DNA of 64,000 bases from Alphaproteobacteria bacterium. Its GTDB lineage: Bacteria > Pseudomonadota > Alphaproteobacteria > MPNO01 > UBA830. A model generated the notes under the pieces. That model saw nothing but the letters and a program-made list of their open reading frames with translations. It was not told where the DNA came from and did not search any database. Where the stretch lies: contig OZ251539.1 of NCBI GenBank assembly GCA_965243135.1, forward strand, positions 2,689,812 through 2,753,811, given 5' to 3'. How positions within the stretch are numbered: position 1 is the first letter of the stretch; each line of letters starts with the position of its first letter. Made by a program: the position numbers and the translations under genes. Of this stretch, positions 1-64,000 are shown in pieces.

Positions 1-581
1 ACGCGGAACGCCTCGCCCGGCACGCCGATCTGACCCGCGACGTGCGAGTCGGCGCGCTTGCCGGCACGACCGGGGAATACCGCCTGCTCGAGCTGACGGG
101 CCTGGTCGATGCCGACGGCGTTCTGATCGCCGGCGCGCGCGTCGATACGCCGAACGGCGCGGTGGTCGCCGACGGCGGCGGGGAGTATTTCGTCAGGGCG
201 GCGGGAGCGTCGCCGAGCCTGGCCGACCGGCGGCGCATCGATCCGCCGTCCGATTCCATGCCTCAAGTGATCTATCTCGGTTCGGAAGCCGGCGAAGCCG
301 AACTCCTCGCGGCCCTGCGCGCCGGCCGGATAGATGCGGTGGCGAGGGGAGAAATCGGAAATCGCGAAGCCGCGTCCGGCGGCGACCTCGCCGTCACGGC
401 TCTCGATTCCAAGGCCGAGCGCGGCGGCTTTGCGCTCGCCGTGAAGGACGCGGCGCTGGTCGCCTGCCTCGACCGCTTCGTCGGCTGGCTGACCGACGGA
501 GGACGCATCGGCTTCGCCGAGTGGCACGAGAACCGGTCGGTCTTCATGTCGCGCGCCGAAAAGTGGAACCGGAGCCGCTGA
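1..581 (+). CDS. 5'-truncated gene for a periplasmic substrate-binding-domain protein (SBP family 3 / MltF-like); only the C-terminal ~190 aa lie in the window
   Basis: Open frame 3 runs from the window edge to a stop at 581; translation has SBP-like composition (GSEAGEAELLAAL..IDAV...). Weak family assignment. Confidence 0.4.
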   Translation, partial: AERLARHADLTRDVRVGALAGTTGEYRLLELTGLVDADGVLIAGARVDTPNGAVVADGGGEYFVRAAGASPSLADRRRIDPPSDSMPQVIYLGSEAGEAELLAALRAGRIDAVARGEIGNREAASGGDLAVTALDSKAERGGFALAVKDAALVACLDRFVGWLTDGGRIGFAEWHENRSVFMSRAEKWNRSR

Positions 582-612
582 CGGGCCGCCGGAAACGCCG
601 ACCGGCGCGCGC

Positions 613-1833
613 TTATTTTCCGGACATGTTCGCGATTTCCCGGCGGAACCTGTGGCGGAGCGCAAGGCTCCAGGCGAAGGCGGCGAGAATGGCCGCCGCC
701 GCGATCGCCACCGGCCATCGAAACCCGACGAAATCCGAGACGGCTCCCATGATGAACGCGCCGACGGCGGGCGTGCCCAGCCACAGGATGCCGTAGAGGC
801 TGACGACGCGTCCCCGAATCGAGTCCGGGACTTCTGCCTGAACGAGCGATTGCACGATGATTCCGCAGGCGTTGAGCAGGAAGCCCCAGACCACGAAAAC
901 GGCGGCGGCCGCCGCGATGTCGGGCGCGGCGGCGAAAGCGGTCTGCGTGACGAAGAGCAGGAAGAGCGAAGCGATCAGTATGTCGCCGAGACCGCGCAGG
1001 CGGCCGCGGCGCGACAGCCAGATTCCGGACAGCAACGACCCGAACCCGGCGCCGGCCGTCAGCAGCGCGAGGCCGTCGGCGTCCATTCCGAAGACCGCGC
1101 CGGCGAAGCCGGGCAACAGTTCGGCGACGGCGCGGCCGAAGAACGATACGCCGAAAAGGAGCACGAGCAGGGGGCCGATCAGTCGATGTCCGGCGACATG
1201 CCGGACTCCTTCGAGGATTTCCGACGGAACGTCCATGAGGGACTTCTTCCCGGAAATCTGCTGGCGGGCGACGATCAGGTACAGTCCTGCGAGCATCGGA
1301 ACGTAGCTCAGCGCATTGACGACGAACGTCACGCCGACTCCGAAGTAAAGAATGATCGCGGCGGAGATCGCCGGGCCGATCATGCGGGAGCTGTTCCAGA
1401 TGGTCGAATTGATTCCGATGGCGGCGGCGATCTCCCGCCTGTCGACGATGGTGCCGATCAGCGCCTGCCGGAACGGCTGATGAATTCCCTGCAGGGAACC
1501 CTGAATCAACGCGAAGCAGAACAGCCGTTCGATCGTCATCCAGCCGGCAAGGGTGAACAGGGCGAGTCCGGTCGCCTGAAGCATGTGGGCGTACTGGACG
1601 AAGCGCACCGCCTTCAGCCTGTCGACCCGGTCCGCGAACGCCCCCGCGATCGGCGCGACGACGACCGTCGGCGCGAGATCGGCGAAAGCCACCAGGCCCA
1701 GCCAGGTTCCCGAGCCGGTCAGCTCCCAAGCGAACCAGCCGACCGCCATGCGCTGAACCCACGTGCCGATCAGCGACGGAATCGCGCAAATGGTGTAAAT
1801 GCGGTAATTGCGGTTGGCCATCGCGACGGCCAT
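613..1833 (-). CDS. MFS transporter (EntS / MFS_3-like exporter), ~407 aa
   Basis: C-terminal 407 aa of the 766-aa minus-strand ORF has 12-TMS MFS-like hydropathy with conserved G/P-rich loops. ATG at 1833 (MAVAMANRNYRIY...). The upstream part of the ORF is Arg-rich nonsense. Confidence 0.75.
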   Translation of the reverse strand: MAVAMANRNYRIYTICAIPSLIGTWVQRMAVGWFAWELTGSGTWLGLVAFADLAPTVVVAPIAGAFADRVDRLKAVRFVQYAHMLQATGLALFTLAGWMTIERLFCFALIQGSLQGIHQPFRQALIGTIVDRREIAAAIGINSTIWNSSRMIGPAISAAIILYFGVGVTFVVNALSYVPMLAGLYLIVARQQISGKKSLMDVPSEILEGVRHVAGHRLIGPLLVLLFGVSFFGRAVAELLPGFAGAVFGMDADGLALLTAGAGFGSLLSGIWLSRRGRLRGLGDILIASLFLLFVTQTAFAAAPDIAAAAAVFVVWGFLLNACGIIVQSLVQAEVPDSIRGRVVSLYGILWLGTPAVGAFIMGAVSDFVGFRWPVAIAAAAILAAFAWSLALRHRFRREIANMSGK

Positions 1834-1895
1834 GCCGCCGAGCCAGGACGGCTTCCCCCGCGCTGCGACGCCCGGCGCGGACCTTCCGCGGCCGG

Positions 1896-3362
1896 CTAGA
1901 AGATTCCGAAGTATTCCCGGTGCTCCCAGTCCGTGACCGTCGACAGGAAACGCGCGATCTCGGCTTGCTTGATGGTGACGATGTAGTCGACAAAGCGGTC
2001 GCCCATCGTTTCCCGAAACAGGCCGCTGTCGCGCAACGCATCGACCGCTTCCATCAAACTGCCCGGCAACGGCTCTCCTTCGGCGTCGTAAGGCGTGTCG
2101 GTGGCGGCGGACGGTTCGAGATCGTTCGCGATGCCGTCCAGGCCCGACAGCAATTGCGACGCGAAATACAGATAGGGATTCGCGGCAGGTTCGCCGACCC
2201 GGTTTTCGATCCGCGATCCCCGGTCGTCGGGAGCGGCGAGGACCCGGATCATGGCGCCGCGATTGTCTTTCGACCAGACCGCGCGGTCCGGCGCCAGCGA
2301 GTGGGGCCGGAACCTTTTGTAGCCGTTGATCGTCGGCGTCGTGAAAACCGAGGCCGCGCGGGCGTGCCGCAGCAGCCCCGCGACGAACCGCCGGCCGGTT
2401 CGCGAAAGCGCCTCGCCGTTTTCCGGCATGAAAGCGTTGGTCCCGGTTTCGCGTTCGAGCAACGACTGGTGAAGATGCCAGCCGCTGGAAAACAAGTTGG
2501 GAAGCCCCGGCCTGCACATGAAGGTCGCGTGCAGCCGGTTGCGCCGCGCGATCTGCTTGACGGCGCTCCGGAACAGCACCATCAGGTCGGCCGACTCCAG
2601 GCCCGCGGCCGGACGAAACGTCGCTTCGACCTGGCACGGCCCGAATTCCACCTCCATCGACCGCAACGGCATGCCCAGTTCGATCAGGTTGCCGCGCAGA
2701 ATTTCCAGCGCGGGGTCGAGTTCGTCCGCCCGCTGCTCGGTGAGGTACTGAAATCCGTGGGCAAGCAGGCCGACATCGGGCGGCGTTCCCGGCTGGGTAG
2801 CGTGTTCGGGCGAAAGCTTCGGATCTTCGAGCATGAACAAATGGAATTCCACCTCGAGTCCCGCGACGTAGTCGTAGCCCGCCTCCGCCGCCCGCCGGAC
2901 GGCGTCGCGGCACAGCGCGCGGGTGGAAAACGGCACGGGCGTCCCGTCGGGGAAGTAGATGTCACACAGCATCCAGCCCGTGGACTGCGCCCATGGCAAC
3001 GTCCTGAACGTCGAAGGGTCGGGAACCATCACGAAGTCGCCGCCGCCGGTCATTTCTTCCATGTCGAATCCGCCCCCGGCGGCGAACACGGGGTAGACCG
3101 TCCTGTGCGACGTGTCCTTGGCGAGCAAGGTGGTCGTCATGGTGCAGCCGTTGCGCATGGCGCCCGCCGCTTCTCCGGCCATCAGCGTCTTGCCGCGGAG
3201 TATTCCATGCTGGTCGGCGAAGGAGAGGCGGACGACGTCGAGTTCGTTGCGCTCGATTCGTTTCAGGACGTCGGCGCCCGCCAGATGGTCGTCGTCGCTC
3301 CAGAGTCCGTGACGTTCGACGAGCCCGTCCCTTCCGCCTTCGATCACAGCGGCGCGGCCCAT
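1896..3362 (-). CDS. Glutamine synthetase family protein (GS-like gamma-glutamyl ligase, type I fold)
   Basis: Translation carries the GS catalytic-domain hallmarks (LEVEFHLF, GWHLHQSL, NRGAMIRV, NPYLYFA). ATG at 3362 (MGRAAVIEG). The upstream part of the 844-aa ORF belongs to the overlapping Rieske gene region. Confidence 0.8.
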   Translation of the reverse strand: MGRAAVIEGGRDGLVERHGLWSDDDHLAGADVLKRIERNELDVVRLSFADQHGILRGKTLMAGEAAGAMRNGCTMTTTLLAKDTSHRTVYPVFAAGGGFDMEEMTGGGDFVMVPDPSTFRTLPWAQSTGWMLCDIYFPDGTPVPFSTRALCRDAVRRAAEAGYDYVAGLEVEFHLFMLEDPKLSPEHATQPGTPPDVGLLAHGFQYLTEQRADELDPALEILRGNLIELGMPLRSMEVEFGPCQVEATFRPAAGLESADLMVLFRSAVKQIARRNRLHATFMCRPGLPNLFSSGWHLHQSLLERETGTNAFMPENGEALSRTGRRFVAGLLRHARAASVFTTPTINGYKRFRPHSLAPDRAVWSKDNRGAMIRVLAAPDDRGSRIENRVGEPAANPYLYFASQLLSGLDGIANDLEPSAATDTPYDAEGEPLPGSLMEAVDALRDSGLFRETMGDRFVDYIVTIKQAEIARFLSTVTDWEHREYFGIF

Positions 3363-4612
3363 GCCGACCGTTCGCGCCGGAGCGCTTCGGCGGCCTTCCA
3401 TGCCCGCTCCCAGCCGTTCGCCGGCGCTATCGTATCGATCGCCGCCGGGCCCTTTTCGCCGTTCGGCGGCGGCGGCCCGTCGCCGAGCGCCCGGATCAGC
3501 CTGCGGCGGTAGGCGGCGATGCCCTTGTCCGAAGCGCCGAGATGTTCCTTCGTGCGGTCGTAAATCGGTCCGGGAGCCTCGACCGCCCACTGGTCGTGAA
3601 CGTTGATGTCGAAGCCCATGCCCGTAAAGGTGCGCTCCCGCTGTTCTTCGGGATCGAATCCGTATTCGTTGGACCGGTTCTTGCGGGACCGGTAATCGGG
3701 AAGCGTGTAAAGTTCCAGCCGTTGGGCGCGCATGAGGTCGCGTTTCACTTCGGTCTCGAACGCCGTGAAGATCGCGTACCACCAGCAATGCGTATCGTCG
3801 ACGGGAACATGCCATTGGGTGATGTTCATGTCGTTCGACATGGGAATGACGATGGCGTTGGGGAACAATTGGTTCGTGACGCGCACGTGCAACCGCCCGT
3901 CGCCGATTCTGCGGAGCGCGGTCAATCGGAGGCCGTAGCCGGTATCGTCCACGCGGATTTCGGGGCAGGGATGCTCCCGCAGGAGCCGGGTGACCGGAAC
4001 GTCTTCCGTTTCGTCGCCGAACTGCCGACCGTAGTCCTCTTCCCGATCCTCGAAGAAACGGTGGAGAAACGAGGCATGCGCGGGATCGATTCCCACTTCC
4101 AGGGCCTGCAACCAGTTGCACTCCATGAAGCCCTTGAAGGCGAAGGCGAACGCTTCGGGCGCGGCGAAGCAGTCGAACTCCGGGAGTTCGGGCGGGTCGC
4201 CGTTCCCGAGCCAGGCGAACACGATTCCGTTGCGCTCGACGCAGGGGTAGGCGACATGTCGGATTTTTTCCCGGAATCGGCTGCCCGGCGGTTCGGCCGG
4301 CTGCTCCAAGCACCGGCCTGCGGAATCGAACAGCCAGCCGTGGAACGTGCAGCGCAATCCTCCGTCCTCGAGTCGGCCGTAGCGGAGGTCTGCGCCCCGG
4401 TGCGGGCATCGCCGGCCGACCAGGGCGCATTCGCCGGCTTCGTCGCGGAAGAGGACCAGATCCTCGCCCATAAGCCGCACCGGCTTCACCGGGCGGTCGC
4501 CATCCAGTTCCTCGGTCAACGCCGCCGGTTGCCAGTAGCCGCGCATGAGCGAACCGCAGGCCGTTCCCGGCCCCGTTCGGGTCACCAGTTCGTTGTCTGC
4601 CTTGCTAAGCAT
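3344..4612 (-). CDS. Rieske (2Fe-2S) non-heme iron oxygenase alpha subunit (alpha-only type, GbcA/CntA-like)
   Basis: Rieske motif CPHRGADLRYG...CTFHGW; the C-terminal catalytic domain has mononuclear-iron ligands. ATG at 4612. No beta subunit gene adjacent. Confidence 0.8.
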   Translation of the reverse strand: MLSKADNELVTRTGPGTACGSLMRGYWQPAALTEELDGDRPVKPVRLMGEDLVLFRDEAGECALVGRRCPHRGADLRYGRLEDGGLRCTFHGWLFDSAGRCLEQPAEPPGSRFREKIRHVAYPCVERNGIVFAWLGNGDPPELPEFDCFAAPEAFAFAFKGFMECNWLQALEVGIDPAHASFLHRFFEDREEDYGRQFGDETEDVPVTRLLREHPCPEIRVDDTGYGLRLTALRRIGDGRLHVRVTNQLFPNAIVIPMSNDMNITQWHVPVDDTHCWWYAIFTAFETEVKRDLMRAQRLELYTLPDYRSRKNRSNEYGFDPEEQRERTFTGMGFDINVHDQWAVEAPGPIYDRTKEHLGASDKGIAAYRRRLIRALGDGPPPPNGEKGPAAIDTIAPANGWERAWKAAEALRRERSAWAAPL

Positions 4613-5129
4613 TCGGGGATTCTAACTGCATACCTCGCCGGATCCAATCCGAGGCGTCCGCGCCTCGCGATTTTCGCCGGGCCGCCCGTCTCGCCGCGCC
4701 GCTGGTCCGAACGCGGTCGCGCCGTCTTGGGAAAGCGCCCGCAGGCGACCGCCTGTTCGACCTTTTCCGCCAATCTTGCGAGCCGTTCGCTTGCGAGGAG
4801 CGCGAACAGGCGGCTGCGGGGAGAGTTCAGGCTTTTCCGGGAGGATTCGCGCCACATCGCCGCGTCGTCCGCAGCCATCGGGCCGCGGCTGCGGGATTTC
4901 AAGCGCGAATCCGAGCGGCGCGGCGAAACGGAAACGGTCGCAGAAGTCGAGATACTCCGTCCGGTCCGCGCGAATATCCTCGACAGCGCTCTTGACCTCG
5001 ACGATCATGAACTCGCCCTCCAGCCCCGAGACGTCACCGCGGCGGCCGTTGGGCGCTCGGTCGGCGTTCCCGGTCCGCGGCGCCGAGCGCGACGAGGGAC
5101 GTGGTTTCGGACGCCGGCCCGGCGAGCGG

Positions 5130-5444
5130 TCAATCGCCCTCCGCGGTGGCGGGCGCCGCCGCCGGATTCCATTGTCCGCGCCGCATTCGCGAAATAACGT
5201 ATCGGCTGAACAATCCGGCCTTGCGGAACGGTTCGTCCGCTGCGAACGCGTCGGCGGCGGCGCGAGACGGGACGTTGACGATCAACAGGCTTCCCGTCCG
5301 CGCGTCGCTGTCGTCGGCAAGCGTCGCGCCGCCCAGGACGAGGATATCCTCGTGCCTGGCGAGATAGTCGAAATGAGCTTGCCGGTTTTCTGCGCGAATG
5401 CGGTTGGCGTCGGGCCCGTCGACGCCATGGATCACGTAAAGCAC
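5130..5444 (-). CDS. YciI-like family protein (104 aa)
   Basis: Size and sequence (MLYVIHGVDGPDANRIRAENRQAHFDYL...) match the YCII-related domain. Confidence 0.65.
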   Translation of the reverse strand: MLYVIHGVDGPDANRIRAENRQAHFDYLARHEDILVLGGATLADDSDARTGSLLIVNVPSRAAADAFAADEPFRKAGLFSRYVISRMRRGQWNPAAAPATAEGD

Positions 5445-5462
5445 GCCGCATCTCCGGGCGCT

Positions 5463-6465
5463 TCAGGCGCCGCGCATGAGCTTCAGGATCTCGGTGGCGG
5501 GAATGCCGTTCTCTTGCCATTCGGCCACGACTTCCCGTTCGAGCTTGGCAAGCATCGACAGCGCCTTGCGCACCTCCGCGTCCGGAAGCCTGACGAGATT
5601 GTGGGCGTCTGAGGCGGCCAGAAAGGCCATGCCCTTGGCGTGTTCGGCATCGTAAATTTTTCCTCCGGTCTCGCCCCAGTTGCTGCCGACCGACTTCTCG
5701 ATGATGTCGCGATGCGCCGGCGACAGCTCGTTCCAGCTTTGCTTGTTCATCACGATGAACATGGGCGAGGAGCCGAACGGGATCCCGCTCGCGAAGTGAC
5801 GGGTCACTTCCTTGATCTTGAAAGTGTGCAGAACCGTCGGGGAGACGAGCACGCCGTCCACGGTTCCCCGGGCGAGGGCGTTGTAGAGCTTGGTGATCGG
5901 CATGGGCACCGGCACGGCGCCGAGGGCCTTGATCGACCGCGCAGACATCTGCGAGGGAGTGCGGAGCTTGAGGCCCTTGAGATCGGCGACCGTCTTGATC
6001 GGCTTGTTCCTGGTCATGATGATCGGCGGATCGATAGCCCAAAGCGCCAGCACCTTGACCTGTTCGTATTCCTTGCGGAGCGCGGGGGACTGGGCGTAGG
6101 CCGCGTTGAGGCGGCGGGTGCCGTCCTGCGCGCTGCCCATGACGTTGGAAAGTTCCACCAGGGTCGTGGCCCGGAACAGTTTCGAAGTGTAGCCCTGCAG
6201 GCCGAAAGAGATGTCGGCGACGCGGTCGAGCGCGCGCTTGAACTGCTTGGCCGGGCCCTTGCCCAGCTTGCCGGCCACGAACAGCTTCACCTGAAGACCG
6301 GCGTTCATCGCGTTGATGTCTTTCGCCCACGGCGAAATCATGCGCGCGTTTACAGGGTGCTTCGGTCCGGTAAACGACGCGACTTTGAGTTCCGCGGCAT
6401 CTGCCTGAGGCACTGCGAGCAGGCCGACTGCCGCGGTCAGAACGAGAGAAGTGCGCTTCATCATC
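5463..6465 (-). CDS. dctP: TRAP transporter substrate-binding protein, DctP family
   Basis: Signal peptide MMKRTSLVLTAAVGLLAVPQADA followed by a DctP-like domain. ATG at 6465 with AGGAGG RBS 7 nt upstream. Confidence 0.85.
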
Positions 6466-6844
6466 AGGGTGTCCTCCTGCCGGTGCGTTATGATCGCGAT
6501 TGTGGAACAGGATTGGCGCGTCGTCAATCTTGAGGCGTCTGCACTGCGCCCTTTTTCGGGGCCGCCGCCCGGACGCGGGCATGTTCCGTCGAGAGAGCGC
6601 CGGGCGGTCGAGCAGCGGTGGAACGGCAATGGACCTGCAGCGTCGCTCCGCCCGCCCGTCGGCAGGGTCGCGAGGACGGCCGATCGTCAGAAAAGAAACG
6701 AATGTCCGGCCGCTGCGCGCAGCACAGCGGACTTGGGCCTGACCGCATCCCGAGCGCAGGCGGTCAGGGGGAAAGCGGTCGAACGACCGCAGCGATCCAC
6801 TGCGCAGTTTTACCGGGCCCGCCGGCGCCTGAGGGCGGGAGCGA

Positions 6845-8158
6845 TCAATCGAAAGATTCGATCATCGTGTTGGGCAGGAACAGGGCCAGCTCGGGGACCG
6901 CCAGAAGAAAAAGCAGGCAAAGGGCCATTGCGATCCAGAACGGGACGATCCCGATGAAGATCTCCTTCAGCGGCACGTCTTCCGCGATGCCCTTCACGAC
7001 GAACACGTTGACGCCCACCGGCGGGCTGATCAGCCCCATCTCGATCACGATCACGACCACGACGCCGAACCAGATGGAGTCGTACCCGAGCTCGACGATC
7101 AGCGGATGCACGATGGGCAGCGTCAACACCAGCATCGCGAAACCCTCGAGGAAGGTTCCCAGAATCATGTAGGCGGCCATGATGATCAGCATGATCGCCG
7201 TGCGCGGAAGCTCCGCGTCGATCAGCAGCGCGGCGAGATCGGAAGGAATTTCCGTCAGCGCCATGAACGGGTTGAAGACGTGCGCGCCGATCAGGATGAA
7301 GAAGGCGAGACCGGTCGTGCGGATCGTCTGCAGCAGGACCCTGGACATCGAATCCGCGTTCACCCGTCTGCGCGTCAGAGCCAGAACGAAGGCCAGCATC
7401 GCGCCGACGGCGGCAGCTTCGGTCGGCGTGAAGACGCCGGTATAGATGCCGCCGATGGTAATCAACACGATAAGGATCATCGGTCCCGCCTGGGCGAGCG
7501 AGGACACCCGTTGACCGCCGGTGGACCGTGGGCCGGCCGGACCGAGACCTGGGTTGATCCGGGTCATTATCGCGATCGAAATCATGAACAGCGTCGTCAG
7601 CAGCAGGCCCGGAACGACTCCCGCGAGAAACAGCCGCCCGATCGATTCCTCGACCAGGATGGCGTAGATGATGAAGCCCGTGCTCGGCGGGATGAGGATG
7701 CCGAGGGTGCCGCCGGCGGCGATGGCTCCGGTCGCGAGGCGGCTGGAGTAATTGTAGCGCCGCATCTCCGGCAGCGCGACGCGGCCCATCGTCACGGCCG
7801 AGGCCACGGACGAGCCCGACAAGGCGGCGAAGCCGGCGCAGGCGGCGATGGTCGCAGAAGCCAGCCCGCCGCGCCAGTGGCCCAGACAGGAATAGGCCGC
7901 CGCGTAGAGGTCGCGGCTCATCCCGGATATCGAGGCGAAATTGCCCATGAGGATGAAGAGCGGAATCACGATGAATTCGTAGTTCGACACGATGACCCAC
8001 GCTTCGTCGGCCAGCGTCGACATCGCCGCGTTCCAGCTGTTGAGCGCCCAGATGCCGGCGACGCCCAACAGCGTCATCACGATCGCCACCGGCATGCGCA
8101 GACCGAGCAGCGCGAACAGGGCGAGCAGCCCCAGGATCCCGACCCAAGTGGGACTCAT
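6845..8158 (-). CDS. dctM: TRAP transporter large permease, DctM family
   Basis: 437-aa polytopic membrane protein with typical DctM motifs (GILIPPS, ISPPVGVNVFV). Confidence 0.9.
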   Translation of the reverse strand: MSPTWVGILGLLALFALLGLRMPVAIVMTLLGVAGIWALNSWNAAMSTLADEAWVIVSNYEFIVIPLFILMGNFASISGMSRDLYAAAYSCLGHWRGGLASATIAACAGFAALSGSSVASAVTMGRVALPEMRRYNYSSRLATGAIAAGGTLGILIPPSTGFIIYAILVEESIGRLFLAGVVPGLLLTTLFMISIAIMTRINPGLGPAGPRSTGGQRVSSLAQAGPMILIVLITIGGIYTGVFTPTEAAAVGAMLAFVLALTRRRVNADSMSRVLLQTIRTTGLAFFILIGAHVFNPFMALTEIPSDLAALLIDAELPRTAIMLIIMAAYMILGTFLEGFAMLVLTLPIVHPLIVELGYDSIWFGVVVVIVIEMGLISPPVGVNVFVVKGIAEDVPLKEIFIGIVPFWIAMALCLLFLLAVPELALFLPNTMIESFD

Positions 8159-8162
8159 GCGT

Positions 8163-8681
8163 TCATGGCGGCGGCGCGTCTGCCTCGCCGCGCCAGGCGC
8201 GCAGCGCCATCACGAAAAACGTCAGGGCGAATACGGCGCTGCCGGCAATCATGACGGCGATGAACGGGGAGTGCGGGATTTCGATCAATTCCGTCGCTTC
8301 GCCGATTTCCATCGCGTCGCCTAACAGGACGATGCAGCGCCAAGTCAAGAGCGCCACCAGCAGCGAAGAAAGGATCCGCATCGTCACGTCCGTCCAGCGG
8401 GTGAGATTGGGGCGTCCGAGTCCGGAAATCACGTCGACGGCGATATGCCCGCCGGTCCAGCCGCAGTAAGCGAAACCGAGGAACGCCACCGGCACGAGGC
8501 TGACCGAGGCGAGGTCCGTTCCGCCCAGCGGGGGCGCGTTGAAAACGCGGCGCATCAGGACCGAATAGCAGACGAGCGCCATCAGCCACATCAAGGCGAC
8601 GCCTGCGACGATCGCCATCGCCTTGACCGAGCGGTCGAGCGCCTTTTCGGCCCCGGTAAATTCTACGGTATCCCGCTCCAT
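8163..8681 (-). CDS. dctQ: TRAP transporter small permease, DctQ family
   Basis: 172-aa, 4-TMS protein immediately upstream of dctM with 4-nt spacing; operon order dctQ-dctM-(380 nt)-dctP. Confidence 0.8.
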
Positions 8682-8750
8682 CCCGCTCCCCGCTTCGCCC
8701 GGCGACGGACTTGCCGTCCGGCCGGCAGGGTTCGCGCGCCGTTCGAGAGG

Positions 8751-8827
8751 TGGCGCACCCGACAGGATTCGAACCTGTGACCTCTGGCTTCGGAGGCCAG
8801 CGCTCTATCCGGCTGAGCTACGGGTGC
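8751..8827 (-). tRNA. tRNA-Arg (anticodon CCG)
   Basis: Minus-strand read GCACCCGTAGCTCAGCCGGATAGAGCGCTGGCCTCCGAAGCCAGAGGTCACAGGTTCGAATCCTGTCGGGTGCGCCA gives a cloverleaf with anticodon loop CUCCGAA and encoded CCA. Near-identical to E. coli tRNA-Arg(CCG). Confidence 0.85.
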
Positions 8828-9030
8828 GATGCGCCGTTCCGCCGCCATTGATAGCACGGAGCAGGATTCGCGGCAAGCGCTCGCGCGAGGAAGCGACGCC
8901 CAGCACCTGCGGCTCTCCGCCGATTTCCTTCCGTTTCGGCGTTCTTGCGCGGGCATTCCCAGATGGGGAAGGCGGTTCGCGGTCGCAGTTCCGACGGCGT
9001 CCCGCAACGGGACGCCGCCCGGACCGCCCT

Positions 9031-9315
9031 CTACTCCTTGGCGCGTTCGATGATCACCCTGCCCCGTCCGCGCCGAATGTGGTAACCGCCGCGCGGAATT
9101 CGCAACTTGCCTTCTTCGACCATAGGCGTGAGGGCGGCGGTGAGCACCGCGACGCCCGGGTCCTCGGGAGCCTCTTTGCTCTGCTGCCCCATCCATTTCC
9201 CGAACGCGTCGTCGGCGATATCCGGTCCGAGCGATTTCCTCAGAGCGGTGAGTTTACGTAGCTGACCTTTCGTCAGTTGGCTTTCGTCGAAGCTTGTCAT
9301 CGATCCTCTTTCCAT
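9031..9315 (-). CDS. Hypothetical small protein (94 aa)
   Basis: Only coherent ORF in the interval, with protein-like composition (MERGSMTSFDESQLTKGQLRKLTALRKSLGPDIADDAFGKWMG...). No family recognised. Confidence 0.35.
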   Translation of the reverse strand: MERGSMTSFDESQLTKGQLRKLTALRKSLGPDIADDAFGKWMGQQSKEAPEDPGVAVLTAALTPMVEEGKLRIPRGGYHIRRGRGRVIIERAKE

Positions 9316-10296
9316 TGTTTATGTCCCCGAGGGGACGAACGCAACGACGCGAATCTAGTGCAATCCGGAGTCGAAAGTCAACGGGCGTTTCGAATCTTTA
9401 TCGGGAATTTTTTCGGCAGAGAAGCGACGCATCGGCGGCGAACGGCCGGGCGAGGCCCAATCGCCGCTCGTCCGTTCTACGCGCCGACGGGCAGTTGCGA
9501 GACGGAAACCGAATCGGAACAGGCGTTCGCGACTCCGGCCCGCAACCGCTGCGGCGTGGAAAATCGTCGCCGTCCATCGTGGAACGCAGGCGCGAATCGA
9601 CATTGGTTCGGCATTGGCTCAAACGGGCGAACGCTTTCCGGATTTTCGCTTGCAGTCGTCCGTTAAGCGGTCTCCTCGCGCCTCCGCCGTAGCCGCCTCG
9701 GTTCGTTCGTCCGAACGTCGCTTTGTCTTCCGATGCATGCAAGCGTACAGGGCGCAATCTCCATGCGTTCGGAGGCATTGTTCCTGGCGGAAAAGGCGTT
9801 CGTTCCGTCAGCAACGAAACGTCGTTGTATTTTCGTCGGATCGCAAGAATTTGCGCGAAAAGCGACGGCTTCTCCCCTCTGCGGTCGGCGAAGCCACCGA
9901 ATCCGCGTCGATCCGGAGCTCGTTCGAGCTGCCGGGGATTTTCTGGAACGCTCGCCGCAGCCGCCGTTTTCGGCTCGAGCCTGCCGTCCGCGCCGCTGTC
10001 CCCGGAAAACGAGCGCTACGTTGCCAAGAACTGCGCGACGGACGGCCGTTGGCCGACAATCCCGACAGCCATTTCGAACGCGGCGGGCCGAATTTTTTTG
10101 CGCGTTGCGGCGCGACGCGCCGGCATTTCGTTGCGCGACGAAGCGCGGGCCTCGGGCTTCGCGCGTTCGGCGTTCGAACCGCGCGCATTCGAAGCAGGGC
10201 TTCGGCGGACGACTTCCCGTCGGCATTCCGCGCAGTTGCGGTCGGAGAGAGGCGAACTTCCCGAAAGCGGCCGGCCCGCGGCGCGCAGGGAAACTC

Positions 10297-11436
10297 TTAG
10301 CCGCGAACGGAAGGGGGAGTTTCGCGAATGCTTTCGCGCGACTCCGATCTCAAGCGTTGCCGCGCGGACCGATGCCCGCGCCCCGCGGTGATTCGCGCGC
10401 CGGCCCCGAAGAGCGGAGCGAGAAACGGAAGATCCACAAGGCCCGGTCGCCGGGCGGCGCCGGATTTCGATCGAAGCGACATCGCCGCCGGGGCGTCCGA
10501 GCCAGAGGGCAACGGGGCCGCGGAGTCCGCGATCCAGGCCGCTATGTCGTCGAGCGCGACCTGCGCGTTCAGGTCGCGCAACAGCATGTGCCAGCCGTCC
10601 CGGTAAAGGACGACCCGGGCGTGCGCCCTGCGGAACAAGGCGAGCGCGGGTTCCGGAGGGACGAGTTCGTCCCGCGCGCCGAAAAGGACCAGCGACGGCA
10701 ACCGCGGCGCGGCGGCGAGGGCCGCATCCATTGCGTTCACCAATCCCTCGACGGCGTCGATCCGCGTCCGCTTGACGATCAGCGGATCGCGGCCGAGCGC
10801 GCGCAGCATTCCGACGTTGTCGGACGCCTGCACGTTCAACCCTTCGGCGGTGAGCGGATACCAGGGGATGGTCCGAGCCGTCAACCAGAGAGCCGCGCTC
10901 GCGAAGAAGCCGAGCCGGCGCCGGCCGCGCAGCGCCGGAGCGACGAGAACGAGCCCGTCCGCCCGCAGCGTCGGCGCCGCAATCATGGCGATCGCTCCGC
11001 CCATGCTCTCGCCCAGCACGTAGACCGGAATGCCGGGATGGCGGGTCCGGACGAGATCGAGGGCGGCGGCGGCGTCCGCCGCCATGGTCTTGTGACCGGC
11101 CCAGATGCCACGGTGCGGCGCTTCGCCGAACCCGCGCTGATCGTACGCGTAGGTGGCGATGCGCTTTTTCGTCCAGTATTCTCCGGGTCGTTCGAAGGCG
11201 CGGGAATAATCGTTGAAGCCGTGGAGCGCAAGGATGACGGCGCGCGGCCGCCGGTCCGGCATCCAGCGCCTCAGCGGAAGGACCGCGCCGTCCGCGGCGA
11301 CGATCCGGTCGTCTTTCAGTTGCGGCGGCGAGAGGAAGGGGCCGGCCGGCTCGACGCGAGGAGCGCACGCGCCGAGCGCCAGCGCGCCGCAAAGCGCCGC
11401 GAAAATCGTCGGCAGGGGCGGTTGCCTTACCGGCAC
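10297..11436 (-). CDS. Alpha/beta hydrolase (lysophospholipase-like) lipoprotein
   Basis: Lipobox LALGAC near the N-terminus, HGFNDYS, nucleophile elbow GESMGG, and a C-terminal His in GWHMLL. Confidence 0.65.
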   Translation of the reverse strand: MPVRQPPLPTIFAALCGALALGACAPRVEPAGPFLSPPQLKDDRIVAADGAVLPLRRWMPDRRPRAVILALHGFNDYSRAFERPGEYWTKKRIATYAYDQRGFGEAPHRGIWAGHKTMAADAAAALDLVRTRHPGIPVYVLGESMGGAIAMIAAPTLRADGLVLVAPALRGRRRLGFFASAALWLTARTIPWYPLTAEGLNVQASDNVGMLRALGRDPLIVKRTRIDAVEGLVNAMDAALAAAPRLPSLVLFGARDELVPPEPALALFRRAHARVVLYRDGWHMLLRDLNAQVALDDIAAWIADSAAPLPSGSDAPAAMSLRSKSGAARRPGLVDLPFLAPLFGAGARITAGRGHRSARQRLRSESRESIRETPPSVRG

Positions 11437-11514
11437 GTTCGACTATCATTTCCCGCCGCGCCGGCTTTCCCGGGCGGGCGGGAAACGCGCTTGCAGGCTG
11501 CGGAGAAACGGAAA

Positions 11515-11676
11515 ATGCTGTTGCCGCCCGATATCGTCGAGGTCGAGACGACGGAAGTGTCCTGCGACGGCGGGGAACTCGGACATCCGAAAGTGTATCT
11601 GGCCCTGCAGGACGGCGAGGTCGAATGCCCGTACTGCGACCGCAAGTTCGTTCTCAAGCCGCGTTCCGCCCCCTGA
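11515..11676 (+). CDS. Zinc-finger domain-containing small protein (53 aa)
   Basis: ATG at 11515 with GGAGAAA RBS; MLLPPDIVEVETTEVSCDGG...VECPYCDRKFVLK has a C..C...C..C zinc-ribbon conserved in alphaproteobacteria. Confidence 0.6.
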   Translation: MLLPPDIVEVETTEVSCDGGELGHPKVYLALQDGEVECPYCDRKFVLKPRSAP

Positions 11677-11689
11677 CGGGCCGGCCGCC

Positions 11690-12211
11690 TCAGACCGGCG
11701 CCAGCACCATCACCATCTGACGGCCTTCCATTTTCGGAAACTGCTCGATCCTGCTCGTTCCGTCGAGGTCGCTTCGCACCCGGTCCAGAACGGCGAGGCC
11801 GCGCTCCTGGTGCGCCATCTCCCGGCCTCGAAAGCGCATCGTCACCTTCACCTTGTCGCCGTCGTCGAGAAACTTCCTCATGAACCGCATCTTGATTTCG
11901 TAGTCGTGATCGTCGATTCCGGGCCGAAGCTTGATTTCCTTGACCTCTATCGTCTTCTGCTTTTTGCGGGCTTCGTTCTTCTTCTTCTGCTCCTCGTATT
12001 TGAACTTTCCGTAATCCATGATCTTGCAGACCGGCGGAGCGGCTCCGCCGGCGACGACGACGAGGTCCATGCCTGCATGCGACGCGTAATCGAGCGCTTC
12101 GCTTCGGGAGACAACGCCGATTTGCTGGCCGTCGGCGCCGATCAGACGCACCTCGGTCGCCTGGATCGTTTCGTTCACGGGCCGCTCGTCCCGCACGGGC
12201 GGCGCCATCAT
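11690..12211 (-). CDS. infC: Translation initiation factor IF-3
   Basis: 173 aa aligning to IF-3 ([16 protein letters not shown]...[15 protein letters not shown]...[11 protein letters not shown]). ATG at 12211. Confidence 0.85.
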
Positions 12212-12281
12212 TGGAGGTCTTGCGATGGATTTTCTCCTTTGCTCGTTTGTCTTTCCGGTCCGGCTCGTTCCGCCGTCGGCG

Positions 12282-14208
12282 TCATGGTGAACGGCATCCG
12301 TCCGCAAGTCTAGCCACAGCCTCTTCGAGCGCAAGAACTTCCTGTTCCTTGCCGCCGAGGCTGCGCAGCGCGACCCTGCGGTTCTCCACCTCGCGCCGGC
12401 CGACCACAAGAATGGCGGGCACCTTGGCGAGGCTGTGCTCGCGCACCTTGTAGTTGATCTTTTCGTTGCGAACGTCGAGTTCCGCCCGAACGCCTGCGCC
12501 CTCCAGCGCGCTCCGGACTTCCTCGGCCCAGGCGTCGGCGTCCGACGTTATCGTCGCCACGACGGCCTGAACCGGCGCCAGCCACATCGGCAGGCGCCCG
12601 GCGTAGTGCTCGACCAGGATGCCGATGAAGCGTTCGAACGAGCCCAGAATCGCCCGGTGAAGCATGACCGGGCGGTGCTTCCTTCCGTCCTCGCCGACAT
12701 AGGCGGCGTCCAGCCGCTCCGGCAGCACGAAATCGACCTGCAGCGTGCCGCACTGCCAGTCCCGCCCGATCGCGTCGCGCAGCACGAATTCCAGCTTGGG
12801 GCCGTAGAACGCGCCCTCGCCCGGGTTCGGCTCGTAGTCGAGGCCGGTCGCCTCGACGGCCTCCACGAGCGCCGCTTCGGCGCGGCTCCAGACCGCGTCG
12901 TCGCCCGCCCGCACCGGCGGACGGTCGGCGAACTTCACCGCCACGTCGGAGAACCCGAAATCGGCGTAGACGCTCGTCAGCAGTTCGCAGAACGCCGCCG
13001 TTTCGGACGTGATCTGGTCCGCCGTGCAGAAGATGTGCGCGTCGTCCTGGGTGAAGGCCCGCACCCGCATCAACCCGTGCAGCGCCCCCGAAGGCTCGTA
13101 GCGATGGCACGAGCCGAACTCCGCCATGCGCAGCGGCAGGTCGCGGTAGCTGGTGATGCCCTGGCGGAATATCTGCACGTGGCCCGGACAGTTCATCGGC
13201 TTCAGCGCCAGAATCCGGTCGTCGTCGGTTTCCGCGGTGAACATGTGCTCGCGGAACTTGTCCCAATGGCCGGACGCTTCCCAGAGCCCGCGGTCGATGA
13301 GCTGCGGCGTCTTCACCTCGACGTAGCCGGCTTTCTCGAGGCGCTTCCGGACGTAGGACTCGAGCGCGCGGTACAGCGTCCAGCCCTTGGGATGCCAGAA
13401 GACGCTGCCGACGGCCTCCTCCTGGAAATGATACAGCTCCATCTCGCGGCCCAGCCGCCGGTGGTCGCGCTTTTCCGCCTCCTCGAGCCGTTCGAGATGC
13501 GCGGCCAGTTCCTTTCCGTCCCGCCACGCGGTGCCGTAGACCCTCTGCAGCATTTCGTTGCGGGAGTCTCCGCGCCAATAAGCGCCCGCCACGCGCAGCA
13601 GCTTGAAGCCGCCGCCGACGTGGCCGGTGGACGGAAGGTGCGGCCCGCGGCACAGGTCGAACCACTCCCCCTGCCGGTAGATCGAAACGGTTTCGCCGGC
13701 CGGGAGGTCGCGGACGATCTGCGCCTTGTAGCTCTCGCCGAGGCCTTCGAAGAGGCGGATCGCCGCCTCCCGGTCCATCTCCTCGCGCGCGAACGCTTCG
13801 TCGCGGCCGACGATTTCGCGCATCCCGGCCTCGATCTTTTCGAGATCGTCGGTCGTGAACGGCGCGTCGCGCGCGAAATCGTAATAGAAACCGTTTTCGA
13901 TCGCCGGGCCGATGGTCACCTGCGTGCCGGGGTAGAGGCGTTGCACGGCTTCCGCCATGACGTGCGCCGCGTCGTGCCGGATCAGTTCCAGCGCTTCGTC
14001 GGACTTGCGGGTTACGATCTCGACGGCGGCGTCGCGATCGATCGGCCGGGCGAGATCGCGGATTTCTCCGTCGATCCTGACGGCGATCGCCGCCTTCGCC
14101 AGGCCGGGTCCGATATCGGCCGCGAGTTCCGCTCCGGTCACCGCGTGGCCGAAGCGGCGTACGCTGCCGTCCGGCAGGGTGATGTTCACGCCGTCCATGT
14201 TCCGTTCG
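12282..14208 (-). CDS. thrS: Threonine--tRNA ligase
   Basis: 642 aa from ATG at 14208 ([11 protein letters not shown]). TGS, editing, class II catalytic ([28 protein letters not shown]) and anticodon-binding domains present. Confidence 0.9.
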
Positions 14209-14323
14209 CCAGATTCCAGAATTCGACTGCCGCCGCGCCGGGCGTTTAACGCAATCCCGCCGTCGCGGCAACCTCGGCGCCGCGGTCCGCCGCCGGTTCC
14301 GGCGGCGGCGAGCGGACGTTCCG

Positions 14324-15457
14324 TCATGCTTCGAGAAGTTCGCGGTAAACTGACATCGTCCGGTCGCACATCAGGGTTTTCGTGAAGTTCTTCTCTATAT
14401 GGTCGCGCGTGCGCCGGGCGTTGGCGACCCTCTCTTCGGGCGTCATCGCCAGCGCCTCGCGCAGCGCGCGCGCGAGCGACGCCGGTTCGCGGGCCGGGAC
14501 GAGCCAGCCGTTCTCGCCGTCGATCACCGTCTCCCGCAGGCCGCCGAGGTCGGTCACGATGACGGGACGGCCCATCGCCTGCGCCTCGACGGAGACGCGG
14601 CCGAACGGTTCCGGTTCGACGGGAGCGAAAACCACGGCGTCGGCCAGCATGTAGGCGGCGGCCATGTCGCGGCAGGGCTCGGTCAGGCGCACGATCCCCT
14701 CCAGCCCGTTCCGCCGGATCTGCGCCCGGAGTTTCTTCCGGTAACGCGGGCTGCCGTGGTCCGCGCCGACGAGCAGTATGCGGTAGTTCGGATGATCGAG
14801 CTGGCGGGCGGCCTCGACGAGGACGCTGTATCCCTTGCGTCGGCTCGGCCGGCCGGGCGACATGATGACGTACGCGTCGTCCGGCAGGCACCACTCCCGC
14901 GCCAGCTGGACGATGCGCTCCTGCGACACCGCGTGAGGATCGAAGATGTCGGTGTCGACGCCGCGAGGGATGGTCCGCAGCCGGTCCGCCGGAACGCCGT
15001 AGACTTCCGACACGTGGCGTCTCGTGAATTCGGATACGGCGATGACGAGATCGCCGCTCGCCATGACGCTGTTGTACGGCTTCTTCAACGGGTAGCCGCC
15101 GCCGTAAAGCCCGTGGAAGGTGGTGACGAAGGAAACGCCCTGGCTCCGCGCGGCCGCGCGGGCGCTCCAGGCGGGCGCGCGGCTTCGGGCGTGCACGATA
15201 TCGATTTCGTAGTGGCGGATGATCCTTTCGATGAGCGCCACGTTGCGCCGCATCGTCCAGGGGTTCTTCGAGCACAGCGGCGCCGTTACGTGAATCCCGC
15301 CCGCCCGCTCGACGTCCTTGGTCATGGTGCCGCCGGCCGAGGCGACGACCGCTTTCCATCCCTCGGCCGCCAAGGCCGCGGTGATTTCGACGGTGCCGCG
15401 TTCGACGCCGCCGAATTCCAGACGGGGCAGCACCTGCAGAACGGTGGGAACTTTCAC
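14324..15457 (-). CDS. Glycosyltransferase family 4 (GT1-fold)
   Basis: GTG at 15457 preceded by GAGGAG RBS. EX7E-like region ([30 protein letters not shown]). The ORF-track N-terminal extension was rejected. Confidence 0.75.
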
Positions 15458-15515
15458 CGTTCGCTCCTCGATAGTATTACTGACGATGGACGCGTCCAAC
15501 GAAGGCCGACGCCCG

Positions 15516-16292
15516 ATGAACTCGGACAGCGAACCTCGACCGGGGATACTATCACGCAACGGCGCGACAATCGCGTACCGGCGGATCGACGGCGCGACTC
15601 CCGGAGTCGTGTTTCTCGGCGGCTTCATGTCGGACATGCAGGGAACCAAGGCCCTGGCGCTGGAACGCCATTGCCGGGCGGCGGGCCGCGCCTTTCTGCG
15701 CTTCGACTACCAGGGGCACGGCGAGTCCTCGGGCGAGTTCGCCGACGGCACGATCGGAGTCTGGACGGACGACGCCCTGGCGGCGCTCGACCGCTGCACC
15801 TCCGGCCGGCAAATACTGGTGGGATCGTCGATGGGCGGATGGATCATGCTGCTGGCGGCTCTCGCCAGGCCGCGCCGCGTGGCCGGGCTGGTGGGCGTGG
15901 CGGCCGCGCCGGATTTCACGGAGGACCTGTTGTGGGAACGCCTCGACGACGCGCGCCGCGAGGAGCTGGCCGTCGAGGGAATCTGCATGATGCCGGGCGG
16001 CGGCGAGCCCGTCACCATGAAGCTTGTCGAGGACGGAAGGAAGCGCCTGCTTCTGCGGCGGCCGATACCGCTGCGCTGCCCGGTCCGCCTGCTTCACGGC
16101 ATGCGGGACGAGGACGTGCCGTGGACGACGTCGATCCGCCTGGCGGAGCGGCTGCTTTCCGACGACGCGCGGGTCGTCCTCGTCAAGGACGGCGATCACC
16201 GGCTTTCGCGCGACGGGGATATCGGTTGCCTGACGGGCGCGGTCGACGAACTCGCGGGCAGGCCCGCGATGGCCCGCAGCCCGGCGCGATAG
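15516..16292 (+). CDS. Alpha/beta hydrolase
   Basis: GSSMGG nucleophile elbow, HGMRDEDVP and C-terminal GDHRL. ATG at 15516; alternative start at 15486. Confidence 0.7.
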   Translation: MNSDSEPRPGILSRNGATIAYRRIDGATPGVVFLGGFMSDMQGTKALALERHCRAAGRAFLRFDYQGHGESSGEFADGTIGVWTDDALAALDRCTSGRQILVGSSMGGWIMLLAALARPRRVAGLVGVAAAPDFTEDLLWERLDDARREELAVEGICMMPGGGEPVTMKLVEDGRKRLLLRRPIPLRCPVRLLHGMRDEDVPWTTSIRLAERLLSDDARVVLVKDGDHRLSRDGDIGCLTGAVDELAGRPAMARSPAR

Positions 16293-17116
16293 TCGGGGAA
16301 GGCCAGCTCCACGCCCAGTTCTTCCTTCGTCCGGCCGTTGCGGACCCGTCGATTGTCCGCCCAGAAGGTTCGCGCCCGGGGCGACAACTCCGCGTCGGAG
16401 AACGCGATCAGGGGCGGCGGCTCCACGCCGAGAAGTTCGCAGGCGTAAGCGACGACCTCCGCCGGCTCCGCCGGTTCGTCGTCGCAGACGTTGTAGATGC
16501 CGCCCGCCTCCGGCCTCGCGATGGACGCCTCGAGCACCGTCGCGATATCCTCCACGTGTATGCGGGAAAAATAGTGCCCCGGCTTGTCGATGCGCCGCGC
16601 CGTGCCGTCGCGGATCCGGTCGAAGGCGGACCGGCCGGGTCCGTAGATCCCCGCGAGGCGAAAGACCTGCACGGCTACGCCCCGTTCCTCGCCCCATTGC
16701 AGCCAGGCGCGTTCCGCCGCGACCCGCCTCGCGCTGCGCTCGCTGCCGGGGCGGGTTTCCGAGGTTTCGTCGACCCATCCGCCGCCCCGGTCGCCGTAGA
16801 CTCCCGTGGTCGACAGATATCCCGCCCATTCGACGGTCCGCGGCAAATCCGCGGCGTGTCGCCGCAGGACCGGGTCCCCTTCCGCGTCGGGCGGAACGGA
16901 CGACAGCAGATGCGTGGTCCCGGCGAGCGCTTGCGGGCGATCCATGGGCGCCGTCCCGTCGAACAGCGCCGCTTCCATGCCGAGGGCGCCGAGCGCGGCG
17001 CGCCTGCGGGCGCTCCGGCAGGTGCCGGAGATCCGCCACTTGCGGGCGTTCAGCCGGCGGCTCAACGCCATGGCGGCATAGCCGAGGCCGAAGCAGAACA
17101 GCTTCCGGCGCCGCAC
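16196..17116 (-). CDS. NAD-dependent epimerase/dehydratase family protein (SDR fold)
   Basis: N-terminal GLGYAA Rossmann motif and YxxxK-type region. GTG at 17116; alternative ATG at 17074. Its 3' end overlaps the convergent hydrolase gene by ~97 nt. Confidence 0.6.
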   Translation of the reverse strand: MRRRKLFCFGLGYAAMALSRRLNARKWRISGTCRSARRRAALGALGMEAALFDGTAPMDRPQALAGTTHLLSSVPPDAEGDPVLRRHAADLPRTVEWAGYLSTTGVYGDRGGGWVDETSETRPGSERSARRVAAERAWLQWGEERGVAVQVFRLAGIYGPGRSAFDRIRDGTARRIDKPGHYFSRIHVEDIATVLEASIARPEAGGIYNVCDDEPAEPAEVVAYACELLGVEPPPLIAFSDAELSPRARTFWADNRRVRNGRTKEELGVELAFPDYRAGLRAIAGLPASSSTAPVRQPISPSRESR

Positions 17117-17145
17117 GGCCGCGGTTCCCGTCGCGGCGGACCGCC

Positions 17146-19461
17146 TTACGGCCGGGCGGCGCGGATCGCCTGCCACACTCTGAGGGGCGTAAGCGGCATT
17201 TCCGCGTCGGTCACGCCGAGCCCCGAGAGCGCGTCGACGACGGCGTTGACCACCGCCGCGGTCGCGCCGACCGTGCCGGATTCTCCGCCGCCCTTCACGC
17301 CGAGCGGATTGGTCCGGCAAGCCGCCGCGAAATCCCGCGTCTCGATCATCGGCAGGTCGTCGGCCCGCGGCATGCAGTAGTCCATGAACGAGCCGGCGAG
17401 GAGCTGGCCTTCGGAATCGTAGGTCACGTCCTCCATGAGGGCCTGGCCGACTCCCTGCGCCACTCCGCCGTGAACCTGGCCGGCGAGCAGCAGAGGGTTG
17501 ATCACCTCGCCGGAATCGTTGACCGCCACGTGGCGAATCAGTTCGACGGCGCCGGTGTCGGGGTCGATTTCCACTTCCGCGAAGTGGGTTCCGTTGGGCC
17601 AGTTGGGACCGCTCTCCGGCGTCCAGGCACCTTCCGCCGAAAGTCCGACGCCGAGCTCCGCCGGCCAGCCCATGGGCATGAAGGTCTGGGCCGCGAGTTC
17701 GCAGATGTGAATCGACCGGTCGGTGCCGGCGACCTTGAGCGCGCCTTCTTCGAACTCGATGTCTTCGGCGGCCGCCTCCAGCAGGTGGGCGGCGATCTTC
17801 TTCGCTTTTTCGACGATCGCGTCGGCCGCGGCCCGCAAGGCGGAACCGCCGATCGACATGGAGCGGGATCCGTAGGTGCCGCGTCCGAAGGTCACCGCGT
17901 CGGTGTCGCCCTGGACCAGGCGGACGCGGTCGAACGGGACGCCCAGCCATTCATGGATCATTTGCGCGTAGGAGGTCCGGTGGCCCTGCCCGTGGCTGAA
18001 GGTGCCGGCCGCGACGGTCACGCCGCCGGTCTCGTCGAAGCGGATCTCCATCCGGTCGTTGAAGGGCGCCGCGAAATCGATGAAGGAGCAGACGCCGAGG
18101 CCGCGAAGCCGGCCCCGCGCGGCGGCCTCCTCCCTGCGGGCGGCGAAGCCGGCCGCGTCCGCGACGCCGGCGGCGTGGGCGGCGAGCGCCGGAAAATCGC
18201 CCGAGTCGATCACGGTCGGCACCGGCGTCGCGTACGGCATCTTCTCCGGGGAGACGTAATTGCGCCTGCGCAGCTCGATCGGATCCGCGCCGAGCTCGTC
18301 GGCCGCCATGTCGAGCAGGCGTTCCACGACGTAGATCGCTTCGGGCCGCCCTGCGCCCCGATAGGGGCCGGTCCAGGCCGTATGGCTGAACACCGCGCGG
18401 ATGTGGACGTGCATCGCCTGAAAATCGTAGACGTTGGGATAGACCATGGCGCCGATGCAGGCGGACACCGGCGCCGATGCGGACAGATACGCGCCGAGGC
18501 CGTAATCGGCGCGCACCCGCAGCCCGAGAATCCGCCCGTCGCCGTCGAGCGCCAGTTCGCCCAGACAGTCGGCGTCGCGTCCGTGGGTGTCGCTGACCAG
18601 CGATTCGGACCGGTCGGCCGTCCACTTGACCGGCCGCCGCAGCCGTCTTGCCGCCCAGGCGCACAGGGCGTCTTCGGGGAAGACGTTGTTCTTCATGCCG
18701 AAGCCGCCTCCCACGTCGGGGCAGACGATGCGAAACGAACCCGCCGGGACGCCGAAGATTTCCGCGAAGACGGGGCGGTGCTGGTGGGGTCCCTGGCTGG
18801 ACATCCAGATCGTGAAGCTGTCCTGTCCGGGATGATATTCGGCGAGGGTCGCCCGCGGTTCCATCGCGTTGGCGGAGATGCGGTTGTTGCGCAGGCGCGC
18901 CTTGACGACGTGCCGGGCGGAAGCGAACGCGGCTTCCGCGGCGTCGCGGTCGCCGAGCTCCATGTCGAACCACAGATTGCCGGGCGCGTCGTCCCACACG
19001 AGGGGCGCGCCTTCGACCGCAGCGTCGCGCGTGGAGCCTGCCGCGGGCAGAATTTCGTAGTCGACTTCGATCGCCTCCGCGGCGTTCCGCGCCTGCGCCA
19101 GAGTCTCGGCGACGACGAAGGCGACCGGATCGCCCACGCACCGCACCCGGTCCCGGGCGAGGATCGGATGCGCCGGCGTGTAGGTCGCGGGGCCGCCGAA
19201 AGCCATCGGCGGCACGTGGCAACCGATGTCGCGGAGACCGTCGGCCTCGACGTCCCGGCCCGCGAGAACCGCGAGCGCGCCGGGCATGCGCGCGGCGGCG
19301 TCGGTGTCGACTCCGTTCACGCGGGCATGGGAATGGGGCGATCGCAAGACGTAGCCCACGGCCTGCCGCGGCAGGTCGATGTCGTCGACGTAGCGGCCGC
19401 CGCCTCTCAGAAGCCGCGGATCCTCCGTTCTCGGAACGGGCTGGCCGATGCCGAATTTCAT
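17146..19461 (-). CDS. Xanthine dehydrogenase / aldehyde oxidase / CO-dehydrogenase family molybdopterin-binding large subunit
   Basis: 771 aa from ATG at 19461 (GGGGAGG RBS). Conserved Mo-cofactor regions (GGGFGMK, AGTFSHGQGH, GVKGGGESGT). Confidence 0.85.
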   Translation of the reverse strand: MKFGIGQPVPRTEDPRLLRGGGRYVDDIDLPRQAVGYVLRSPHSHARVNGVDTDAAARMPGALAVLAGRDVEADGLRDIGCHVPPMAFGGPATYTPAHPILARDRVRCVGDPVAFVVAETLAQARNAAEAIEVDYEILPAAGSTRDAAVEGAPLVWDDAPGNLWFDMELGDRDAAEAAFASARHVVKARLRNNRISANAMEPRATLAEYHPGQDSFTIWMSSQGPHQHRPVFAEIFGVPAGSFRIVCPDVGGGFGMKNNVFPEDALCAWAARRLRRPVKWTADRSESLVSDTHGRDADCLGELALDGDGRILGLRVRADYGLGAYLSASAPVSACIGAMVYPNVYDFQAMHVHIRAVFSHTAWTGPYRGAGRPEAIYVVERLLDMAADELGADPIELRRRNYVSPEKMPYATPVPTVIDSGDFPALAAHAAGVADAAGFAARREEAAARGRLRGLGVCSFIDFAAPFNDRMEIRFDETGGVTVAAGTFSHGQGHRTSYAQMIHEWLGVPFDRVRLVQGDTDAVTFGRGTYGSRSMSIGGSALRAAADAIVEKAKKIAAHLLEAAAEDIEFEEGALKVAGTDRSIHICELAAQTFMPMGWPAELGVGLSAEGAWTPESGPNWPNGTHFAEVEIDPDTGAVELIRHVAVNDSGEVINPLLLAGQVHGGVAQGVGQALMEDVTYDSEGQLLAGSFMDYCMPRADDLPMIETRDFAAACRTNPLGVKGGGESGTVGATAAVVNAVVDALSGLGVTDAEMPLTPLRVWQAIRAARP

Positions 19462-19617
19462 GGACGCCTCCCCGGCGGGCAGTATTGCGGTTTCCGGATA
19501 TTCGTTCATATATGCGGGCGTGTCGAGGGCGAGGCCGGCCGCGGAAACCCGGCGGCGCGCGGGGCGCCGGCTCCGTTCGCTGGACTTCGCCCGCCGCCCC
19601 GCCATATTGCGCACGCC

Positions 19618-20454
19618 ATGGAACTGCCTTTCAGAAAGATGCACGGGCTCGGAAACGACTTCGTGGTGATCGACGCGCGTCCGGGGGAGCCGTGGGCCGG
19701 ATTCGCCGTCGATTCCGCCTGGGCGGCCGCCGTCGCCGATCGCCATACCGGCGTCGGATGCGATCAGCTGGTCGCGATGGAAGAATCACCCGGCGGGCGC
19801 GAAGACGTCTTCATGCGAATCTGGAACGCCGACGGCGGCGAGGCGGGCGCCTGCGGCAACGCGGCCCGCTGCGTCGGGGCGCTGCTGATGGACGAGCGGG
19901 GCGCCGACGCCGTCCGCATCCGGACCGTCGCCGGCGCGCTGTCGGTCGCGCGCGCCGCCCGCGGCATGGTCGCGGTCGACATGGGCGCGCCGCGATTCTC
20001 GTGGGACCGGATACCGCTGAGCGGGCGGGCCGACACCCTGCACCTGAACCTCGGGCGCGGCCCGCTTTCCGATCCGGCGGCGGCCAGCATGGGCAATCCG
20101 CACGCGACCTTCTTCGTCGACGAGGTCGAAGCGATTCCGCTCGCCGAGATCGGGCCGGCGCTCGAGATCGATCCTCTTTTTCCCGAAGGCGCCAACATCG
20201 GCGTCGCCCGCATCGACGACGCCGACCGGATGCGCCTGCGGGTCTGGGAGCGCGGCGCCGGCGTCACGCTCGCTTGCGGCACGGCGGCCTGCGCCGCGGT
20301 CGCGAACGCCTGGCGCCGCGGCCTCGCCGGACGCGGCGTGACCGTCGCCATGGACGGAGGATCGCTGCGGATCGACTGGCGGGAGGACGACCGGATCCTC
20401 ATGACGGGGCCGGCGGAGACGAGCTTCCACGGACTGCTCGAGACGGGATCCTGA
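19618..20454 (+). CDS. dapF: Diaminopimelate epimerase
   Basis: MELPFRKMHGLGNDFVVID... with the two catalytic Cys motifs (GNAARC, CGTAAC). 278 aa. Confidence 0.9.
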   Translation: MELPFRKMHGLGNDFVVIDARPGEPWAGFAVDSAWAAAVADRHTGVGCDQLVAMEESPGGREDVFMRIWNADGGEAGACGNAARCVGALLMDERGADAVRIRTVAGALSVARAARGMVAVDMGAPRFSWDRIPLSGRADTLHLNLGRGPLSDPAAASMGNPHATFFVDEVEAIPLAEIGPALEIDPLFPEGANIGVARIDDADRMRLRVWERGAGVTLACGTAACAAVANAWRRGLAGRGVTVAMDGGSLRIDWREDDRILMTGPAETSFHGLLETGS

Positions 20455-20456
20455 TC

Positions 20457-21707
20457 GTGGACGCTCCCCGGATTCTCACTTTCGGATGCCGGCTGAACAG
20501 CTTCGAATCCGAGGTCATGCGCGAGCAGGCGGCGGCCGCCGGCGTGTCGAACGCGATTATCGTCAACGGCTGCGCGGTCACCGCCGAGGCCGAGCGGCAG
20601 GTGCGGCAGGCGATCCGCCGCGCCAGGCGGCGGCATCCGGAGGCGCGCATCGTCGTCACCGGTTGCGGCGCTCAGATCGCTCCCGAAAAATACGCCGCGA
20701 TGGAGGAGGTCGACCGGGTGGCGGGCAACGCCGAGAAGGTCGATGCCGATTTCTGGGCGGGGTTGGCGGAGGCGCCGCGCGTGTCGGTCGGCGACATCAT
20801 GGCCGCGCGCGAGACGGCGTCCCACATGGTCGCCGGCTTCGAAGGCAGGACGCGCGCTTTCGTCGAGATACAGCAGGGGTGCGATCACCGGTGCACTTTC
20901 TGCGTCATACCGTTCGGGCGCGGCGCGAGCCGCTCGTCGGCGCCGGGCGCGATCGTCGAGCAGGCGCGCCGCCTCGTCGCCGGAGGGTGCAGGGAAATCG
21001 TGCTGACCGGGGTCGACATAACGGATTACGGAAAGGACCTGCCGGGGGCGCCGACGCTGGGCGGGCTGGTTCGCCGGCTGCTGAAGCTGGTTCCCGGCCT
21101 GCCCCGGCTCAGGCTGAGCTCGATCGACCCGGCGGAGGCCGACGAGGACCTGTACGGCGCGATCGCTTCCGAACCCAGGTTGATGCCGCATCTTCACCTG
21201 AGCGCGCAGTCGGGCGACGACACGATCCTGAAGCGCATGAAGCGTCGGCATCTCCGCGCGGACATCGAAAACTTCGTCGCGCGCGCGCGGCGCCTCCGTC
21301 CCGACTCGGCGTTCGGCGCCGATCTCATCGCGGGCTTTCCCACCGAGACCGAGGAAGCCTTTCGCAACACGCTGTCCCTGGTGGAGGATTGCGAACTGAC
21401 ATGGCTGCACGTCTTTCCCTATTCCGAGCGTTCCGGGACGCCGGCGGCTCGAATGCCTCAGGTGCCGGGCGAGGCGAGGAAGGCGCGGGCGGCTCTTCTG
21501 CGGGCGGCCGGGGCGCGGCAGGCGCGGCGGTTTCTCGACGCACGCGTCGGCGGAACGGCCGACGTGCTGGTCGAGCGCGAGGGAGAAGGACGCTCGCCCC
21601 AGTTCGCCGTCGTGCGGCTCGAGGACGGGGCGGCGGCCGGCGTCATCGTTTCGGCGCGCATGCTGCGGCGCGACGGCGAAACCCTGTTGGCCCGGAAGGC
21701 GGCATGA
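20457..21707 (+). CDS. mtaB: tRNA (N6-threonylcarbamoyladenosine37-C2)-methylthiotransferase, MiaB-like
   Basis: GTG at 20457 overlapping the dapF stop. MTTase N-domain, radical-SAM CDHRCTFC and TRAM-like C-terminus; 416 aa. Confidence 0.85.
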   Translation: MDAPRILTFGCRLNSFESEVMREQAAAAGVSNAIIVNGCAVTAEAERQVRQAIRRARRRHPEARIVVTGCGAQIAPEKYAAMEEVDRVAGNAEKVDADFWAGLAEAPRVSVGDIMAARETASHMVAGFEGRTRAFVEIQQGCDHRCTFCVIPFGRGASRSSAPGAIVEQARRLVAGGCREIVLTGVDITDYGKDLPGAPTLGGLVRRLLKLVPGLPRLRLSSIDPAEADEDLYGAIASEPRLMPHLHLSAQSGDDTILKRMKRRHLRADIENFVARARRLRPDSAFGADLIAGFPTETEEAFRNTLSLVEDCELTWLHVFPYSERSGTPAARMPQVPGEARKARAALLRAAGARQARRFLDARVGGTADVLVEREGEGRSPQFAVVRLEDGAAAGVIVSARMLRRDGETLLARKAA

Positions 21708-22639
21708 GCGACCGGCAGAAGGGAAGATGGTTCTCCCGTCTCCGCGACGGGTTGCGGCGCTCGTCGTCCCGGCTGTCCGACGGCATCGGCGCCATTTTCG
21801 CCGGGGGCAGGCTCGACGCCTCGACGCTGGAGGAACTGGAAGAGTTGTTGATCGCATCCGATCTCGGCGTCGCGACCGCGGCCAGGCTTTCGGCGTCGTT
21901 GGCGAAAACGCGCTTCGACGGGGAGGTTTCCGCGGACGAGGTCCGCGAGGCGATGGCGGACGAAATCGCCCGGATCCTCGAGCCGGTCGCCGTGCCGCTG
22001 GCGGCCGACCCCGCTCATCGGCCGCACGTCGTTCTCGTCGCGGGGGTGAACGGTTCGGGCAAGACGACCACCATCGGCAAGCTCGGGAAGCGTTTCGCGG
22101 AAGAGGGCAAGTCGGTCATGTTCGCGGCCGGCGACACGTTCCGGGCAGCCGCGATCGAACAGCTCCGGATCTGGGGCGAGCGGGCGGGCGCCCCGGTCGT
22201 CGCGAGAGATCCCGGGTCCGACGCGGCGAGTCTCGCCTTCGAGGCGGTGGACGCCGCCCGCGAGGCGGGGAGCGACGTATTGATCGTCGATACCGCGGGC
22301 CGGCTGCAGAACCGCGACGACCTTATGCAGCAGTTGCGGAAGATGGTGCGCGTGATCCGGAAGCAGGACGCGACGGCGCCCCACGATTGTCTGCTGGTGC
22401 TCGACGCCACGGTCGGACAGAACGCGCATTCGCAGGTGGAGACCTTCCGCGCTATGTGCGATCTAACGGGTCTCGTGGTGACCAAGCTGGACGGTTCCGC
22501 ACGGGGGGGCGCGCTCGTGGCTTTGGCGGAGAAGTTCGGCCTGCCCGTCCACGCCGTCGGGGTGGGCGAAGGGGAGGACGATCTCCGGCCGTTCGAGGCC
22601 CGGGCGTTCGCGCGCAGCCTGATGGGAATCGCGGACTGA
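21704..22639 (+). CDS. ftsY: Signal recognition particle receptor FtsY
   Basis: ATG overlaps the mtaB stop (ATGA). SRP54-type GTPase motifs GVNGSGKTTT, DTAGR, TKLD. Confidence 0.9.
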   Translation: MSDRQKGRWFSRLRDGLRRSSSRLSDGIGAIFAGGRLDASTLEELEELLIASDLGVATAARLSASLAKTRFDGEVSADEVREAMADEIARILEPVAVPLAADPAHRPHVVLVAGVNGSGKTTTIGKLGKRFAEEGKSVMFAAGDTFRAAAIEQLRIWGERAGAPVVARDPGSDAASLAFEAVDAAREAGSDVLIVDTAGRLQNRDDLMQQLRKMVRVIRKQDATAPHDCLLVLDATVGQNAHSQVETFRAMCDLTGLVVTKLDGSARGGALVALAEKFGLPVHAVGVGEGEDDLRPFEARAFARSLMGIAD

Positions 22640-23085
22640 CGGCGTTCGGGGAGCGGCAAGAATTCGCGCCCTCGCAGTCGAACGGTCGACAAGTATTTGA
22701 TGGGAGACGACCAAGGACGTATGAATGCGAAGCGCTCCGGGCATACGGTTCATGGACATGAGGGCCAAGCCGTGGTGTCTGGCGCGCAAGGGAGGCGGGC
22801 ACCACGGTGCGGTCGGTCGGCGACAATGAGGCGGACAATGAGCGGTTCGTCATGCGGACAATGATCGCTTGCCTTAAGGCTAGCGTTACCTATAGGAAGT
22901 TCGACCGGGATGCGAACAATAGAAGGTGCCGCTACGCGCCCGGCGAGAAGCTCGCTTTGACATACGAGCCGTATTCAGTACGCTTGCGCTGCGTGTTGGC
23001 AGCGCTTCGCCTTCCGTCGACCGAAGCGCGGGCGACCCGGTCAATCGTCACGCACGGCTTCGGCATTGTGCGAAGAGGGCTCTAA

Positions 23086-23779
23086 CATGCGGATCGAGCC
23101 GGAGATCGATGGGATTAATATCGTTTTGGTCGGCGATTTCAATCCGACTGTGTTCACGCCGGCGTGGTTCGCGCTGCATGAATTCCTGCCGAAGCCCGCC
23201 GCGGACGGCGCAAAGGTGGATACCATCCATCCGCAGTTAACGGTTTTTTCCTTCGATTGGCTCCGCTTGCAGGTCGGAACGGATCGCTTTGTCGCTGAAA
23301 CCGTGCAGGCACCCTATATTCGTGTATGCGACTTCGTCGGGCGCGTATTTACGGAACGCCCGGGTCAATCGTCGCTCAGGGCACTCGGAATCAACCGCGG
23401 CGTTCATTTTCGGGTGCGGGATCGCGCCGATATGGATCGCATCGGCAGAACTCTGGCGCCGGTGAAACCTTGGGGCTCTTGGGGACGAGGTCTCGAACCC
23501 GGCGGCGGGCATGGCGGCATGGCATCGCTTACAATGTCGCAAGTCAAAATCGAAGGAAGGCCATCCGACGACCGGATCAACGTTAGAGTGGAACCGTCTG
23601 ATCTAATTACTGGTCAAGGACGCGCCGGGATTCGCGTGCATGTCAACGATCATTATACAACGAGCGATACGGGTCCTGGAGCCAGTGAACGTTTGTTGAC
23701 AATTATCAAGAGCGGTTTCGATGGCTCCTTGGCGCAAAGCGGCGAAATCGTCGATCATGTCATGTCCTTGGCAGAATGA
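23086..23779 (+). CDS. Hypothetical protein (231 aa)
   Basis: Coherent ORF in the lower-GC segment; ATG at 23086. No recognisable domain. Confidence 0.4.
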
Positions 23780-23794
23780 CAGGAAATCCGGTCG

Positions 23795-24394
23795 ATGCAT
23801 CAGGCAGATCTCTCCACCGCAATGTCGCAAGCCAATAGGTCCGAGACGCGCGATAGTTTCGACTCGGAAATCGCGCATGAGGATATCGTTCGGCGTGCGG
23901 TGGCAAGGTTCGATCTCGAGTTCAGGCGCGGGATCGACGCTACCCAGGGAACCAGCACGCACCAGGCCAACGCGAGTTCCCGATCGCCTGTTACCGACCG
24001 TAGGCAGGTCGACCTTTCCCGAATCGTGGATTTGCCGAGATTGCCGGTTCGGCGAATGCCCGCGACGCGGTTTCATGCCCTGCAGGAGTGGGAGGGCTAT
24101 GTCGTCGAGATCGGCGGCAAGGAATTCACGGCGCGGCTGACCGACATCACGGCCGGAGCGTCGTATGAGCAGGAAGAAGCGATTATCCCCCTTTCGGAGG
24201 TCTCGGACGGCGATGCCGAGAAGATGCGCGAGGGGAGCGTCTTCCGCTGGGTGATCGGTTACGAACGCTCTGCCTCCGGAACCAAGAAGCGCGTTTCCCA
24301 GATCGTGTTTCGCGACCTTCCGGCGATCACCGAGGCCGACCTGCGAGCCGGCAAAGCGTGGGCACGGGAGACGATGCGGTCGTTCGGGTTGTGA
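23795..24394 (+). CDS. Hypothetical protein (199 aa)
   Basis: ORF with a protein-like C-terminal half (LQEWEGYVVEIGGKEFTARLTDITAG...). Overlaps the start of the next gene. Confidence 0.35.
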   Translation: MHQADLSTAMSQANRSETRDSFDSEIAHEDIVRRAVARFDLEFRRGIDATQGTSTHQANASSRSPVTDRRQVDLSRIVDLPRLPVRRMPATRFHALQEWEGYVVEIGGKEFTARLTDITAGASYEQEEAIIPLSEVSDGDAEKMREGSVFRWVIGYERSASGTKKRVSQIVFRDLPAITEADLRAGKAWARETMRSFGL

Positions 24395-25801
24395 CGGCGG
24401 CGGAAACGCTTCCGGGACATGACGAGATCGAACTTGCGCTTTTCGGCCCGGGGTACGGCGAGAGCGTCGTCATGCATATCGGCGACGGTGAATGGGTGGT
24501 CGTCGACTCCCGCATCGACAAGGACGGCAGACCGAACGCTCTGACCTATCTGGAGAACCTCGGCCTCGATCCGGCCGAAGTTGTCGTTCTGATCGTGGCG
24601 ACTCACTGGCACGACGACCATATCCGCGGGATGGAGCGCGTGGTCGAGGCACAGGGCCCGCTTTTGTTGCTCGGCTGCGCTAGGTCTCCAGGAATTTCTT
24701 TCCATTGTCGGCGCTCTCGAAGACCGCAGCTTTTCCGGTTTCGGTTCCGGGGTTCGGGAACTTCACGGCGTCTTCACCCGACTTCGCGGAGCGGCGTCGA
24801 GGCCGACGTTCGCCCTCGCCAACCAACGCGTTCCCATGCGCAACGAGTGCGAGATCTGGTCCCTCTCGCCCGACAGCGGAGTCTTCCAGAATTTCCTGAA
24901 ATCTATCGACGGTCTCGTGCCCGGCACCGGTCAAACCAAGGCTCGACTTCCCGGCCCGACGCCCAACGAGGCGGCGGTCGCGCTCTGGGTCGAGGTCCAA
25001 GACATCGCGGTATTGCTTGGGGCGGACTTGGAGAAGTCGGGCTGGACAGTCATTTTGCGAAGCAAGGAGCGTCCTGTCGGCAAGGCGTCGGCGTTCAAGG
25101 TCCCGCATCACGGATCCGCGAACGCCGACGAACGGGAGGTATGGACGCGAATGTTGGAGTCGGCTCCCTTCGCCGTGCTTGCGCCTTGGCGCAGAGGCGG
25201 CCATGCCCTTCCGGGCGAGAACGACGCGCAGCGCATTCTTTCGCGCACAGGGAATGCCTACGCGACCGCGAAAGACAGCCGACGTGCGCCCAGGCGCCGG
25301 GAAAGAATGGTCGAGCGGAGCATCCGGGAGTCCGGCCTCCAACTTCGAGAGCTGGCGATGTCCCCCGGCTGGCTTAGGTTACGGCGGCCGCTCCACCCAA
25401 AGGCGCAATGGTACAGTCGAGAAGTTTGGGACCGCGTGCCATCTCAAGGACTTCGCTGCGCCGTAGCCGACCGCGACGGCGGGCGTCCGACAAAGCCCGC
25501 GCAAGTCGGCCCGATCAAGCGCGGCCGCCGATCGTCGAACCCGAGTCCGAAAGCGCGAGGAGACTTCATTTCCGGCGACCATCGCACTTCCGAAGGAGCG
25601 CGGCGGCCGTTGACGCCCTCGCGGGCGGGTGCTGTCCTCGCAGCTGTCTACGGACGCGGAGGTTTCCGTTCGCGCTCTGGCTTCATGGGGAGCCCGCGGG
25701 TAATCAACGGAGAAGCGAAGTCGCGAAACAAGACCGGCAAAATCATCGGCCGCGCCCACGATTGCGGCGATTGCAAACGGTTTGCGCTTTCGCCGATATA
25801 G
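24358..25801 (+). pseudogene. MBL-fold metallo-hydrolase (ComEC-like beta-lactamase fold), disrupted by at least one frameshift
   Basis: Frame 1 encodes HxHxDH (IVATHWHDDHIRG) then degenerates near 24660-24700. Frame 2 continues with protein-like sequence including the KVPHHGS motif (24836 onward) and a non-protein-like Arg-rich tail. Confidence 0.4.
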
Positions 25802-25844
25802 GGCGGCTCGACGCCGCTGTCATCACGAACAACGGAAACGCGAA

Positions 25845-26888
25845 ATGACCGAATCCAGACGATCTTTTCTCGGCAGCGGCGTTGCCGCGGCGCTGGGAGC
25901 CTCCGCGTTGGCCGCGTCGGCGGCGCATGGCCGCCCGACGATTCGCTGGCGCCTTCAGACCTATGCGAATCCGGCCCTTGCGGAACATGTCGTCAAGCCC
26001 GCGGTGGACGCTTTCAACCGGGCCGCCAACGGCGAAATGGAGATCGAGCTCTTTTTCGCCGACCAGCTCGCGCCCGCAAGCGAGCTTTTCGAGGCGTTGC
26101 GGAACGGCACGGTCGACATCGCGCAATCCGACGACGATTCGATCGCCGCTCCGACCGACGTATCCGTGTTCGGAGGCTATTTTCCGCTTGCCCTGCGATA
26201 CAGCCTCGACGTGCCCGTCCTGTTCAGCCGCTACGGGCTCGGCGAAATCTGGGATGCCGCCTACGCTGAAGTCGGCGGCGTCAAATGGCTGTCGGCGGGC
26301 GCGTGGGACCCGTGCCATTTCGCGACAAGGAAACCGATCCGGCGGCTGGCCGATCTGGAGGGCAAACGCATTTTCACCTTTCCGACCGCCGGACGCTTTC
26401 TCCGGAGATTCGGGGTAGTCCCCGTCACGCTGCCATGGGACGAAGTGGGATCGGCGATGCGGAACGGGGCGCTCGACGGCATCGCGTGGTCGGGAATCAC
26501 GGAGAACTACACGGTCGGCTGGGCGGACGTGACCGAATACTTCCTCACGAACAACATCTCGGGGGCCTGGATCGGCCATTTTTTCGCGAACGAGGATCGC
26601 TGGAACGCCCTTCCTGAGCACCTCAAAACGTTGTGGCGTCTGGCGATGGATTCGTCCCATTATTACCGTCAGCACTGGTACTGGGGCGGCGAGGCCGATC
26701 TCAGGACTCGGGGATCCAGAATGCAACTCACCTCCATTCCGGCCGAGGAATGGGCCACGGTCGAAGCCGAGGCCGACCGGTTCTGGGACGAGATTGCGGC
26801 AGTCAGTCCGCGTGCGAGGCAAGTGGTCGAGATTTTCCGGCAATACAACGCCATCATGGCGAAAGCGGGCCAACCTTACCGCTGTTAG
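25845..26888 (+). CDS. Solitary TRAP-type substrate-binding protein (DctP family) with a Tat signal
   Basis: MTESRRSFLGSGVAAALGASALAASAAHG twin-arginine signal; DctP-like domain. No dctQM adjacent. Confidence 0.8.
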   Translation: MTESRRSFLGSGVAAALGASALAASAAHGRPTIRWRLQTYANPALAEHVVKPAVDAFNRAANGEMEIELFFADQLAPASELFEALRNGTVDIAQSDDDSIAAPTDVSVFGGYFPLALRYSLDVPVLFSRYGLGEIWDAAYAEVGGVKWLSAGAWDPCHFATRKPIRRLADLEGKRIFTFPTAGRFLRRFGVVPVTLPWDEVGSAMRNGALDGIAWSGITENYTVGWADVTEYFLTNNISGAWIGHFFANEDRWNALPEHLKTLWRLAMDSSHYYRQHWYWGGEADLRTRGSRMQLTSIPAEEWATVEAEADRFWDEIAAVSPRARQVVEIFRQYNAIMAKAGQPYRC

Positions 26889-27334
26889 TTCGGCGGCTTT
26901 TTCCGCTCTTGTGCCGGCTCGCCGCGCTTCTGCCCGGCGCGCCGAGGAAAGGAGAAAACTGATCGTATGCGCCAACTCTTTGTCCGTCGCGCAGCCGACT
27001 TCGAGTCGGGGCTGCCCGCCTGCGAGGTTGGCGAGATCCTGCCGGCCCCTGCCGCCCGGCTGCGTTCTCCTTGCGGCGAATTGACTCGCCAGCCCCCCAA
27101 CGGCGGAAACTGCCGGTCGTCTGCGTTGCGCTTCCGACCTCGTAGGGGGTATATGATCGCCAAGATTTTCGTAGACCTTTCCGGGAGCTTCGGTACTGTC
27201 TGGCTCGGGAAAATTTTCTCGCTTCGCGGCAGTTCGTCCATTGGCGATGACGCCTCCTCTGCGGCTACCCGCGAATGCTGTCCGTCTTGGCGGGAATTGA
27301 CGTAATCTTGGCGCATGCGCTTGAGGAAGAGGCC

Positions 27335-30300
27335 ATGGAACCGCCTCCACGGGCAGTTTACGACGACCCTGCACGCCACTGGGACTTCTTGACCCGGCCC
27401 TCGGACGACGACTTCGAAGGTCAGCACTTCGACCGCAAGGAGGCTGGCCAAAGGACGAGCGAAGCTCGGAGACTCGAAAAGCAACTGAAACGACTCCGGG
27501 ATGGTATCGCCGAAACGGTTTCCGCCTTCGCCAACAGCAATGTCGAGGGCGGCCTCCTCGTGATCGGAATCGCTTCCAACGGCGCCGTCGAAGGCGTCAA
27601 CCATCTGACGGAGCGGCAGAAGAACAGCCTCACCGACATTGGGAGCCTGCTCCACTTTCAGGCGGCCGAAGCGAAGCTTCACGTATGCACGGACTCAGCT
27701 GGCCAAAGCAACGCCATCTGTCTGATCTATACCCCCTATGCGGACAGCGGCATCTGCGAAACGCCGGGATCTGCACCGAAAGCGTGGGAGCGACGCGGCC
27801 CCCAGAACGTGCCCGTTACGCTGGAGATGCGAGAGCGGCTCAGAGACAGGAAAAATCTTTCGAATTTCGAAAATGCGTTCTGTTGCCCCTATGACCCAAC
27901 CGATCTCTCGAATGACGTTCTTGCGGAGTTCCGCAAGGTGTTTCTCCCGGAAGCGGTTAAGGACTTCTCGGACGAACGGCTGCTTTATGAGGCGGGGGCG
28001 CTGATCCGCAGGGATGGAGAATACTGGTTTACGAATGCCGGGCTTCTGTTCTTCGGATCGAATCCGCAACGGGTGCTTCCTGCATCGCACGTCCGCTTGT
28101 TGCGATTCGGAGCGATCTCTGGGGATTTCGCTAAGCGCGGGCTGCCTACATTCGACCAGAAGTTTACGGGCCCGGTAACGAAGCAGATCCGCGAAGCGAG
28201 GACGTTCTTCAGAGAATCCGCGTTCTTCAAGCGATATCAAAAGCGTCGGGAGGCAGGCGGCTTCGCCGAGGAACCCGAGTTTCCGCCCACCGTCATCGAC
28301 GAGGCCATAGTGAACGCCGTGGCGCATCGGGACTATCGGACCGCCATACCGATCGAATGCGAAGCCTACGCGGATGCCTTCGTCGTCAAGAACCCAGGCC
28401 GGATGACGCAACGTGACGCCGATCTTCCATCCCGTTTCTCGTTGGCGGATGTCGTGCTCGACTCGATGCCTAGGAATCCCAAGATTTTGGAGTGGTTGAA
28501 GCTGATGCGGGATCCCCGCGGCGCAGCGTACGTACAAGCCATCAGCGAAGGCACGAAGCAGATGGTCACGGCCATGGAAGATCTCGGATTGCCCGCTCCT
28601 TCATTCCGCCTGGCCTCGAACGAGACATTGATCAAGATCGAAAGCAAAGCTGAAGAACGCGAAGCCGCTATCCTGGCCGCGAACGAAGACAAGCCAACGG
28701 AATTCTGCAATCTGTTTCTCCTGAGGTTTCGACAGCAAGGAAATCCGGTCGGGTACGATGCCTTCGGCTCGCGGTATGGAGAGATCGTCAAGACGCTGCG
28801 CGACGCTCTCAAGGGAAACGGATGGCATATCGACAGGGATGGATTCAGCAGGATATTGGCGCATAGAAAAGGCATGGAGCTTGAAGCGCCGGAAGACGTG
28901 AGATCCATTTTGCGTTTCTATCCAGCGTACGAATTCCAGATTCGAGAGTATCATCGGCGCTATTATTTGTGCATCGACTATAAATGCTTGGCTCTCAACG
29001 TAAGGAAGCTCTCCGTTGCGAGACAACGACTCGCCCGAACCGATCTGGAAGGCCGACGTTGCATCGCGGAGAAGCACGGATGGAGGGAAGGCCGTCTGTC
29101 TGAATTCGGCGACGAATTCGCGCAAGTCCGGTTCTTTGATACCGAAACGGAAGAGTCCGTTTCCGTCGATAAAGTTATTCCCAATGTCTCCAATGCGATG
29201 TTGGAAACCATGCTGAAGAAGGAAGGATCCTCGTTCGATTTCTCTGCTGCGCTCCGAAAGCACAGTTTGGTCACGAGGTCGAACGCCGCGAAGGAACGGG
29301 CGGAGAGAACGCTGACTATGGCGAATCATATTGCGGATACGGTGTTTCCATTGCGACATTGCGACCTCGACATAGACGTCGTTTCCGATCCGGTTCGACT
29401 TTCTGAACGAAAAGGATCTTCGAAAGGCGAAATGTTCGTTCGACGCTTGCCGGAGCCGGAGGCGGAGTTTCGGCAACGCGAGCTGTCGCGAGATATCCGG
29501 ACCGGAATCACGAAGTACGGTGCATATGACGATCAACCGCAGCGGATCGAGCTGATTCCCGTTTGCACGAATTCGATGCGAAAGGGAATGGAAAAATTGA
29601 TCGGTCGCTTGGTAGGGGGACGGCATAGATACCGTGGATCCGAACGCACTTTTGCGGCGGAGTTCTCGTATTCGACGATCGTCTCCGTGGATCGCGTCGA
29701 AAATATCCGGGGAGAAATCGAACGTCTGCTGGACCGGCGGCCAAAAGGCCACGCCGACGCACGGTCCCTCTTTCTCGTTTACGCTCCGGAAGAGGGCTAT
29801 TCACGCGATGACCATACGGCGCCATATTTCGCCAACAAGAGACTGTTGCTGGAAAGAGGCGCGCCCTGTCAGATGGTTGATACGCCGACACTTGAGAACG
29901 CCGATTGGAAGGACCTGAATCTGGCCTTGAACATCTGCGCCAAATGCGGCGTTCGACCCTGGGTCTTGCCCGATAGAATCCCGGAAGCGGATTTTTTCGT
30001 GGGACTGTCCTATACGCAATCCGAAGACGGTCGGCGAATCATGGGTTTTTCCAACGTATTCAACAGCTACGGCAGGTGGGAGTTCTATCGCGGAAATGCC
30101 TCGTATTTTGATTTCGAGGATCGAAGCGTTCGGCTTGCCGGTTTGATTGAATCAACGTTAGAAAGACTCGAATCCCGACTGTCTTCGACTCCTCGTGTGG
30201 TGTTCCAATACTCCGCAAGGCTTTCGCGGCTTGACCGGATGGCGATTCTCAGGGCAGCCCGCAAGATTCGTCCGGAAGGAATTTATTCTTTCGTCTGGAT

Positions 30301-30697
30301 TAACTCCCATCACAATATACGATTCTATGACAGTCGTCCAGACACGGACGGAAGTCTTCGCCGGGGCAGCTACGTTGAGGCGGGCGCGAATAAGATATAC
30401 CTGTCGACAACCGGTTACAATCCGTATCGCCGGGCCATGGGAACGCCGAAACCGCTAGAAGTCTCTGCTTTTGTCGACCGACCGGACAGCGACGGCCACC
30501 AACCTGATCTTCGGATATTGGCCTTGCAGGTTTTGAGTCTCACTAAGCTGAATTGGGCTTCCACGGATGCGTTTTGCGGGGAGCCGATCACGCTCAAGTA
30601 CGCCAGAGACATAGCCTATTTGACGGCCGCTTTCCTGCGCCAATCGGAGCCGTTCAACCTTCATCCTTCTCTGGAGACGACGCCATGGTTCATTTAG
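27335..30697 (+). CDS. Fusion protein: Schlafen-like AlbA_2 + HATPase_c_4 (COG2865) N-terminal module, linker/APAZ-like region, then Argonaute MID and catalytically inactive PIWI domains (pAgo)
   Basis: Single 1120-aa ORF; alternative ATG at 27275, preferred ATG at 27335 with GAGGAAGAGG RBS. N-terminal EGQHFDRKE...VSAFANSNVEGGLLVIGI (AlbA_2) and IDEAIVNAVAHRDYRT...VVKNPGRM (HATPase_c_4). MID: PYFANKR...APCQMV...NLALNICAKCGVRPWVL (Y-K-Q-K pocket plus KxGG-PW motif). PIWI: ADFFVGLSYTQ where the first catalytic Asp is replaced; C-terminal ...LKYARDIAYLTAAF...TPWFI tail. Confidence 0.7.
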   Translation: MEPPPRAVYDDPARHWDFLTRPSDDDFEGQHFDRKEAGQRTSEARRLEKQLKRLRDGIAETVSAFANSNVEGGLLVIGIASNGAVEGVNHLTERQKNSLTDIGSLLHFQAAEAKLHVCTDSAGQSNAICLIYTPYADSGICETPGSAPKAWERRGPQNVPVTLEMRERLRDRKNLSNFENAFCCPYDPTDLSNDVLAEFRKVFLPEAVKDFSDERLLYEAGALIRRDGEYWFTNAGLLFFGSNPQRVLPASHVRLLRFGAISGDFAKRGLPTFDQKFTGPVTKQIREARTFFRESAFFKRYQKRREAGGFAEEPEFPPTVIDEAIVNAVAHRDYRTAIPIECEAYADAFVVKNPGRMTQRDADLPSRFSLADVVLDSMPRNPKILEWLKLMRDPRGAAYVQAISEGTKQMVTAMEDLGLPAPSFRLASNETLIKIESKAEEREAAILAANEDKPTEFCNLFLLRFRQQGNPVGYDAFGSRYGEIVKTLRDALKGNGWHIDRDGFSRILAHRKGMELEAPEDVRSILRFYPAYEFQIREYHRRYYLCIDYKCLALNVRKLSVARQRLARTDLEGRRCIAEKHGWREGRLSEFGDEFAQVRFFDTETEESVSVDKVIPNVSNAMLETMLKKEGSSFDFSAALRKHSLVTRSNAAKERAERTLTMANHIADTVFPLRHCDLDIDVVSDPVRLSERKGSSKGEMFVRRLPEPEAEFRQRELSRDIRTGITKYGAYDDQPQRIELIPVCTNSMRKGMEKLIGRLVGGRHRYRGSERTFAAEFSYSTIVSVDRVENIRGEIERLLDRRPKGHADARSLFLVYAPEEGYSRDDHTAPYFANKRLLLERGAPCQMVDTPTLENADWKDLNLALNICAKCGVRPWVLPDRIPEADFFVGLSYTQSEDGRRIMGFSNVFNSYGRWEFYRGNASYFDFEDRSVRLAGLIESTLERLESRLSSTPRVVFQYSARLSRLDRMAILRAARKIRPEGIYSFVWINSHHNIRFYDSRPDTDGSLRRGSYVEAGANKIYLSTTGYNPYRRAMGTPKPLEVSAFVDRPDSDGHQPDLRILALQVLSLTKLNWASTDAFCGEPITLKYARDIAYLTAAFLRQSEPFNLHPSLETTPWFI

Positions 30698-30949
30698 CGA
30701 GTTCGAGGCCCGGATCAAGTCGGTGGTCCGGCTTTCAGACGGCGAATCGAAAATTTCACGCCTCCTGACATCGCGTAAATCCAACTCCGGCGACCGTTTC
30801 CTTCCCGACGCCGCGCTGCGACCTCGCCAGTATTGCGCGGATCCACCTGTTGCGGCGCAGGCGCCCGAACCTTCGGCGACGGAAGCCGCGCGCCGCGTCG
30901 GCGTGAACGCAAGCTTTGCGGCAGGCGCTCCCGGCTTTCCGTGCTGCAG

Positions 30950-31657
30950 CTACGCGCCGCTCCCTATGGCGACCGCGTTCTTGTGAACGTCGTCGTACAT
31001 CAGATGCTGGATTTCGAGCATCTGGCGAACGGTCTTGAGCACGAGCGTGCGCTCGTCCTCCGTGCGAGCGAACTGGTCGAGAAGCTTTCGGCCGACATCG
31101 GAATGCTCTTCGTCCGCACTGTCGTGGATCACCCAGTAGGCGACCTCTTCGTCGCTCAAACCGAACTGTTCCTGGAGATTGCGAGCGATCTTGACGTACA
31201 GTCCGGGTATCGCCGCCTCGCCCGCCAGCATGTGCGCGGCGACGCCTTCCAGGAAGCTTTTCGAGCAGATTTGGGTGAAATAAGCCTGAAACGCCACTAC
31301 GCCGGCGCAATACGGGGGATCGTACATTTGTTCCGGCGTCAGCCCCATGCCCCTCGCGTAATCGAGATAGAGCCGGTGGTGCGAGACTCCGTTTGACATC
31401 AGGCGCCCGGTCGCCTCTTCGAAGGCCACTTCGGCGATCAACTCGCGCCAAGCCGGATCGGGACAGATCACGTAGAGATTGCCGTGATAGTTGTGATTGT
31501 GGAGCGGTATGCCGCCATGCTGCTGACAGATGTAGCGCGACTGCTCCAGATTCCACCTGCCCTCGACCATGCCGGTCCAGAGCGGATGTCCATACATCGG
31601 CAGTTCCCCGTGGATTTCCGAAATCCGATCGAGCACGCCCTGCGTCGTCAATGTCAT
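30950..31657 (-). CDS. TenA / PqqC / heme-oxygenase-like family protein
   Basis: 235 aa from ATG at 31657 (AGGAG RBS). All-alpha composition with conserved His/Glu/Tyr positions typical of the TenA_C fold. Confidence 0.55.
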   Translation of the reverse strand: MTLTTQGVLDRISEIHGELPMYGHPLWTGMVEGRWNLEQSRYICQQHGGIPLHNHNYHGNLYVICPDPAWRELIAEVAFEEATGRLMSNGVSHHRLYLDYARGMGLTPEQMYDPPYCAGVVAFQAYFTQICSKSFLEGVAAHMLAGEAAIPGLYVKIARNLQEQFGLSDEEVAYWVIHDSADEEHSDVGRKLLDQFARTEDERTLVLKTVRQMLEIQHLMYDDVHKNAVAIGSGA

Positions 31658-32401
31658 CGTGCGTCTCCTGGCAGACCGAAAGCGCATTGAACATATCCTT
31701 CGGCCGCAAACCGGTCGAGCGCCCGGCGTGGCAGCGCCGCCTTGCATGGGTTGCAGGCGTCAGGATCGGACGCGGTCCTTGTTCCGACGCCGGAGTCGCG
31801 TCTTCCGCAGAGCATAGTCCGCACGGCTGCGGAGCGGAAACAAATCGCGATCCTGAAGCTCGGCGTGGAAAACTGTCGACGGTCGGCACGGCTGGATCAA
31901 TTGCGCTTTGGTCCCTTGCGTCTCTTCGGGACACCATCCTCCGGCAGACCGGTTCTTGCCGCTTCTCCACCTCGCGAAGCGCACTCTCCGGTGCCAGGCG
32001 AAGCTTCTCGACCTTCGGAAGTCTCCGGAGCGCCGCTGTCGGCGCCCTCCCCGACCGGCGTCGTCTCGGGCGTCGCAGGCTGAATGTGCGGCCGCCATGG
32101 CGGCCGCGAGAAAAAGGCGTCCGGAAGAGCGATTCGCTAAACCCTGTTCACGCTCCGCGAGCGAACGGCCTACGCCGGGTCCTCTGGTTTCCGTCTTTGA
32201 AACGCGCTCGACTTGAACTTCTTGAATCGCAGGTCCATCGCCTCGTCCGAACGAGCTGGCGGCCCGCAAGACGCGGCGGATCTCTCGATGCGAACGCTTT
32301 TTCAGAAAAGACGGAAAACGCGATCTCGTCGCAAGTCAATCGATCACGCGGAAATCGTCGAAAACCATGAAGCCATGCAAAAGTAAACGCCGTTGGGAGG
32401 A

Positions 32402-33253
32402 TCAAAGGCTGCGGGCGTGGACGCGCTTCAGGAAGTCGATCACCTGGCCGTTGAAACGGTCCGCGTGTTCGATGTTCGGGCAGTGTCCGCAGTTTTCGTA
32501 GACATGATGCTCGTTGTCGGGGATGCGCTCGGCCAGTTCGTGGGAATAGCCCTGACTGCGCAACGGATCGTTGGCGCCGGCGACGATCAGAACCGGTACC
32601 GCGACGTTCTCGTAGACCGTGTCGTCCGGCACGCCGAAACCCTGTTTCGCGCCTTCGTTCCGCTCCTGGCGCTTGAGACGCGGCGCGGACGCGCATTCCC
32701 AGGCGCCCGGCAGCAGCGCCATTTCCTGGCGCTTCGCCACGTACGCGTCGTCGTCGCCCCATTTGGGGTCGTCGAGCATGGCGTGAAGGAGTGCCCGCAT
32801 CGCTTCCGCGGTTCCGTCGTACGCGAGCAACGTCTTCCGCTCCTCCGTCAGCGGCGTGAACCCGCCGCCCGAACACAGCACGGCCGACCGCACCGGCAAA
32901 ATCGGCGGCGGGTCGGCGATGATCCGCGCAAGATTGGATCCGCCCATGGAATTTCCCACGAAATCCGCCTCGGAGATCCCGAGCTCCTCGAAGAAACGTT
33001 GCATGTGGCGGTATACGCGCCCGCGCGGGTCGGCGAAATCGAACACCTTGTCCGTGCGCCCGAACCCGAGCCAGTCCGGCGCGACGACGTGGAAATGCTC
33101 GGCGAGCGCCGGGACGGCGAACTCCCAGCTGATTTCGGCGCAGCCGCCGAATTCGCCGGAATGCAGCAAGGCCACCGTCGGCGCGCCGGGGTCGCCCGCC
33201 TCCAGATAGTGAGTGTTGACGCCGTCGACGGCGACGTATTTCGATTCGATCAT
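32402..33253 (-). CDS. Alpha/beta hydrolase (meta-cleavage-product hydrolase-like)
   Basis: HSGEFGG, GNSMGG nucleophile elbow, C-terminal NCGHCPNIEH. ATG at 33253. Confidence 0.75.
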   Translation of the reverse strand: MIESKYVAVDGVNTHYLEAGDPGAPTVALLHSGEFGGCAEISWEFAVPALAEHFHVVAPDWLGFGRTDKVFDFADPRGRVYRHMQRFFEELGISEADFVGNSMGGSNLARIIADPPPILPVRSAVLCSGGGFTPLTEERKTLLAYDGTAEAMRALLHAMLDDPKWGDDDAYVAKRQEMALLPGAWECASAPRLKRQERNEGAKQGFGVPDDTVYENVAVPVLIVAGANDPLRSQGYSHELAERIPDNEHHVYENCGHCPNIEHADRFNGQVIDFLKRVHARSL

Positions 33254-33272
33254 CTCCGGCTCTCCCGACGGT

Positions 33273-34502
33273 TCAGCGCACGAAATCGACGGCGAGGCCG
33301 TCCGCATGATCGGGCGGCGACTCGCGCTTTTCCGCCGTCTCCTCGGGACTCCACGCATCCGCGAGTTCGCGGAGGCGCGGGTACACCTCGCGTTCGTAGA
33401 GCGTCATCGACCGCAGGACTCTTTCGGTCGAAAGGTGGCCGGCTTGTCCCATCATCAGCATGTGGCCGAAACCGCCGGAATGCTCCCAGAACGACCTGAT
33501 CTGCCGGTACACCTGGTCGGGCGTTCCCGCGAAGACGTTGCCGCGGCGCATGTGCTCCCCGAGATCGGCGCTGTAGGCGGCGCCGGTTCCGGATACGTGG
33601 GCGCCGCGCATGATGTTGGCGGCGAGCTTCGGCGGGTGGTAGCCGGGAGGGTTCCTCCAAGGCTCCGAGACCTTGTTGGCCTGCATGTACCACATCAAAT
33701 GGTTGGCTCCGTCCTCGGCTTCGCGTTCGCTGTCGCCGACATAGACGAGCGCGCAATAGGCCAGCCGGTCGAGCGGCGCGTGTTCGCGATGATGCCTGAG
33801 GTAATTCGCGCGGTAGGCGTCGAAAATCGGACGGATTCGCGAATAGCCGGCAAGAAAGACGGCGCCGACATGCCCGTGCCGGGCCACGGGATCGGTGCTG
33901 GCGGCGCTGCCCATCGTGATCCATACGGGAGGATGCGGCTGCTGCCACGGGCGCGGCCAGACGTTCACCTGGCGGTGACTGTACCACCTGCCCTCGAAAC
34001 TGAACGGACCGTCATGCGTGGTCCACGCCTTCAGGATCAGGTCGTGCGCTTCCCACAGCCGTTCCGACCCCCGGTACGGAAGGACGTTGGCGGCGGCCGC
34101 CTCGTAGGGCACGCTGCGGACGAAGCCGCATTCGAGCCGCCCCTTGGAGATGACGTCGATCATCGCCATTTCTTCCGCGACGCGGACCGGCTGGTTGCGA
34201 TTGGGCAGGGGGTTGCCGAGGATCAGGAGCCGGGAGCGGCCGGTCTGCCGCGCGAGGATGCCGAGCATTATGGGCGCGGCCGGAACCATGCAGGTCGCCG
34301 TCTGGTGATGTTCGTTCACCATGATCTCCAGCCCCAGCTCGTCGGCGGCGCACCAGAGGTCGAGATATTCGTTGTAAAGACGGCTGGCATTCTGCGGGTC
34401 GCAGAGCGCGTTGGGCAAATCGACCCGGATCGAAGCGTAGGAATCGGGATCCGGCAGGTCGGGATAGCAGTCCTCCGTGAAGAACCAGGTCTTGAGGCTC
34501 AT
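33273..34502 (-). CDS. LLM-class (luciferase-like) flavin-dependent oxidoreductase
   Basis: 409 aa; LLM fold sequence. Paralog of the adjacent gene with roughly 75% identity by eye. Confidence 0.8.
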   Translation of the reverse strand: MSLKTWFFTEDCYPDLPDPDSYASIRVDLPNALCDPQNASRLYNEYLDLWCAADELGLEIMVNEHHQTATCMVPAAPIMLGILARQTGRSRLLILGNPLPNRNQPVRVAEEMAMIDVISKGRLECGFVRSVPYEAAAANVLPYRGSERLWEAHDLILKAWTTHDGPFSFEGRWYSHRQVNVWPRPWQQPHPPVWITMGSAASTDPVARHGHVGAVFLAGYSRIRPIFDAYRANYLRHHREHAPLDRLAYCALVYVGDSEREAEDGANHLMWYMQANKVSEPWRNPPGYHPPKLAANIMRGAHVSGTGAAYSADLGEHMRRGNVFAGTPDQVYRQIRSFWEHSGGFGHMLMMGQAGHLSTERVLRSMTLYEREVYPRLRELADAWSPEETAEKRESPPDHADGLAVDFVR

Positions 34503-34520
34503 GCGTTCGCGGCCCGCGAA

Positions 34521-35750
34521 TCAGCGAACGAATTCGACGCCGAAGGTGCCGAGGTCAGCGCTCTGCCTTGCCGGCATCGCCGCGCTGCGTTCGGCGACTT
34601 CGGCGGGGTCGCTGGTCGCGGTCAACTCGCGGAGGCGAGGATACACTTCGTTACTGTACAGCTTCATCGACTTCAGCGCATCGTCGTCGGAGAGGAAGCC
34701 TGCCTGGCCCATGAGCATCATGTGTCCGAAGCCGCCGGAATACTCCCAGAACGCCTTGATCTGCTCGTAGACTTGATCCGGGGTGCCGGCGAACACGTTG
34801 CCGCGGGCCATCTGCTGTTCGAGCGTCGGATTGACCGGCACGCCCGAGCCGGTGACGCCGCGCATGACCGCGGCGGAAACGGCTGGGGGGTGATAGCCGG
34901 GCGGATTGCTCCATTCCGGCGGCACTTTGTTGGCCTCCATGTACCAAAGCAGTTTGCGCGCGCCGTCTTCCGCCTCGCGTTCGTTCTCTCCGACGTAGCA
35001 CAGCGCCAGATAAGCGAGGCGGTCGAACGGAGCCTGGCCGCCGTGAGCGCGCGACCAGGCGTCGCGATAACCGCCGAATATCTCCCTGATCTTGGGATAG
35101 CCGGCGAGAAAGACGGCGCCGACGTGACGATGCTCGGCGACCGGCACCGCCGTGCGGGCGCTTCCCATGGTGATCCAGATCGGCGGATGCGGCTGCTGCC
35201 ACGGGCGCGGCCATACGTTGACTTGGCGGTGATGGTACCAGCGTCCCTCGAAGTTGAACGGACCGTCATGGGTGGTCCACGCCTTGACGATCAGGTCATG
35301 CGCTTCCCAGAGCCGTTCCGTACCCTTGTACGGCAGGATGTTCGCGGCGGCGGCCTCGTACGGGACGCTGCGCACGAAACCGCATTCCAGGCGGCCTTTC
35401 GAAATCACGTCGACCATCGCCATTTCCTCCGCGACGCGAACCGGCTGGTTGCGGTTGGGCAGAGGGTTGCCGAGAATCAGCAGGCGCGCCCGGCTGGTCT
35501 GGCGGGCGAGTATTCCGAGCATGATAGGGGCCGCCGGAACCATGCAGGTCGCCGTCTGGTGATGCTCGTTGAGCATGATCTCGAGGCCGATCTCGTCGCA
35601 GGCGCACCAGAGGTCGAGGTAGCGGTTGTAGAGCTCGCTCGCCTTCCGCGGGTCGCAATGAACGTTCGGCAGATCGACGCGGATCGACCGGTAGGCGCTC
35701 TGATCCGGCAGATAGGGATAGCAGTCCTCGGTGAACCACCACGATTTCAT
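34521..35750 (-). CDS. LLM-class flavin-dependent oxidoreductase (paralog)
   Basis: ATG at 35750 (MKSWWFTEDCYP). Colinear with 33273-34502; N-terminal extension in the ORF track rejected. Confidence 0.8.
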   Translation of the reverse strand: MKSWWFTEDCYPYLPDQSAYRSIRVDLPNVHCDPRKASELYNRYLDLWCACDEIGLEIMLNEHHQTATCMVPAAPIMLGILARQTSRARLLILGNPLPNRNQPVRVAEEMAMVDVISKGRLECGFVRSVPYEAAAANILPYKGTERLWEAHDLIVKAWTTHDGPFNFEGRWYHHRQVNVWPRPWQQPHPPIWITMGSARTAVPVAEHRHVGAVFLAGYPKIREIFGGYRDAWSRAHGGQAPFDRLAYLALCYVGENEREAEDGARKLLWYMEANKVPPEWSNPPGYHPPAVSAAVMRGVTGSGVPVNPTLEQQMARGNVFAGTPDQVYEQIKAFWEYSGGFGHMMLMGQAGFLSDDDALKSMKLYSNEVYPRLRELTATSDPAEVAERSAAMPARQSADLGTFGVEFVR

Positions 35751-36514
35751 GGCCCCGGCCCTTCGGTCGCGAACGCCAGCACGGCATCGACGAACGCGCC
35801 GGGGCGCTCCATCTGGGGCGCATGGCCGGCATTTTCGATCACCGTCAGGCCGGCACCGTCGATCATCTTCGAGAACGCGCGCCCGTAGTCGACGGACACG
35901 ATGCCGTCGCTGGCCCCCCATATGAAATGAGTCGGAATGTCGATGCGATGCAGCCGCTGCGGCAGCTTCGGGTTGTGCATGTACGGATCCCACGTGTACA
36001 CGCCGAGCGCCGTGCGGTTGGCCGCGATCTCCTCGACCCGCTCGTCCGGCAGCCGCGCGAGGTCGGGGGCCAGCGACGCGTCGTGAAACATGAGCTCCGC
36101 CAGCTTTTCGGCCGGCGCCGCGAAGACGTCCGCGATGTCGCGGACGTCGCGACCGGAGACCTTGACGCCGACGGAATCGACCAGAATCAGTTTCGAGAGG
36201 CGTTCCGTCGTCATTACGGCGAGTTCGAGAGCGATCCAGCCGCCCATGGAAAAGCCCATCAGGACGGCGTCCCTCAGATCGAGTTCCTCCAGCAGGTCGA
36301 GATAGAGAAACGCCAGATCGTCGATGCAGTCGAACTGGTCCGGAATCCGGCTGCCCGCGAAGCCGGGATGGGTGGGAGCGACAATCTCGAATTTTTCGGC
36401 AAGCCGGTCGGCGAACGGCATGTCGGCGATCGGTCCGCCGCCTCCGTGCAGCGCGACCAGGGGCCGACCCGAGCCCTTGCGCGCAACCTCCACGTCGAGT
36501 CCCTGCAGTCTCAT
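35747..36514 (-). CDS. Alpha/beta hydrolase
   Basis: ALHGGGG, GFSMGG. ATG at 36514 with AAGGA RBS; 4-nt overlap with the downstream LLM gene. Confidence 0.75.
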   Translation of the reverse strand: MRLQGLDVEVARKGSGRPLVALHGGGGPIADMPFADRLAEKFEIVAPTHPGFAGSRIPDQFDCIDDLAFLYLDLLEELDLRDAVLMGFSMGGWIALELAVMTTERLSKLILVDSVGVKVSGRDVRDIADVFAAPAEKLAELMFHDASLAPDLARLPDERVEEIAANRTALGVYTWDPYMHNPKLPQRLHRIDIPTHFIWGASDGIVSVDYGRAFSKMIDGAGLTVIENAGHAPQMERPGAFVDAVLAFATEGPGP

Positions 36515-36746
36515 GCCCGTTGTTCCATCCTTCGCCTCTCGCCGGTTGCGCCGCACATTACTTTTCCGCCGGCCGGTTGGCAATCCGCGCGGGAGAGAGG
36601 CGGCGTCGCGGATTCCGGGCGACGACGAAGGGGCGGACGAACCTTGGCAGATCCTTGCCGCCAGGCGGCCGCGGGGCAGGCGTCGGCGACTGCGAATCGG
36701 CGGCCGCGCGCATCGCGAAGCGCCGGCCGCCCTGAACGCGGCGCGG

Positions 36747-38375
36747 TCATTGCACCCAGTAATCCGAGGAAGGATCGCCTTTGACGGTTTCTTCGGGCGA
36801 CCACTCGCCGATGATCAGGCCTTTCCTGCGGGCGCCGCCGGTGCGTTTGCGGACCGCCTCCTCCGATATCGAGATACGGGTGCGGCGCTTGCGCAGCCAC
36901 GCGAAAATCCGTTCGTGCATCTCGGCGCGGACATCCGCGTGGTCGGGACTGCTTCCAAGGTCGCGAAATTCTTCGGGATCGGTCTCTAGATCGAAGAGCT
37001 GCGGCCGATAGCCTTCGTACAGGATGTATTTCCAGCGGTCGGTGCGCGCCATAAACGCCCGCGCATCCGCAGGTTCGATGCCCAGGTAGCTGCGCGCGGG
37101 CTTGAACGCGAAGTCGCTTTCCGAGAAGACGGCGTCGCGCCATTCGCCGTTCCGCCCGCTTCGCAGCGCCGGAAGAAGGGACCGCCCCTCCAGCACGTGG
37201 CCAGCGTCTTTCCAGCCGCCGAAGAGGTCGAGGAAGGTCGGGATCAGGTCGATCGATTCGACGAACAGATCGTTCCGGGTTCCCCGCGTTCCGTCGGCCG
37301 CCGAATCCGGATCGTAGACGACGAGCGGTATCCTGACCGAACAATCGTGGAACATCTCCTTCTCGCCGAGCCAGTGATCGCCGAGGTAGTCGCCATGGTC
37401 CGAAGTGAAGACGATCAAGGTATCGTCCATCCTGCCGCTCGCTTCCAGCCATTCGAACAGGATTCCCAGCTGATCGTCGATCTGCTTGATCAGCCCCATG
37501 TACGCCGGGACGACGTTCGCGCGCACCTCGTCCATGGCGAAGCTGCGGCTTTCCGGATGCTTCATGTGCGCCGCGATCACCGGGTGGGGATCGTCCAGTT
37601 CCGTTCGCGACCGCACGGCGGGCAGGATCTGGTTTCGTCCGTACGCGGCGTGATACGGCGCCGGCGCGACGTAGGGCCAGTGCGGCTTGATGTAAGAAAG
37701 ATGCAGCAGGAACGGCGCGTCGCCCTGTCGTTCCATGAACTCGATCGCGCGGCGGGTCATGTAGGGCGTTTCGGAATCCTCTTCCCTGATTCGCGCCGGC
37801 AGGTGGTTGTTTCCGAGATACCAGCCGGACAGGATTTCGCCGTCGGGGCCCTCCGCCGAGTTCGCCCAGTCGTGCCACGGGTTGTCGCCATCGTAGCCTT
37901 TCGACCTCAGGTAGCGGTTGTAAGCGTAATCGGGATCGACGACCGCGTCAGGCCACAGGCCGTCGTCGCGTTCGACGGGTTCCAGCCCGCACTGGGAGGC
38001 GAGTCCGCCGAGACTCGAGGCCGGATCCACGCCCAGCCTCTTCATGCCGTCGCGGTCGGGGGCCATGTGGGTCTTGCCGACGAGGGCGCAACGCAGGCCG
38101 CGCGGCCGCATCCAGTCTCCTATATTCGGTTGCCCGACGGACAGCGGAACGTCGTTCCAGGTGGCGCCGTGGCTGAACATGTAGCGTCCGGTCAGGAACG
38201 ACATGCGCGACGGACCGCAAAGGGGGGACTGAACGTAGGTTTGCGTAAAGTTGACGCCGCTTGCCGCCAGCCTGTCGACGTTCGGCGTTTCCAGGTGCGG
38301 ATGCCCGTTGCAGGAGAGGTAGTCCCAGCGCAACTGGTCGCACATGATGAACAGAATGTTTCGTACCTTGCCCAT
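36747..38375 (-). CDS. Sulfatase (arylsulfatase / choline-sulfatase family)
   Basis: FIMCDQLRWD, SPLCGPSRMSFLTGR (C-x-P-x-R formylglycine motif), GKTHM, SDHGD. ATG at 38375. Confidence 0.85.
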   Translation of the reverse strand: MGKVRNILFIMCDQLRWDYLSCNGHPHLETPNVDRLAASGVNFTQTYVQSPLCGPSRMSFLTGRYMFSHGATWNDVPLSVGQPNIGDWMRPRGLRCALVGKTHMAPDRDGMKRLGVDPASSLGGLASQCGLEPVERDDGLWPDAVVDPDYAYNRYLRSKGYDGDNPWHDWANSAEGPDGEILSGWYLGNNHLPARIREEDSETPYMTRRAIEFMERQGDAPFLLHLSYIKPHWPYVAPAPYHAAYGRNQILPAVRSRTELDDPHPVIAAHMKHPESRSFAMDEVRANVVPAYMGLIKQIDDQLGILFEWLEASGRMDDTLIVFTSDHGDYLGDHWLGEKEMFHDCSVRIPLVVYDPDSAADGTRGTRNDLFVESIDLIPTFLDLFGGWKDAGHVLEGRSLLPALRSGRNGEWRDAVFSESDFAFKPARSYLGIEPADARAFMARTDRWKYILYEGYRPQLFDLETDPEEFRDLGSSPDHADVRAEMHERIFAWLRKRRTRISISEEAVRKRTGGARRKGLIIGEWSPEETVKGDPSSDYWVQ

Positions 38376-38498
38376 GTCTGCGTTTCGCTCCGGTTGTTCC
38401 GTCTGTTTGATAGCACGGCGAGCGGCTCGCCGCCCGCGCGCGGGAATGCGCAAAGGCCGTCGCGCGGCGCGTCCCGCCCGCCCCTTTCGGACAGGGGT

Positions 38499-39653
38499 TC
38501 AAACGGGCAGGGCCAGGATCCGCTTCGCCACGATGTTGCGCTGGATTTCGCTCGAACCGCCGTAAATCGTGGCGCGGCGGACCTGGAGGAAAAGCGGCGC
38601 CACCTCGACGGGCCCGTCTTCGGTTTCGACCGAACGCGCGGCTTCGCCGCCGGCGGCGTCGAGCAGCAGATCGGCGACGCGCTGCAGCAGCTCGGTGCCC
38701 GCGATTTTCAGGATCGAGGATTCGTGTCCGAGCGAGCGTTGCGCATTCGCGATTTCGGCCGCGTGCGCGAACATCGCCGCGAAGGCGACGGTTTCGATTT
38801 CGATCGCGGCGAGCCGTTCCCGAAACCCGGCGTCGTCCGCGGCGCCGGTCGCGCGGGCGACTTTTCCGACGCGCCGCAGCGCGTCGTAGAGAAGTCGCGG
38901 ATTCGCCGTCGCCAACCGTTCGCGGACGAGCAGAGCGTTGGCGACGCGCCAGCCGTCGTGCAGTTCGCCGACCACGTTCTCCAGCGGCACGCGCACGTCG
39001 TCGAGAAACACTTCGGCGAACTCCTCGTCTCCCGCGATGGTGCGGATGGGACGAACCTCGATCCCCGGCGTCTTCATGTCGATCAGCACGAAACTGATCC
39101 CGGCCTGCTTGCGCGACGCGCCGGGATCGGTGCGCACCAGCGCGAACATCCAGTGCGAATGCTGAGCCCATGTGGTCCATATCTTGGAGCCGTTGACGAC
39201 AAGGCGGTCGCCGACGATTTCGGCGCGGGTTCTGAGGCTGGCGAGATCCGATCCCGAGCCGGGCTCGGAATAACCCTGGCACCAGATAGCTTCACCGGCG
39301 ACGATGGGGGGCAGGAATCGCTCTTTTTGCGCCTCGGCGCCGAAGGTCATGAGAATCGGCCCGATATGATTGACGCCCTGTCCGGAAAGTTCCGGCGCAC
39401 CGGCGCGCGCGAGTTCTTCGGCGAGGATGATCTGCTCGTTCAGCGTCGCGTCCGCGCCGCCGTAGCGCCGAGGCCAGTGCGGAGCGAGCAATCCCTTGGC
39501 GCCGAGCTGCCGTTGCCACCGCATCGCGCGTTCGAACGGCGGCCTGGTGGACCAGCCGCGGAGATCGTCGGGCAACGTCGCGCCGATCCAGGCGCGCACT
39601 TCGGCCCGGAACGCCTTTTCCGCGGGGGTGTCCTTGCGAAAACCGATGACCAT
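38499..39653 (-). CDS. Acyl-CoA dehydrogenase family protein
   Basis: 384 aa with ACAD N/M/C domains (GYSEPGSGSD, IYGGSSEIQRNIVA). Confidence 0.85.
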   Translation of the reverse strand: MVIGFRKDTPAEKAFRAEVRAWIGATLPDDLRGWSTRPPFERAMRWQRQLGAKGLLAPHWPRRYGGADATLNEQIILAEELARAGAPELSGQGVNHIGPILMTFGAEAQKERFLPPIVAGEAIWCQGYSEPGSGSDLASLRTRAEIVGDRLVVNGSKIWTTWAQHSHWMFALVRTDPGASRKQAGISFVLIDMKTPGIEVRPIRTIAGDEEFAEVFLDDVRVPLENVVGELHDGWRVANALLVRERLATANPRLLYDALRRVGKVARATGAADDAGFRERLAAIEIETVAFAAMFAHAAEIANAQRSLGHESSILKIAGTELLQRVADLLLDAAGGEAARSVETEDGPVEVAPLFLQVRRATIYGGSSEIQRNIVAKRILALPV

Positions 39654-39793
39654 GCGGGCAGATTATCGGTTTGCGCCCGCCGTGCACAGGCCCGGCGAAG
39701 AACGGAAACGGACAAGGACCGCCCGCGCGAGACGAGCTGTCCGGTTGCCCGTCGCCGCGCCCTCCGGTATGCGTGCAGCGAGGGAGAACGGCG

Positions 39794-40954
39794 ATGAAGC
39801 GCGGCGACGGGCGAATTCTGACCACCCATGTCGGCAGCCTGCCGAGACCGGGGCGGCTGATCGAAACGATGATCGCGGAGGATCGGGGCGTCGCCATCGA
39901 TCGCGAGGCTCGCGACGCCGAGCTGAGGGCGGCGGTCGACGAGGTCGTCGCTCGCCAAGTCTCGACGGGGATAGACATCGTCGACGACGGCGAATTCTCG
40001 AAACGGGGTTTTTCCGTTTACGCCAACGAACGGCTGGCGGGCTACGAAATTCGGCCGAAGCGGAGGGGCATCCCGTGGGCCGGCTCGCGCGAGGCGCTGG
40101 CGTTTCCGGAGTTCTACGAGGCCGCGCTGCCTCGCGGTTCGGCGCCGCGAGCGGAGGAGGCGGTCTGCACGGGTCCGGTTTCGTACAAGGGGCAGGCCCA
40201 GCTTGCGCGGGACATTGCGAACCTGCGGGCGGCCGTCGACGCTCACGGGGCGGAAGAAGCGTTCGTTCCCGCGATCTCGCCGGTCGACGTCGCGGGCAAC
40301 CAGAAGAACGAGCATTACGCGACATCGGAAGACTTTCTTTACGCGGTCGCCGACGCCATGAGGGAAGAATACCGAGCCATCGTGGATGCGGGGTTTGTCC
40401 TGCAGATCGACGATCCGCATCTGGTAACCCACTACGTCAAGACTCCGGGCCTGGAACTGACCGATTACCGCAAATGGGCGGAAGCGCAGGTGGAAGCGAT
40501 AAACTATTCCCTCGACGGCATTCCCGAAGAGCGGGTTCGCTATCATACCTGCTACGGAATCAACATGGGGCCGAGGGTTCACGAGGTGGAACTCGGCTGG
40601 GTCCTGGATATCGTGCTCCGGGTCAGGGCCGGAAGCTATTCGTTCGAAGCGGCCAATCCGCGCCACGAACACGAATGGCGGCTGTGGGAGAACGCGCGCT
40701 TGCCGGACGGCAAGGCGCTGATTCCCGGAGTGATCACCCATTCGTCGGTGCTCGTCGAACATCCGGAACTCGTGGCCGAGCGCATCCGGCGCTTTGCCGG
40801 GCTGGTCGGCCGGGACAACGTGATCGCGGGCGGCGATTGCGGGTTCGGGACCCAGGCCAGCGCCGAGCCGGAGATCGATCCCGCCATCGTCTGGGCGAAA
40901 CTGGAGGCTCTGGCCGAAGGAGCTCGCATCGCCACTTCCGATCTGTGGCCGTAG
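39794..40954 (+). CDS. Cobalamin-independent methionine synthase (MetE C-terminal / UROD-like) family protein
   Basis: ATG at 39794 with AGGGAG RBS; HVGSLPRP N-terminus; HTCYG Zn-ligand region; CGFG near the C-terminus. Confidence 0.7.
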   Translation: MKRGDGRILTTHVGSLPRPGRLIETMIAEDRGVAIDREARDAELRAAVDEVVARQVSTGIDIVDDGEFSKRGFSVYANERLAGYEIRPKRRGIPWAGSREALAFPEFYEAALPRGSAPRAEEAVCTGPVSYKGQAQLARDIANLRAAVDAHGAEEAFVPAISPVDVAGNQKNEHYATSEDFLYAVADAMREEYRAIVDAGFVLQIDDPHLVTHYVKTPGLELTDYRKWAEAQVEAINYSLDGIPEERVRYHTCYGINMGPRVHEVELGWVLDIVLRVRAGSYSFEAANPRHEHEWRLWENARLPDGKALIPGVITHSSVLVEHPELVAERIRRFAGLVGRDNVIAGGDCGFGTQASAEPEIDPAIVWAKLEALAEGARIATSDLWP

Positions 40955-41103
40955 GCTGAACGGCGCCCGTGGGGAGATGGGCCATGCGCAACCAGGCCGC
41001 CGGCCGCGAATGAACTCTTTCGCGAATCGAAGACTTCGCGGCGGCGCTCGCCGTTCGAGAATTCCAGAACGCGACGCCGAGATCCGCCCCGTATCGCGTC
41101 GTT

Positions 41104-41323
41104 TTCAATGCGCGCCGTTCGAACCCGGAAAGGTTATGTCGCGCGCGGCGCAAGGTTCGGGTGCACCGCACTCAGAGTCGCATGCTGCCGGGCGGACATG
41201 CTTTCGTACTGACTTCAATGCGCGCCGTTCGAACCCGGAAAGGTTATGTCGCGCGCGGCGCAAGGTTCGGGTGCACCGCACTCAGAGTCGCATGCTGCCG
41301 GGCGGACATGCTTTCGTACTGAC
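41104..41323 (+). repeat. Perfect tandem direct repeat, 110 bp x 2
   Basis: 41104-41213 is identical to 41214-41323. Each unit carries GGAAAGG followed by ATG and a 26-codon ORF ending in TGA at the unit boundary. Confidence 0.9.
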
Positions 41324-41535
41324 GGTCGGCCGTCCGCACGGCCCTCGCGGACTTGTCGGCGGACGGAGTGCCGGTCGCCGAGCGGACGGCAAAGAATCGG
41401 CGCGGCGCGAACGCTTCTCGCTTCGGCGGCGACGGTCTTTTCCATGTCGTGATATCGAGCGAATCGTCGGCAGCGATTCTTCCGGCGGGTCTCGGGTAAG
41501 AATCCCAACTCCGCGGCCGAGCGTTTTCGCGGGTC

Positions 41536-42545
41536 CGCCCGCTTCAGCGGCGCTTGTCGAAAAACGCGAAAAGTTCCTCGGAGGTCCGACTGACGGCGAC
41601 GTGGGCCGTCGCTTCCTGAAACCGTTCGGGGTCGACGATGCCGTCGAGCATGGATTTCAAGCGTTCTCCCGCTTCGTCGCCGAACCGTTCGGCCGCAAGC
41701 CTGGCCATGAGTTCGCGGTTCAAAGCCATGGACGCCTCGGCCCTTGCGTCGGACGCCTCGGCTCTTGCGTCGAACGCCTCGGCCCTTTCCACGGCCGCGT
41801 CGGCTCTTGCGTCGGCCGCAAGCGCCCTTTCCACGGCCGCATCGTAATGTTGAGCGAATCCGGTCATCGATCCTTCAAGTGCAGTCTCTGGCAAGAAGTT
41901 CCACGGCCCCAAAATCGCCCGCTTCAGCGGCGCTTGTCGAAAAACGCGAAAAGTTCATCGGAGGTCAGACTGTCGGCGACATGCGCCGTCGCTTCCTGAA
42001 ATCGTTCGGGGTCGACGATGCCGTCGAGCATGGATTTCAAGCGTTCTCCCGCTTCGGCGCCGAACCTTTCGGCCGCAAGCTTGGCCACGAGTTCGCGGCT
42101 CAAAGCCACGGCCGCGTCGGCCCTCGCGTCGGACGCAAGCGCCCTTTCCACGGCCGCATCGTAATGTTGAGCGAATCCGGTCATCGATCCTTCAAGTGCA
42201 GTCTCTGGCAAGAAGTTCCACGGCCCCAAAATCGCCCGCTTCAGCGGCGCTTGTCGAAAAACGCGAAAAGTTCATCGGAGGTCAGACTGTCGGCGACATG
42301 CGCCGTCGCTTCCTGAAATCGTTCGGGGTCGACGATGCCGTCGAGCACGGATTTCAAGCGTTCTCCCGCTTCGGTGCCGAACCTTTCGGCCGCTAGCTTG
42401 GCCACGAGTTCGCGGTTCAAAGCCATGGACGCCTCGGCCCTCGCGTCGGACGCCTCGGCCCTCGCGTCGGACGCAAGTGCCCTTTCCACGGCCGCATCGT
42501 AATGTTGAGCGAATCCGGTCATCAGTATCGATCCTTCAAGTGCAG
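41536..42545. repeat. Three tandem ~310-380 bp repeat units, each encoding (on the minus strand) a DUF4351-like C-terminal segment, with an internal 21-bp microrepeat (DARAEAS) of variable copy number
   Basis: Units start near 41536, 41917 and 42224 (CCGCCCGCTTCAGCGGCGCTTGTCGAAAAACGCGAAAAGTTC...). The third unit is the 3' end of the ankyrin-Rpn gene. Confidence 0.85.
41544..42229 (-). other. Two orphan, out-of-frame copies of the C-terminal DUF4351-like segment (silent cassettes or duplication remnants)
   Basis: ORFs 41924-42229 and 41544-41912 translate to ...ETALEGSMTGFAQHYDAAVERALA...ERLKSMLDGIVDPERFQEATAHVA..ELFAFFDKRR, closely matching the C-terminus of the upstream gene but lacking ATG/RBS. 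Confidence 0.6.
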
Positions 42546-43740
42546 TCTCAGGGAACCATTCTGACCCGAGCGCCGTCATTGTCAACAGAAGATGGCGCAA
42601 CGGTTCGTCCACCGGCAGAAGCCTGTCAAGCTCCTCGCAGGCGCGCAACGTGTCGGCGGGGTCGCCTTGATGCAGCCGGAAATAAGCCGCCGCGGGATTG
42701 TCTTGGTACGCGGAATAGTCCATCCGTTGGACGTCGTGCACCACATACCGCGCCGGCGTTCTGTAGGGCTCGAGGAAGGCATGCTTCGGCGGAGCTATCA
42801 GCCTTTCCGCGTCGTCGGCTGCATTCCAGGCGTCGGCTCCCGTGTGGACGACGACCGGAACGGTGAACGGAACCCGGTCGTCGGCATCCAGGAGATCCTT
42901 GTGGTTCCGTCGGATGGTTCTTGTGAGTTCGATCCGGTAGGACGCCATCCGTTCCGCCATAGCGCGGTCGACAGCGGATTGGAACTCGACGATGAAGGAA
43001 AGCGGCTCTGAGTCCTGCGGTTCGAGGACCAAGATCATATCGCTGCGGAGGGCACGGCTGAGCGAGTGGGACACGAGTTCCCCGTCGATGCGTCGAATGG
43101 CCGCGTCTTCCGGCACCAGATCGGCCGGCAGGACAGTCCGCAGCAGGCCCCGCGCCATTACGGGATACCCGAAAACGAACCGGGCTATCGCGTCGTGCGG
43201 ATAACGTCCCGGCCTGCCCAGCATCCGCAGCGGGGTCCGGTCTCGCGGGTCCTTGAGAGCAGGGTTCCCGCCGCATCCGACCAAAGCGACGAACGCGGCG
43301 TAGTTCTCGTTGCGGGCGGCGTAGTGAAGCGGCGAGAACCCCCGATTGTCCGCGGCGTCGAGACCGGCGCCCGCCGCGGCCAGAGCCTCGATGGCGGCCG
43401 CATTCCCGTCGCGGGCAGCGTAGTGAAGCGCCGTTCGCCCGTTCCGGTCCCCGGCGTCGAGGCCGGCGCCCGCCGCGGCCAGAGCCTCGATGGCGGCCGC
43501 GTTCCCGTAGCGAGCGGCGTAGTGAAGCGCCGTTCGCCCGTTCCGGTCCCCGGCGTCGAGGCCGGCGCCCGCCGCGGCCAAGGAAGCGATGTGCGCCGCG
43601 CCCTTTTTCGGGACCCTGGCGGCGTAATGGAGAAGGGTCCGGCCCTTTCGGTCTTTCGGGTTGTTGTGCCGACGGAACAATTCGACGATGAATTCTGGGG
43701 ACCCCGTCCTGACGGCGGCGGCGAGCTGTCGTTTCTTCAT
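42241..43740 (-). CDS. Ankyrin-repeat protein fused to an Rpn-family (YhgA-like, PD-(D/E)XK) recombination-promoting nuclease with C-terminal DUF4351
   Basis: ATG at 43740 with GGGA RBS. Four ankyrin repeats (GRTALHYAAR.GNAAAIEALAAAGAGLDA); nuclease core ...FIVEFQSAVDRAMAERMASY...; C-terminal DUF4351-like helix bundle. Confidence 0.6.
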   Translation of the reverse strand: MKKRQLAAAVRTGSPEFIVELFRRHNNPKDRKGRTLLHYAARVPKKGAAHIASLAAAGAGLDAGDRNGRTALHYAARYGNAAAIEALAAAGAGLDAGDRNGRTALHYAARDGNAAAIEALAAAGAGLDAADNRGFSPLHYAARNENYAAFVALVGCGGNPALKDPRDRTPLRMLGRPGRYPHDAIARFVFGYPVMARGLLRTVLPADLVPEDAAIRRIDGELVSHSLSRALRSDMILVLEPQDSEPLSFIVEFQSAVDRAMAERMASYRIELTRTIRRNHKDLLDADDRVPFTVPVVVHTGADAWNAADDAERLIAPPKHAFLEPYRTPARYVVHDVQRMDYSAYQDNPAAAYFRLHQGDPADTLRACEELDRLLPVDEPLRHLLLTMTALGSEWFPETALEGSILMTGFAQHYDAAVERALASDARAEASDARAEASMALNRELVAKLAAERFGTEAGERLKSVLDGIVDPERFQEATAHVADSLTSDELFAFFDKRR

Positions 43741-44243
43741 TCTTCCGATCCCTGCTTGCGACTGTCGTGCGCTCAATGTTTCCGAACTCCGTTTCCGCCC
43801 CTGAGAAGCGGACCGCGGACCGCCGCCGAGGCGCGGCCCGCAGGCTTCGTCGCAGCCGAACGCCGGACATCGTCCGTCCGGCAAGGCTGCGGCTGCGTTC
43901 GCCTTAATGCCATGAAACGGCGGAACCGTCAAGGGGGAAATTCGCCGACGAAGCATCGAGGGTTCGGCGGCGCCGGAAGACGCGTTCCGGCATTCCCGGC
44001 GGTTCCGACGACGACGGATTCTTTCGAAGCGCGCTGGCGTCCCGCGAAAATCCCGCGTTCCCGCCGTTCGGGTCGTCTCCGCTCGCCCTTCGGAGACGCT
44101 TGCCTGGACGCCGCGCAGCCGGCCTGAACCGGAAAGATCGTCCGGCGCCCTGACGCCGCGACCGCGTTCCGCAGGCTTGACAGCCGTTTCCAGGGGGCGT
44201 AAACGTCGGGCCGACGAGGGCCCAATTTTTCGAGATCCGCAAG

Positions 44244-44534
44244 ATGTCCAGACGCTGCTCGATGACGGGAAAAGGCGTGATGACCGGCAACAATGTCAGT
44301 CACGCGCACAACAAGACGCGCCGGCGCTTTCTGCCCAACCTCCAGAACACGTCGCTCCTGTCCGATGCGCTCGGCCGCGTGGTCAGGCTCAAGCTTTCCG
44401 TGCGCGCCATTCGCGCGATCGAGCACAAGGGGGGACTCGACGCCTATCTTCTGGCGACGCCCGACAGGCGGCTGCCGGAGGAGGCTCGCGCTCTGAAGCG
44501 CAAGATAAGGAAGGCGTCGGCAGTCGCCGGCTGA
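44244..44534 (+). CDS. rpmB: 50S ribosomal protein L28
   Basis: [34 protein letters not shown]... is a canonical L28. Confidence 0.9.
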
Positions 44535-44564
44535 GGGTTCGCCGCTCCACCCGAAGAAACGGCC

Positions 44565-44601
44565 GCCGGAACTCCGCGCGCAGCGCCTCCGGCTTTTCAG
44601 G
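44565..44601. terminator. Putative bidirectional Rho-independent terminator between convergent rpmB and cobT
   Basis: GCCGGA(44565-70)...TCCGGC(44588-93) inverted repeat followed by TTTTCAGG. The loop is long, so the call is weak. Confidence 0.3.
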
Positions 44602-44618
44602 AACGCTTGGGCAGCGCC

Positions 44619-46472
44619 CTACGCGGCGCGCCGCCGCCGGCGCAGCGTTTCCGCTTCCTCGTCGAATAGTTCCGCAAGGCTGTCGAGCATCGTGCCGCCG
44701 AGTTGCTCGGCATCCACGATCGTCACGGCGCGGGTGTAGTAACGGGTGACGTCATGGCCGATGCCGATCGCCGTAAGCTCCGCTTCGGGACGTTCCTCGA
44801 TCATGGCGATCACGTCCCTCAGGTGCTTTTCGAGATAGGTCCCGGAATTGACCGACAGCGTGGAATCGTCGACCGGCGCGCCGTCCGAAATCACCATCAG
44901 GATCTTTCGCTGTTCCGCGCGCGCCAGCAGGCGTCCGTGGGCCCACAGCAGAGCTTCGCCGTCGATGTTTTCCTTGAGCAAGCCTTCGCGCAGCATCAGG
45001 CCGAGCGACTTGCGCGCCCGGCGCCACGGCGCGTCGGCCGCCTTGTAGACGATGTGGCGCAGGTCGTTGAGCCGTCCGGGATTGGCCGGCTTGCCGTCGG
45101 CGAGCCAGCGCTCCCGCGCCTGTCCGCCTTTCCACGCCCGAGTCGTGAAGCCGAGAATCTCCACCTTGACGCCGCAACGTTCCAGCGTGCGCGCGAGGAT
45201 GTCGGCGCTCATGGCGGCGACCGTGATCGGGCGGCCGCGCATCGACCCCGAATTGTCGATCAGCAGGCTTACGACGGTATCGCGAAACTCCGTTTGCTTT
45301 TCGACCTTGTAGGAAAGAGGGTGAAGCGGATTCGTGATCACTCGGGACAACCTTCCCGCGTCGAGCAGCCCTTCCTCCAGGTCGAACTGCCATGAGCGCG
45401 ATTGCTGGGCGAGAAGCCGGCGTTGCAACCGGTTGGCGAGGCGTCCGATGACGCCTTGCAAGCTGGAGAGCTGTTGGTCGAGATGATTGCGCAGCCGGGT
45501 CAATTCGTCCGGATCGCAAAGGTCTTCCGCGCCGACGACCTCGTCGAAATCGACGAGGTAGGGACGGTACGGCGGTTGGCGCGGCTGGTCGGAAAGGCCG
45601 TCCGGACGGCGTTGACGCTCCGACCGGTCGCCGTCCTCGTCGCCGGTGCCGGGCATCATTTCCTCCTGCCCTTGCTCCGACATCGATTCGTCGCCTTCCT
45701 CCGCGTCCGCATCCTCCATGTCGGCGCTTTCCGATCCGGCCATCTCGGCGGAAACGCCTTCCGAGTCGTCCGCTTCCGAATCCTCGGAGTCCTGGTCTTC
45801 GGCGCGCTCGCCTTCTTCTCCCTCTTCCCGTTCGGTCGCTTCGGCGTCCTCGTCGATGAGGTCGAGGTCCGCGAGAAGCTCGTTCAGCGCGTCGGCGTAG
45901 GCCTGCTGGTCGGCGACGGCATCGCAGAGCCGTTCGAAACCGAGGTCGATCTTGTCCGTGATCCAGTCGCGCCATAGCCCGACGAGCTGCCGTCCGCCGT
46001 CGGGCAGTTCTTCGCCGGTGAGCGCTTCCCGCACCATCAGACCGAGAGCCTCCGACAGGGGCGCGTCCTCGCGCACGTTGACTCGCGTGTAGCCGAAGGC
46101 GTCGCATCGATCCTCGAGCGCCGTTCGCAGGTTTTCGGCGACGCCTGCCATCATGCGCGCTCCGAGCGCTTCCACGCGGACGCGTTCGAGGGATTCGAAG
46201 ACGTTGCGCGCGTTTTCGCTCCTCGGCGCGCGGGTCGCATGGAGATCTTCGTCGTGATATCTGAGGCGCAAGGCCATGGCGTCGGCTTCGCCGCGCAGGG
46301 AAGCTTTCTCGCGGTCCGTGAAGTCGCGCGACGGCATCGGAAGGCGCGCCTGGTTGTCGATCAGCCGGGCCTCCGAACCGTAGGCAAGCGTGACATCCTC
46401 CCGGCCGGCGATGGCGCGCATGGCCGCCGCGGTCACGCGGCGGAATTCCTCGGCGGGCTGATTGTCGCTCAT
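44619..46472 (-). CDS. cobT: Aerobic cobaltochelatase subunit CobT
   Basis: 617 aa with the characteristic acidic D/E-rich insert and C-terminal vWA domain (DNSGSMRG). Confidence 0.9.
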
Positions 46473-46479
46473 CCGGTGT

Positions 46480-47478
46480 TCAGGCCGCCGTCTGCACCTG
46501 CTTCAGTTCGGGAAGATCTTCGCCGAAGCAACGCTGATAGTATTCGGCGACCGTCGCCCGTTCGAGCTCGTCGCACTTGTTCAGGAACGTCATTCGGAAT
46601 CCGGTCGCGATGTCTCCGAAGATGTCGGTGTTCTCCGCCCAGGTGATCACCGTCCGGGGCGACATGACCGTCGAAATGTCCCCGGCCATGAAGCCCGCCC
46701 GCGAGAGGTCGGCGACCCGCACCATCGAATCGATCATCCTGCGGCCGTTCTCGTCGTCGAACTGCGGCGTCTTGGACAGCACGATCGCAACCTCCTCCTC
46801 GTGCGGGAGGTAGTTCAGCGTCGTCACCAGGTTCCAGCGGTCGAGTTGCCCCTGATTGATCTGTTGGGTGCCGTGGTAAAGGCCGGTCGTATCGCCCAGC
46901 CCGACGGTGTTCGCGGTCGCGAGCAGCCGGAAGGCGGGATGCGGCCGCAGGACCCTGTTCTGGTCGAGCAGCGTCATCCTGCCGTCGGTTTCGAGGACGC
47001 GCTGGATGACGAACATCACGTCCGGGCGTCCGGCGTCGTATTCGTCGAAGACCAGCGCGACGGGATGCTGCAGCGCCCAGGGAAGTATTCCGTCGCGGAA
47101 TTCGGTTACCTGCTTGCCGTCGCGGATCACGATCGCATCCTTGCCGATCAGGTCGATCCGGCTGATGTGGCTGTCGAGATTGACGCGCACGCAGGGCCAG
47201 TTGAGTCGGGCCGCCACCTGTTCGATATGGGTCGATTTTCCGGTGCCGTGATAGCCCTGTATCAGCAGCCGCCGATTGTGGGCGAAGGCGACGAGGATCG
47301 CCAGCGTCGTATCGCGATCGAAGCAATAGGTCGGGTCCATGTCCGGAACGTATTCCGTCGCCCGCCGGAAAGCGGGCACCTCCATGTCCATGTCGATGTC
47401 GAAGACCCTGCGCGCGGATACGGTCTTATCCGGCCTGTCGATTTCGCTGATGTCAGCACTCTGTTTTGCGGAAGCCAT
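46480..47478 (-). CDS. cobS: Aerobic cobaltochelatase subunit CobS
   Basis: 332-aa AAA+ ATPase (GYHGTGKST) immediately upstream of cobT. Confidence 0.9.
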
Positions 47479-47516
47479 TCTGTTCCCCGAACGAAGACGC
47501 GGAGGAGCGCGCCGCG

Positions 47517-48018
47517 CTATCGGCTGCCGTTCCTCAAAGTCGCATAGGCGCGATTGACGGACTTTAACCGTTCTTCGGCCCTCTTGTCGCCCCCGTTCGC
47601 GTCGGGGTGCAGTTTTTTGGCGAGAAGCCTATAGCGCCGGCTGACTTCGCCGCGGTCGACCGGCGGTTCGAGGCCCAGCGTCGCGAGCGCCCGGCGCTCG
47701 GCATCGGGCGTCGCGGCGGGAGGCGCGTCCCGGCCGAGCGCGTCGAACGGGTCCCGGAACGGTTCGAAGCGCGGCGGGCGGTCGCCGAGCGGCCATGTCG
47801 GGCGGTTCCAGACGGTATCGTCCTTGATTTGGGCTTCCACCGCATGGCGATCCATGCCCGCGCAGTAGTCCCATGCGGCGTTGTATTCGCGAACGTGCTT
47901 CAGGCAGAAGCTATGGAATTCGCCCGGTCGCCGCGGCGAAACGGGCGCGCGAAATTTTCCGGCGTCGCCGCAGTCGGGATGGTCGCACGGGCCGTCCTCG
48001 TCTCGCATGTCGCTTCGC
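47517..48018 (-). CDS. J-domain (DnaJ-like) protein with N-terminal Cys-rich region
   Basis: C-terminal J domain with HPD ([15 protein letters not shown]); ~167 aa from ATG at 48018. Longer ORF-track extension rejected. Confidence 0.7.
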
Positions 48019-48501
48019 ATAACCGGCGGAGTATGGAGGCTGCGCCCGCGGCCCGCAAGGAGCCGCGGATCATCTCGCGGACGCGGAACGAGACGAGCCG
48101 ACGGCAGCTCGCCGGCGCCTCCGGGACCGGTTCGCCGGAGCGCGTCGCCGCGCCGTTCGGCCGGCAGCCGAAGGAACCGGGCGGCCGAACGCTCCTTCGG
48201 CGCGGCGAGCGGAAGCACGGCGCCAGCCCTGGCCGGCGAATCGTCCAGGACGACAAGACGATCTCGCCGCCGGGCCGCGCGGCGGTTTCGACCGGGAAAT
48301 CCGCCGTTTTCCACGCGCGACAGAGGACGTTCCCGGCCTGCGAAAGCCGTCTTCGGGAGCTTGTGAACGGCAAAGGGCCCCGAACCCGTTGAGGCGAAGA
48401 AGTTCGCATCGTATGATCTCCCGCCGACGAACGGCAGGCGTCGCCGGTCAATCCGCGCGAACGGGAACCTGCGGTCAACGGATTTTCGCTGCGGAGCGCG
48501 A

Positions 48502-48768
48502 ATGACGGTAGCCGAAACCATAAGGAAAAAACTGACGGGGGCCTTCGCGCCGACCCGGCTCGAAATCGTCGACGAATCGCACATGCATGCCGGACATGCG
48601 GGCGCGCGTCCCGAGGGGGAGACTCATTTCCGCGTCGAAATCGCGTCCGAGGCGTTCCGGGGCCGATCGCGCATCGATCGTCAGCGCATGATTCACGACG
48701 TTCTCGGCGAAGAACTGGCCGGTCCCGTTCACGCGCTCTCGGTGTCGGCGGCGCCGCCGGAGACCTGA
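48502..48768 (+). CDS. bolA: BolA family transcriptional regulator
   Basis: 88 aa with the BolA helix-turn-helix signature (LEIVDESHMHAGH...FRVEIAS..F.G.SRIDRQRMIHDVL). Confidence 0.8.
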   Translation: MTVAETIRKKLTGAFAPTRLEIVDESHMHAGHAGARPEGETHFRVEIASEAFRGRSRIDRQRMIHDVLGEELAGPVHALSVSAAPPET

Positions 48769-49102
48769 ACGTCCGCGACCGTCAGGGGCGGCCCCGCGAC
48801 GGGCGCTTCCGGCCGATGCCTTCCAGTTTTCGGAACGAGGGAAGCAGCGCCGGACGCCGCGCGTGGGGCTCGCCACGGCCTCCGCTGCCCGCACGACGAA
48901 GTCGCCGGCGAGGCGCAGCCGCATGCCGCGCAGCGGTTCGCCCGGCTTCGCCTCGCCCCGAAGTCGTCGAGGAACGGCTTCACGTCCGCAAGGCGGCCGG
49001 CGCGTCCCGGAGTCCGTCCGCGCGCCGGAAACTGCAGCGCCCCATGGCGCGGGCCGGCTTTCGCTCCGGTTCGGAGAGGGACATTCGCGATTTCCCGTTT
49101 CG

Positions 49103-50386
49103 TCATGCGCCGCCGGGCGCGCCGTCGCCGGTCTTCATCGGCTTCATCCGGATCTGCGTGATCCGGTTGCGCTGGCGCCTGACGATTTCCAGCCGGAAGC
49201 CGTGAAAATGGAAGATTTGCCCGGCCTGGGGGATGATCCGCGCTTCGTGGATCACCAGGCCGGCGATGGTCGCGGCCTCCTGATCCGGGAGGTTCCAGCC
49301 GAAGCGGCGGTTGAGGTCGCGCACCGTGACGCCGCCCGAAACCAGGCAGCTTCCGTCGCGCTGGGGGCGGACGCCCACCGGCGCGACGTCGTGCTCGTCG
49401 GAGATCTCGCCGACGATTTCCTCCAGGATGTCTTCGAGCGTCACCACGCCCATGAGGGCCCCGTATTCGTCGACCACCAGCGCGAAATGCTCGCGCCGCT
49501 GCCGGAACGCCTGCAGCTGGTCCAGCAGGTTCGTCGAATCGGGAACGAACCATGGCGGCGTCAGGATGCTCTCGACTTCGATGTCGCCGGCTTCGCCCGA
49601 ACGGGCGTGGAGCTCCCGCAGCAGCGCCTTGGCGTGCAGGACGCCGGCTATGTTGTCGGGAGAGTCCCGCCACAGCGGGATCCTGGTGAACTGACTCTCG
49701 AGCGCCCGTTCGACGATCGCGCCGGCCGGCTGCGACGCGTCGATCATGAAGACGTCGCGGCGGTGTTGCATGATCATGCTGACGTCGACGTCCCGCAGGT
49801 CCAGAACGCTGTGGAGCATCGCCGTGACGCCGCTCGCCGGATGCAGTTCGATCGCGCCCCTGAGCTCCTCCAGCGTCGCGTTCATGTCGCGGCCCTCCGC
49901 GCGCCGGACCCCCAGCAGGAATTCGCAGGCGCGAAGCGCCCACTGTATCGCCGACATCACGGGGGTCAGCACCCGGACCAGCATCCGGAAGGTCGGGGCG
50001 ACGAGCAACGCGACCCTGTCGGGGTTGCGGAACGCGTAGGTCTTGGGCAGCAGTTCGCCGAATATCAGCACGAGCAGCGTCATTGACAGGGTCGCGTAGA
50101 CGACGCCGGTTTCTCCGGCCACGCCGATAAGGAGGCTGGTCGCGAGCGCCGAGGCGAGGATGTTGACGAGGTTGTTGCCGAGAAGAATGGCGCCGATCAT
50201 TCGGTCCTGTTCTTCCCGCAGCCGGTTCACCAGCCGCGCCCTCCGGTCGCCTTTCACCTCGAGTTGATGCATGCGCGGCCGCGACGCCGCGGTCAGCGCA
50301 GTCTCGGATCCCGAAAAGAAGGCGGAGAGAACGAGCAGCACCAGGATGCCGGCGAGGGTCGCGAGCAGGGGGTAATCCGTCAACGC
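49103..50386 (-). CDS. HlyC/CorC family transporter (DUF21-CBS pair-CorC_HlyC)
   Basis: TTG at 50386 with GGGAAA RBS. DUF21 TMS region (ALTAASRPRM), two CBS domains, and a C-terminal CorC domain. Confidence 0.8.
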   Translation of the reverse strand, partial: ALTDYPLLATLAGILVLLVLSAFFSGSETALTAASRPRMHQLEVKGDRRARLVNRLREEQDRMIGAILLGNNLVNILASALATSLLIGVAGETGVVYATLSMTLLVLIFGELLPKTYAFRNPDRVALLVAPTFRMLVRVLTPVMSAIQWALRACEFLLGVRRAEGRDMNATLEELRGAIELHPASGVTAMLHSVLDLRDVDVSMIMQHRRDVFMIDASQPAGAIVERALESQFTRIPLWRDSPDNIAGVLHAKALLRELHARSGEAGDIEVESILTPPWFVPDSTNLLDQLQAFRQRREHFALVVDEYGALMGVVTLEDILEEIVGEISDEHDVAPVGVRPQRDGSCLVSGGVTVRDLNRRFGWNLPDQEAATIAGLVIHEARIIPQAGQIFHFHGFRLEIVRRQRNRITQIRMKPMKTGDGAPGGA

Positions 50387-51510
50387 AGGTTTCCCGCGTT
50401 CGGGAGGGCGGCCTCGATCGCGCGCCGGACGGCCTCCGGGTCGGCCTGGGGGGCGACGAAGGCGTCGCCTACGGCACGCGCCAGGACGAAGGCGATCCGC
50501 CCGTCCCGGACTTTCTTGTCCCGGCTCATGCGCCGGATGAGCGCATCGGGGTCGCAGCGGCGGCCCGCCGGCAGGGCGACGGGCAATCCGACCGTCTCGA
50601 AATGCCGGCGGACGCGGGCCACTTCGGCGTACGCGCACAGGCCGAGCGCCGCCGAGAGCTCGAAAGCCATGACCATGCCGACGGCGACCGCCTCGCCGTG
50701 GAGCATCCGGTACCCGGATTCCGCTTCGATGGCGTGGCCGAAGGTATGGCCGAAGTTCAGGAGCGTTCGCGCGCCCGCTTCGCGTTCGTCCCTTCCGACG
50801 ACGTCCGCCTTCACGGCGCAGCTGGCGCGGACGGCATGGCGGCGCGCCGGGCCGTTCTCGGCGACGACCTGGGCGCCGTTGCGTTCGAGCCAGGCGAAGA
50901 ATCCCGGATCGCGGATCAGGCCGTATTTGACCACTTCGGCGTAGCCGGCGAGGAGGTGCGGTCGCGGCAGCGTGTCGAGCATCGCCGTGTCCGCGAGGAC
51001 GAGCCTCGGTTGGTGGAACGCGCCCAGGAGATTCTTGCCGTGGCGCGTATTCACGCCGGTCTTGCCGCCTACCGAACTGTCGACCTGCGACAGCAGGGTC
51101 GTTGGAATCTGGACGAAGTTCAGGCCGCGCAGGATCATGCTGGCGGCGAAACCGGCGATGTCGCCGACGACGCCGCCGCCGAGGGCGATCAGGACCGAGG
51201 AGCGTTCCGGCGCGGAATCGAGCGCCGCGGTCGCGACGCGTTCCACCGTTTCCAGGCTTTTGGTCCGTTCTCCCGGAGGCAGGACTATGGAGGCCGGCCG
51301 GACTCCCGCTTCGGACAACGCCTTCCGGACGCTTTCGAGATGCAGTCCGGCGACCGTTTCGTCGGTGACGATCCAGCACGGGCGCGATCCGGCGAGGTCC
51401 CTGACGCGGGCGGCGCCGCTGCCGCCGGGCGCGGCCACGCCGTCGCCGATGACGATTTCGTAGGACCGTTTCCCGAGTTCGACCCGGAGACTCTCTTCCT
51501 TCCGCTTCAT
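50380..51510 (-). CDS. aroB: 3-dehydroquinate synthase
   Basis: ATG at 51510 (MKRKEESLRVE); motifs GGGVVGDIAGFAA, VDSSVGGKTGVN, HTFGHAIE. Confidence 0.9.
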   Translation of the reverse strand: MKRKEESLRVELGKRSYEIVIGDGVAAPGGSGAARVRDLAGSRPCWIVTDETVAGLHLESVRKALSEAGVRPASIVLPPGERTKSLETVERVATAALDSAPERSSVLIALGGGVVGDIAGFAASMILRGLNFVQIPTTLLSQVDSSVGGKTGVNTRHGKNLLGAFHQPRLVLADTAMLDTLPRPHLLAGYAEVVKYGLIRDPGFFAWLERNGAQVVAENGPARRHAVRASCAVKADVVGRDEREAGARTLLNFGHTFGHAIEAESGYRMLHGEAVAVGMVMAFELSAALGLCAYAEVARVRRHFETVGLPVALPAGRRCDPDALIRRMSRDKKVRDGRIAFVLARAVGDAFVAPQADPEAVRRAIEAALPNAGNLR

Positions 51511-52058
51511 GCCGGCTGCGGTCCTTCGAAACAGCGCTGCAGCGCGCGCAGCACGGCGCGGGCGGCGGCGTCGGCCGATCGGTCGCCGGAGGCGACCGTC
51601 AGATCCGCCTCGGCATAGAACGGGTAGCGTTCCGCGATCAGGCGTTCCATGACTTGGCGCCGGTCCCCCATGTTCAGCAGCGGCCGGTCGCTGCGTCGCG
51701 AAACGCGTTCGAGGAGGACTTCGAGATCGGCCTTCAGCCACACGGAAACGCCGTTCAGGCGGACGTTGCGCCGGGTCTCCGCGTCCGCGAACGCGCCGCC
51801 GCCGGTCGCGATCACGGCGTTCCGCCGCTTCATCAGCCGGGCGATCACCCGCCGCTCGCCGTCGCGAAACGCCGGTTCGCCGTATTTCGCGAAGATGTCC
51901 TCGATCGAGCAATTGGCCGCCGCTTCTATCTCCCTGTCGGCATCGATGAATTCGCGGTCGAGCAGGGCCGCCAGCCGCTGTCCGACGGTCGTCTTTCCCG
52001 CTCCCATCAGACCGACCAGAACGATGGGCTTTTCAGCATACTGCAGGGCGACTGTCAT
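51507..52058 (-). CDS. aroK: Shikimate kinase
   Basis: P-loop GLMGAGKTTVG; 183 aa; ATGA overlap with aroB. Confidence 0.9.
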   Translation of the reverse strand: MTVALQYAEKPIVLVGLMGAGKTTVGQRLAALLDREFIDADREIEAAANCSIEDIFAKYGEPAFRDGERRVIARLMKRRNAVIATGGGAFADAETRRNVRLNGVSVWLKADLEVLLERVSRRSDRPLLNMGDRRQVMERLIAERYPFYAEADLTVASGDRSADAAARAVLRALQRCFEGPQPA

Positions 52059-52503
52059 TGGAAGATTCGCTTAAGCCCAAGGCGTTCTCGCCGTCGGAAT
52101 TTCCGGGAGGCGGCCGCCTTGCGCGGGGCCGGCCACCGGGGTTCGCCCGGTCGCGCTTCCACCTCCGCAGCCGGATCTCGGGCCACGCGCCCCGGGACGA
52201 CCCGCGCACGGAAGGAAAAAGCGTTGTCCTCGGGCGGATCCTCCACCTTCAGCCGGCGCGCGTCAACGGGAAAATAGCGCTGCCGCAGCTGGAAGTCCGG
52301 CATATTTCGGAAAGATCCCTTCCGAGCGCGGCCGGCCAAAACGGCTCGCCGTCGCGAACGACGATCGGCAACATTGCCGCCGCCGCCATCTTCGCGCCGC
52401 CGCGGACGAACTTCCCGTACGACGCCGACGTGCAGGAAGCGCGGGATCGTCTCCCGGTCGACGCTCGACTGGAACTCCAGCGGCGGAAGCGCTTCGCCCT
52501 GGC

Positions 52504-53141
52504 CGTCTTCCGCGCGCAGGCGGACGCGCCCTGGAAGGGATGCGCGACCAGATGGCGGACGCCCCGTCTTCCGCGCGCAGGCGGACGCGCCGCTGGCCGA
52601 CAAGCGCACTTTTCCGGCGATGGACCGTCTTCCGCGCGCAGGCGGACGTGCCGTCTAAAACGTGTTGAGAGAAAATTCCCTCAACCCGTCTTCCGCGCGC
52701 AGGCGGACGTGCCCCCGGCATCCGATCCGCCCGGTGGGCCGGACCGCCGTCTTCCGCGCGCAGGCGGACGTGCCCCCGATCGGCGGCCGCGCATGGCATG
52801 TGATCACCCGTCTTCCGCGCGCAGGCGGACGTGCCCTGTTCGCGGTCGAGGCCATCGCCCAGCACGAGCCGTCTTCCGCGCGCAGGCGGACGTGCCTGAA
52901 TCCCATACTTTTTGCAAGATTGTACGCAACCGTCTTCCGCGCGCAGGCGGACGCGCCGGCGCCTCGCGCAATGTCCGCGTGGGACACGCGCCGTCTTCCG
53001 CGCGCAGGCGGACGTGCCTGAATCCCATACTTTTTGCAAGATTGTACGCAACCGTCTTCCGCGCGCAGGCGGACGCGCCAGCCCCGGTCCCGTCGGCATT
53101 GCGCGGATCATCCCGTCTTCCGCGCGCAGGCGGACGCGCCA
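52504..53141 (+). CRISPR. CRISPR array: 11 repeats, 10 spacers, 61-nt period (28-29-nt repeat + 32-33-nt spacer), type I-E-like repeat
   Basis: Repeat CCGTCTTCCGCGCGCAGGCGGACGYGCC starts (GTCTTCC core) at 52506, 52567, 52628, 52689, 52750, 52811, 52872, 52933, 52994, 53055 and 53116. Spacers are unique except that spacer 7 equals spacer 9. The repeat has the I-E-like palindrome TCCGCGCGCAGGCGGA. Confidence 0.85.
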
Positions 53142-53589
53142 GACCATGTCGGCGCGGCTCTGCCGCAGGTCGTTGTCGACGAACCGCGGCGGGGGATCGC
53201 GGCAGGGAAGTCCGGTTCTCCGCCGAAGTCCGCCCGAAGGAAGCCGTGCGCCAGGTCGGCCACGGACCGTGGGTTGTCGAAAAGCGTTTGCATGGCGTCG
53301 TCGCAGATGTCGCGAACCAGACCGGCTCCCGTCCGGCGAGCCTCGCGGCGGCTTCTTTCTTCATGCGTAAAGCGAAGGCAGCGCGGACGCGCCCCAAAAT
53401 CGCCATAATCTGCGACGATGGTGCGGCCGTCGTCAAGCGCGGCGGACCGCGCGAATTGGGAGCGTCGGATGAAAACGTTGCACATTGCCGTCTTGGCGGG
53501 CGCCTTGCTGGTTCTGGGAGGAGGAGCTGCGTTGCTTGCCGTTTGGGACATCCCCGCCCCATCCGCCGAGGTCGAAAGAATCATTCCGA

Positions 53590-55332
53590 ATGACCGCTTT
53601 CCTCGCTGATCGCCGGCCGCGGATGATCGCCGGCCTGCTGGCCGCGGCGATTTCCTTCGGAGCTGCGGCGCAGCCCGTCGAACTTCGGCGGCCGACTCCC
53701 GACGAGGCCCGTCCCGCGCCGCCGACGCCTCCGCCGGTCGAATCGTCCGGCGAGGAAGCCGGAGCTTCCCGGCCCGCGGACGAGATCGTTTTCGATACGC
53801 TGGACCCGATCGATCCCGATACCTTCGGACTGATCGGCGCGAATCAGGACGGTTTCGGCGTCGACGTCTGGCAGGGAGCGGACTGGCAAACCGTCAGCGG
53901 GCTGATGTCGCAAATCCCGGCGCTCACGACATCGGCCACGATGCGGGCGCTCGCCTCCCGGCTGCTCCTGTCCCGAGCTTTCGTGCCCGCGGGCAAGCCG
54001 GCGAACGCAAGTTTCGTCGGGCTGCGCGTCGAACGGCTTCTGGACATGGCCATGATCGAGGAGGCGCTCGCCCTGTTGAAGGCGGTTCCGGTCCAGCGGC
54101 GCGATGCGACGTTCTCGAAGGTCGAAGTCGAGACGCTCTTCTTCGACAACAGGAATGCGGAGGCATGCGCGCGGGTCGAGGAGGTCGCCGGAAGATTCGC
54201 CGACGTGTACTGGAATCAGGCGCAGGCCTTCTGCGTCGCTCTCGGAGGCGATCAGGCGCGCACCGCGCTCATCGCCGAACTGCTCCGCGAACGGGAGGAA
54301 GAAATAGAGCCGGCGTTCTTCACCGCGCTGGAATCGCTCGCCGGGTTGGAGGTCTCCGAGGTCGAGTCGCTCGACGCGCCCGGCGGACTGCTTCTCTCCA
54401 TGATGCGCGCCGCCGGCCTGAAGCTGCCCGGGCCGCTGGCGAAGAGCGCCGATCCGGCGATTCTCCGTTGGGTCGCGAGGTCGCCGAACGCCGATCTCGA
54501 GGTTCGCCTCGCGGCGGCCGAAAAAGCGCTGGGCGCACATGTTCTCGCGCCCGCCGACGTAACGCGGGCGTATCGGGGCATACGATTTACCGACGAGGAA
54601 CTGGCCAATCCGGTCTCGCGAGCCGAAGCGGACTGGGGACCGCGAGGCCGGGCGCTTCTTATGCGTGCGGCGTCAGCGCAGAGTTCTCCGCTCGCCAAGG
54701 CCGAACTGTTGAGGCGCGCATGGCAGATCGGGCGCGAGCGAGGCGGATACGGCGTGATGGCACGGATGGGCGCTTCGGAGGTTTCGGGCATAACGCCGTC
54801 ATCGGAACTGACGTGGTTCGCGGAGGACGCGGCTCGCGCCTTGTTCGGCGCGGGCCGCATCGCCGAGGCAATGGCCTGGTACGGCGCCGTGGCGGGACCG
54901 AGCGCAGCCCTGGACGAGGCGCGGAACGCGGAGGCCGGCCTGTGGCCGCTCGCGGTGCTGGCCGACAGCGAGACGCCCTTCGATCCCGACCGGTTGACGC
55001 AGTGGTACGCCGACCTGCGGCAATCGGCGCCCGACGAAGCCCGCGGCAGGGCTCTGACCTTGTTCGGACTGCTGGAGGCCGCCGGCCGGAACGTTCCGTG
55101 GCGGACGCTGCTGGACGCGCCGACGGTCGGAAGCGGGACGGATCGGGCATGGGCGCGCAGCCTCGCGGCCGCGGCGGAGGAGGGCCGGATCGGCGAGACC
55201 GTTCTGCTCTCGGCCGTCTTGGCCGGCGCCGGCGCGGGCCCGCCGGAGCTTGCGACCGCGCTCCGACGCGTCGGGCTCGAGGAGGAAGGACGGCGCCTGG
55301 CACTGGAAATCGCCGTCGCGGCCGGGTTGTGA
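53590..55332 (+). CDS. Hypothetical secreted protein (Ala-rich, alpha-helical, TPR-like), conserved neighbour of xerD
   Basis: ATG at 53590 gives a signal-peptide-like N-terminus (MTAFLADRRPRMIAGLLAAAISFGAAAQP); alternative TTG at 53485. 580 aa. Confidence 0.55.
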   Translation: MTAFLADRRPRMIAGLLAAAISFGAAAQPVELRRPTPDEARPAPPTPPPVESSGEEAGASRPADEIVFDTLDPIDPDTFGLIGANQDGFGVDVWQGADWQTVSGLMSQIPALTTSATMRALASRLLLSRAFVPAGKPANASFVGLRVERLLDMAMIEEALALLKAVPVQRRDATFSKVEVETLFFDNRNAEACARVEEVAGRFADVYWNQAQAFCVALGGDQARTALIAELLREREEEIEPAFFTALESLAGLEVSEVESLDAPGGLLLSMMRAAGLKLPGPLAKSADPAILRWVARSPNADLEVRLAAAEKALGAHVLAPADVTRAYRGIRFTDEELANPVSRAEADWGPRGRALLMRAASAQSSPLAKAELLRRAWQIGRERGGYGVMARMGASEVSGITPSSELTWFAEDAARALFGAGRIAEAMAWYGAVAGPSAALDEARNAEAGLWPLAVLADSETPFDPDRLTQWYADLRQSAPDEARGRALTLFGLLEAAGRNVPWRTLLDAPTVGSGTDRAWARSLAAAAEEGRIGETVLLSAVLAGAGAGPPELATALRRVGLEEEGRRLALEIAVAAGL

Positions 55333-56246
55333 CGGCGAGCGGCGGGCAGTCCGCAAGGCTGCTGGAGGTCTTTCTGGAAATGATGACGGCGGAGCGCGGA
55401 GCCGCGGCCAACACCTGCGCCGCCTATCGAGGCGATATCGAACAATATCTGGAGCATCTGCGAGGATCGGGCGTCGACGCGCTGACGGCCGACACCTCCC
55501 ACGTGCGCTCGGCGATCGACGGTTTCGCCGGATACGCCGCGCGCACGCAGGCGCGCAAGCTTTCCGCGCTGCGCCGGTTTCACCGGTTCCTGGTCGTCGA
55601 GGGCTACCGGGACGACGATCCGACTTCGACGGTGGACGGTCCGCGACGCGGGCTGTCCCTGCCCAAGGCGCTGAGTTTCGAGGAGGTGGAGGGGCTGCTC
55701 GCGGCGGCGCGCGCGGTCGAGGGCTGGCGCGGCGCGCGTCTGGTAGCGCTGCTGGAGATCCTGTACGCGACGGGGCTGCGGGTTTCGGAACTCGTGGGGC
55801 TTCGGCGCGGGTCGCTGTCGCGCGCCGGACGGATCGCGACAGTGCGGGGCAAGGGCGGAAAGGAACGCATGGTTCCTCTGGGCGGGCCCGCGCGCGACGC
55901 CGTCGAGGCGTGGTTGCCGCTGCGCGAGGAGCAGCTCGGCGAAGCGGCGAAGGGGAACAAGTGGCTTTTTCCCTCGCGTTCCGCCGCCGGCCATTTGACG
56001 CGCGACCGTTTCGCCAAGCTGTTGCAGGAGGCGGCCGTTTCCGCGGGCATTGACGCGTCGCGCGTTTCGCCGCATGTTCTGCGCCATTCCTTCGCGACCC
56101 ATCTGCTCGCGAACGGAGCCGACCTCCGAAGCGTGCAACAAATGCTCGGTCATGCCGATATCTCCACGACCCAGATCTACACCCATGTTCTCGACGAACG
56201 GCTCCGGGCGCTGGTCCGCGACGTCCATCCGCTCTCGGGCATCTGA
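55329..56246 (+). CDS. xerD: Site-specific tyrosine recombinase XerD
   Basis: GTG at 55329 overlapping the upstream stop; 305 aa; catalytic R..HxxR..Y (VLRHSFATHLL...TQIYTHV). Confidence 0.9.
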   Translation: MTASGGQSARLLEVFLEMMTAERGAAANTCAAYRGDIEQYLEHLRGSGVDALTADTSHVRSAIDGFAGYAARTQARKLSALRRFHRFLVVEGYRDDDPTSTVDGPRRGLSLPKALSFEEVEGLLAAARAVEGWRGARLVALLEILYATGLRVSELVGLRRGSLSRAGRIATVRGKGGKERMVPLGGPARDAVEAWLPLREEQLGEAAKGNKWLFPSRSAAGHLTRDRFAKLLQEAAVSAGIDASRVSPHVLRHSFATHLLANGADLRSVQQMLGHADISTTQIYTHVLDERLRALVRDVHPLSGI

Positions 56247-56274
56247 TCCGGCGTGACCGGGCGGAGCGTCGTCC

Positions 56275-57240
56275 TTGGCAGAAACTCACGCCTTTCTTGA
56301 ATTCGAGAAGCCGATCGCGGAGCTCGAGGGCAAGATTCAGGAGTTGCGGCACCTCAGCGACGACAGCGGGATTCGGATCGCCGACGAGGTGGAGCGGTTG
56401 CAGAACCGGGTCGATCGACTGCTGGTCCAGACTTACGCTAGGCTAACTCCGTGGCAGAAGGTTCAGGTGGCCCGGCATCCCGGGCGTCCGCACTGTCTCG
56501 ATTACATCGGCGCGCTGATCGGCGAGTTCACGCCGCTGGCGGGCGATCGCGCCTACGGCGAGGATCAGGCGGTCGTCGGCGGCCTCGGGCGATTTCACGG
56601 CCGGTCGGTGGTCGTTCTCGGCCACGAGAAGGGCGCCGACACCGATTCGCGGATACGGCACAATTTCGGGATGGCGCGGCCGGAGGGGTATCGCAAGGCG
56701 CAGCGCCTGATGCGGCTCGCGGATCGTTTCGGGCTTCCGGTGATCACCTTCGTCGACACGGCCGGCGCCTATCCGGGCGTCGGCGCCGAGGAGCGCGGCC
56801 AGGCGGAGGCGATCGCGCGTTCGATCGAGACCGGGCTCGATTTAAGGGTGCCGGTGGTCGGCGCGGTCATCGGCGAGGGCGGTTCGGGGGGGGCCATCGC
56901 CATTGCGGTGGCCAACCGCGTGCTGATGCTCGAGCATGCAGTCTATTCGGTGATTTCTCCCGAGGGATGCGCGTCGATCCTGTGGCGCGACGCGAGTCAC
57001 GCGACCGAGGCGGCGAACGCGCTCAAGCTCACCGCGCAGGACATGCTGGAGCTGGGCGTCATCGACGCGATCATTCCCGAGCCGGTCGGCGCGGCGCATC
57101 GCGACGGCAAGGCGGCGATCGAAGCGACGGGCCGCGCGATTTCGGACAGCCTAGATGCGTTGCGCGGCCTCGAGGGCGATGCATTGCGGCGGCAGCGGCG
57201 CGAGAAATTCATGCAAGTAGGGGAGCGTCCGGACAATTGA
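56275..57240 (+). CDS. accA: Acetyl-CoA carboxylase carboxyltransferase subunit alpha
   Basis: [14 protein letters not shown]...; TTG at 56275; 321 aa. Confidence 0.9.
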
Positions 57241-58681
57241 CGGACGTTCGGAGGAAAGCGCGTCCGGGCGGACGGCATAAGGCGGCGGAATTCGCCGTTG
57301 CGGAAAGGCTTTCGGCTTCAGGCGGCCTCGCAACCCGCCGACGTCGCGCTCCGCCGCCGGCGCGGGTCGCCGTGTCCGCGCAGCCCGGCCTTGCCATCCT
57401 CGCGAGCCTCCCCTCTCGTCCCGATCCTCGTCGCAAATCACCGCCCGGCGCAGCGCAACGACCCGCTTACCCAAGCTCGAAATCGGCGAACGCCCCCCCG
57501 TTCGGCCCCTTCCTTGACGAAAGCTGTCCCCGAACGCCTTGGCGGTCGCGGCCCCTTTCTCGACGATGGACGCGAAAGCTCGCACCGCTTCGGCGGCCAC
57601 CGGGGAGAACTTCGACAGGGACAAACCGTTCGAAGATCGCGAGACTGACATGAGTTGCGGTTTGGAGCCAACATTCCGCCGCGCGCCAGGAGCATTCTTT
57701 TTTCGTCCTCCGGCCCCGCGTCAAAGCCCGGAACGGCGTTTTGCCACGAAATCGCTGGCCTTGAAGCGTCGCAGCCCGCACTCGAGTTGAAAATCAATAG
57801 TTGTTTCCGGTTTGGCAATACAAGCGCTCGCTACCCGGGGGACGAAAAAATTTCGTCCGGGACCGGACACGGGATCCTTCGCCCCTCATGCCGGATTTTT
57901 GCTGCGACCGACGGACGAAGGGCTTTGCCGCCGGCAACGGCTCTCCGGCGGCGGGACGAGACGTTGCGGCAACGGGACGAGGCGCGCCAAGAGGCGTCGC
58001 GCGTAGGCAAGTCGGCAGACGACGTTCCCAAAAACGCGACGCGTGCGGGCCGAGGCGGCGCGCAACGAGCCGAAACGCCTGAAGTCGGCCTCTTCGGCGA
58101 ACGAGCTTGTGCGGGCCGCCCATGGCGAAGCCGAGGGAGCGCCTCGACGAACGCGGCAACGCCCGCGGCGCGCAAGCTTGACAAGAGCGGGCGCGCCCGA
58201 CGCGCGGGAGAGCGGCGCGGAACGAAAAGCCCGGCGGGGGCGGCAGCCCGGGTCGTCGTCGCGCGGACGCGCTTGCCGGGCTCCTGGGGAACGCCGCCGT
58301 CCGCGGCGGGCCTTTCCGCGAGGGCGGCCGCGGTTTCTGTCGCAAGCGAGAGCGGCCGCGGCCAGAGCGACGCGGCGCAAGCGCCGCCATGACCGGAGAA
58401 GCAGCGAGAACCAGGTCCCGGCGCGGTACAGCGAGGACAGCCGCACGCCGGGGCGATGAGATGCGGCGGCAGAACGGCCAACCCAGCCGTCGTTCCGGAG
58501 ACCGAGAGGATCCCCGCCGCACCCGCCGGCTGCAGGCCTCGCACGGAAGCGAAAGCGCGAAGCGGTTTGCAGAGCATGGACTTTTTGGGCATATCCTTGT
58601 CGAACGAGTCAACATTCCCGATACGAAGTTGCCTTTGACAAGAAGTTCCGTCCGGCGGCGGCACGCGAAGAAAGTTCGGCC

Positions 58682-59545
58682 ATGACAGGCGAGTTGCGGG
58701 CGGCGCGCGGCGATGCAAGCGGAGGTCCGGCGGCCTACGGCGGGACGGAAGCCGTTCCGTCGCAGGCCGCGCTGGCGTTCGCCGACATCGTCGACGGCGC
58801 GCGCGCATGGCATCTGTGGAGCATGCTCGGCTGGCAGGACATACGCCAGCGCTACCGCCGCTCGAAGCTCGGGCCTTTCTGGCTCACCATCAGCATGGGC
58901 GCGCTGGTAGGCGGTCTCGGCGTATTGTACGCTGGGTTGTTCAAGGTCGAGGTCGCGGACTATTTGCCCTTCATTGCGGTCGGTTTCATCGTCTGGAGTT
59001 TGATTTCCGGGCTTATCGTCGAGGGTTGCGACGCGTTCATCCGCGCCGAGAGCATCATAAAGCAGGTCGGGCTGCCCTTGTCGGTGCACGTGTACCGGGT
59101 GGTGTGGCGGAGCGCGATCATCTTCGCCCACAACGCCGTCATTTACGTCGTCGTCGCGGTCATTTTCTCCATCCGGCCGGGCTGGACTTGTCTTCTCGCT
59201 CTTCCGGGACTTGCGCTGGTGTGCCTGAACGGCGTCTGGCTGGGGCTGCTGTTCGGCCTTGTGTCGGCCCGCTTCCGCGACGTTCCGCAGATCGTGGCCA
59301 GCGTCGTTCAGATCGCCTTCTTTCTTACGCCGATCATCTGGAAGCCCGAACTGCTGCCCGGCCGCGCGCTCGTGCTGGACGCCAATCCGTTCTACCACTT
59401 CCTGGAGTTGGTGCGGGGGCCGGCGCTGGGGCAGGCGCCGGAACCCATCTCCTGGATCGCGGTTCTGGGCATCACCGTCTGCGGTTGGGCGGCGACGCTG
59501 GCCATGTACCGCGCCTACCGCTGGCGGGTCGCGTATTGGGTATGA
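58682..59545 (+). CDS. ABC-2 type polysaccharide/O-antigen export permease (Wzm/KpsM family)
   Basis: 287 aa, 6-TMS ABC-2 signature (LGPFWLTISMGAL...). Confidence 0.8.
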   Translation: MTGELRAARGDASGGPAAYGGTEAVPSQAALAFADIVDGARAWHLWSMLGWQDIRQRYRRSKLGPFWLTISMGALVGGLGVLYAGLFKVEVADYLPFIAVGFIVWSLISGLIVEGCDAFIRAESIIKQVGLPLSVHVYRVVWRSAIIFAHNAVIYVVVAVIFSIRPGWTCLLALPGLALVCLNGVWLGLLFGLVSARFRDVPQIVASVVQIAFFLTPIIWKPELLPGRALVLDANPFYHFLELVRGPALGQAPEPISWIAVLGITVCGWAATLAMYRAYRWRVAYWV

Positions 59546-60306
59546 ACGCCGAAATCAGCCTCCGGCTCGACGCCGTGACCGTGGATTTTCCCGTTTACGG
59601 CGCGGACAGCCGCTCGCTCAAGAACAATCTCCTGCGCCGGAGCACGGGCGGGCGGATAGGTCGGGACGCCGCGCAGCGGCTTTCGGTGCGCGCTCTCGAA
59701 GACGTGAAGTTCGCGCTTGCTCACGGCGACCGCGTCGGGCTGGTCGGCGCGAACGGCGCGGGCAAGACGACGCTGCTACGGGTGCTCGCGGGAGTCTATC
59801 AGCCGACGTTGGGGCGCGTGGACCGCCGGGGACGAGTGGCCGCGCTGTTCAATCTGTCGCTCGGCATCGATCCTTATTCGACGGGATACGAGAACATCAC
59901 GGCGCGCGGAATGTTCCTCGGGCTCATGCCCTCGGAAATCCGCGAGCGGACCGCCGAGATAGCGGAGTTCACCGAGCTCGGCGACTATCTGGCGATGCCG
60001 GTGCACACCTACTCGACCGGCATGCAGTTGCGACTGGCGTTTGCGGTGTGCACCTGCATCAAGCCCGAGATTCTGCTGATGGACGAGTGGATCGGGGTGG
60101 GCGACGCGGCCTTCGTCAAGAAGGCGGAGCGGCGGCTGGAAGAATTCGTGGGGCGGGCGGGGATCCTCGTGCTGGCTTCGCACAACGCCGCCTTGCTCGA
60201 GCGCGTCTGCACAAGGGGTATACTGTTGGAAGCTGGACGGGTGCAGGCGTTTGGACCTATCGACGAGGTGCTGCGGGATTTCAGAGCGGGGATTCGTCAG
60301 TCCTAG
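59542..60306 (+). CDS. ABC transporter ATP-binding protein (Wzt/KpsT family)
   Basis: ATGA overlap with the permease. Walker A GANGAGKTTLL, signature YSTGMQLRLAFA, Walker B ILLMDEW. Confidence 0.85.
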   Translation: MNAEISLRLDAVTVDFPVYGADSRSLKNNLLRRSTGGRIGRDAAQRLSVRALEDVKFALAHGDRVGLVGANGAGKTTLLRVLAGVYQPTLGRVDRRGRVAALFNLSLGIDPYSTGYENITARGMFLGLMPSEIRERTAEIAEFTELGDYLAMPVHTYSTGMQLRLAFAVCTCIKPEILLMDEWIGVGDAAFVKKAERRLEEFVGRAGILVLASHNAALLERVCTRGILLEAGRVQAFGPIDEVLRDFRAGIRQS

Positions 60307-60511
60307 CCCGGATATCTCACCACAACTGGTTGCCTCCGATTCGCAGTATATAAAATCAAGCTACTATACGACCTGCGAAAGGAAACCCCACAGACTGTAA
60401 ACCGTTGCAACTTGAGTTTCAACGCCTCGGAAGCCGCGGGTGTACGTCAATTTCTTGAGATTTGCATTGACGCCAAGGAGGGCCTAGATTTTCTGTATGT
60501 ACTAATGCGCC

Positions 60512-61896
60512 ATGTCCACGTCCCAAGACTTGGAAACCCTTCTGCAACATCGCGCCGACGTTCTCCGTCAGTTGTCCGAAGATCTTCGCCAAGGATCCCT
60601 CACCGCCCAATACCGCAAGCAAACCCGGTTGCCATTGCGCAGAGGGACCGGGGCATGGGCCGTACCTTCAACTGACCCGAAAGGTGAAGGGCAAGACGCG
60701 ATGCAGGTCCGCTGCCGCGGAAGTCGTGGGCAGGAGTACAAGCAGTTTCGCGAGCTGGTCCAGCAATTGGTAAGCGCATGCGATGCGCGATTGGACCGTT
60801 CTCGCGGCGACGAAGTAAAAAAAGCCTTCGAGGCCGTCGTCGCGGCGGAAGCGTCGTCCGAGATAAACCGCCTGGTCGGGGACGGTGTGACGGACGACAT
60901 GGAGGCTGTCGAAACCGCGGCGAAGCGAGCGGAGATCGGCGCCCGTGCCGTCGCCAAGCGGTTCAACCATTCCGACCACGTTGGACATCGCATGCGCGTC
61001 GTGTGGAGGAGAAGCCCACGGGCCGGCGCCCGAAAACCTTCACAACGGCGTTGGACGAAGTTCGACCGGACATACTACCGCTGCAACGCTTGCAACACCG
61101 GGATCTGCCCACGGGACCGGGCGATGGAAAAAACCTCCCCCGCCGCCACGCGCATGGTCGGGTTCGCAGCTTCGCAATGGCCAGTAGGAAGGAGTTGGCG
61201 GGGCTGAAGGTCGACCCCAAGATGGTCGAACGCGCCGCCGAGGCTCTCGGCACCGAAGAGGATGAACGCCAGAGGGTCGAGGTCGAACCGCCGTCCGGGC
61301 CGACCATGTATGTCGGCATGGACGGCACCGGGGTGCCGGCCAGGCAAGCAACCGGACGGTTCTTCCAAGACTCGCGAGGCCAAACTCGTCACCGTGTGGA
61401 CGGCCGAAAAACAAAACGAAGGGACACCCGAACAGGGTTCGGCTCCGTCGGCATCGCCGCTACCACCGACAAGGAACTGTCGCCTTTCGCTCAACGAGTC
61501 GAGCGCGAAGCGCGCCGTCGCGGCTTCCACGACGCCGAGCGACGCGTGGTCCTGGGGGGCGCTCTGGGAACATCGCCGACGAACTGTTCCCCGACGCCAC
61601 CCTTGTTCCATGCGAAACAGCACCTGTGGAGCAGGGCGAAGGAGATCTACGGTGACGGAGATCTTGCGGAAGCATGGGCAAAAAAGCAGTGCGACGCCCT
61701 CGAAGACGGTCAGGTCGACAAGGTCATCGCGGCTCTCCGCAAGCACGGCGCCGCAGGCTACCTGGAACGGAACCGCGCGCGCATGCAGTACGCAAAGTTC
61801 CGTGCGCAGGGTTTGTCCTCCGGCGTCGTCGAGGCCGGTTGCAAGAGAACGGTCGGCAACCGTCTGAAACGGGGGCGGTGGACCGTTCGCGGCGCG
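60512..61896 (+). mobile_element. ISKra4-like transposase gene remnant (frameshifted; 3' end runs into duplicated wzt sequence)
   Basis: Two consecutive ORFs in different frames (60512-61207, 60778-62025). The C-terminal region NRARMQYAKFRAQGLSSGVVEAGCKRTVGNRLKRGRW resembles the conserved C-terminal motif of ISKra4-family transposases. No terminal inverted repeats identified. Confidence 0.4.
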
Positions 61897-62480
61897 AACA
61901 GCCGCTCGCTCAAGAACAAACTCCCGCGCCGGAGCACGGGCGGGCAGCCGGAGCGCCGCGCGGCGGCTTTCGCCGCACGCGCTCGAAGACACGAAGTTCG
62001 CGCTTGCGCACGGCGACCGCGCTGATCGGCGCGAACGGCGCGAGCAAGACGACGACGCCGCTCGCGGGAATCTACCGGCCGGCTCCGGGGCACACGGACC
62101 GCCGGGGAAGGGCGGCCGCGCCGTTTACCGCTCGGCCCTTACGGGAAACGTCACGGCGTGCGGAATCTTCCTCGGGACCATGCCTCCGGAAATCCGCGAA
62201 CGAACTGCCGAGGAGTTCATCGAGCCCGGCGACTGCGAGGCCGGCGCACCGGTCCGCGACCGGCGTTCGCGGCGCGTGCCTGCGCCCGAGATTCCGCCGA
62301 TGGACGAGCGGGGTCGGCGACGCGGCCTTCGTCAAGAAGGCGGAGCGGCGGCTGGAGGAGGGGCGGGCGGGGCTCCTCGCGCCGGCTTCGCGCAACGCCG
62401 CCTCGCTTGAGCGGACCCGCGCAACGGGTATACTCTTGGCGGGCGGACGGGCGCGGGCGTTCGGACCTGAGGCGCCGCGG
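61897..62480 (+). pseudogene. Degraded partial duplicate of the wzt ABC ATPase gene
   Basis: 61897-61960 approximately matches 59591-59650, and 62160-62480 approximately matches 59900-60240, with substitutions and indels (GANSRSLKNKLPRRSTGG vs GADSRSLKNNLLRRSTGG; ...ASLERTRATGILLAGGRARAFGP vs ...ALLERVCTRGILLEAGRVQAFGP). Confidence 0.6.
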
Positions 62481-62686
62481 GACATCGGGGTTGCTTCAGT
62501 CCCAAAGTTCCGGCATTTCTTCGAAGCCGTTCGTTTGCGTCTATGTCGAGACAGTCCATGCCTTTTGGAGAATCCAGGAAAGCGGCCGCCGCGTGCGCGG
62601 GCCTGCGCAAGGGCGGTCCGCGCGCCAAAGGGCCAATCTTCCCGTCAAGGGCAGGAAACTCACCGTCCTGCGGACGAGCCTGAAAG

Positions 62687-63706
62687 ATGAAGGTTTTGGT
62701 GACCGGCGCCGGCGGATACATCGGCACCACCCTTGTTCCCCGCTTGATCGCGGCAGACCACGACGTCAAGGCCGTGGACAGGTTCTTCTTCGGGCGGCAT
62801 CTCCTGCCGGAGGCGGAACGGCTTGAAATCCTGGCCGAAGACAACCGCAAGCTGACCCGCGAGCATTTCGAGGGCGTCGACGCGGTGATCGACCTCGCCG
62901 CCATCTCCAACGACCCGTCGGGCGAGTTGTTTCAGGAGGCGACCTGGGAGATCAACCGGGATTCGCGGGTGCGAAACGCCCGCATGGCCAAGGAAGCGGG
63001 CGCGCGCCGATACATTTTGCCGTCGTCGTGCAGCATCTACGGTTTTCAGGAAGAGGGCGTCGTCGCCGACGAAACCAGCGGCACGAATCCGCTTACCGTA
63101 TACGCCCGCGCCAACGAAATGGCGGAAAAGGGCGTGTTGCCGCTTGCCGACGAAGACTTTTGCGTGGTCGTGCTGCGTCAAGCGACGGTCTACGGCCTTT
63201 CGCCGCGCATGCGGTTCGACCTCGCCATCAACGGCATGACCTTCGGCGCCTGGAAGACGGGCCGGTTGCCGCTCATGCGCGACGGCGCGCAATGGCGGCC
63301 CATGGTCCACGTGCGCGATACGGCTCGCGCGCAGACGTTCATGCTCGAAGCCGACCCCGAGAAGGTGAACGGCCGGATTTTCAACGTCGGTTCCGCCGCC
63401 AACGTCTACCAGATCGGTCCGCTCGGCGAGCTGGTCGCCCGGCGCGTCCCAAGGAAAGTGGAGATCGAATGGTACGGCGACCCCGACCGGCGAAGCTACA
63501 GGGTCGCGTTCGATCGGATCGAAGCGCTCGGCTGGCGCGCCGAAGCGACCGCCGAGGACGGCGTCGCCGAGATCTGCGAGGCGCTGGAGGCGGGAACCGT
63601 CGACAAGACCGTGCAGACCGTGACTCTCGACTGGTACAAGGAGCTGGCGCGCTGGCATCGAGTCATCCGCGAGGTCGAGATGTACGGAGGCATCGTCGAG
63701 ATATGA
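62687..63706 (+). CDS. NAD-dependent epimerase/dehydratase (nucleotide-sugar epimerase family)
   Basis: MKVLVTGAGGYIGTTL Rossmann motif, SSCSIYG and YARANEMAEK (YxxxK) motifs. Confidence 0.85.
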   Translation: MKVLVTGAGGYIGTTLVPRLIAADHDVKAVDRFFFGRHLLPEAERLEILAEDNRKLTREHFEGVDAVIDLAAISNDPSGELFQEATWEINRDSRVRNARMAKEAGARRYILPSSCSIYGFQEEGVVADETSGTNPLTVYARANEMAEKGVLPLADEDFCVVVLRQATVYGLSPRMRFDLAINGMTFGAWKTGRLPLMRDGAQWRPMVHVRDTARAQTFMLEADPEKVNGRIFNVGSAANVYQIGPLGELVARRVPRKVEIEWYGDPDRRSYRVAFDRIEALGWRAEATAEDGVAEICEALEAGTVDKTVQTVTLDWYKELARWHRVIREVEMYGGIVEI

Positions 63707-64000
63707 AGGCGCTGCTGCTGGGGCCGAACGGGCAGTTCGGGCACGACATCCGGCGCGCTCACATGGAGGCCGGAGAGCCGTTCGAGCTCGCTCCGCTGGC
63801 GCGGGACCGACTCGACGCGTCGTCGCCGCGGGCGGTGGAACGCGCGCTCGGCGAGCTCGAGTTCGACGCTCTCGTCAATTGCACCGGATATCACAAGACG
63901 GACGAGGTCGAGGACAACGCCAACCTGGGCTTCAGCGTCAACGCGCATGCGGTGCATGCGATGGCGCGGGCGTGCGCCGCCGAGCGCGCCGTGTTCGTCC
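63703..64000 (+). CDS. RmlD-like sugar-nucleotide reductase (dTDP-4-dehydrorhamnose reductase family), 3'-truncated by window end
   Basis: ATGA overlap with the upstream gene; MKALLLGPNGQFG...LVNCTGYHKTDEVE is typical of the RmlD substrate-binding domain. Confidence 0.6.
   Translation, partial: MKALLLGPNGQFGHDIRRAHMEAGEPFELAPLARDRLDASSPRAVERALGELEFDALVNCTGYHKTDEVEDNANLGFSVNAHAVHAMARACAAERAVFV

Follow-up and report, generated by a model that had tools for sequence, protein, structure and literature searches.

The locus analysed here is probably a multi-copy version of the known layout of Rpn toxin, RpnS antitoxin and free-standing rpnSs gene, in which the free copies would serve as rpnSs-type genes that modulate the toxin-antitoxin pair. 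It lies in a 64,000-nt stretch of an alphaproteobacterial genome (contig OZ251539.1, positions 2,689,812 to 2,753,811), hereafter the window, to which all coordinates refer, and consists of an ankyrin-Rpn nuclease gene whose last ~104 codons recur twice in tandem directly downstream, both copies being intact ORFs. RpnL/RpnS pairs have been described as gene-within-gene toxin-antitoxin and antiphage systems (Zhong et al. 2023, PNAS, PMC10400941; commentary PMC10400984). RpnS, which is the nuclease's C-terminal domain, is made by translation from an internal start and serves as the antitoxin; its first helix carries strain-variable repeats 8–20 residues after the internal Met, and RpnL is blocked only by an RpnS of the same repeat number (PMC10400941). 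A second, free-standing copy (rpnSs) can follow the rpn gene, as in ypaA after rpnE and in rpnC-rpnCSs (PMC10400941). The same study left open what drives the variation in repeat number and which role the free-standing rpnSs plays.

The main gene (42241..43740, minus strand) encodes an RpnL-like protein of 499 aa, in which ORF and Pfam analysis revealed ankyrin repeats, an Rpn/YhgA PD-(D/E)XK nuclease and a C-terminal helical domain. The longest ORF spans 42241..43956 on the minus strand; the start at 43740 was chosen according to homologues and database annotation. The start MKKRQL is common to 8 of the 14 aligned homologues, and the remaining full-length homologues begin further upstream. 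The exact 499-aa protein was found in an NCBI/ENA-derived collection. The ankyrin domain (aa 1–175; 43216..43740, minus strand; Pfam Ank_2, E 4.5e-25; AF2 pLDDT >90) includes two extra 33-aa ankyrin repeats, a 66-aa insertion relative to all 14 homologues, which stem from a 99-nt tandem duplication at 43348–43580 (Tandem Repeats Finder: period 99, 2.4 copies, 95% matches).

The nuclease domain (aa 181–392; 42565..43200, minus strand) contains PHDA, SD and E-F-Q-S motifs that align with PHDA, SD and E-H-Q-S of E. coli RpnE (31% identity over 124 aa, E 1e-9; D and E-x-Q aligned). Residues equivalent to the catalytic D11, D63, E82, and Q84 of RpnA (PMC5350276) are present in the motif alignment. 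S233/D234, E252, and S255 are invariant across 15 homologues, and Q254 is replaced by R in two of them (P0007 and P0008). The Pfam family PF04754 (Transposase_31/YhgA-like) matched aa 181–344 with an E-value of 1.3e-11 and 44.9 bits against a cut-off of 21, the NCBIfam model TIGR01784 (Rpn family) stayed below its cut-off (24 bits, E 2.9e-5, vs 52.1), and the AF2 model placed beta strands at 214–299 of the full-length protein. Judged by its sequence, the main gene product is a divergent branch of the Rpn/YhgA-like nucleases. The assignment as an ankyrin protein with an Rpn/YhgA-type PD-(D/E)XK nuclease, made in an earlier sequence-only reading, was thus confirmed by the Pfam Ank families, PF04754, and the RpnE alignment; for PDDEXK_7, the profile that had been suggested as a check, there was no match, even at E≤10, and PF04754 was found instead. 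The fused ankyrin domain points to protein recognition as an additional input to the Rpn nuclease.

The C-terminal domain is present in three versions of different length, counted from a conserved Met. In the main gene it extends from the internal Met407 over 93 aa with 3 heptad units (42241..42522, minus strand) and, on account of the conserved Met and the AF2 model, is a candidate intragenic RpnS-like product. Free-standing copy 2 comprises 86 aa from its ATG with 2 heptad units (41924..42184, minus strand; open from a TTG at 42229, ORF 41924..42229), and free-standing copy 3 comprises 107 aa with 5 heptad units (41544..41867, minus strand; open from a TTG at 41912, ORF 41544..41912). They are identical to the database proteins P0116 and P0105, respectively; the 86-, 107-, and 499-aa proteins are all predicted on one 6.1-Mb contig of the NCBI/ENA-derived collection. 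The repeated unit runs from ~11 codons 5' of the conserved Met (..FPETALEGS..M) to the stop plus AGCGGGCG, so that identical 5' blocks (PETALEGS-MTGFAQHYDAAVERALA) and 3' blocks (ELFAFFDKRR-TGA-AGCGGGCG) enclose a variable middle.

Tandem Repeats Finder detected a 317-nt period at 41789–42453 (2.1 copies, 97% matches) as well as 21-nt microrepeats at 41730–41844 and 42427–42483. In a three-way DNA alignment, the main tail and copy 2 were nearly identical (98% for that unit according to the repeat finder). Copy 3 was more diverged, with a repeat tract 63 nt longer than that of copy 2 and 42 nt longer than that of the main tail. The downstream repeats arose by tandem duplication of a 317–380-nt unit consisting of the linker and the whole domain; ORFs, repeat finder and alignment agree with the sequence-only reading that they are true duplicates of the C-terminal domain. 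The copies then diversified by slippage of a 21-nt (7-aa) unit, one heptad of the long first helix, and differ chiefly by the number of these units, as had also been noted before. The units start 338 and 317 nt apart, which corresponds to a frame offset of +2 (that is, −1) and corrects the offset of +1 read originally. That the copies are out of frame is irrelevant because each keeps the conserved Met, has an intact ORF in two strains and exists as a separate database protein. Downstream of copy 3, ORF translation revealed the decayed head of a further unit (..FLPET..RFARYHD..; 41371..41513, minus strand) without Met and without the rest of the domain, which shares 67% identity over 146 nt (E 2e-10) with the region after the last copy of the related locus L001. 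A perfect 110-nt duplication is located nearby, and tandem duplications occur in the locus at four scales altogether (21, 99, 110, and 317 nt).

In the AF2 model of the tail from Met407 (pLDDT 86.6), a helix at residues 3–48 is followed by three short helices, and the repeat tract starts ~13–17 residues after the Met, inside the predicted long helix. In the full-length model, the domain is preceded by a low-confidence linker and the duplicated unit coincides with the linker plus one complete structural domain; the repeated module is predicted to be purely helical and lies C-terminal to the nuclease. Profile searches with 16 family members gave no Pfam match for the tail, even at E≤10. DUF4351 (PF14261) in particular matched neither the three window proteins (E≤1) nor the 16 family members (E≤10), and the DUF4351-like label given to the tail previously has no HMM support; in the free-standing rpnSs, DUF4351 applies only in some species (PMC10400941). 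PADLOC and NCBIfam returned no match for the small proteins, and PDB sequence searches with the tail and with a family profile gave chance matches only (E≥0.35). The tail has no sequence similarity to the E. coli RpnS proteins.

In position and organisation, the C-terminal helical domain corresponds to the RpnS module. As in RpnL/RpnS, a YhgA/Rpn PD-(D/E)XK nuclease carries a variable C-terminal helical tail after its transposase_31 domain, a conserved internal Met is preceded, at the sequence level, by a Shine-Dalgarno-like block, and a repeat tract of strain-variable number lies early in a predicted long first helix. The closest comparator is E. coli rpnE-ypaA, whose copy opens 12 nt beyond the stop and 4 codons ahead of the internal Met, with a difference of one repeat unit. 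Likewise, the tail duplicate in the window lies on the same strand directly downstream, stems from the gene that it follows and has another repeat number. Although RefSeq labels ypaA a pseudogene, YpaA/RpnESs is a detected protein (PMC10400941). RpnS itself folds into a dimeric three-helix bundle whose first helix is long (PDB 7TH0). Several features distinguish the window and its relatives: the arrays combine a decayed unit with two or three intact free-standing copies instead of having a single copy, and the repeat unit, at 7 aa (21 nt), is longer than the published 4 aa (12 nt). The tail spans 72–121 aa from the Met in this subfamily (up to 135 aa in the related one) with a predicted long helix and three short helices, compared to ~47–60 aa and a three-helix bundle. 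Furthermore, the window gene has an N-terminal ankyrin domain, and for its tail a sequence match to RpnA-S or DUF4351 was not detected, nor a clear match in fold.

Two other systems resemble the locus in part. Orphan C-terminal toxin/immunity cassettes sit downstream of polymorphic toxin genes (CDI cdiA-CT/cdiI, Rhs), and this analogy had been drawn in the sequence-only reading. The window shares with them tandem partial 3'-end copies downstream and a conserved homology block that could support recombination. In contrast to CDI and Rhs, the toxic domain is not what is repeated: the nuclease lies N-terminal to the repeated module, which in Rpn systems has the antitoxin/oligomerisation role. Between the copies there are no immunity genes, only spacers of 56 nt without any ORF; the copies carry their own start codon, and they vary in repeat number rather than in unrelated domain types. 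The right comparator for the window is rpnE-ypaA with its rpnSs, not the orphan toxin cassettes. In the HsdS subunits of EcoR124I and EcoR124II, specificity is set by how many 4-aa TAEL repeats a helical spacer contains (cited in PMC10400941). Here, too, a short in-frame repeat within an alpha-helix may act by copy number as a length ruler that alters interaction specificity. HsdS, unlike the window proteins, is the DNA-recognition subunit of a type I restriction enzyme and has neither free-standing duplicates nor toxin-antitoxin logic.

Candidate signals for internal translation were found within the main gene. Met407 is nearly invariant across 15 homologues, and a Shine-Dalgarno-like GAAGGA lies 9 nt upstream of the internal ATG (42532..42537, minus strand). 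It belongs to a purine-rich block (GAAGGA / AAAGGAGA / GGAGGG) that every main gene examined has at a distance of 8–9 nt upstream of the conserved Met. In the free copies of the window and of the locus L087, a 6-nt deletion leaves only 3 nt between GAAGGA and ATG; translation from that ATG may therefore be weak. A motif scan gave a sigma-70-like promoter match, TTGACA-16-CAGAAT (42558..42585, minus strand), inside the main gene ~35 nt upstream of the internal ATG. This was the only match in 3.3 kb (0.3 expected) and the same position matches in L001, but L002 gave no match and the hexamers are not conserved in L003 and L004; as it lies within coding sequence, the match is weak evidence. The promoter scan of the 3.3 kb revealed no separate promoter between units. 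No stable hairpin or terminator was found at the unit junctions, which fold worse than shuffled sequences (z = +1.6), and an Rfam scan of 40900–44300 detected no RNA family.

Repeat number follows a ladder and changes between strains. Of 24 clusters in the MTGFA subfamily, 23 have a tail length of 72+7n when counted from the conserved Met; steps of one heptad preserve coiled-coil register. The orthologous locus of a near-identical strain, L087, has free copies of 93 and 100 aa compared to 86 and 107 aa in the window, corresponding to +21 and −21 nt in two orthologous copies within flanks that are 99.6% identical. The variation among strains that had been suggested as a check is thus present. 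Between the two strains, 7 synonymous and ~9 non-synonymous changes were counted, whereas neutrality predicts ~1:3.3. Pooled pN/pS within loci is ~0.4–0.5. Both estimates of selection are based on few substitutions and are blurred by gene conversion with the main gene, which is itself under selection. The pS within a locus (0.02–0.10) is lower than between loci (0.25–0.5), copies being most similar to their own upstream gene, and copy 1 of L087 mixes sites typical of the window's main tail with sites of copy 2. In the six arrays with a known main-gene tail, no two array members, nor a free copy and its main gene, are equal in length (6/6; P about 0.04–0.05).

Comparable arrays recur in related loci. 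Intact free copies number three in L001, two each in L002, L088, and L089, and one in L091, which has a further frameshifted copy. L003 has no extra copy and L004 only a remnant; decayed or frameshifted terminal units were also observed in L004, L005, L089, and L091. Altogether, 13 free copies in 7 loci are intact ORFs with the conserved Met and the conserved C-terminal core. Every free copy in every locus keeps its start Met, and most keep a well-spaced Shine-Dalgarno sequence. The layout is found in two subfamilies that are only about 30–45% identical. The free copies are intact while the terminal units decay, and together with the deficit of non-synonymous changes relative to neutrality this is read from the sequences as signs of constraint.

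Recombination and decay offer other explanations for the same observations. The copies could be unexpressed cassettes whose sequence is swapped into the main gene by homologous recombination, altering the repeat number and specificity of the tail. The identical blocks around a variable middle, the poor Shine-Dalgarno spacing in the free copies of the window, and the mosaic copy 1 of L087 agree with such exchange, and the low within-locus pS, combined with a decayed terminal unit common to the window and L001, fits concerted evolution by gene conversion. Fusions of the N-terminal part of rpn with rpnSs have been reported (PMC10400941), which makes recombination between tail and downstream copies, the plausible part of the originally proposed cassette swapping, a process with precedent, but each copy has the look of an independent gene. 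Direct tandem repeats, however, recombine mainly by deletion, which is irreversible, and no invertible or site-specific element occurs at the locus. Moreover, the free copies retain a start Met throughout and a well-spaced Shine-Dalgarno in most cases, the E. coli counterpart is a detected protein, and pN/pS below 1 suggests constraint at the protein level. An exclusively silent role is hence considered unlikely, and a cassette role and an expressed-gene role are compatible. Improbable, too, is the view that the copies are non-functional by-products, 3'-end duplications generated by the Rpn nuclease or by replication slippage and on their way to decay. It draws on the decayed or frameshifted units that end almost every array, the missing or remnant copies of L003 and L004, the pseudogene label of ypaA, and the duplications of 21, 99, 110, and 317 nt in the locus. 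Within the repeat tract, indels necessarily preserve the frame, so intactness there is not evidence of selection. Debris of this kind fits poorly with the intact copies with Met and core in seven loci, the shortage of non-synonymous changes, the persistence of the layout in two distant subfamilies, and the unequal lengths of array members.

Two further explanations were rejected. If ribosomes were programmed to shift by −1 at the T-run (GCG TTT TTC) near the unit end, a nuclease with two or three tail domains would result; in the window each next unit indeed lies in the −1 frame, and that frame is free of stops from 29 codons upstream of the Met, a position shortly before the T-run. Frame offset and frame openness are not conserved, which makes this mechanism very improbable: L001 has an offset of +1 and a frame closed within its 112-nt spacer (open for 23 codons only), and offset and spacer vary between loci. 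The T-run is followed by no stimulatory structure (junction z = +1.6 vs shuffles), and at 65% G+C chance is expected to produce long open frames. Tandem repeats are also error-prone in assemblies, and the perfect 110-nt duplication nearby could raise the suspicion of one repeat mis-assembled into three. This is almost certainly not the case: the copies differ by substitutions and 21-nt units, and the multi-copy layout recurs in the independent assembly of the near-identical strain (L087) and in several others (L001, L002, L088, L089, and L091), with contig names of L001, L002, and L088 that suggest long-read assemblers.

On the preferred reading of an rpnSs-type array, the main gene would give rise to both the full-length nuclease and a 93-aa short form from Met407. 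The short form may form a dimer with the nuclease tail through helix 1, keeping the nuclease inactive. The two downstream genes would be co-transcribed with the main gene, as suggested by the lack of terminator-like structures and separate promoters between the units, and would yield the 86- and 107-aa paralogues, with helices differing by −1 and +2 heptads. These paralogues might modulate or buffer the toxin-antitoxin interaction. As the flanks are identical, they may also exchange sequence with the main tail by gene conversion or unequal crossing-over, by which the repeat number of the toxin/antitoxin pair could be reset.

No free copy equals its main gene in repeat number, and given the published matching rule (PMC10400941) simple antitoxin redundancy is therefore unlikely. 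It is conceivable, if rather doubtful, that the arrays are maintained as a length ladder, a set of antitoxin/oligomerisation modules with different heptad numbers. Such a ladder could allow the cell to neutralise Rpn nucleases of other repeat numbers, be they paralogues, incoming elements or phage-borne copies, and it could let gene conversion quickly re-pair the lengths of toxin and antitoxin, which would constitute a built-in diversity generator for toxin-antitoxin defence. With several free copies per locus, differing heptad numbers and none matching the adjacent nuclease, this clade is a natural experiment. If the small proteins are expressed, their inhibition of the nuclease as a function of length would show whether repeat number is a specificity code, and the spare copies could prove to be buffers, decoys or a recombination reservoir. 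Small ORFs of this kind are easily missed or labelled as pseudogenes, as ypaA in RefSeq, and deserve treatment as genes; both free copies of the window had already been called as proteins in the source genome.

Finally, the distribution of the family was assessed. None of the 80 cobT-rpmB loci of other alphaproteobacteria included in a synteny check carries the insertion. A scan with the full-length family alignment found no relatives in GTDB genome contigs, and a scan with the tail alignment found none in JGI metagenome contigs or IMG/VR viral contigs, that is, no phage-borne copies in the latter. The genome from which the window comes also contains paralogous loci (P0005 with P0113, P0008, P0123, and P0125). 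The family has been found so far in ENA assemblies and one NCBI genome only. Its homologues form 49 clusters, nearly all of which are short stand-alone proteins.

An ORF search of the minus strand yielded three consecutive units: the main-gene ORF (43956..42241), copy 2 (42229..41924) and copy 3 (41912..41544). The Met at 43740 (MKKRQL) is the start in 8 of 14 aligned homologues, and the exact 499-aa protein from this position was found in the NCBI/ENA collection. Tandem Repeats Finder detected a period of 317 nt (2.1 copies, 97% matches) as well as 21-nt microrepeats. According to a three-way DNA alignment, the repeated unit extends from ~11 codons before the conserved Met (..FPETALEGS..MTGFAQHYD..) to the stop codon plus AGCGGGCG. 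Copy 2 is almost identical to the main tail (98% for that unit by the repeat finder); copy 3 is more diverged, its microrepeat tract being longer by 63 nt than that of copy 2 and by 42 nt than that of the main tail. The sequence-only reading had described such tandem C-terminal copies behind an ankyrin-Rpn gene, and the ORFs, the 317-nt repeat and the alignment confirmed them; the frame offset between units, given there as +1, is +2 (= -1). Tandem duplication occurs at four scales in the locus (21, 99, 110, and 317 nt), and the G+C content of the array (41600-42600; 0.61-0.63) is slightly below that of its flanks (0.65-0.70).

The main gene matched ankyrin repeats and PF04754 in Pfam (Transposase_31, YhgA-like, Rpn family; E 1.3e-11, over the gathering score). 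Its nuclease core shares 31% identity with E. coli RpnE (E 1e-9), with the PHDA, SD, and E-x-Q-S motifs aligned, and mutation of the equivalent residues inactivates RpnA (PMC5350276). The proposed Rpn-type identity was thus upheld, while the NCBIfam Rpn model scored under its cut-off, which places the main gene in a divergent Rpn branch. The DUF4351-like and PDDEXK_7 labels had to be dropped, as neither profile matched the tail or any of 16 family members. The ankyrin plus Rpn architecture is common to ~20 database clusters (45-72% identity). In the alignment of homologues, the order is a conserved nuclease, a nearly invariant Met, an Ala/charged tract of very variable length (none in the shortest, some tens of residues in the longest), and a conserved C-terminal core. 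The AF2 model of the main protein comprises a confident ankyrin domain (aa 1-175), the strands of an alpha/beta nuclease core (aa 214-299), a low-confidence linker (aa 390-428), a long helix starting right after Met407 (aa 410-454), and three short helices (aa 456-496). Modelled alone, the tail (pLDDT 86.6) showed the same helices as in the full-length model; the duplicated unit is therefore predicted to be a linker plus one complete domain. A 99-nt tandem repeat at 43348-43580 (2.4 copies, 95% matches) encodes two extra 33-aa ankyrin repeats, which are missing in all 14 aligned homologues and hence represent a recent internal expansion. In PADLOC, the ankyrin domain (43216-43740; aa 8-173) also hits a candidate defence model, PDC-M72A (E 6e-19).

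The variable C-terminal domain of Rpn proteins is also made as a product of its own, RpnS, by translation from an internal start, and RpnS acts as antitoxin against the full-length nuclease, RpnL (Zhong et al., 2023, PMC10400941). According to the same work, RpnA-S folds as a dimeric three-helix bundle whose first helix is long. Strains vary in the number of short 4-aa repeats, which begin 8-20 residues past the internal Met, and RpnL is blocked only by RpnS of equal repeat number. A second, free-standing copy (rpnSs) may lie downstream, such as ypaA after rpnE or rpnCSs after rpnC; each rpnSs derives from its own upstream gene and may disappear through deletion or through fusion to the N-terminal part (PMC10400941). 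The E. coli K-12 rpnE-ypaA locus is a miniature of the present layout: ypaA starts 12 nt past the rpnE stop, with the copy setting in four codons ahead of the internal Met (KERLM), and a single 4-aa unit (KLEG) distinguishes it from the rpnE tail. The ypaA gene (NC_000913.3 2357816-2358001) is annotated as a pseudogene in RefSeq, yet its protein has been detected (PMC10400941). No similarity of the tail to RpnA-S or DUF4351 could be detected in sequence or fold; position, organisation, and repeat behaviour are therefore the grounds for equating it with RpnS.

A profile search returned 49 homologue clusters, nearly all of them short stand-alone proteins. Counted from the conserved Met, tail length is exactly 72+7n aa in 23 of the 24 clusters of the MTGFA subfamily. 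The window carries a main tail of 93 aa with free copies of 86 and 107 aa. Among related loci in other assemblies, the corresponding lengths are 100 aa with 79, 86, and 93 aa (L001), 114 aa with 86 and 93 aa (L002), 86 aa with 93 and 107 aa (L088), 132 aa with 90 and 97 aa (L089, of a subfamily only ~45% identical), and 121 aa with 107 aa and a third, frameshifted unit (L091). Free copies are absent from L003 (main tail 93 aa), L004 (93 aa), and L005 (135 aa), the latter two retaining only a decayed remnant. Free copies never match their main gene in length, and all copies within an array differ in length from one another; this is marginal (P ~0.05 by shuffling the observed lengths, ~0.04 by drawing from the database-wide length distribution), and assemblers could also collapse identical tandem copies. 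Given the published same-number rule (PMC10400941), the unequal lengths argue against simple antitoxin redundancy. A heptad insertion, unlike one of 4 aa, keeps the coiled-coil register, so mismatched lengths might still pair here.

A purine-rich SD-like block lies 8-9 nt before the conserved ATG in every main gene examined and also in the free copies of L001 and L002. In the window and in L087, an independent metagenome scaffold, a 6-nt deletion leaves only 3 nt between block and ATG in the free copies, which makes their start uncertain: in the window, copies 2 and 3 may begin at the ATG, which gives the 86 and 107 aa of the database proteins, or at an upstream TTG, which gives 101 and 122 aa. 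A sigma-70-like TTGACA-16-CAGAAT, the sole match in 3.3 kb, is located in coding sequence, with the internal ATG ~35 nt further downstream; L001 shows it at the corresponding position, but it is not conserved in more distant homologues. Between the units, no promoter-like sites, terminators, or stable hairpins were found; the small genes are therefore expected to share a transcript with the main-gene tail.

Downstream of the last copy, the window and L001 are homologous (67% over 146 nt, E 2e-10). Both contain the decayed head of a further unit (FLPET..RFARYHD; 41371-41513, minus strand, without start codon, in the window), and a decayed remnant ends most arrays. Intact copies differ by a pS of 0.02-0.10 within a locus versus 0.25-0.5 to other loci. 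The shared decayed unit and low within-locus pS suggest an old array homogenised by gene conversion or repeated re-duplication. L087 is 99.6% identical to the window over a 1-kb flank but only 94% over the array. Its free copies measure 93 and 100 aa, corresponding to one 21-nt unit gained and one lost, which bears out the expected strain variation with microrepeat changes. A perfect 110-nt tandem duplication just downstream of the array (41104-41323, 2.0 copies, 100% identity) is single-copy in L087, has no Rfam match and no further copy within the window, and may have arisen very recently or stem from an assembly problem.

The best-supported reading is that of an Rpn-type toxin/antitoxin gene, probably with a defence role, whose antitoxin-like module has given rise, by tandem duplication, to a row of free-standing rpnSs-type genes that diversified by heptad slippage. 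That the downstream copies are debris is less likely: decay is seen in the terminal remnants, while the two free copies of L087 and the window differ by ~7 synonymous to 9 non-synonymous substitutions (neutral expectation ~1:3.3), which suggests constraint, on few changes that make selection estimates weak. Fusion of the units by frameshifting is formally compatible with a T-run (GCG TTT TTC) near the unit ends (42256-42262 and 41939-41945, minus strand), since the next unit lies in the -1 frame and this frame is free of stops from a point shortly before the run; the arrangement is not conserved in L001, and this explanation is also less likely. The same holds for an assembly artefact, the alternative attached to the sequence-only reading, as the same architecture in related loci indicates a real array. 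The cassette idea put forward there holds in part. The units probably recombine with one another, and E. coli provides documented cases of fusion, yet each unit has the appearance of a separate gene; the analogy with polymorphic toxins failed, because it is not the toxin that is repeated and immunity genes are absent. For the rpnSs-type array, the basic kind was described in 2023, and the multi-copy array, the heptad ladder, and the ankyrin fusion are new features. The locus offers a tractable system for studying the information carried by repeat number and the role of free-standing RpnS copies.

In the window, the main gene is flanked by a MetE-like gene on one side and rpmB-cobT on the other. 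This insertion is missing from all 80 related cobT-rpmB loci, which marks it as an accessory gene; the nearest cobT neighbours belong to Rhodospirillaceae-like MAGs. In the database, the main gene corresponds to P0150, copy 2 to P0116, and copy 3 to P0105 (exact), all on one 6.1-Mb NCBI/ENA contig. Further family members on the same contig number at least two ankyrin-Rpn paralogues and three free-standing tail proteins (114, 72, and 80 aa); they are P0005, P0008, P0113, P0123, and P0125. Homologous loci adjoin AbiE, PIN, Fic, integrase, IS66, and IS605 genes.

What the first reader, a model, noticed from the sequence alone, without database searches (positions are those of the whole stretch)
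52504..53141. Orphan CRISPR array (type I-E period class) inserted in the conserved aroK-aroB / xerD neighbourhood, with no cas genes in the window
Eleven copies of CCGTCTTCCGCGCGCAGGCGGACGYGCC recur with an exact 61-nt period, matching the 29+32 geometry of I-E/I-F arrays, and the repeat shares the I-E-like GTxTTCCxCGCGCxAGxCGG core. The window covers about 52 kb upstream and 11 kb downstream of the array, and no cas1, cas2, cas3 or Cascade gene appears anywhere in it. That is unusual for I-E arrays, which normally abut cas2. Either the cas operon is distant or lost, or the array is used in trans. The aroK-proximal side (52059-52503) would be the leader if the I-E orientation holds.
Basis: seen in the sequence. 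Interest (0 to 1): 0.6.

Follow-up and report, generated by a model that had tools for sequence, protein, structure and literature searches.

The report
CRISPR-like array born inside a gene
The repeats are real, but they are a 28-bp piece of a decayed nuclease gene that was copied each time a 33-bp foreign fragment was inserted, so this looks like a natural new CRISPR array made by off-target spacer insertion rather than an ordinary array that lost its cas genes.

Summary
No cas gene was detected in the 64 kb.

The interpretation needs revising. Read on the minus strand, the repeat encodes W-R-V-R-L-R-A-E-D-G within a YhgA/Rpn-like (PF04754, PD-(D/E)XK) gene. In the window this gene is a frameshifted, truncated pseudogene at about 52074-53376, lying between aroK and a conserved exported-protein gene followed by xerD.

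Intact 332-334-aa homologues (E about 1e-50) carry this peptide. The closest copies (L006, L009, L010, L011) carry the exact 28-mer once, as ordinary coding DNA. L009 has it at the same aroK-adjacent position.

Related strains carry 1, 2 or 10 spacers at exactly this site. All spacers are 33 bp and none is shared between strains.

The 28-bp duplication plus 33-bp insert matches the geometry of type I-E Cas1-Cas2 integration. I read this as a natural "neo-CRISPR" array made by ectopic spacer integration. The cas locus itself could not be checked because the source genome is withheld.

The parts
52503..53140 (-). Array of 11 x 28-nt repeats and 10 x 33-nt spacers with a 61-nt period. On the minus strand each repeat reads GGCGCGTCCGCCTGCGCGCGGAAGACGG, which is the codons (T)GG CGC GTC CGC CTG CGC GCG GAA GAC GG for W-R-V-R-L-R-A-E-D-G.
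52074..53376 (-). The whole segment that is absent from the empty-site relatives L004 and L005. It is a YhgA/Rpn-like (PF04754) pseudogene with the array embedded in it. The start codon is lost (CTG instead of ATG), it has several frameshifting deletions, and about 400 nt are missing from the 3' end.
   Evidence: Homology breakpoints. Reconstruction. Homologues at E=2e-50. Alignment to intact genes.
53141..53376 (-). Right flank. This is the 5' (N-terminal) part of the pseudogene, encoding ...DDAMQTLFDNPRSVADLAHGFLRADFGGEPDF...FVDNDLRQSRADMV, and it runs directly into the repeat.
52074..52502 (-). It is the continuation of the pseudogene after the repeat: QGEALPPLEFQSSVDRETIPRF (the PD-(D/E)XK EFQS motif), then, after frameshifts, MLPIVVRDGEPFWPAALG and PDFQLRQRYFPVDARRLKVEDPPEDN.
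52386..52411 (-). Repeat-like stretch inside the left flank (CCATCTTCGCGCCGCCGCGGACGAAC, encoding EVRPRRREDG). In L002 the DNA between the repeat and this stretch is deleted, with the junction lying within short GAAGA(C/T)GG direct repeats, leaving a single repeat.
51507..52058 (-). aroK (shikimate kinase), the left boundary gene of the insertion site.
53590..55332 (+). Conserved 580-aa protein of unknown function with a signal-peptide-like N-terminus, lying upstream of xerD. It is the right boundary gene and not a Cas effector.

Best explanation
The locus is a de novo ("neo") CRISPR array. A YhgA/Rpn-like nuclease gene was inserted between aroK and the exported-protein/xerD operon in an ancestor of this Rhodospirillales-like lineage, and it decayed to a pseudogene in the window's clade. 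One 28-bp stretch of its coding sequence contains a 5-bp inverted repeat (TCCGC-N6-GCGGA). I infer that a Cas1-Cas2 spacer integrase with the type I-E ruler, encoded elsewhere in the 6.1-Mb chromosome, mistook this stretch for a CRISPR repeat. Each integration made staggered cuts at the two ends of the 28-bp stretch, ligated in a 33-bp prespacer and, after gap repair, duplicated the 28 bp. Repeated events gave 1, 2 or 10 spacers in different strains.

Shown: the repeat is native coding DNA that is single-copy in intact genes; the duplication is exactly 28 bp and every insert is 33 bp; occupancy and spacer content differ between strains.

Inferred: the enzyme is Cas1-Cas2 of a type I-E-like system acting in trans.

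My guess on function is that the array is mainly a by-product of adaptation with little or no interference activity, because it has no leader or promoter and its handle sequences are non-canonical.
For: (1) Reconstructing the locus without the array gives one reading frame through right flank, repeat and left flank...SRADMV-WRVRLRAEDG-QGEALPPLEFQSSVDRE....
(2) That sequence hits intact PF04754 proteins P0116 and P0117 at 58-60% identity, E=2e-50 and 1e-49 against 5.8 billion proteins. Their alignment shows MVWRVRLRAEDG as normal protein sequence, and DMVWR.RL is kept even in a homologue at about 35% identity. The only direct Pfam/NCBIfam hits are Transposase_31 and RpnA.
(3) The exact 28-mer occurs once, in frame, in L006, L008, L009, L010 and L011, and with 4 mismatches in L007. 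L009 has the near-intact gene at the same aroK-adjacent site with no array.
(4) Array states at the identical site are 1 spacer in L012, 2 in L001 and 10 in the window. All 13 spacers (12 distinct sequences) are 33 bp and none is shared between strains. The window and L001 nevertheless have 100% identical aroK DNA.
(5) The exact 22-nt repeat core is absent from 185,579 species-representative genomes and from the JGI metagenomes, and no Rfam CRISPR-DR family matches. It is therefore not a circulating CRISPR repeat.
(6) A 28-bp repeat with a 33-bp spacer is the E. coli type I-E integration geometry (established knowledge). Off-target Cas1-Cas2 integration spawning new arrays has been shown in E. 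coli (Nivala et al. 2018, as cited) and is one of three proposed origins of isolated arrays (Shmakov et al. 2020, as cited).
Against: No cas1, cas2 or any other cas gene was seen. Only 64 kb of a 6.1-Mb chromosome could be read, and the source record is withheld. Resemblance of the 28-mer to canonical I-E repeats is weak (13-14/28; 791 to 2751 equally good sites in the window), so why this particular site was chosen is unexplained. No protospacer was found for any window spacer in the phage, plasmid, IMG/VR or JGI collections, so no PAM can support a type assignment. No end nucleotide of the spacers is conserved. The C/T repeat-variant order (C C T T T T T C T C C), and the identical spacers 7 and 9 each flanked by T on one side and C on the other, do not fit simple leader-proximal addition.
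Confidence: 0.78

Rival explanations
1. It is a canonical type I-E array separated from its cas operon, either split from it or left as a relic. It arrived by horizontal transfer or was left behind when cas genes were deleted.
For: The geometry is 28+33 with a partly palindromic repeat and unique spacers. No cas genes are present in the window.
Against: The repeat is in-frame coding sequence of a PF04754 gene and is single-copy in intact homologues, including at the same locus in L009. Both flanks are the rest of that gene, not a leader or cas remnants. The repeat is absent from all other genomes scanned and matches no Rfam repeat family.
Confidence: 0.04
2. The origin is the same (ectopic integration), but the array is now a working immune locus. 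It is transcribed, processed by the resident Cas6e-like enzyme, and its crRNAs guide interference in trans.
For: It grew to 10 spacers. Spacer content turned over completely between strains with identical aroK. Repeats are kept almost identical, with 1 variable position in 28. Two spacers are AT-rich (36-39% GC) in a 66% GC genome, which suggests a foreign source. One spacer is present twice.
Against: There is no promoter-like site in either flank, and the gene's own AT-rich upstream region seen in L009 is missing from the window. The stem is short (5 bp) and the repeat does not fold better than shuffled sequence (z about 0). The sequences flanking the stem differ from I-E handles. No protospacer matches were found. 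Near-identity of the repeats is also expected simply because each integration copies an existing repeat.
Confidence: 0.2
3. A mechanism unrelated to Cas made the inserts. Candidates are an unknown integrase with a 28-bp stagger, activity of the Rpn-family recombination-promoting nuclease on its own gene, or replication slippage and recombination.
For: No cas gene was observed. The site lies inside a gene family annotated as putative transposase or recombination-promoting nuclease. The repeat-variant mosaic does not fit polar Cas1-Cas2 addition.
Against: There are 13 insertions (12 distinct, unrelated sequences), each exactly 33 bp and each with an exact 28-bp target duplication. That is the signature of a ruler-type spacer integrase, and no other known enzyme produces it. 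Slippage cannot create unique inserts. The host gene is a pseudogene in every array-bearing strain, so it cannot be acting on itself. Intact copies carry no inserts.
Confidence: 0.05

Closest known systems
Neo-CRISPR arrays generated by non-canonical (off-target) Cas1-Cas2 spacer integration (Nivala, Shipman & Church 2018, Nat Microbiol 3:310; known here only through citing papers)
   Same: The repeat is a duplicated piece of ordinary genomic DNA. Repeat and spacer lengths follow the I-E integrase ruler (28+33). The array lies away from cas genes. The site can take further spacers.
   Different: This case is natural rather than produced by Cas1-Cas2 overexpression in E. coli. It lies inside a protein-coding (pseudo)gene. 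The unoccupied site and the 1-, 2- and 10-spacer states are all preserved in related strains. The integrase itself has not been seen.
Isolated or orphan CRISPR arrays (Shmakov et al. [quoted passage not shown]
   Same: It is an array without neighbouring cas genes. Off-target spacer acquisition is one of the three origins proposed for such arrays.
   Different: Most isolated arrays carry a repeat and leader related to a cas-adjacent array. Here the repeat matches no known repeat family, and both flanks are coding sequence of the host gene.
Canonical type I-E CRISPR array (E. coli K-12 CRISPR1 type)
   Same: A 61-nt period, which can be read as 28+33 or 29+32. A central inverted repeat within the repeat. 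Uniform spacer length. Strain-specific spacers.
   Different: There is no adjacent cas operon, no AT-rich leader and no I-E 3' handle (ATAAACCG/ATGAACCG). Only 13-14 of 28 positions match in register (the canonical sequences were quoted from memory).
YhgA/Rpn family PD-(D/E)XK proteins (Pfam PF04754 Transposase_31; E. coli RpnA-E recombination-promoting nucleases)
   Same: The host gene of the array belongs to this family. It has the family's motif order, including D-x-hydrophobic strand, EFQS and LP-x-V-x-Y-x-G-x-x-W.
   Different: The window copy is a dead gene with a lost start codon, frameshifts and a 3' truncation. No link between this family and CRISPR arrays is known, and the link here appears accidental.

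Membership tests
Canonical cas-associated CRISPR array, type I-E | Direct repeats of about 28-29 nt with internal dyad symmetry, separated by unique spacers of uniform length (about 32-33 nt) | tested here: met
   11 x 28 nt and 10 x 33 nt, with stem TCCGC-N6-GCGGA.
Canonical cas-associated CRISPR array, type I-E | Adjacent cas operon (cas3, Cascade genes, cas1, cas2) | tested here: not met
   No Cas family hit in about 50 predicted genes across 52 kb upstream and 11 kb downstream. The rest of the genome could not be read.
Canonical cas-associated CRISPR array, type I-E | Repeat sequence belongs to the I-E repeat family, with a GTGTTCCCCGCG...CGGGGAT(A/G)AACCG-type consensus | tested here: not met
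   No Rfam CRISPR-DR model matched at E<=10. In-register identity to four canonical I-E repeats is 13-14/28, not exceptional for this window. The exact core is absent from the genome and metagenome collections.
Canonical cas-associated CRISPR array, type I-E | AT-rich non-coding leader with a promoter on one side | tested here: not met
   Both flanks are GC-rich remnants of the rpn-like coding sequence. No promoter-like sites were found.
Canonical cas-associated CRISPR array, type I-E | Spacers match mobile genetic elements with a consistent PAM | tested here: inconclusive
   No matches in the phage, plasmid, IMG/VR or JGI collections, nor in the window or fetched loci. The lineage is poorly represented in those collections.
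Neo-CRISPR array made by ectopic Cas1-Cas2 integration | The repeat is a duplication of pre-existing genomic sequence that is single-copy at unoccupied sites | tested here: met
   The exact 28-mer is single-copy and in frame in L006, L008, L009, L010 and L011. The window, L001 and L012 have it in tandem at the same position.
Neo-CRISPR array made by ectopic Cas1-Cas2 integration | Duplication length and insert length are fixed and equal to the resident integrase's ruler | tested here: inconclusive
   The lengths are fixed (28 bp; 13 of 13 inserts are 33 bp) and equal to the I-E ruler, but the resident integrase is unknown.
Neo-CRISPR array made by ectopic Cas1-Cas2 integration | An active Cas1-Cas2 is encoded in the same genome | not testable with these tools
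   The 6.1-Mb source contig is withheld.
Neo-CRISPR array made by ectopic Cas1-Cas2 integration | The target site resembles the resident leader-repeat junction or repeat | not testable with these tools
   The resident repeat is unknown. There is only a weak resemblance to generic I-E repeats.
YhgA/Rpn-like PD-(D/E)XK family (PF04754), as host gene | Significant sequence similarity to family members | tested here: met
   E=2e-50 and 1e-49 to proteins with a precomputed PF04754 assignment. The direct Pfam hit has E=0.0015 and 18.6 bits, just below the 21-bit cut-off.
YhgA/Rpn-like PD-(D/E)XK family (PF04754), as host gene | Intact open reading frame of about 300-330 aa | tested here: not met
   ATG is replaced by CTG, there are at least four frameshifting or other deletions, and about 400 nt are lost from the 3' end. 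These lesions are shared by the window, L001, L012 and L002. It is a pseudogene.

The most novel reading that the evidence does not exclude
The array-bearing genomes might have no Cas1-Cas2 at all. In that case the exact 28-bp duplications with 33-bp inserts would be made by an unrecognised integrase, or by a process linked to Rpn-family elements, which would be a new way of building CRISPR-like arrays. A milder and more likely version (about 0.2) is that this coding-sequence-derived array is already a functional immune locus. That would be a CRISPR array with a brand-new repeat, caught at birth.
Probability: 0.05. Interest if true: 0.95.

Novelty: new member of a known kind. Interest (0 to 1): 0.62.

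Why it matters
How new CRISPR arrays arise, and where isolated arrays come from, is usually inferred indirectly. Off-target integration has been shown in the laboratory with overexpressed Cas1-Cas2, and natural evidence has been described as circumstantial. This locus preserves the whole natural series: the intact gene with the single 28-bp site, then 1, 2 and 10 spacers in close relatives. That makes the process directly testable, including which integrase acts, which site features it reads, whether addition is polar, and whether the transcripts function. It also shows that spacer integration can land in coding sequence. Finally, it is a caution for annotation, because repeat period and a partial palindrome are not enough to call an array a type I-E orphan.

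Tried and rejected
(1) I searched for the exact 22-nt repeat core in genome contigs and metagenome contigs and got zero hits. No cas-adjacent array with this repeat could therefore be found, and the source lineage is not in those collections.

(2) I looked for protospacers. All 9 unique window spacers were tested against phages and plasmids by blastn at E<=1. Central 24-mers of eight of them were tested against IMG/VR, and one against the JGI metagenomes. All 12 distinct spacers (window, L001, L012) were tested against the window and fetched loci. Nothing was found beyond chance.

(3) Rfam at the gathering threshold on the window, and at E<=10 on the array, gave no CRISPR-DR family.

(4) The 580-aa neighbour as a possible novel effector was rejected. 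It has a signal-peptide-like N-terminus, is conserved next to xerD in relatives with and without the array, and has no family hits.

(5) A degenerate trailer repeat in the left flank turned out to be coding sequence (EVRPRRREDG). It marks the end of the L002 deletion and is not an array remnant.

(6) GGGGATAAACCG in L003, which equals the 3' end of the E. coli I-E repeat, is part of the conserved AT-rich upstream region of the rpn-like gene. It reads GAGGATAAACCG in L006 and L009, and no I-E-like repeat occurs in any locus.

(7) I looked for arrays at the homologous site in 37 distant PF04754 genes from GTDB genomes and found none. L044's long match is two separate gene fragments, and the other periodic hits are ordinary tandem repeats.

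(8) Searching with the spurious ORF that reads through the array, to find more array-bearing strains, returned only the source contig and L012.

(9) Orientation and polarity could not be settled. Folding is symmetric, no spacers are shared between strains, and the repeat-variant order fits neither direction.

(10) I could not read Nivala 2018 or Shmakov 2020 directly because they are not held.

Full report
OBSERVATION. The window carries 11 copies of CCGTCTTCCGCGCGCAGGCGGACG[C/T]GCC at 52503-53140, with an exact 61-nt start-to-start spacing. The repeat is 28 nt and all ten spacers are 33 nt. Spacers 7 and 9 are identical. The only repeat polymorphism is C/T at position 25, in the order C C T T T T T C T C C. 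Spacer GC content ranges from 36% to 82% in a genome of about 66% GC. The gene neighbourhood is as described: CorC/CNNM, aroB and aroK on the minus strand to the left; an unknown 580-aa protein with a signal-peptide-like N-terminus, a XerD-like recombinase and accA on the plus strand to the right. I called about 52 genes by codon statistics and scanned about 50 of them with Pfam. Those without a Pfam hit were also scanned with NCBIfam and PADLOC. No Cas family was hit.

THE REPEAT IS UNKNOWN ELSEWHERE. The exact 22-nt core of the repeat is absent from one genome for each of 185,579 species and from 241 million JGI metagenome records. No Rfam CRISPR direct-repeat model matches the array on either strand, even at E<=10. 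In-register identity to four canonical I-E repeats (quoted from memory) is 13-14/28 on the plus strand and 12/28 on the minus strand. Between 791 and 2751 other positions in the window do as well. Identity to the I-F repeat is below the window average.

COMPARATIVE ANATOMY. Exact-protein look-ups recovered the same locus from other assemblies. L004 and L005, whose neighbour gene is 84% and 80% identical, have only about 250-300 nt between aroK and the 580-aa gene. Homology to the window breaks at 52073 and resumes at 53377. So 52074-53376 is an insertion of about 1.3 kb relative to them. Of this, the array is 638 nt and the two flanks are 429 and 236 nt. L001, whose aroK DNA is 100% identical to the window's, has the same flanks and the same repeat but only 3 repeats and 2 spacers, both different from the window's. 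L012 has 2 repeats and 1 spacer, again unique. L002 has a single repeat.

THE FLANKS AND THE REPEAT ARE ONE GENE. When the array is collapsed to one repeat, the minus strand reads ...FDNPRSVADLAHGFLRADFGGEPDF...FVDNDLRQSRADMV-WRVRLRAEDG-QGEALPPLEFQSSVDRETIPRF.... After frameshifts it continues with MLPIVVRDGEPFWPAALG and PDFQLRQRYFPVDARRLKVEDPPEDN. The only Pfam and NCBIfam hits for this sequence are Transposase_31/YhgA-like (E=0.0015, just under the cut-off) and RpnA. A search of 5.8 billion proteins gave intact 332- and 334-aa PF04754 proteins at 58-60% identity, with E=2e-50 and 1e-49. In the alignment, MVWRVRLRAEDG is ordinary protein sequence in P0116, P0118 and P0119. It reads MVWRIRLRMEDS in P0117 and MVWRVRLGQR in a homologue at about 35% identity. 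The residues M, V, R, R and L of this segment are invariant.

At the DNA level, the exact 28-mer occurs once, in frame, in L006 (intact gene), L008, L009, L010 and L011, and with four mismatches in L007. L009 is a 248-kb contig with the same synteny (accA, xerD, the 580-aa gene, then the rpn-like gene, aroK, aroB, CorC). Its rpn-like gene is near-intact, has one copy of the 28-mer and has no array.

A DNA alignment of the intact genes with the collapsed arrays shows three things. The duplication boundaries are identical in the window, L001 and L012. The window, L001, L012 and L002 share the same lesions: two 5-nt deletions, an 11-12-nt and a 6-nt deletion, and loss of about 400 nt at the 3' end. 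In the window the start codon ATG has also become CTG. L002 has additionally lost a segment of about 120 nt between two short GAAGA(C/T)GG direct repeats, one within the repeat and one in the left flank at about 52386-52411.

aroK identities give the branching order ((window, L001), L012, L002), L009, L004, L005. This order implies that the rpn-like gene was inserted first, then decayed, and that the array grew inside the decayed copy.

MECHANISM. There are 13 insertions (12 distinct, unrelated sequences) across three strains. Each is exactly 33 bp, and each is accompanied by an exact 28-bp duplication of the same target. By established knowledge of CRISPR adaptation, this is the product expected from a Cas1-Cas2 integrase that cuts the two ends of a repeat, ligates in a prespacer and lets gap repair duplicate the repeat. 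The 28+33 geometry is that of type I-E. Type I-F gives 28+32, and other types have longer repeats. Off-target integration that spawns new arrays has been demonstrated in E. coli (Nivala et al. 2018, as summarised). It is one of three origins proposed for arrays away from cas genes (Shmakov et al. 2020, as summarised). The 28-mer contains a 5-bp inverted repeat (TCCGC-N6-GCGGA), which plausibly makes it repeat-like to the integrase. The step "Cas1-Cas2 of a resident I-E-like system did this" is inferred and not shown. The window comes from a 6,103,318-bp contig held by NCBI and ENA, but that record cannot be read here.

IS IT ACTIVE OR FUNCTIONAL? Complete spacer turnover between the window and L001, despite identical aroK, argues that integration and loss at this site are recent. 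That fits a live adaptation module better than a relic. Function in interference is doubtful. No promoter-like site lies in either flank. The gene's own AT-rich upstream region seen in L009 and L006 is missing from the window. The repeat does not fold better than shuffled sequence. No protospacers were found in the phage, plasmid, IMG/VR or JGI collections. Near-identity of the repeats needs no selection, because every integration copies an existing repeat.

UNRESOLVED. The orientation and polarity of addition are not settled. Neither flank is a leader, no spacers are shared between strains, and no spacer-end nucleotide is conserved. The repeat-variant order, and the duplicated spacer flanked by T on one side and C on the other both times, fit neither polar model without extra recombination or mutation events. 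Leaderless, non-polar integration or recombination between arrays are possible explanations.

GENERALITY. None of 37 distant PF04754 genes from GTDB genomes carries an array at the homologous site. The intact close copies carry none either. The event appears specific to the aroK-adjacent pseudogene of this lineage, where insertions would have little or no cost.

VERDICT. The best explanation is a natural neo-CRISPR array created by ectopic spacer integration into a 28-bp stretch of a YhgA/Rpn-like pseudogene. My confidence is about 0.78 overall, and about 0.97 for the statement that the repeat is native coding sequence. It is a new and unusually clear natural member of a phenomenon already known from the laboratory.

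Noticed in passing
window 27275-30697 (+), within the lower-GC island at about 23000-31700: A 1140-aa long prokaryotic Argonaute (PADLOC pAgo model, 1584 bits, full length) with an N-terminal Schlafen/AlbA_2 domain. It sits in a 55-63% GC island, next to unknown ORFs at 23795-24394 and 24836-25801 (the latter has a weak LmuA-like hit). This is probably a defence island.
   Followed up: partly
window 41544-43740 (-): A second YhgA/Rpn-like gene, fused to N-terminal ankyrin repeats (42241-43740). It is followed by two stand-alone small ORFs (41924-42184, 86 aa; 41544-41867, 107 aa) that are 86% and 79% identical to its C-terminal ~93 residues, starting at an internal Met. These correspond to a 317-nt tandem repeat at 41789-42453. 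From memory, this resembles the small C-terminal Rpn proteins of E. coli.
   Followed up: partly
L008 5202-5942: Tandem partial copies of the 3' end of the rpn-like gene lie downstream of the full copy, the same pattern as at window 41.5-42.5 kb. L008 is a 1x long-read contig, so it is error-prone.
   Followed up: no
window 41104-41323: A perfect 110-nt x 2 tandem duplication (100% identity) just downstream of the rpn-like C-terminal cassettes. It is unexplained.
   Followed up: no
window 61003-62025 (+): A fragment of an ISKra4-family transposase (NCBIfam E=2.6e-24, below the curated cut-off) in a stretch with low coding score.
   Followed up: no
L003 1-2253 and L009 7636-9980: These strains carry about 2.2 kb of extra DNA between the 580-aa gene and the rpn-like gene. 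It has decayed transposase-like reading frames, and the window lacks it. The aroK/xerD intergenic site therefore seems to be a recurrent landing place for mobile DNA.
   Followed up: partly
window 52869-53084: Spacers 7 and 9 are identical, AT-rich 33-mers. Each is flanked by a T-variant repeat on the left and a C-variant repeat on the right, with a different spacer between them. The pattern is not explained by a single duplication or by polar acquisition.
   Followed up: partly
window 51507-52502 compared with L001: aroK is 100% identical in DNA between the window and L001 (552 nt). The adjacent pseudogene flank of about 440 nt differs at roughly a dozen positions and indels. This suggests local recombination or faster decay at the pseudogene, or a chimeric metagenome scaffold.
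   Followed up: no
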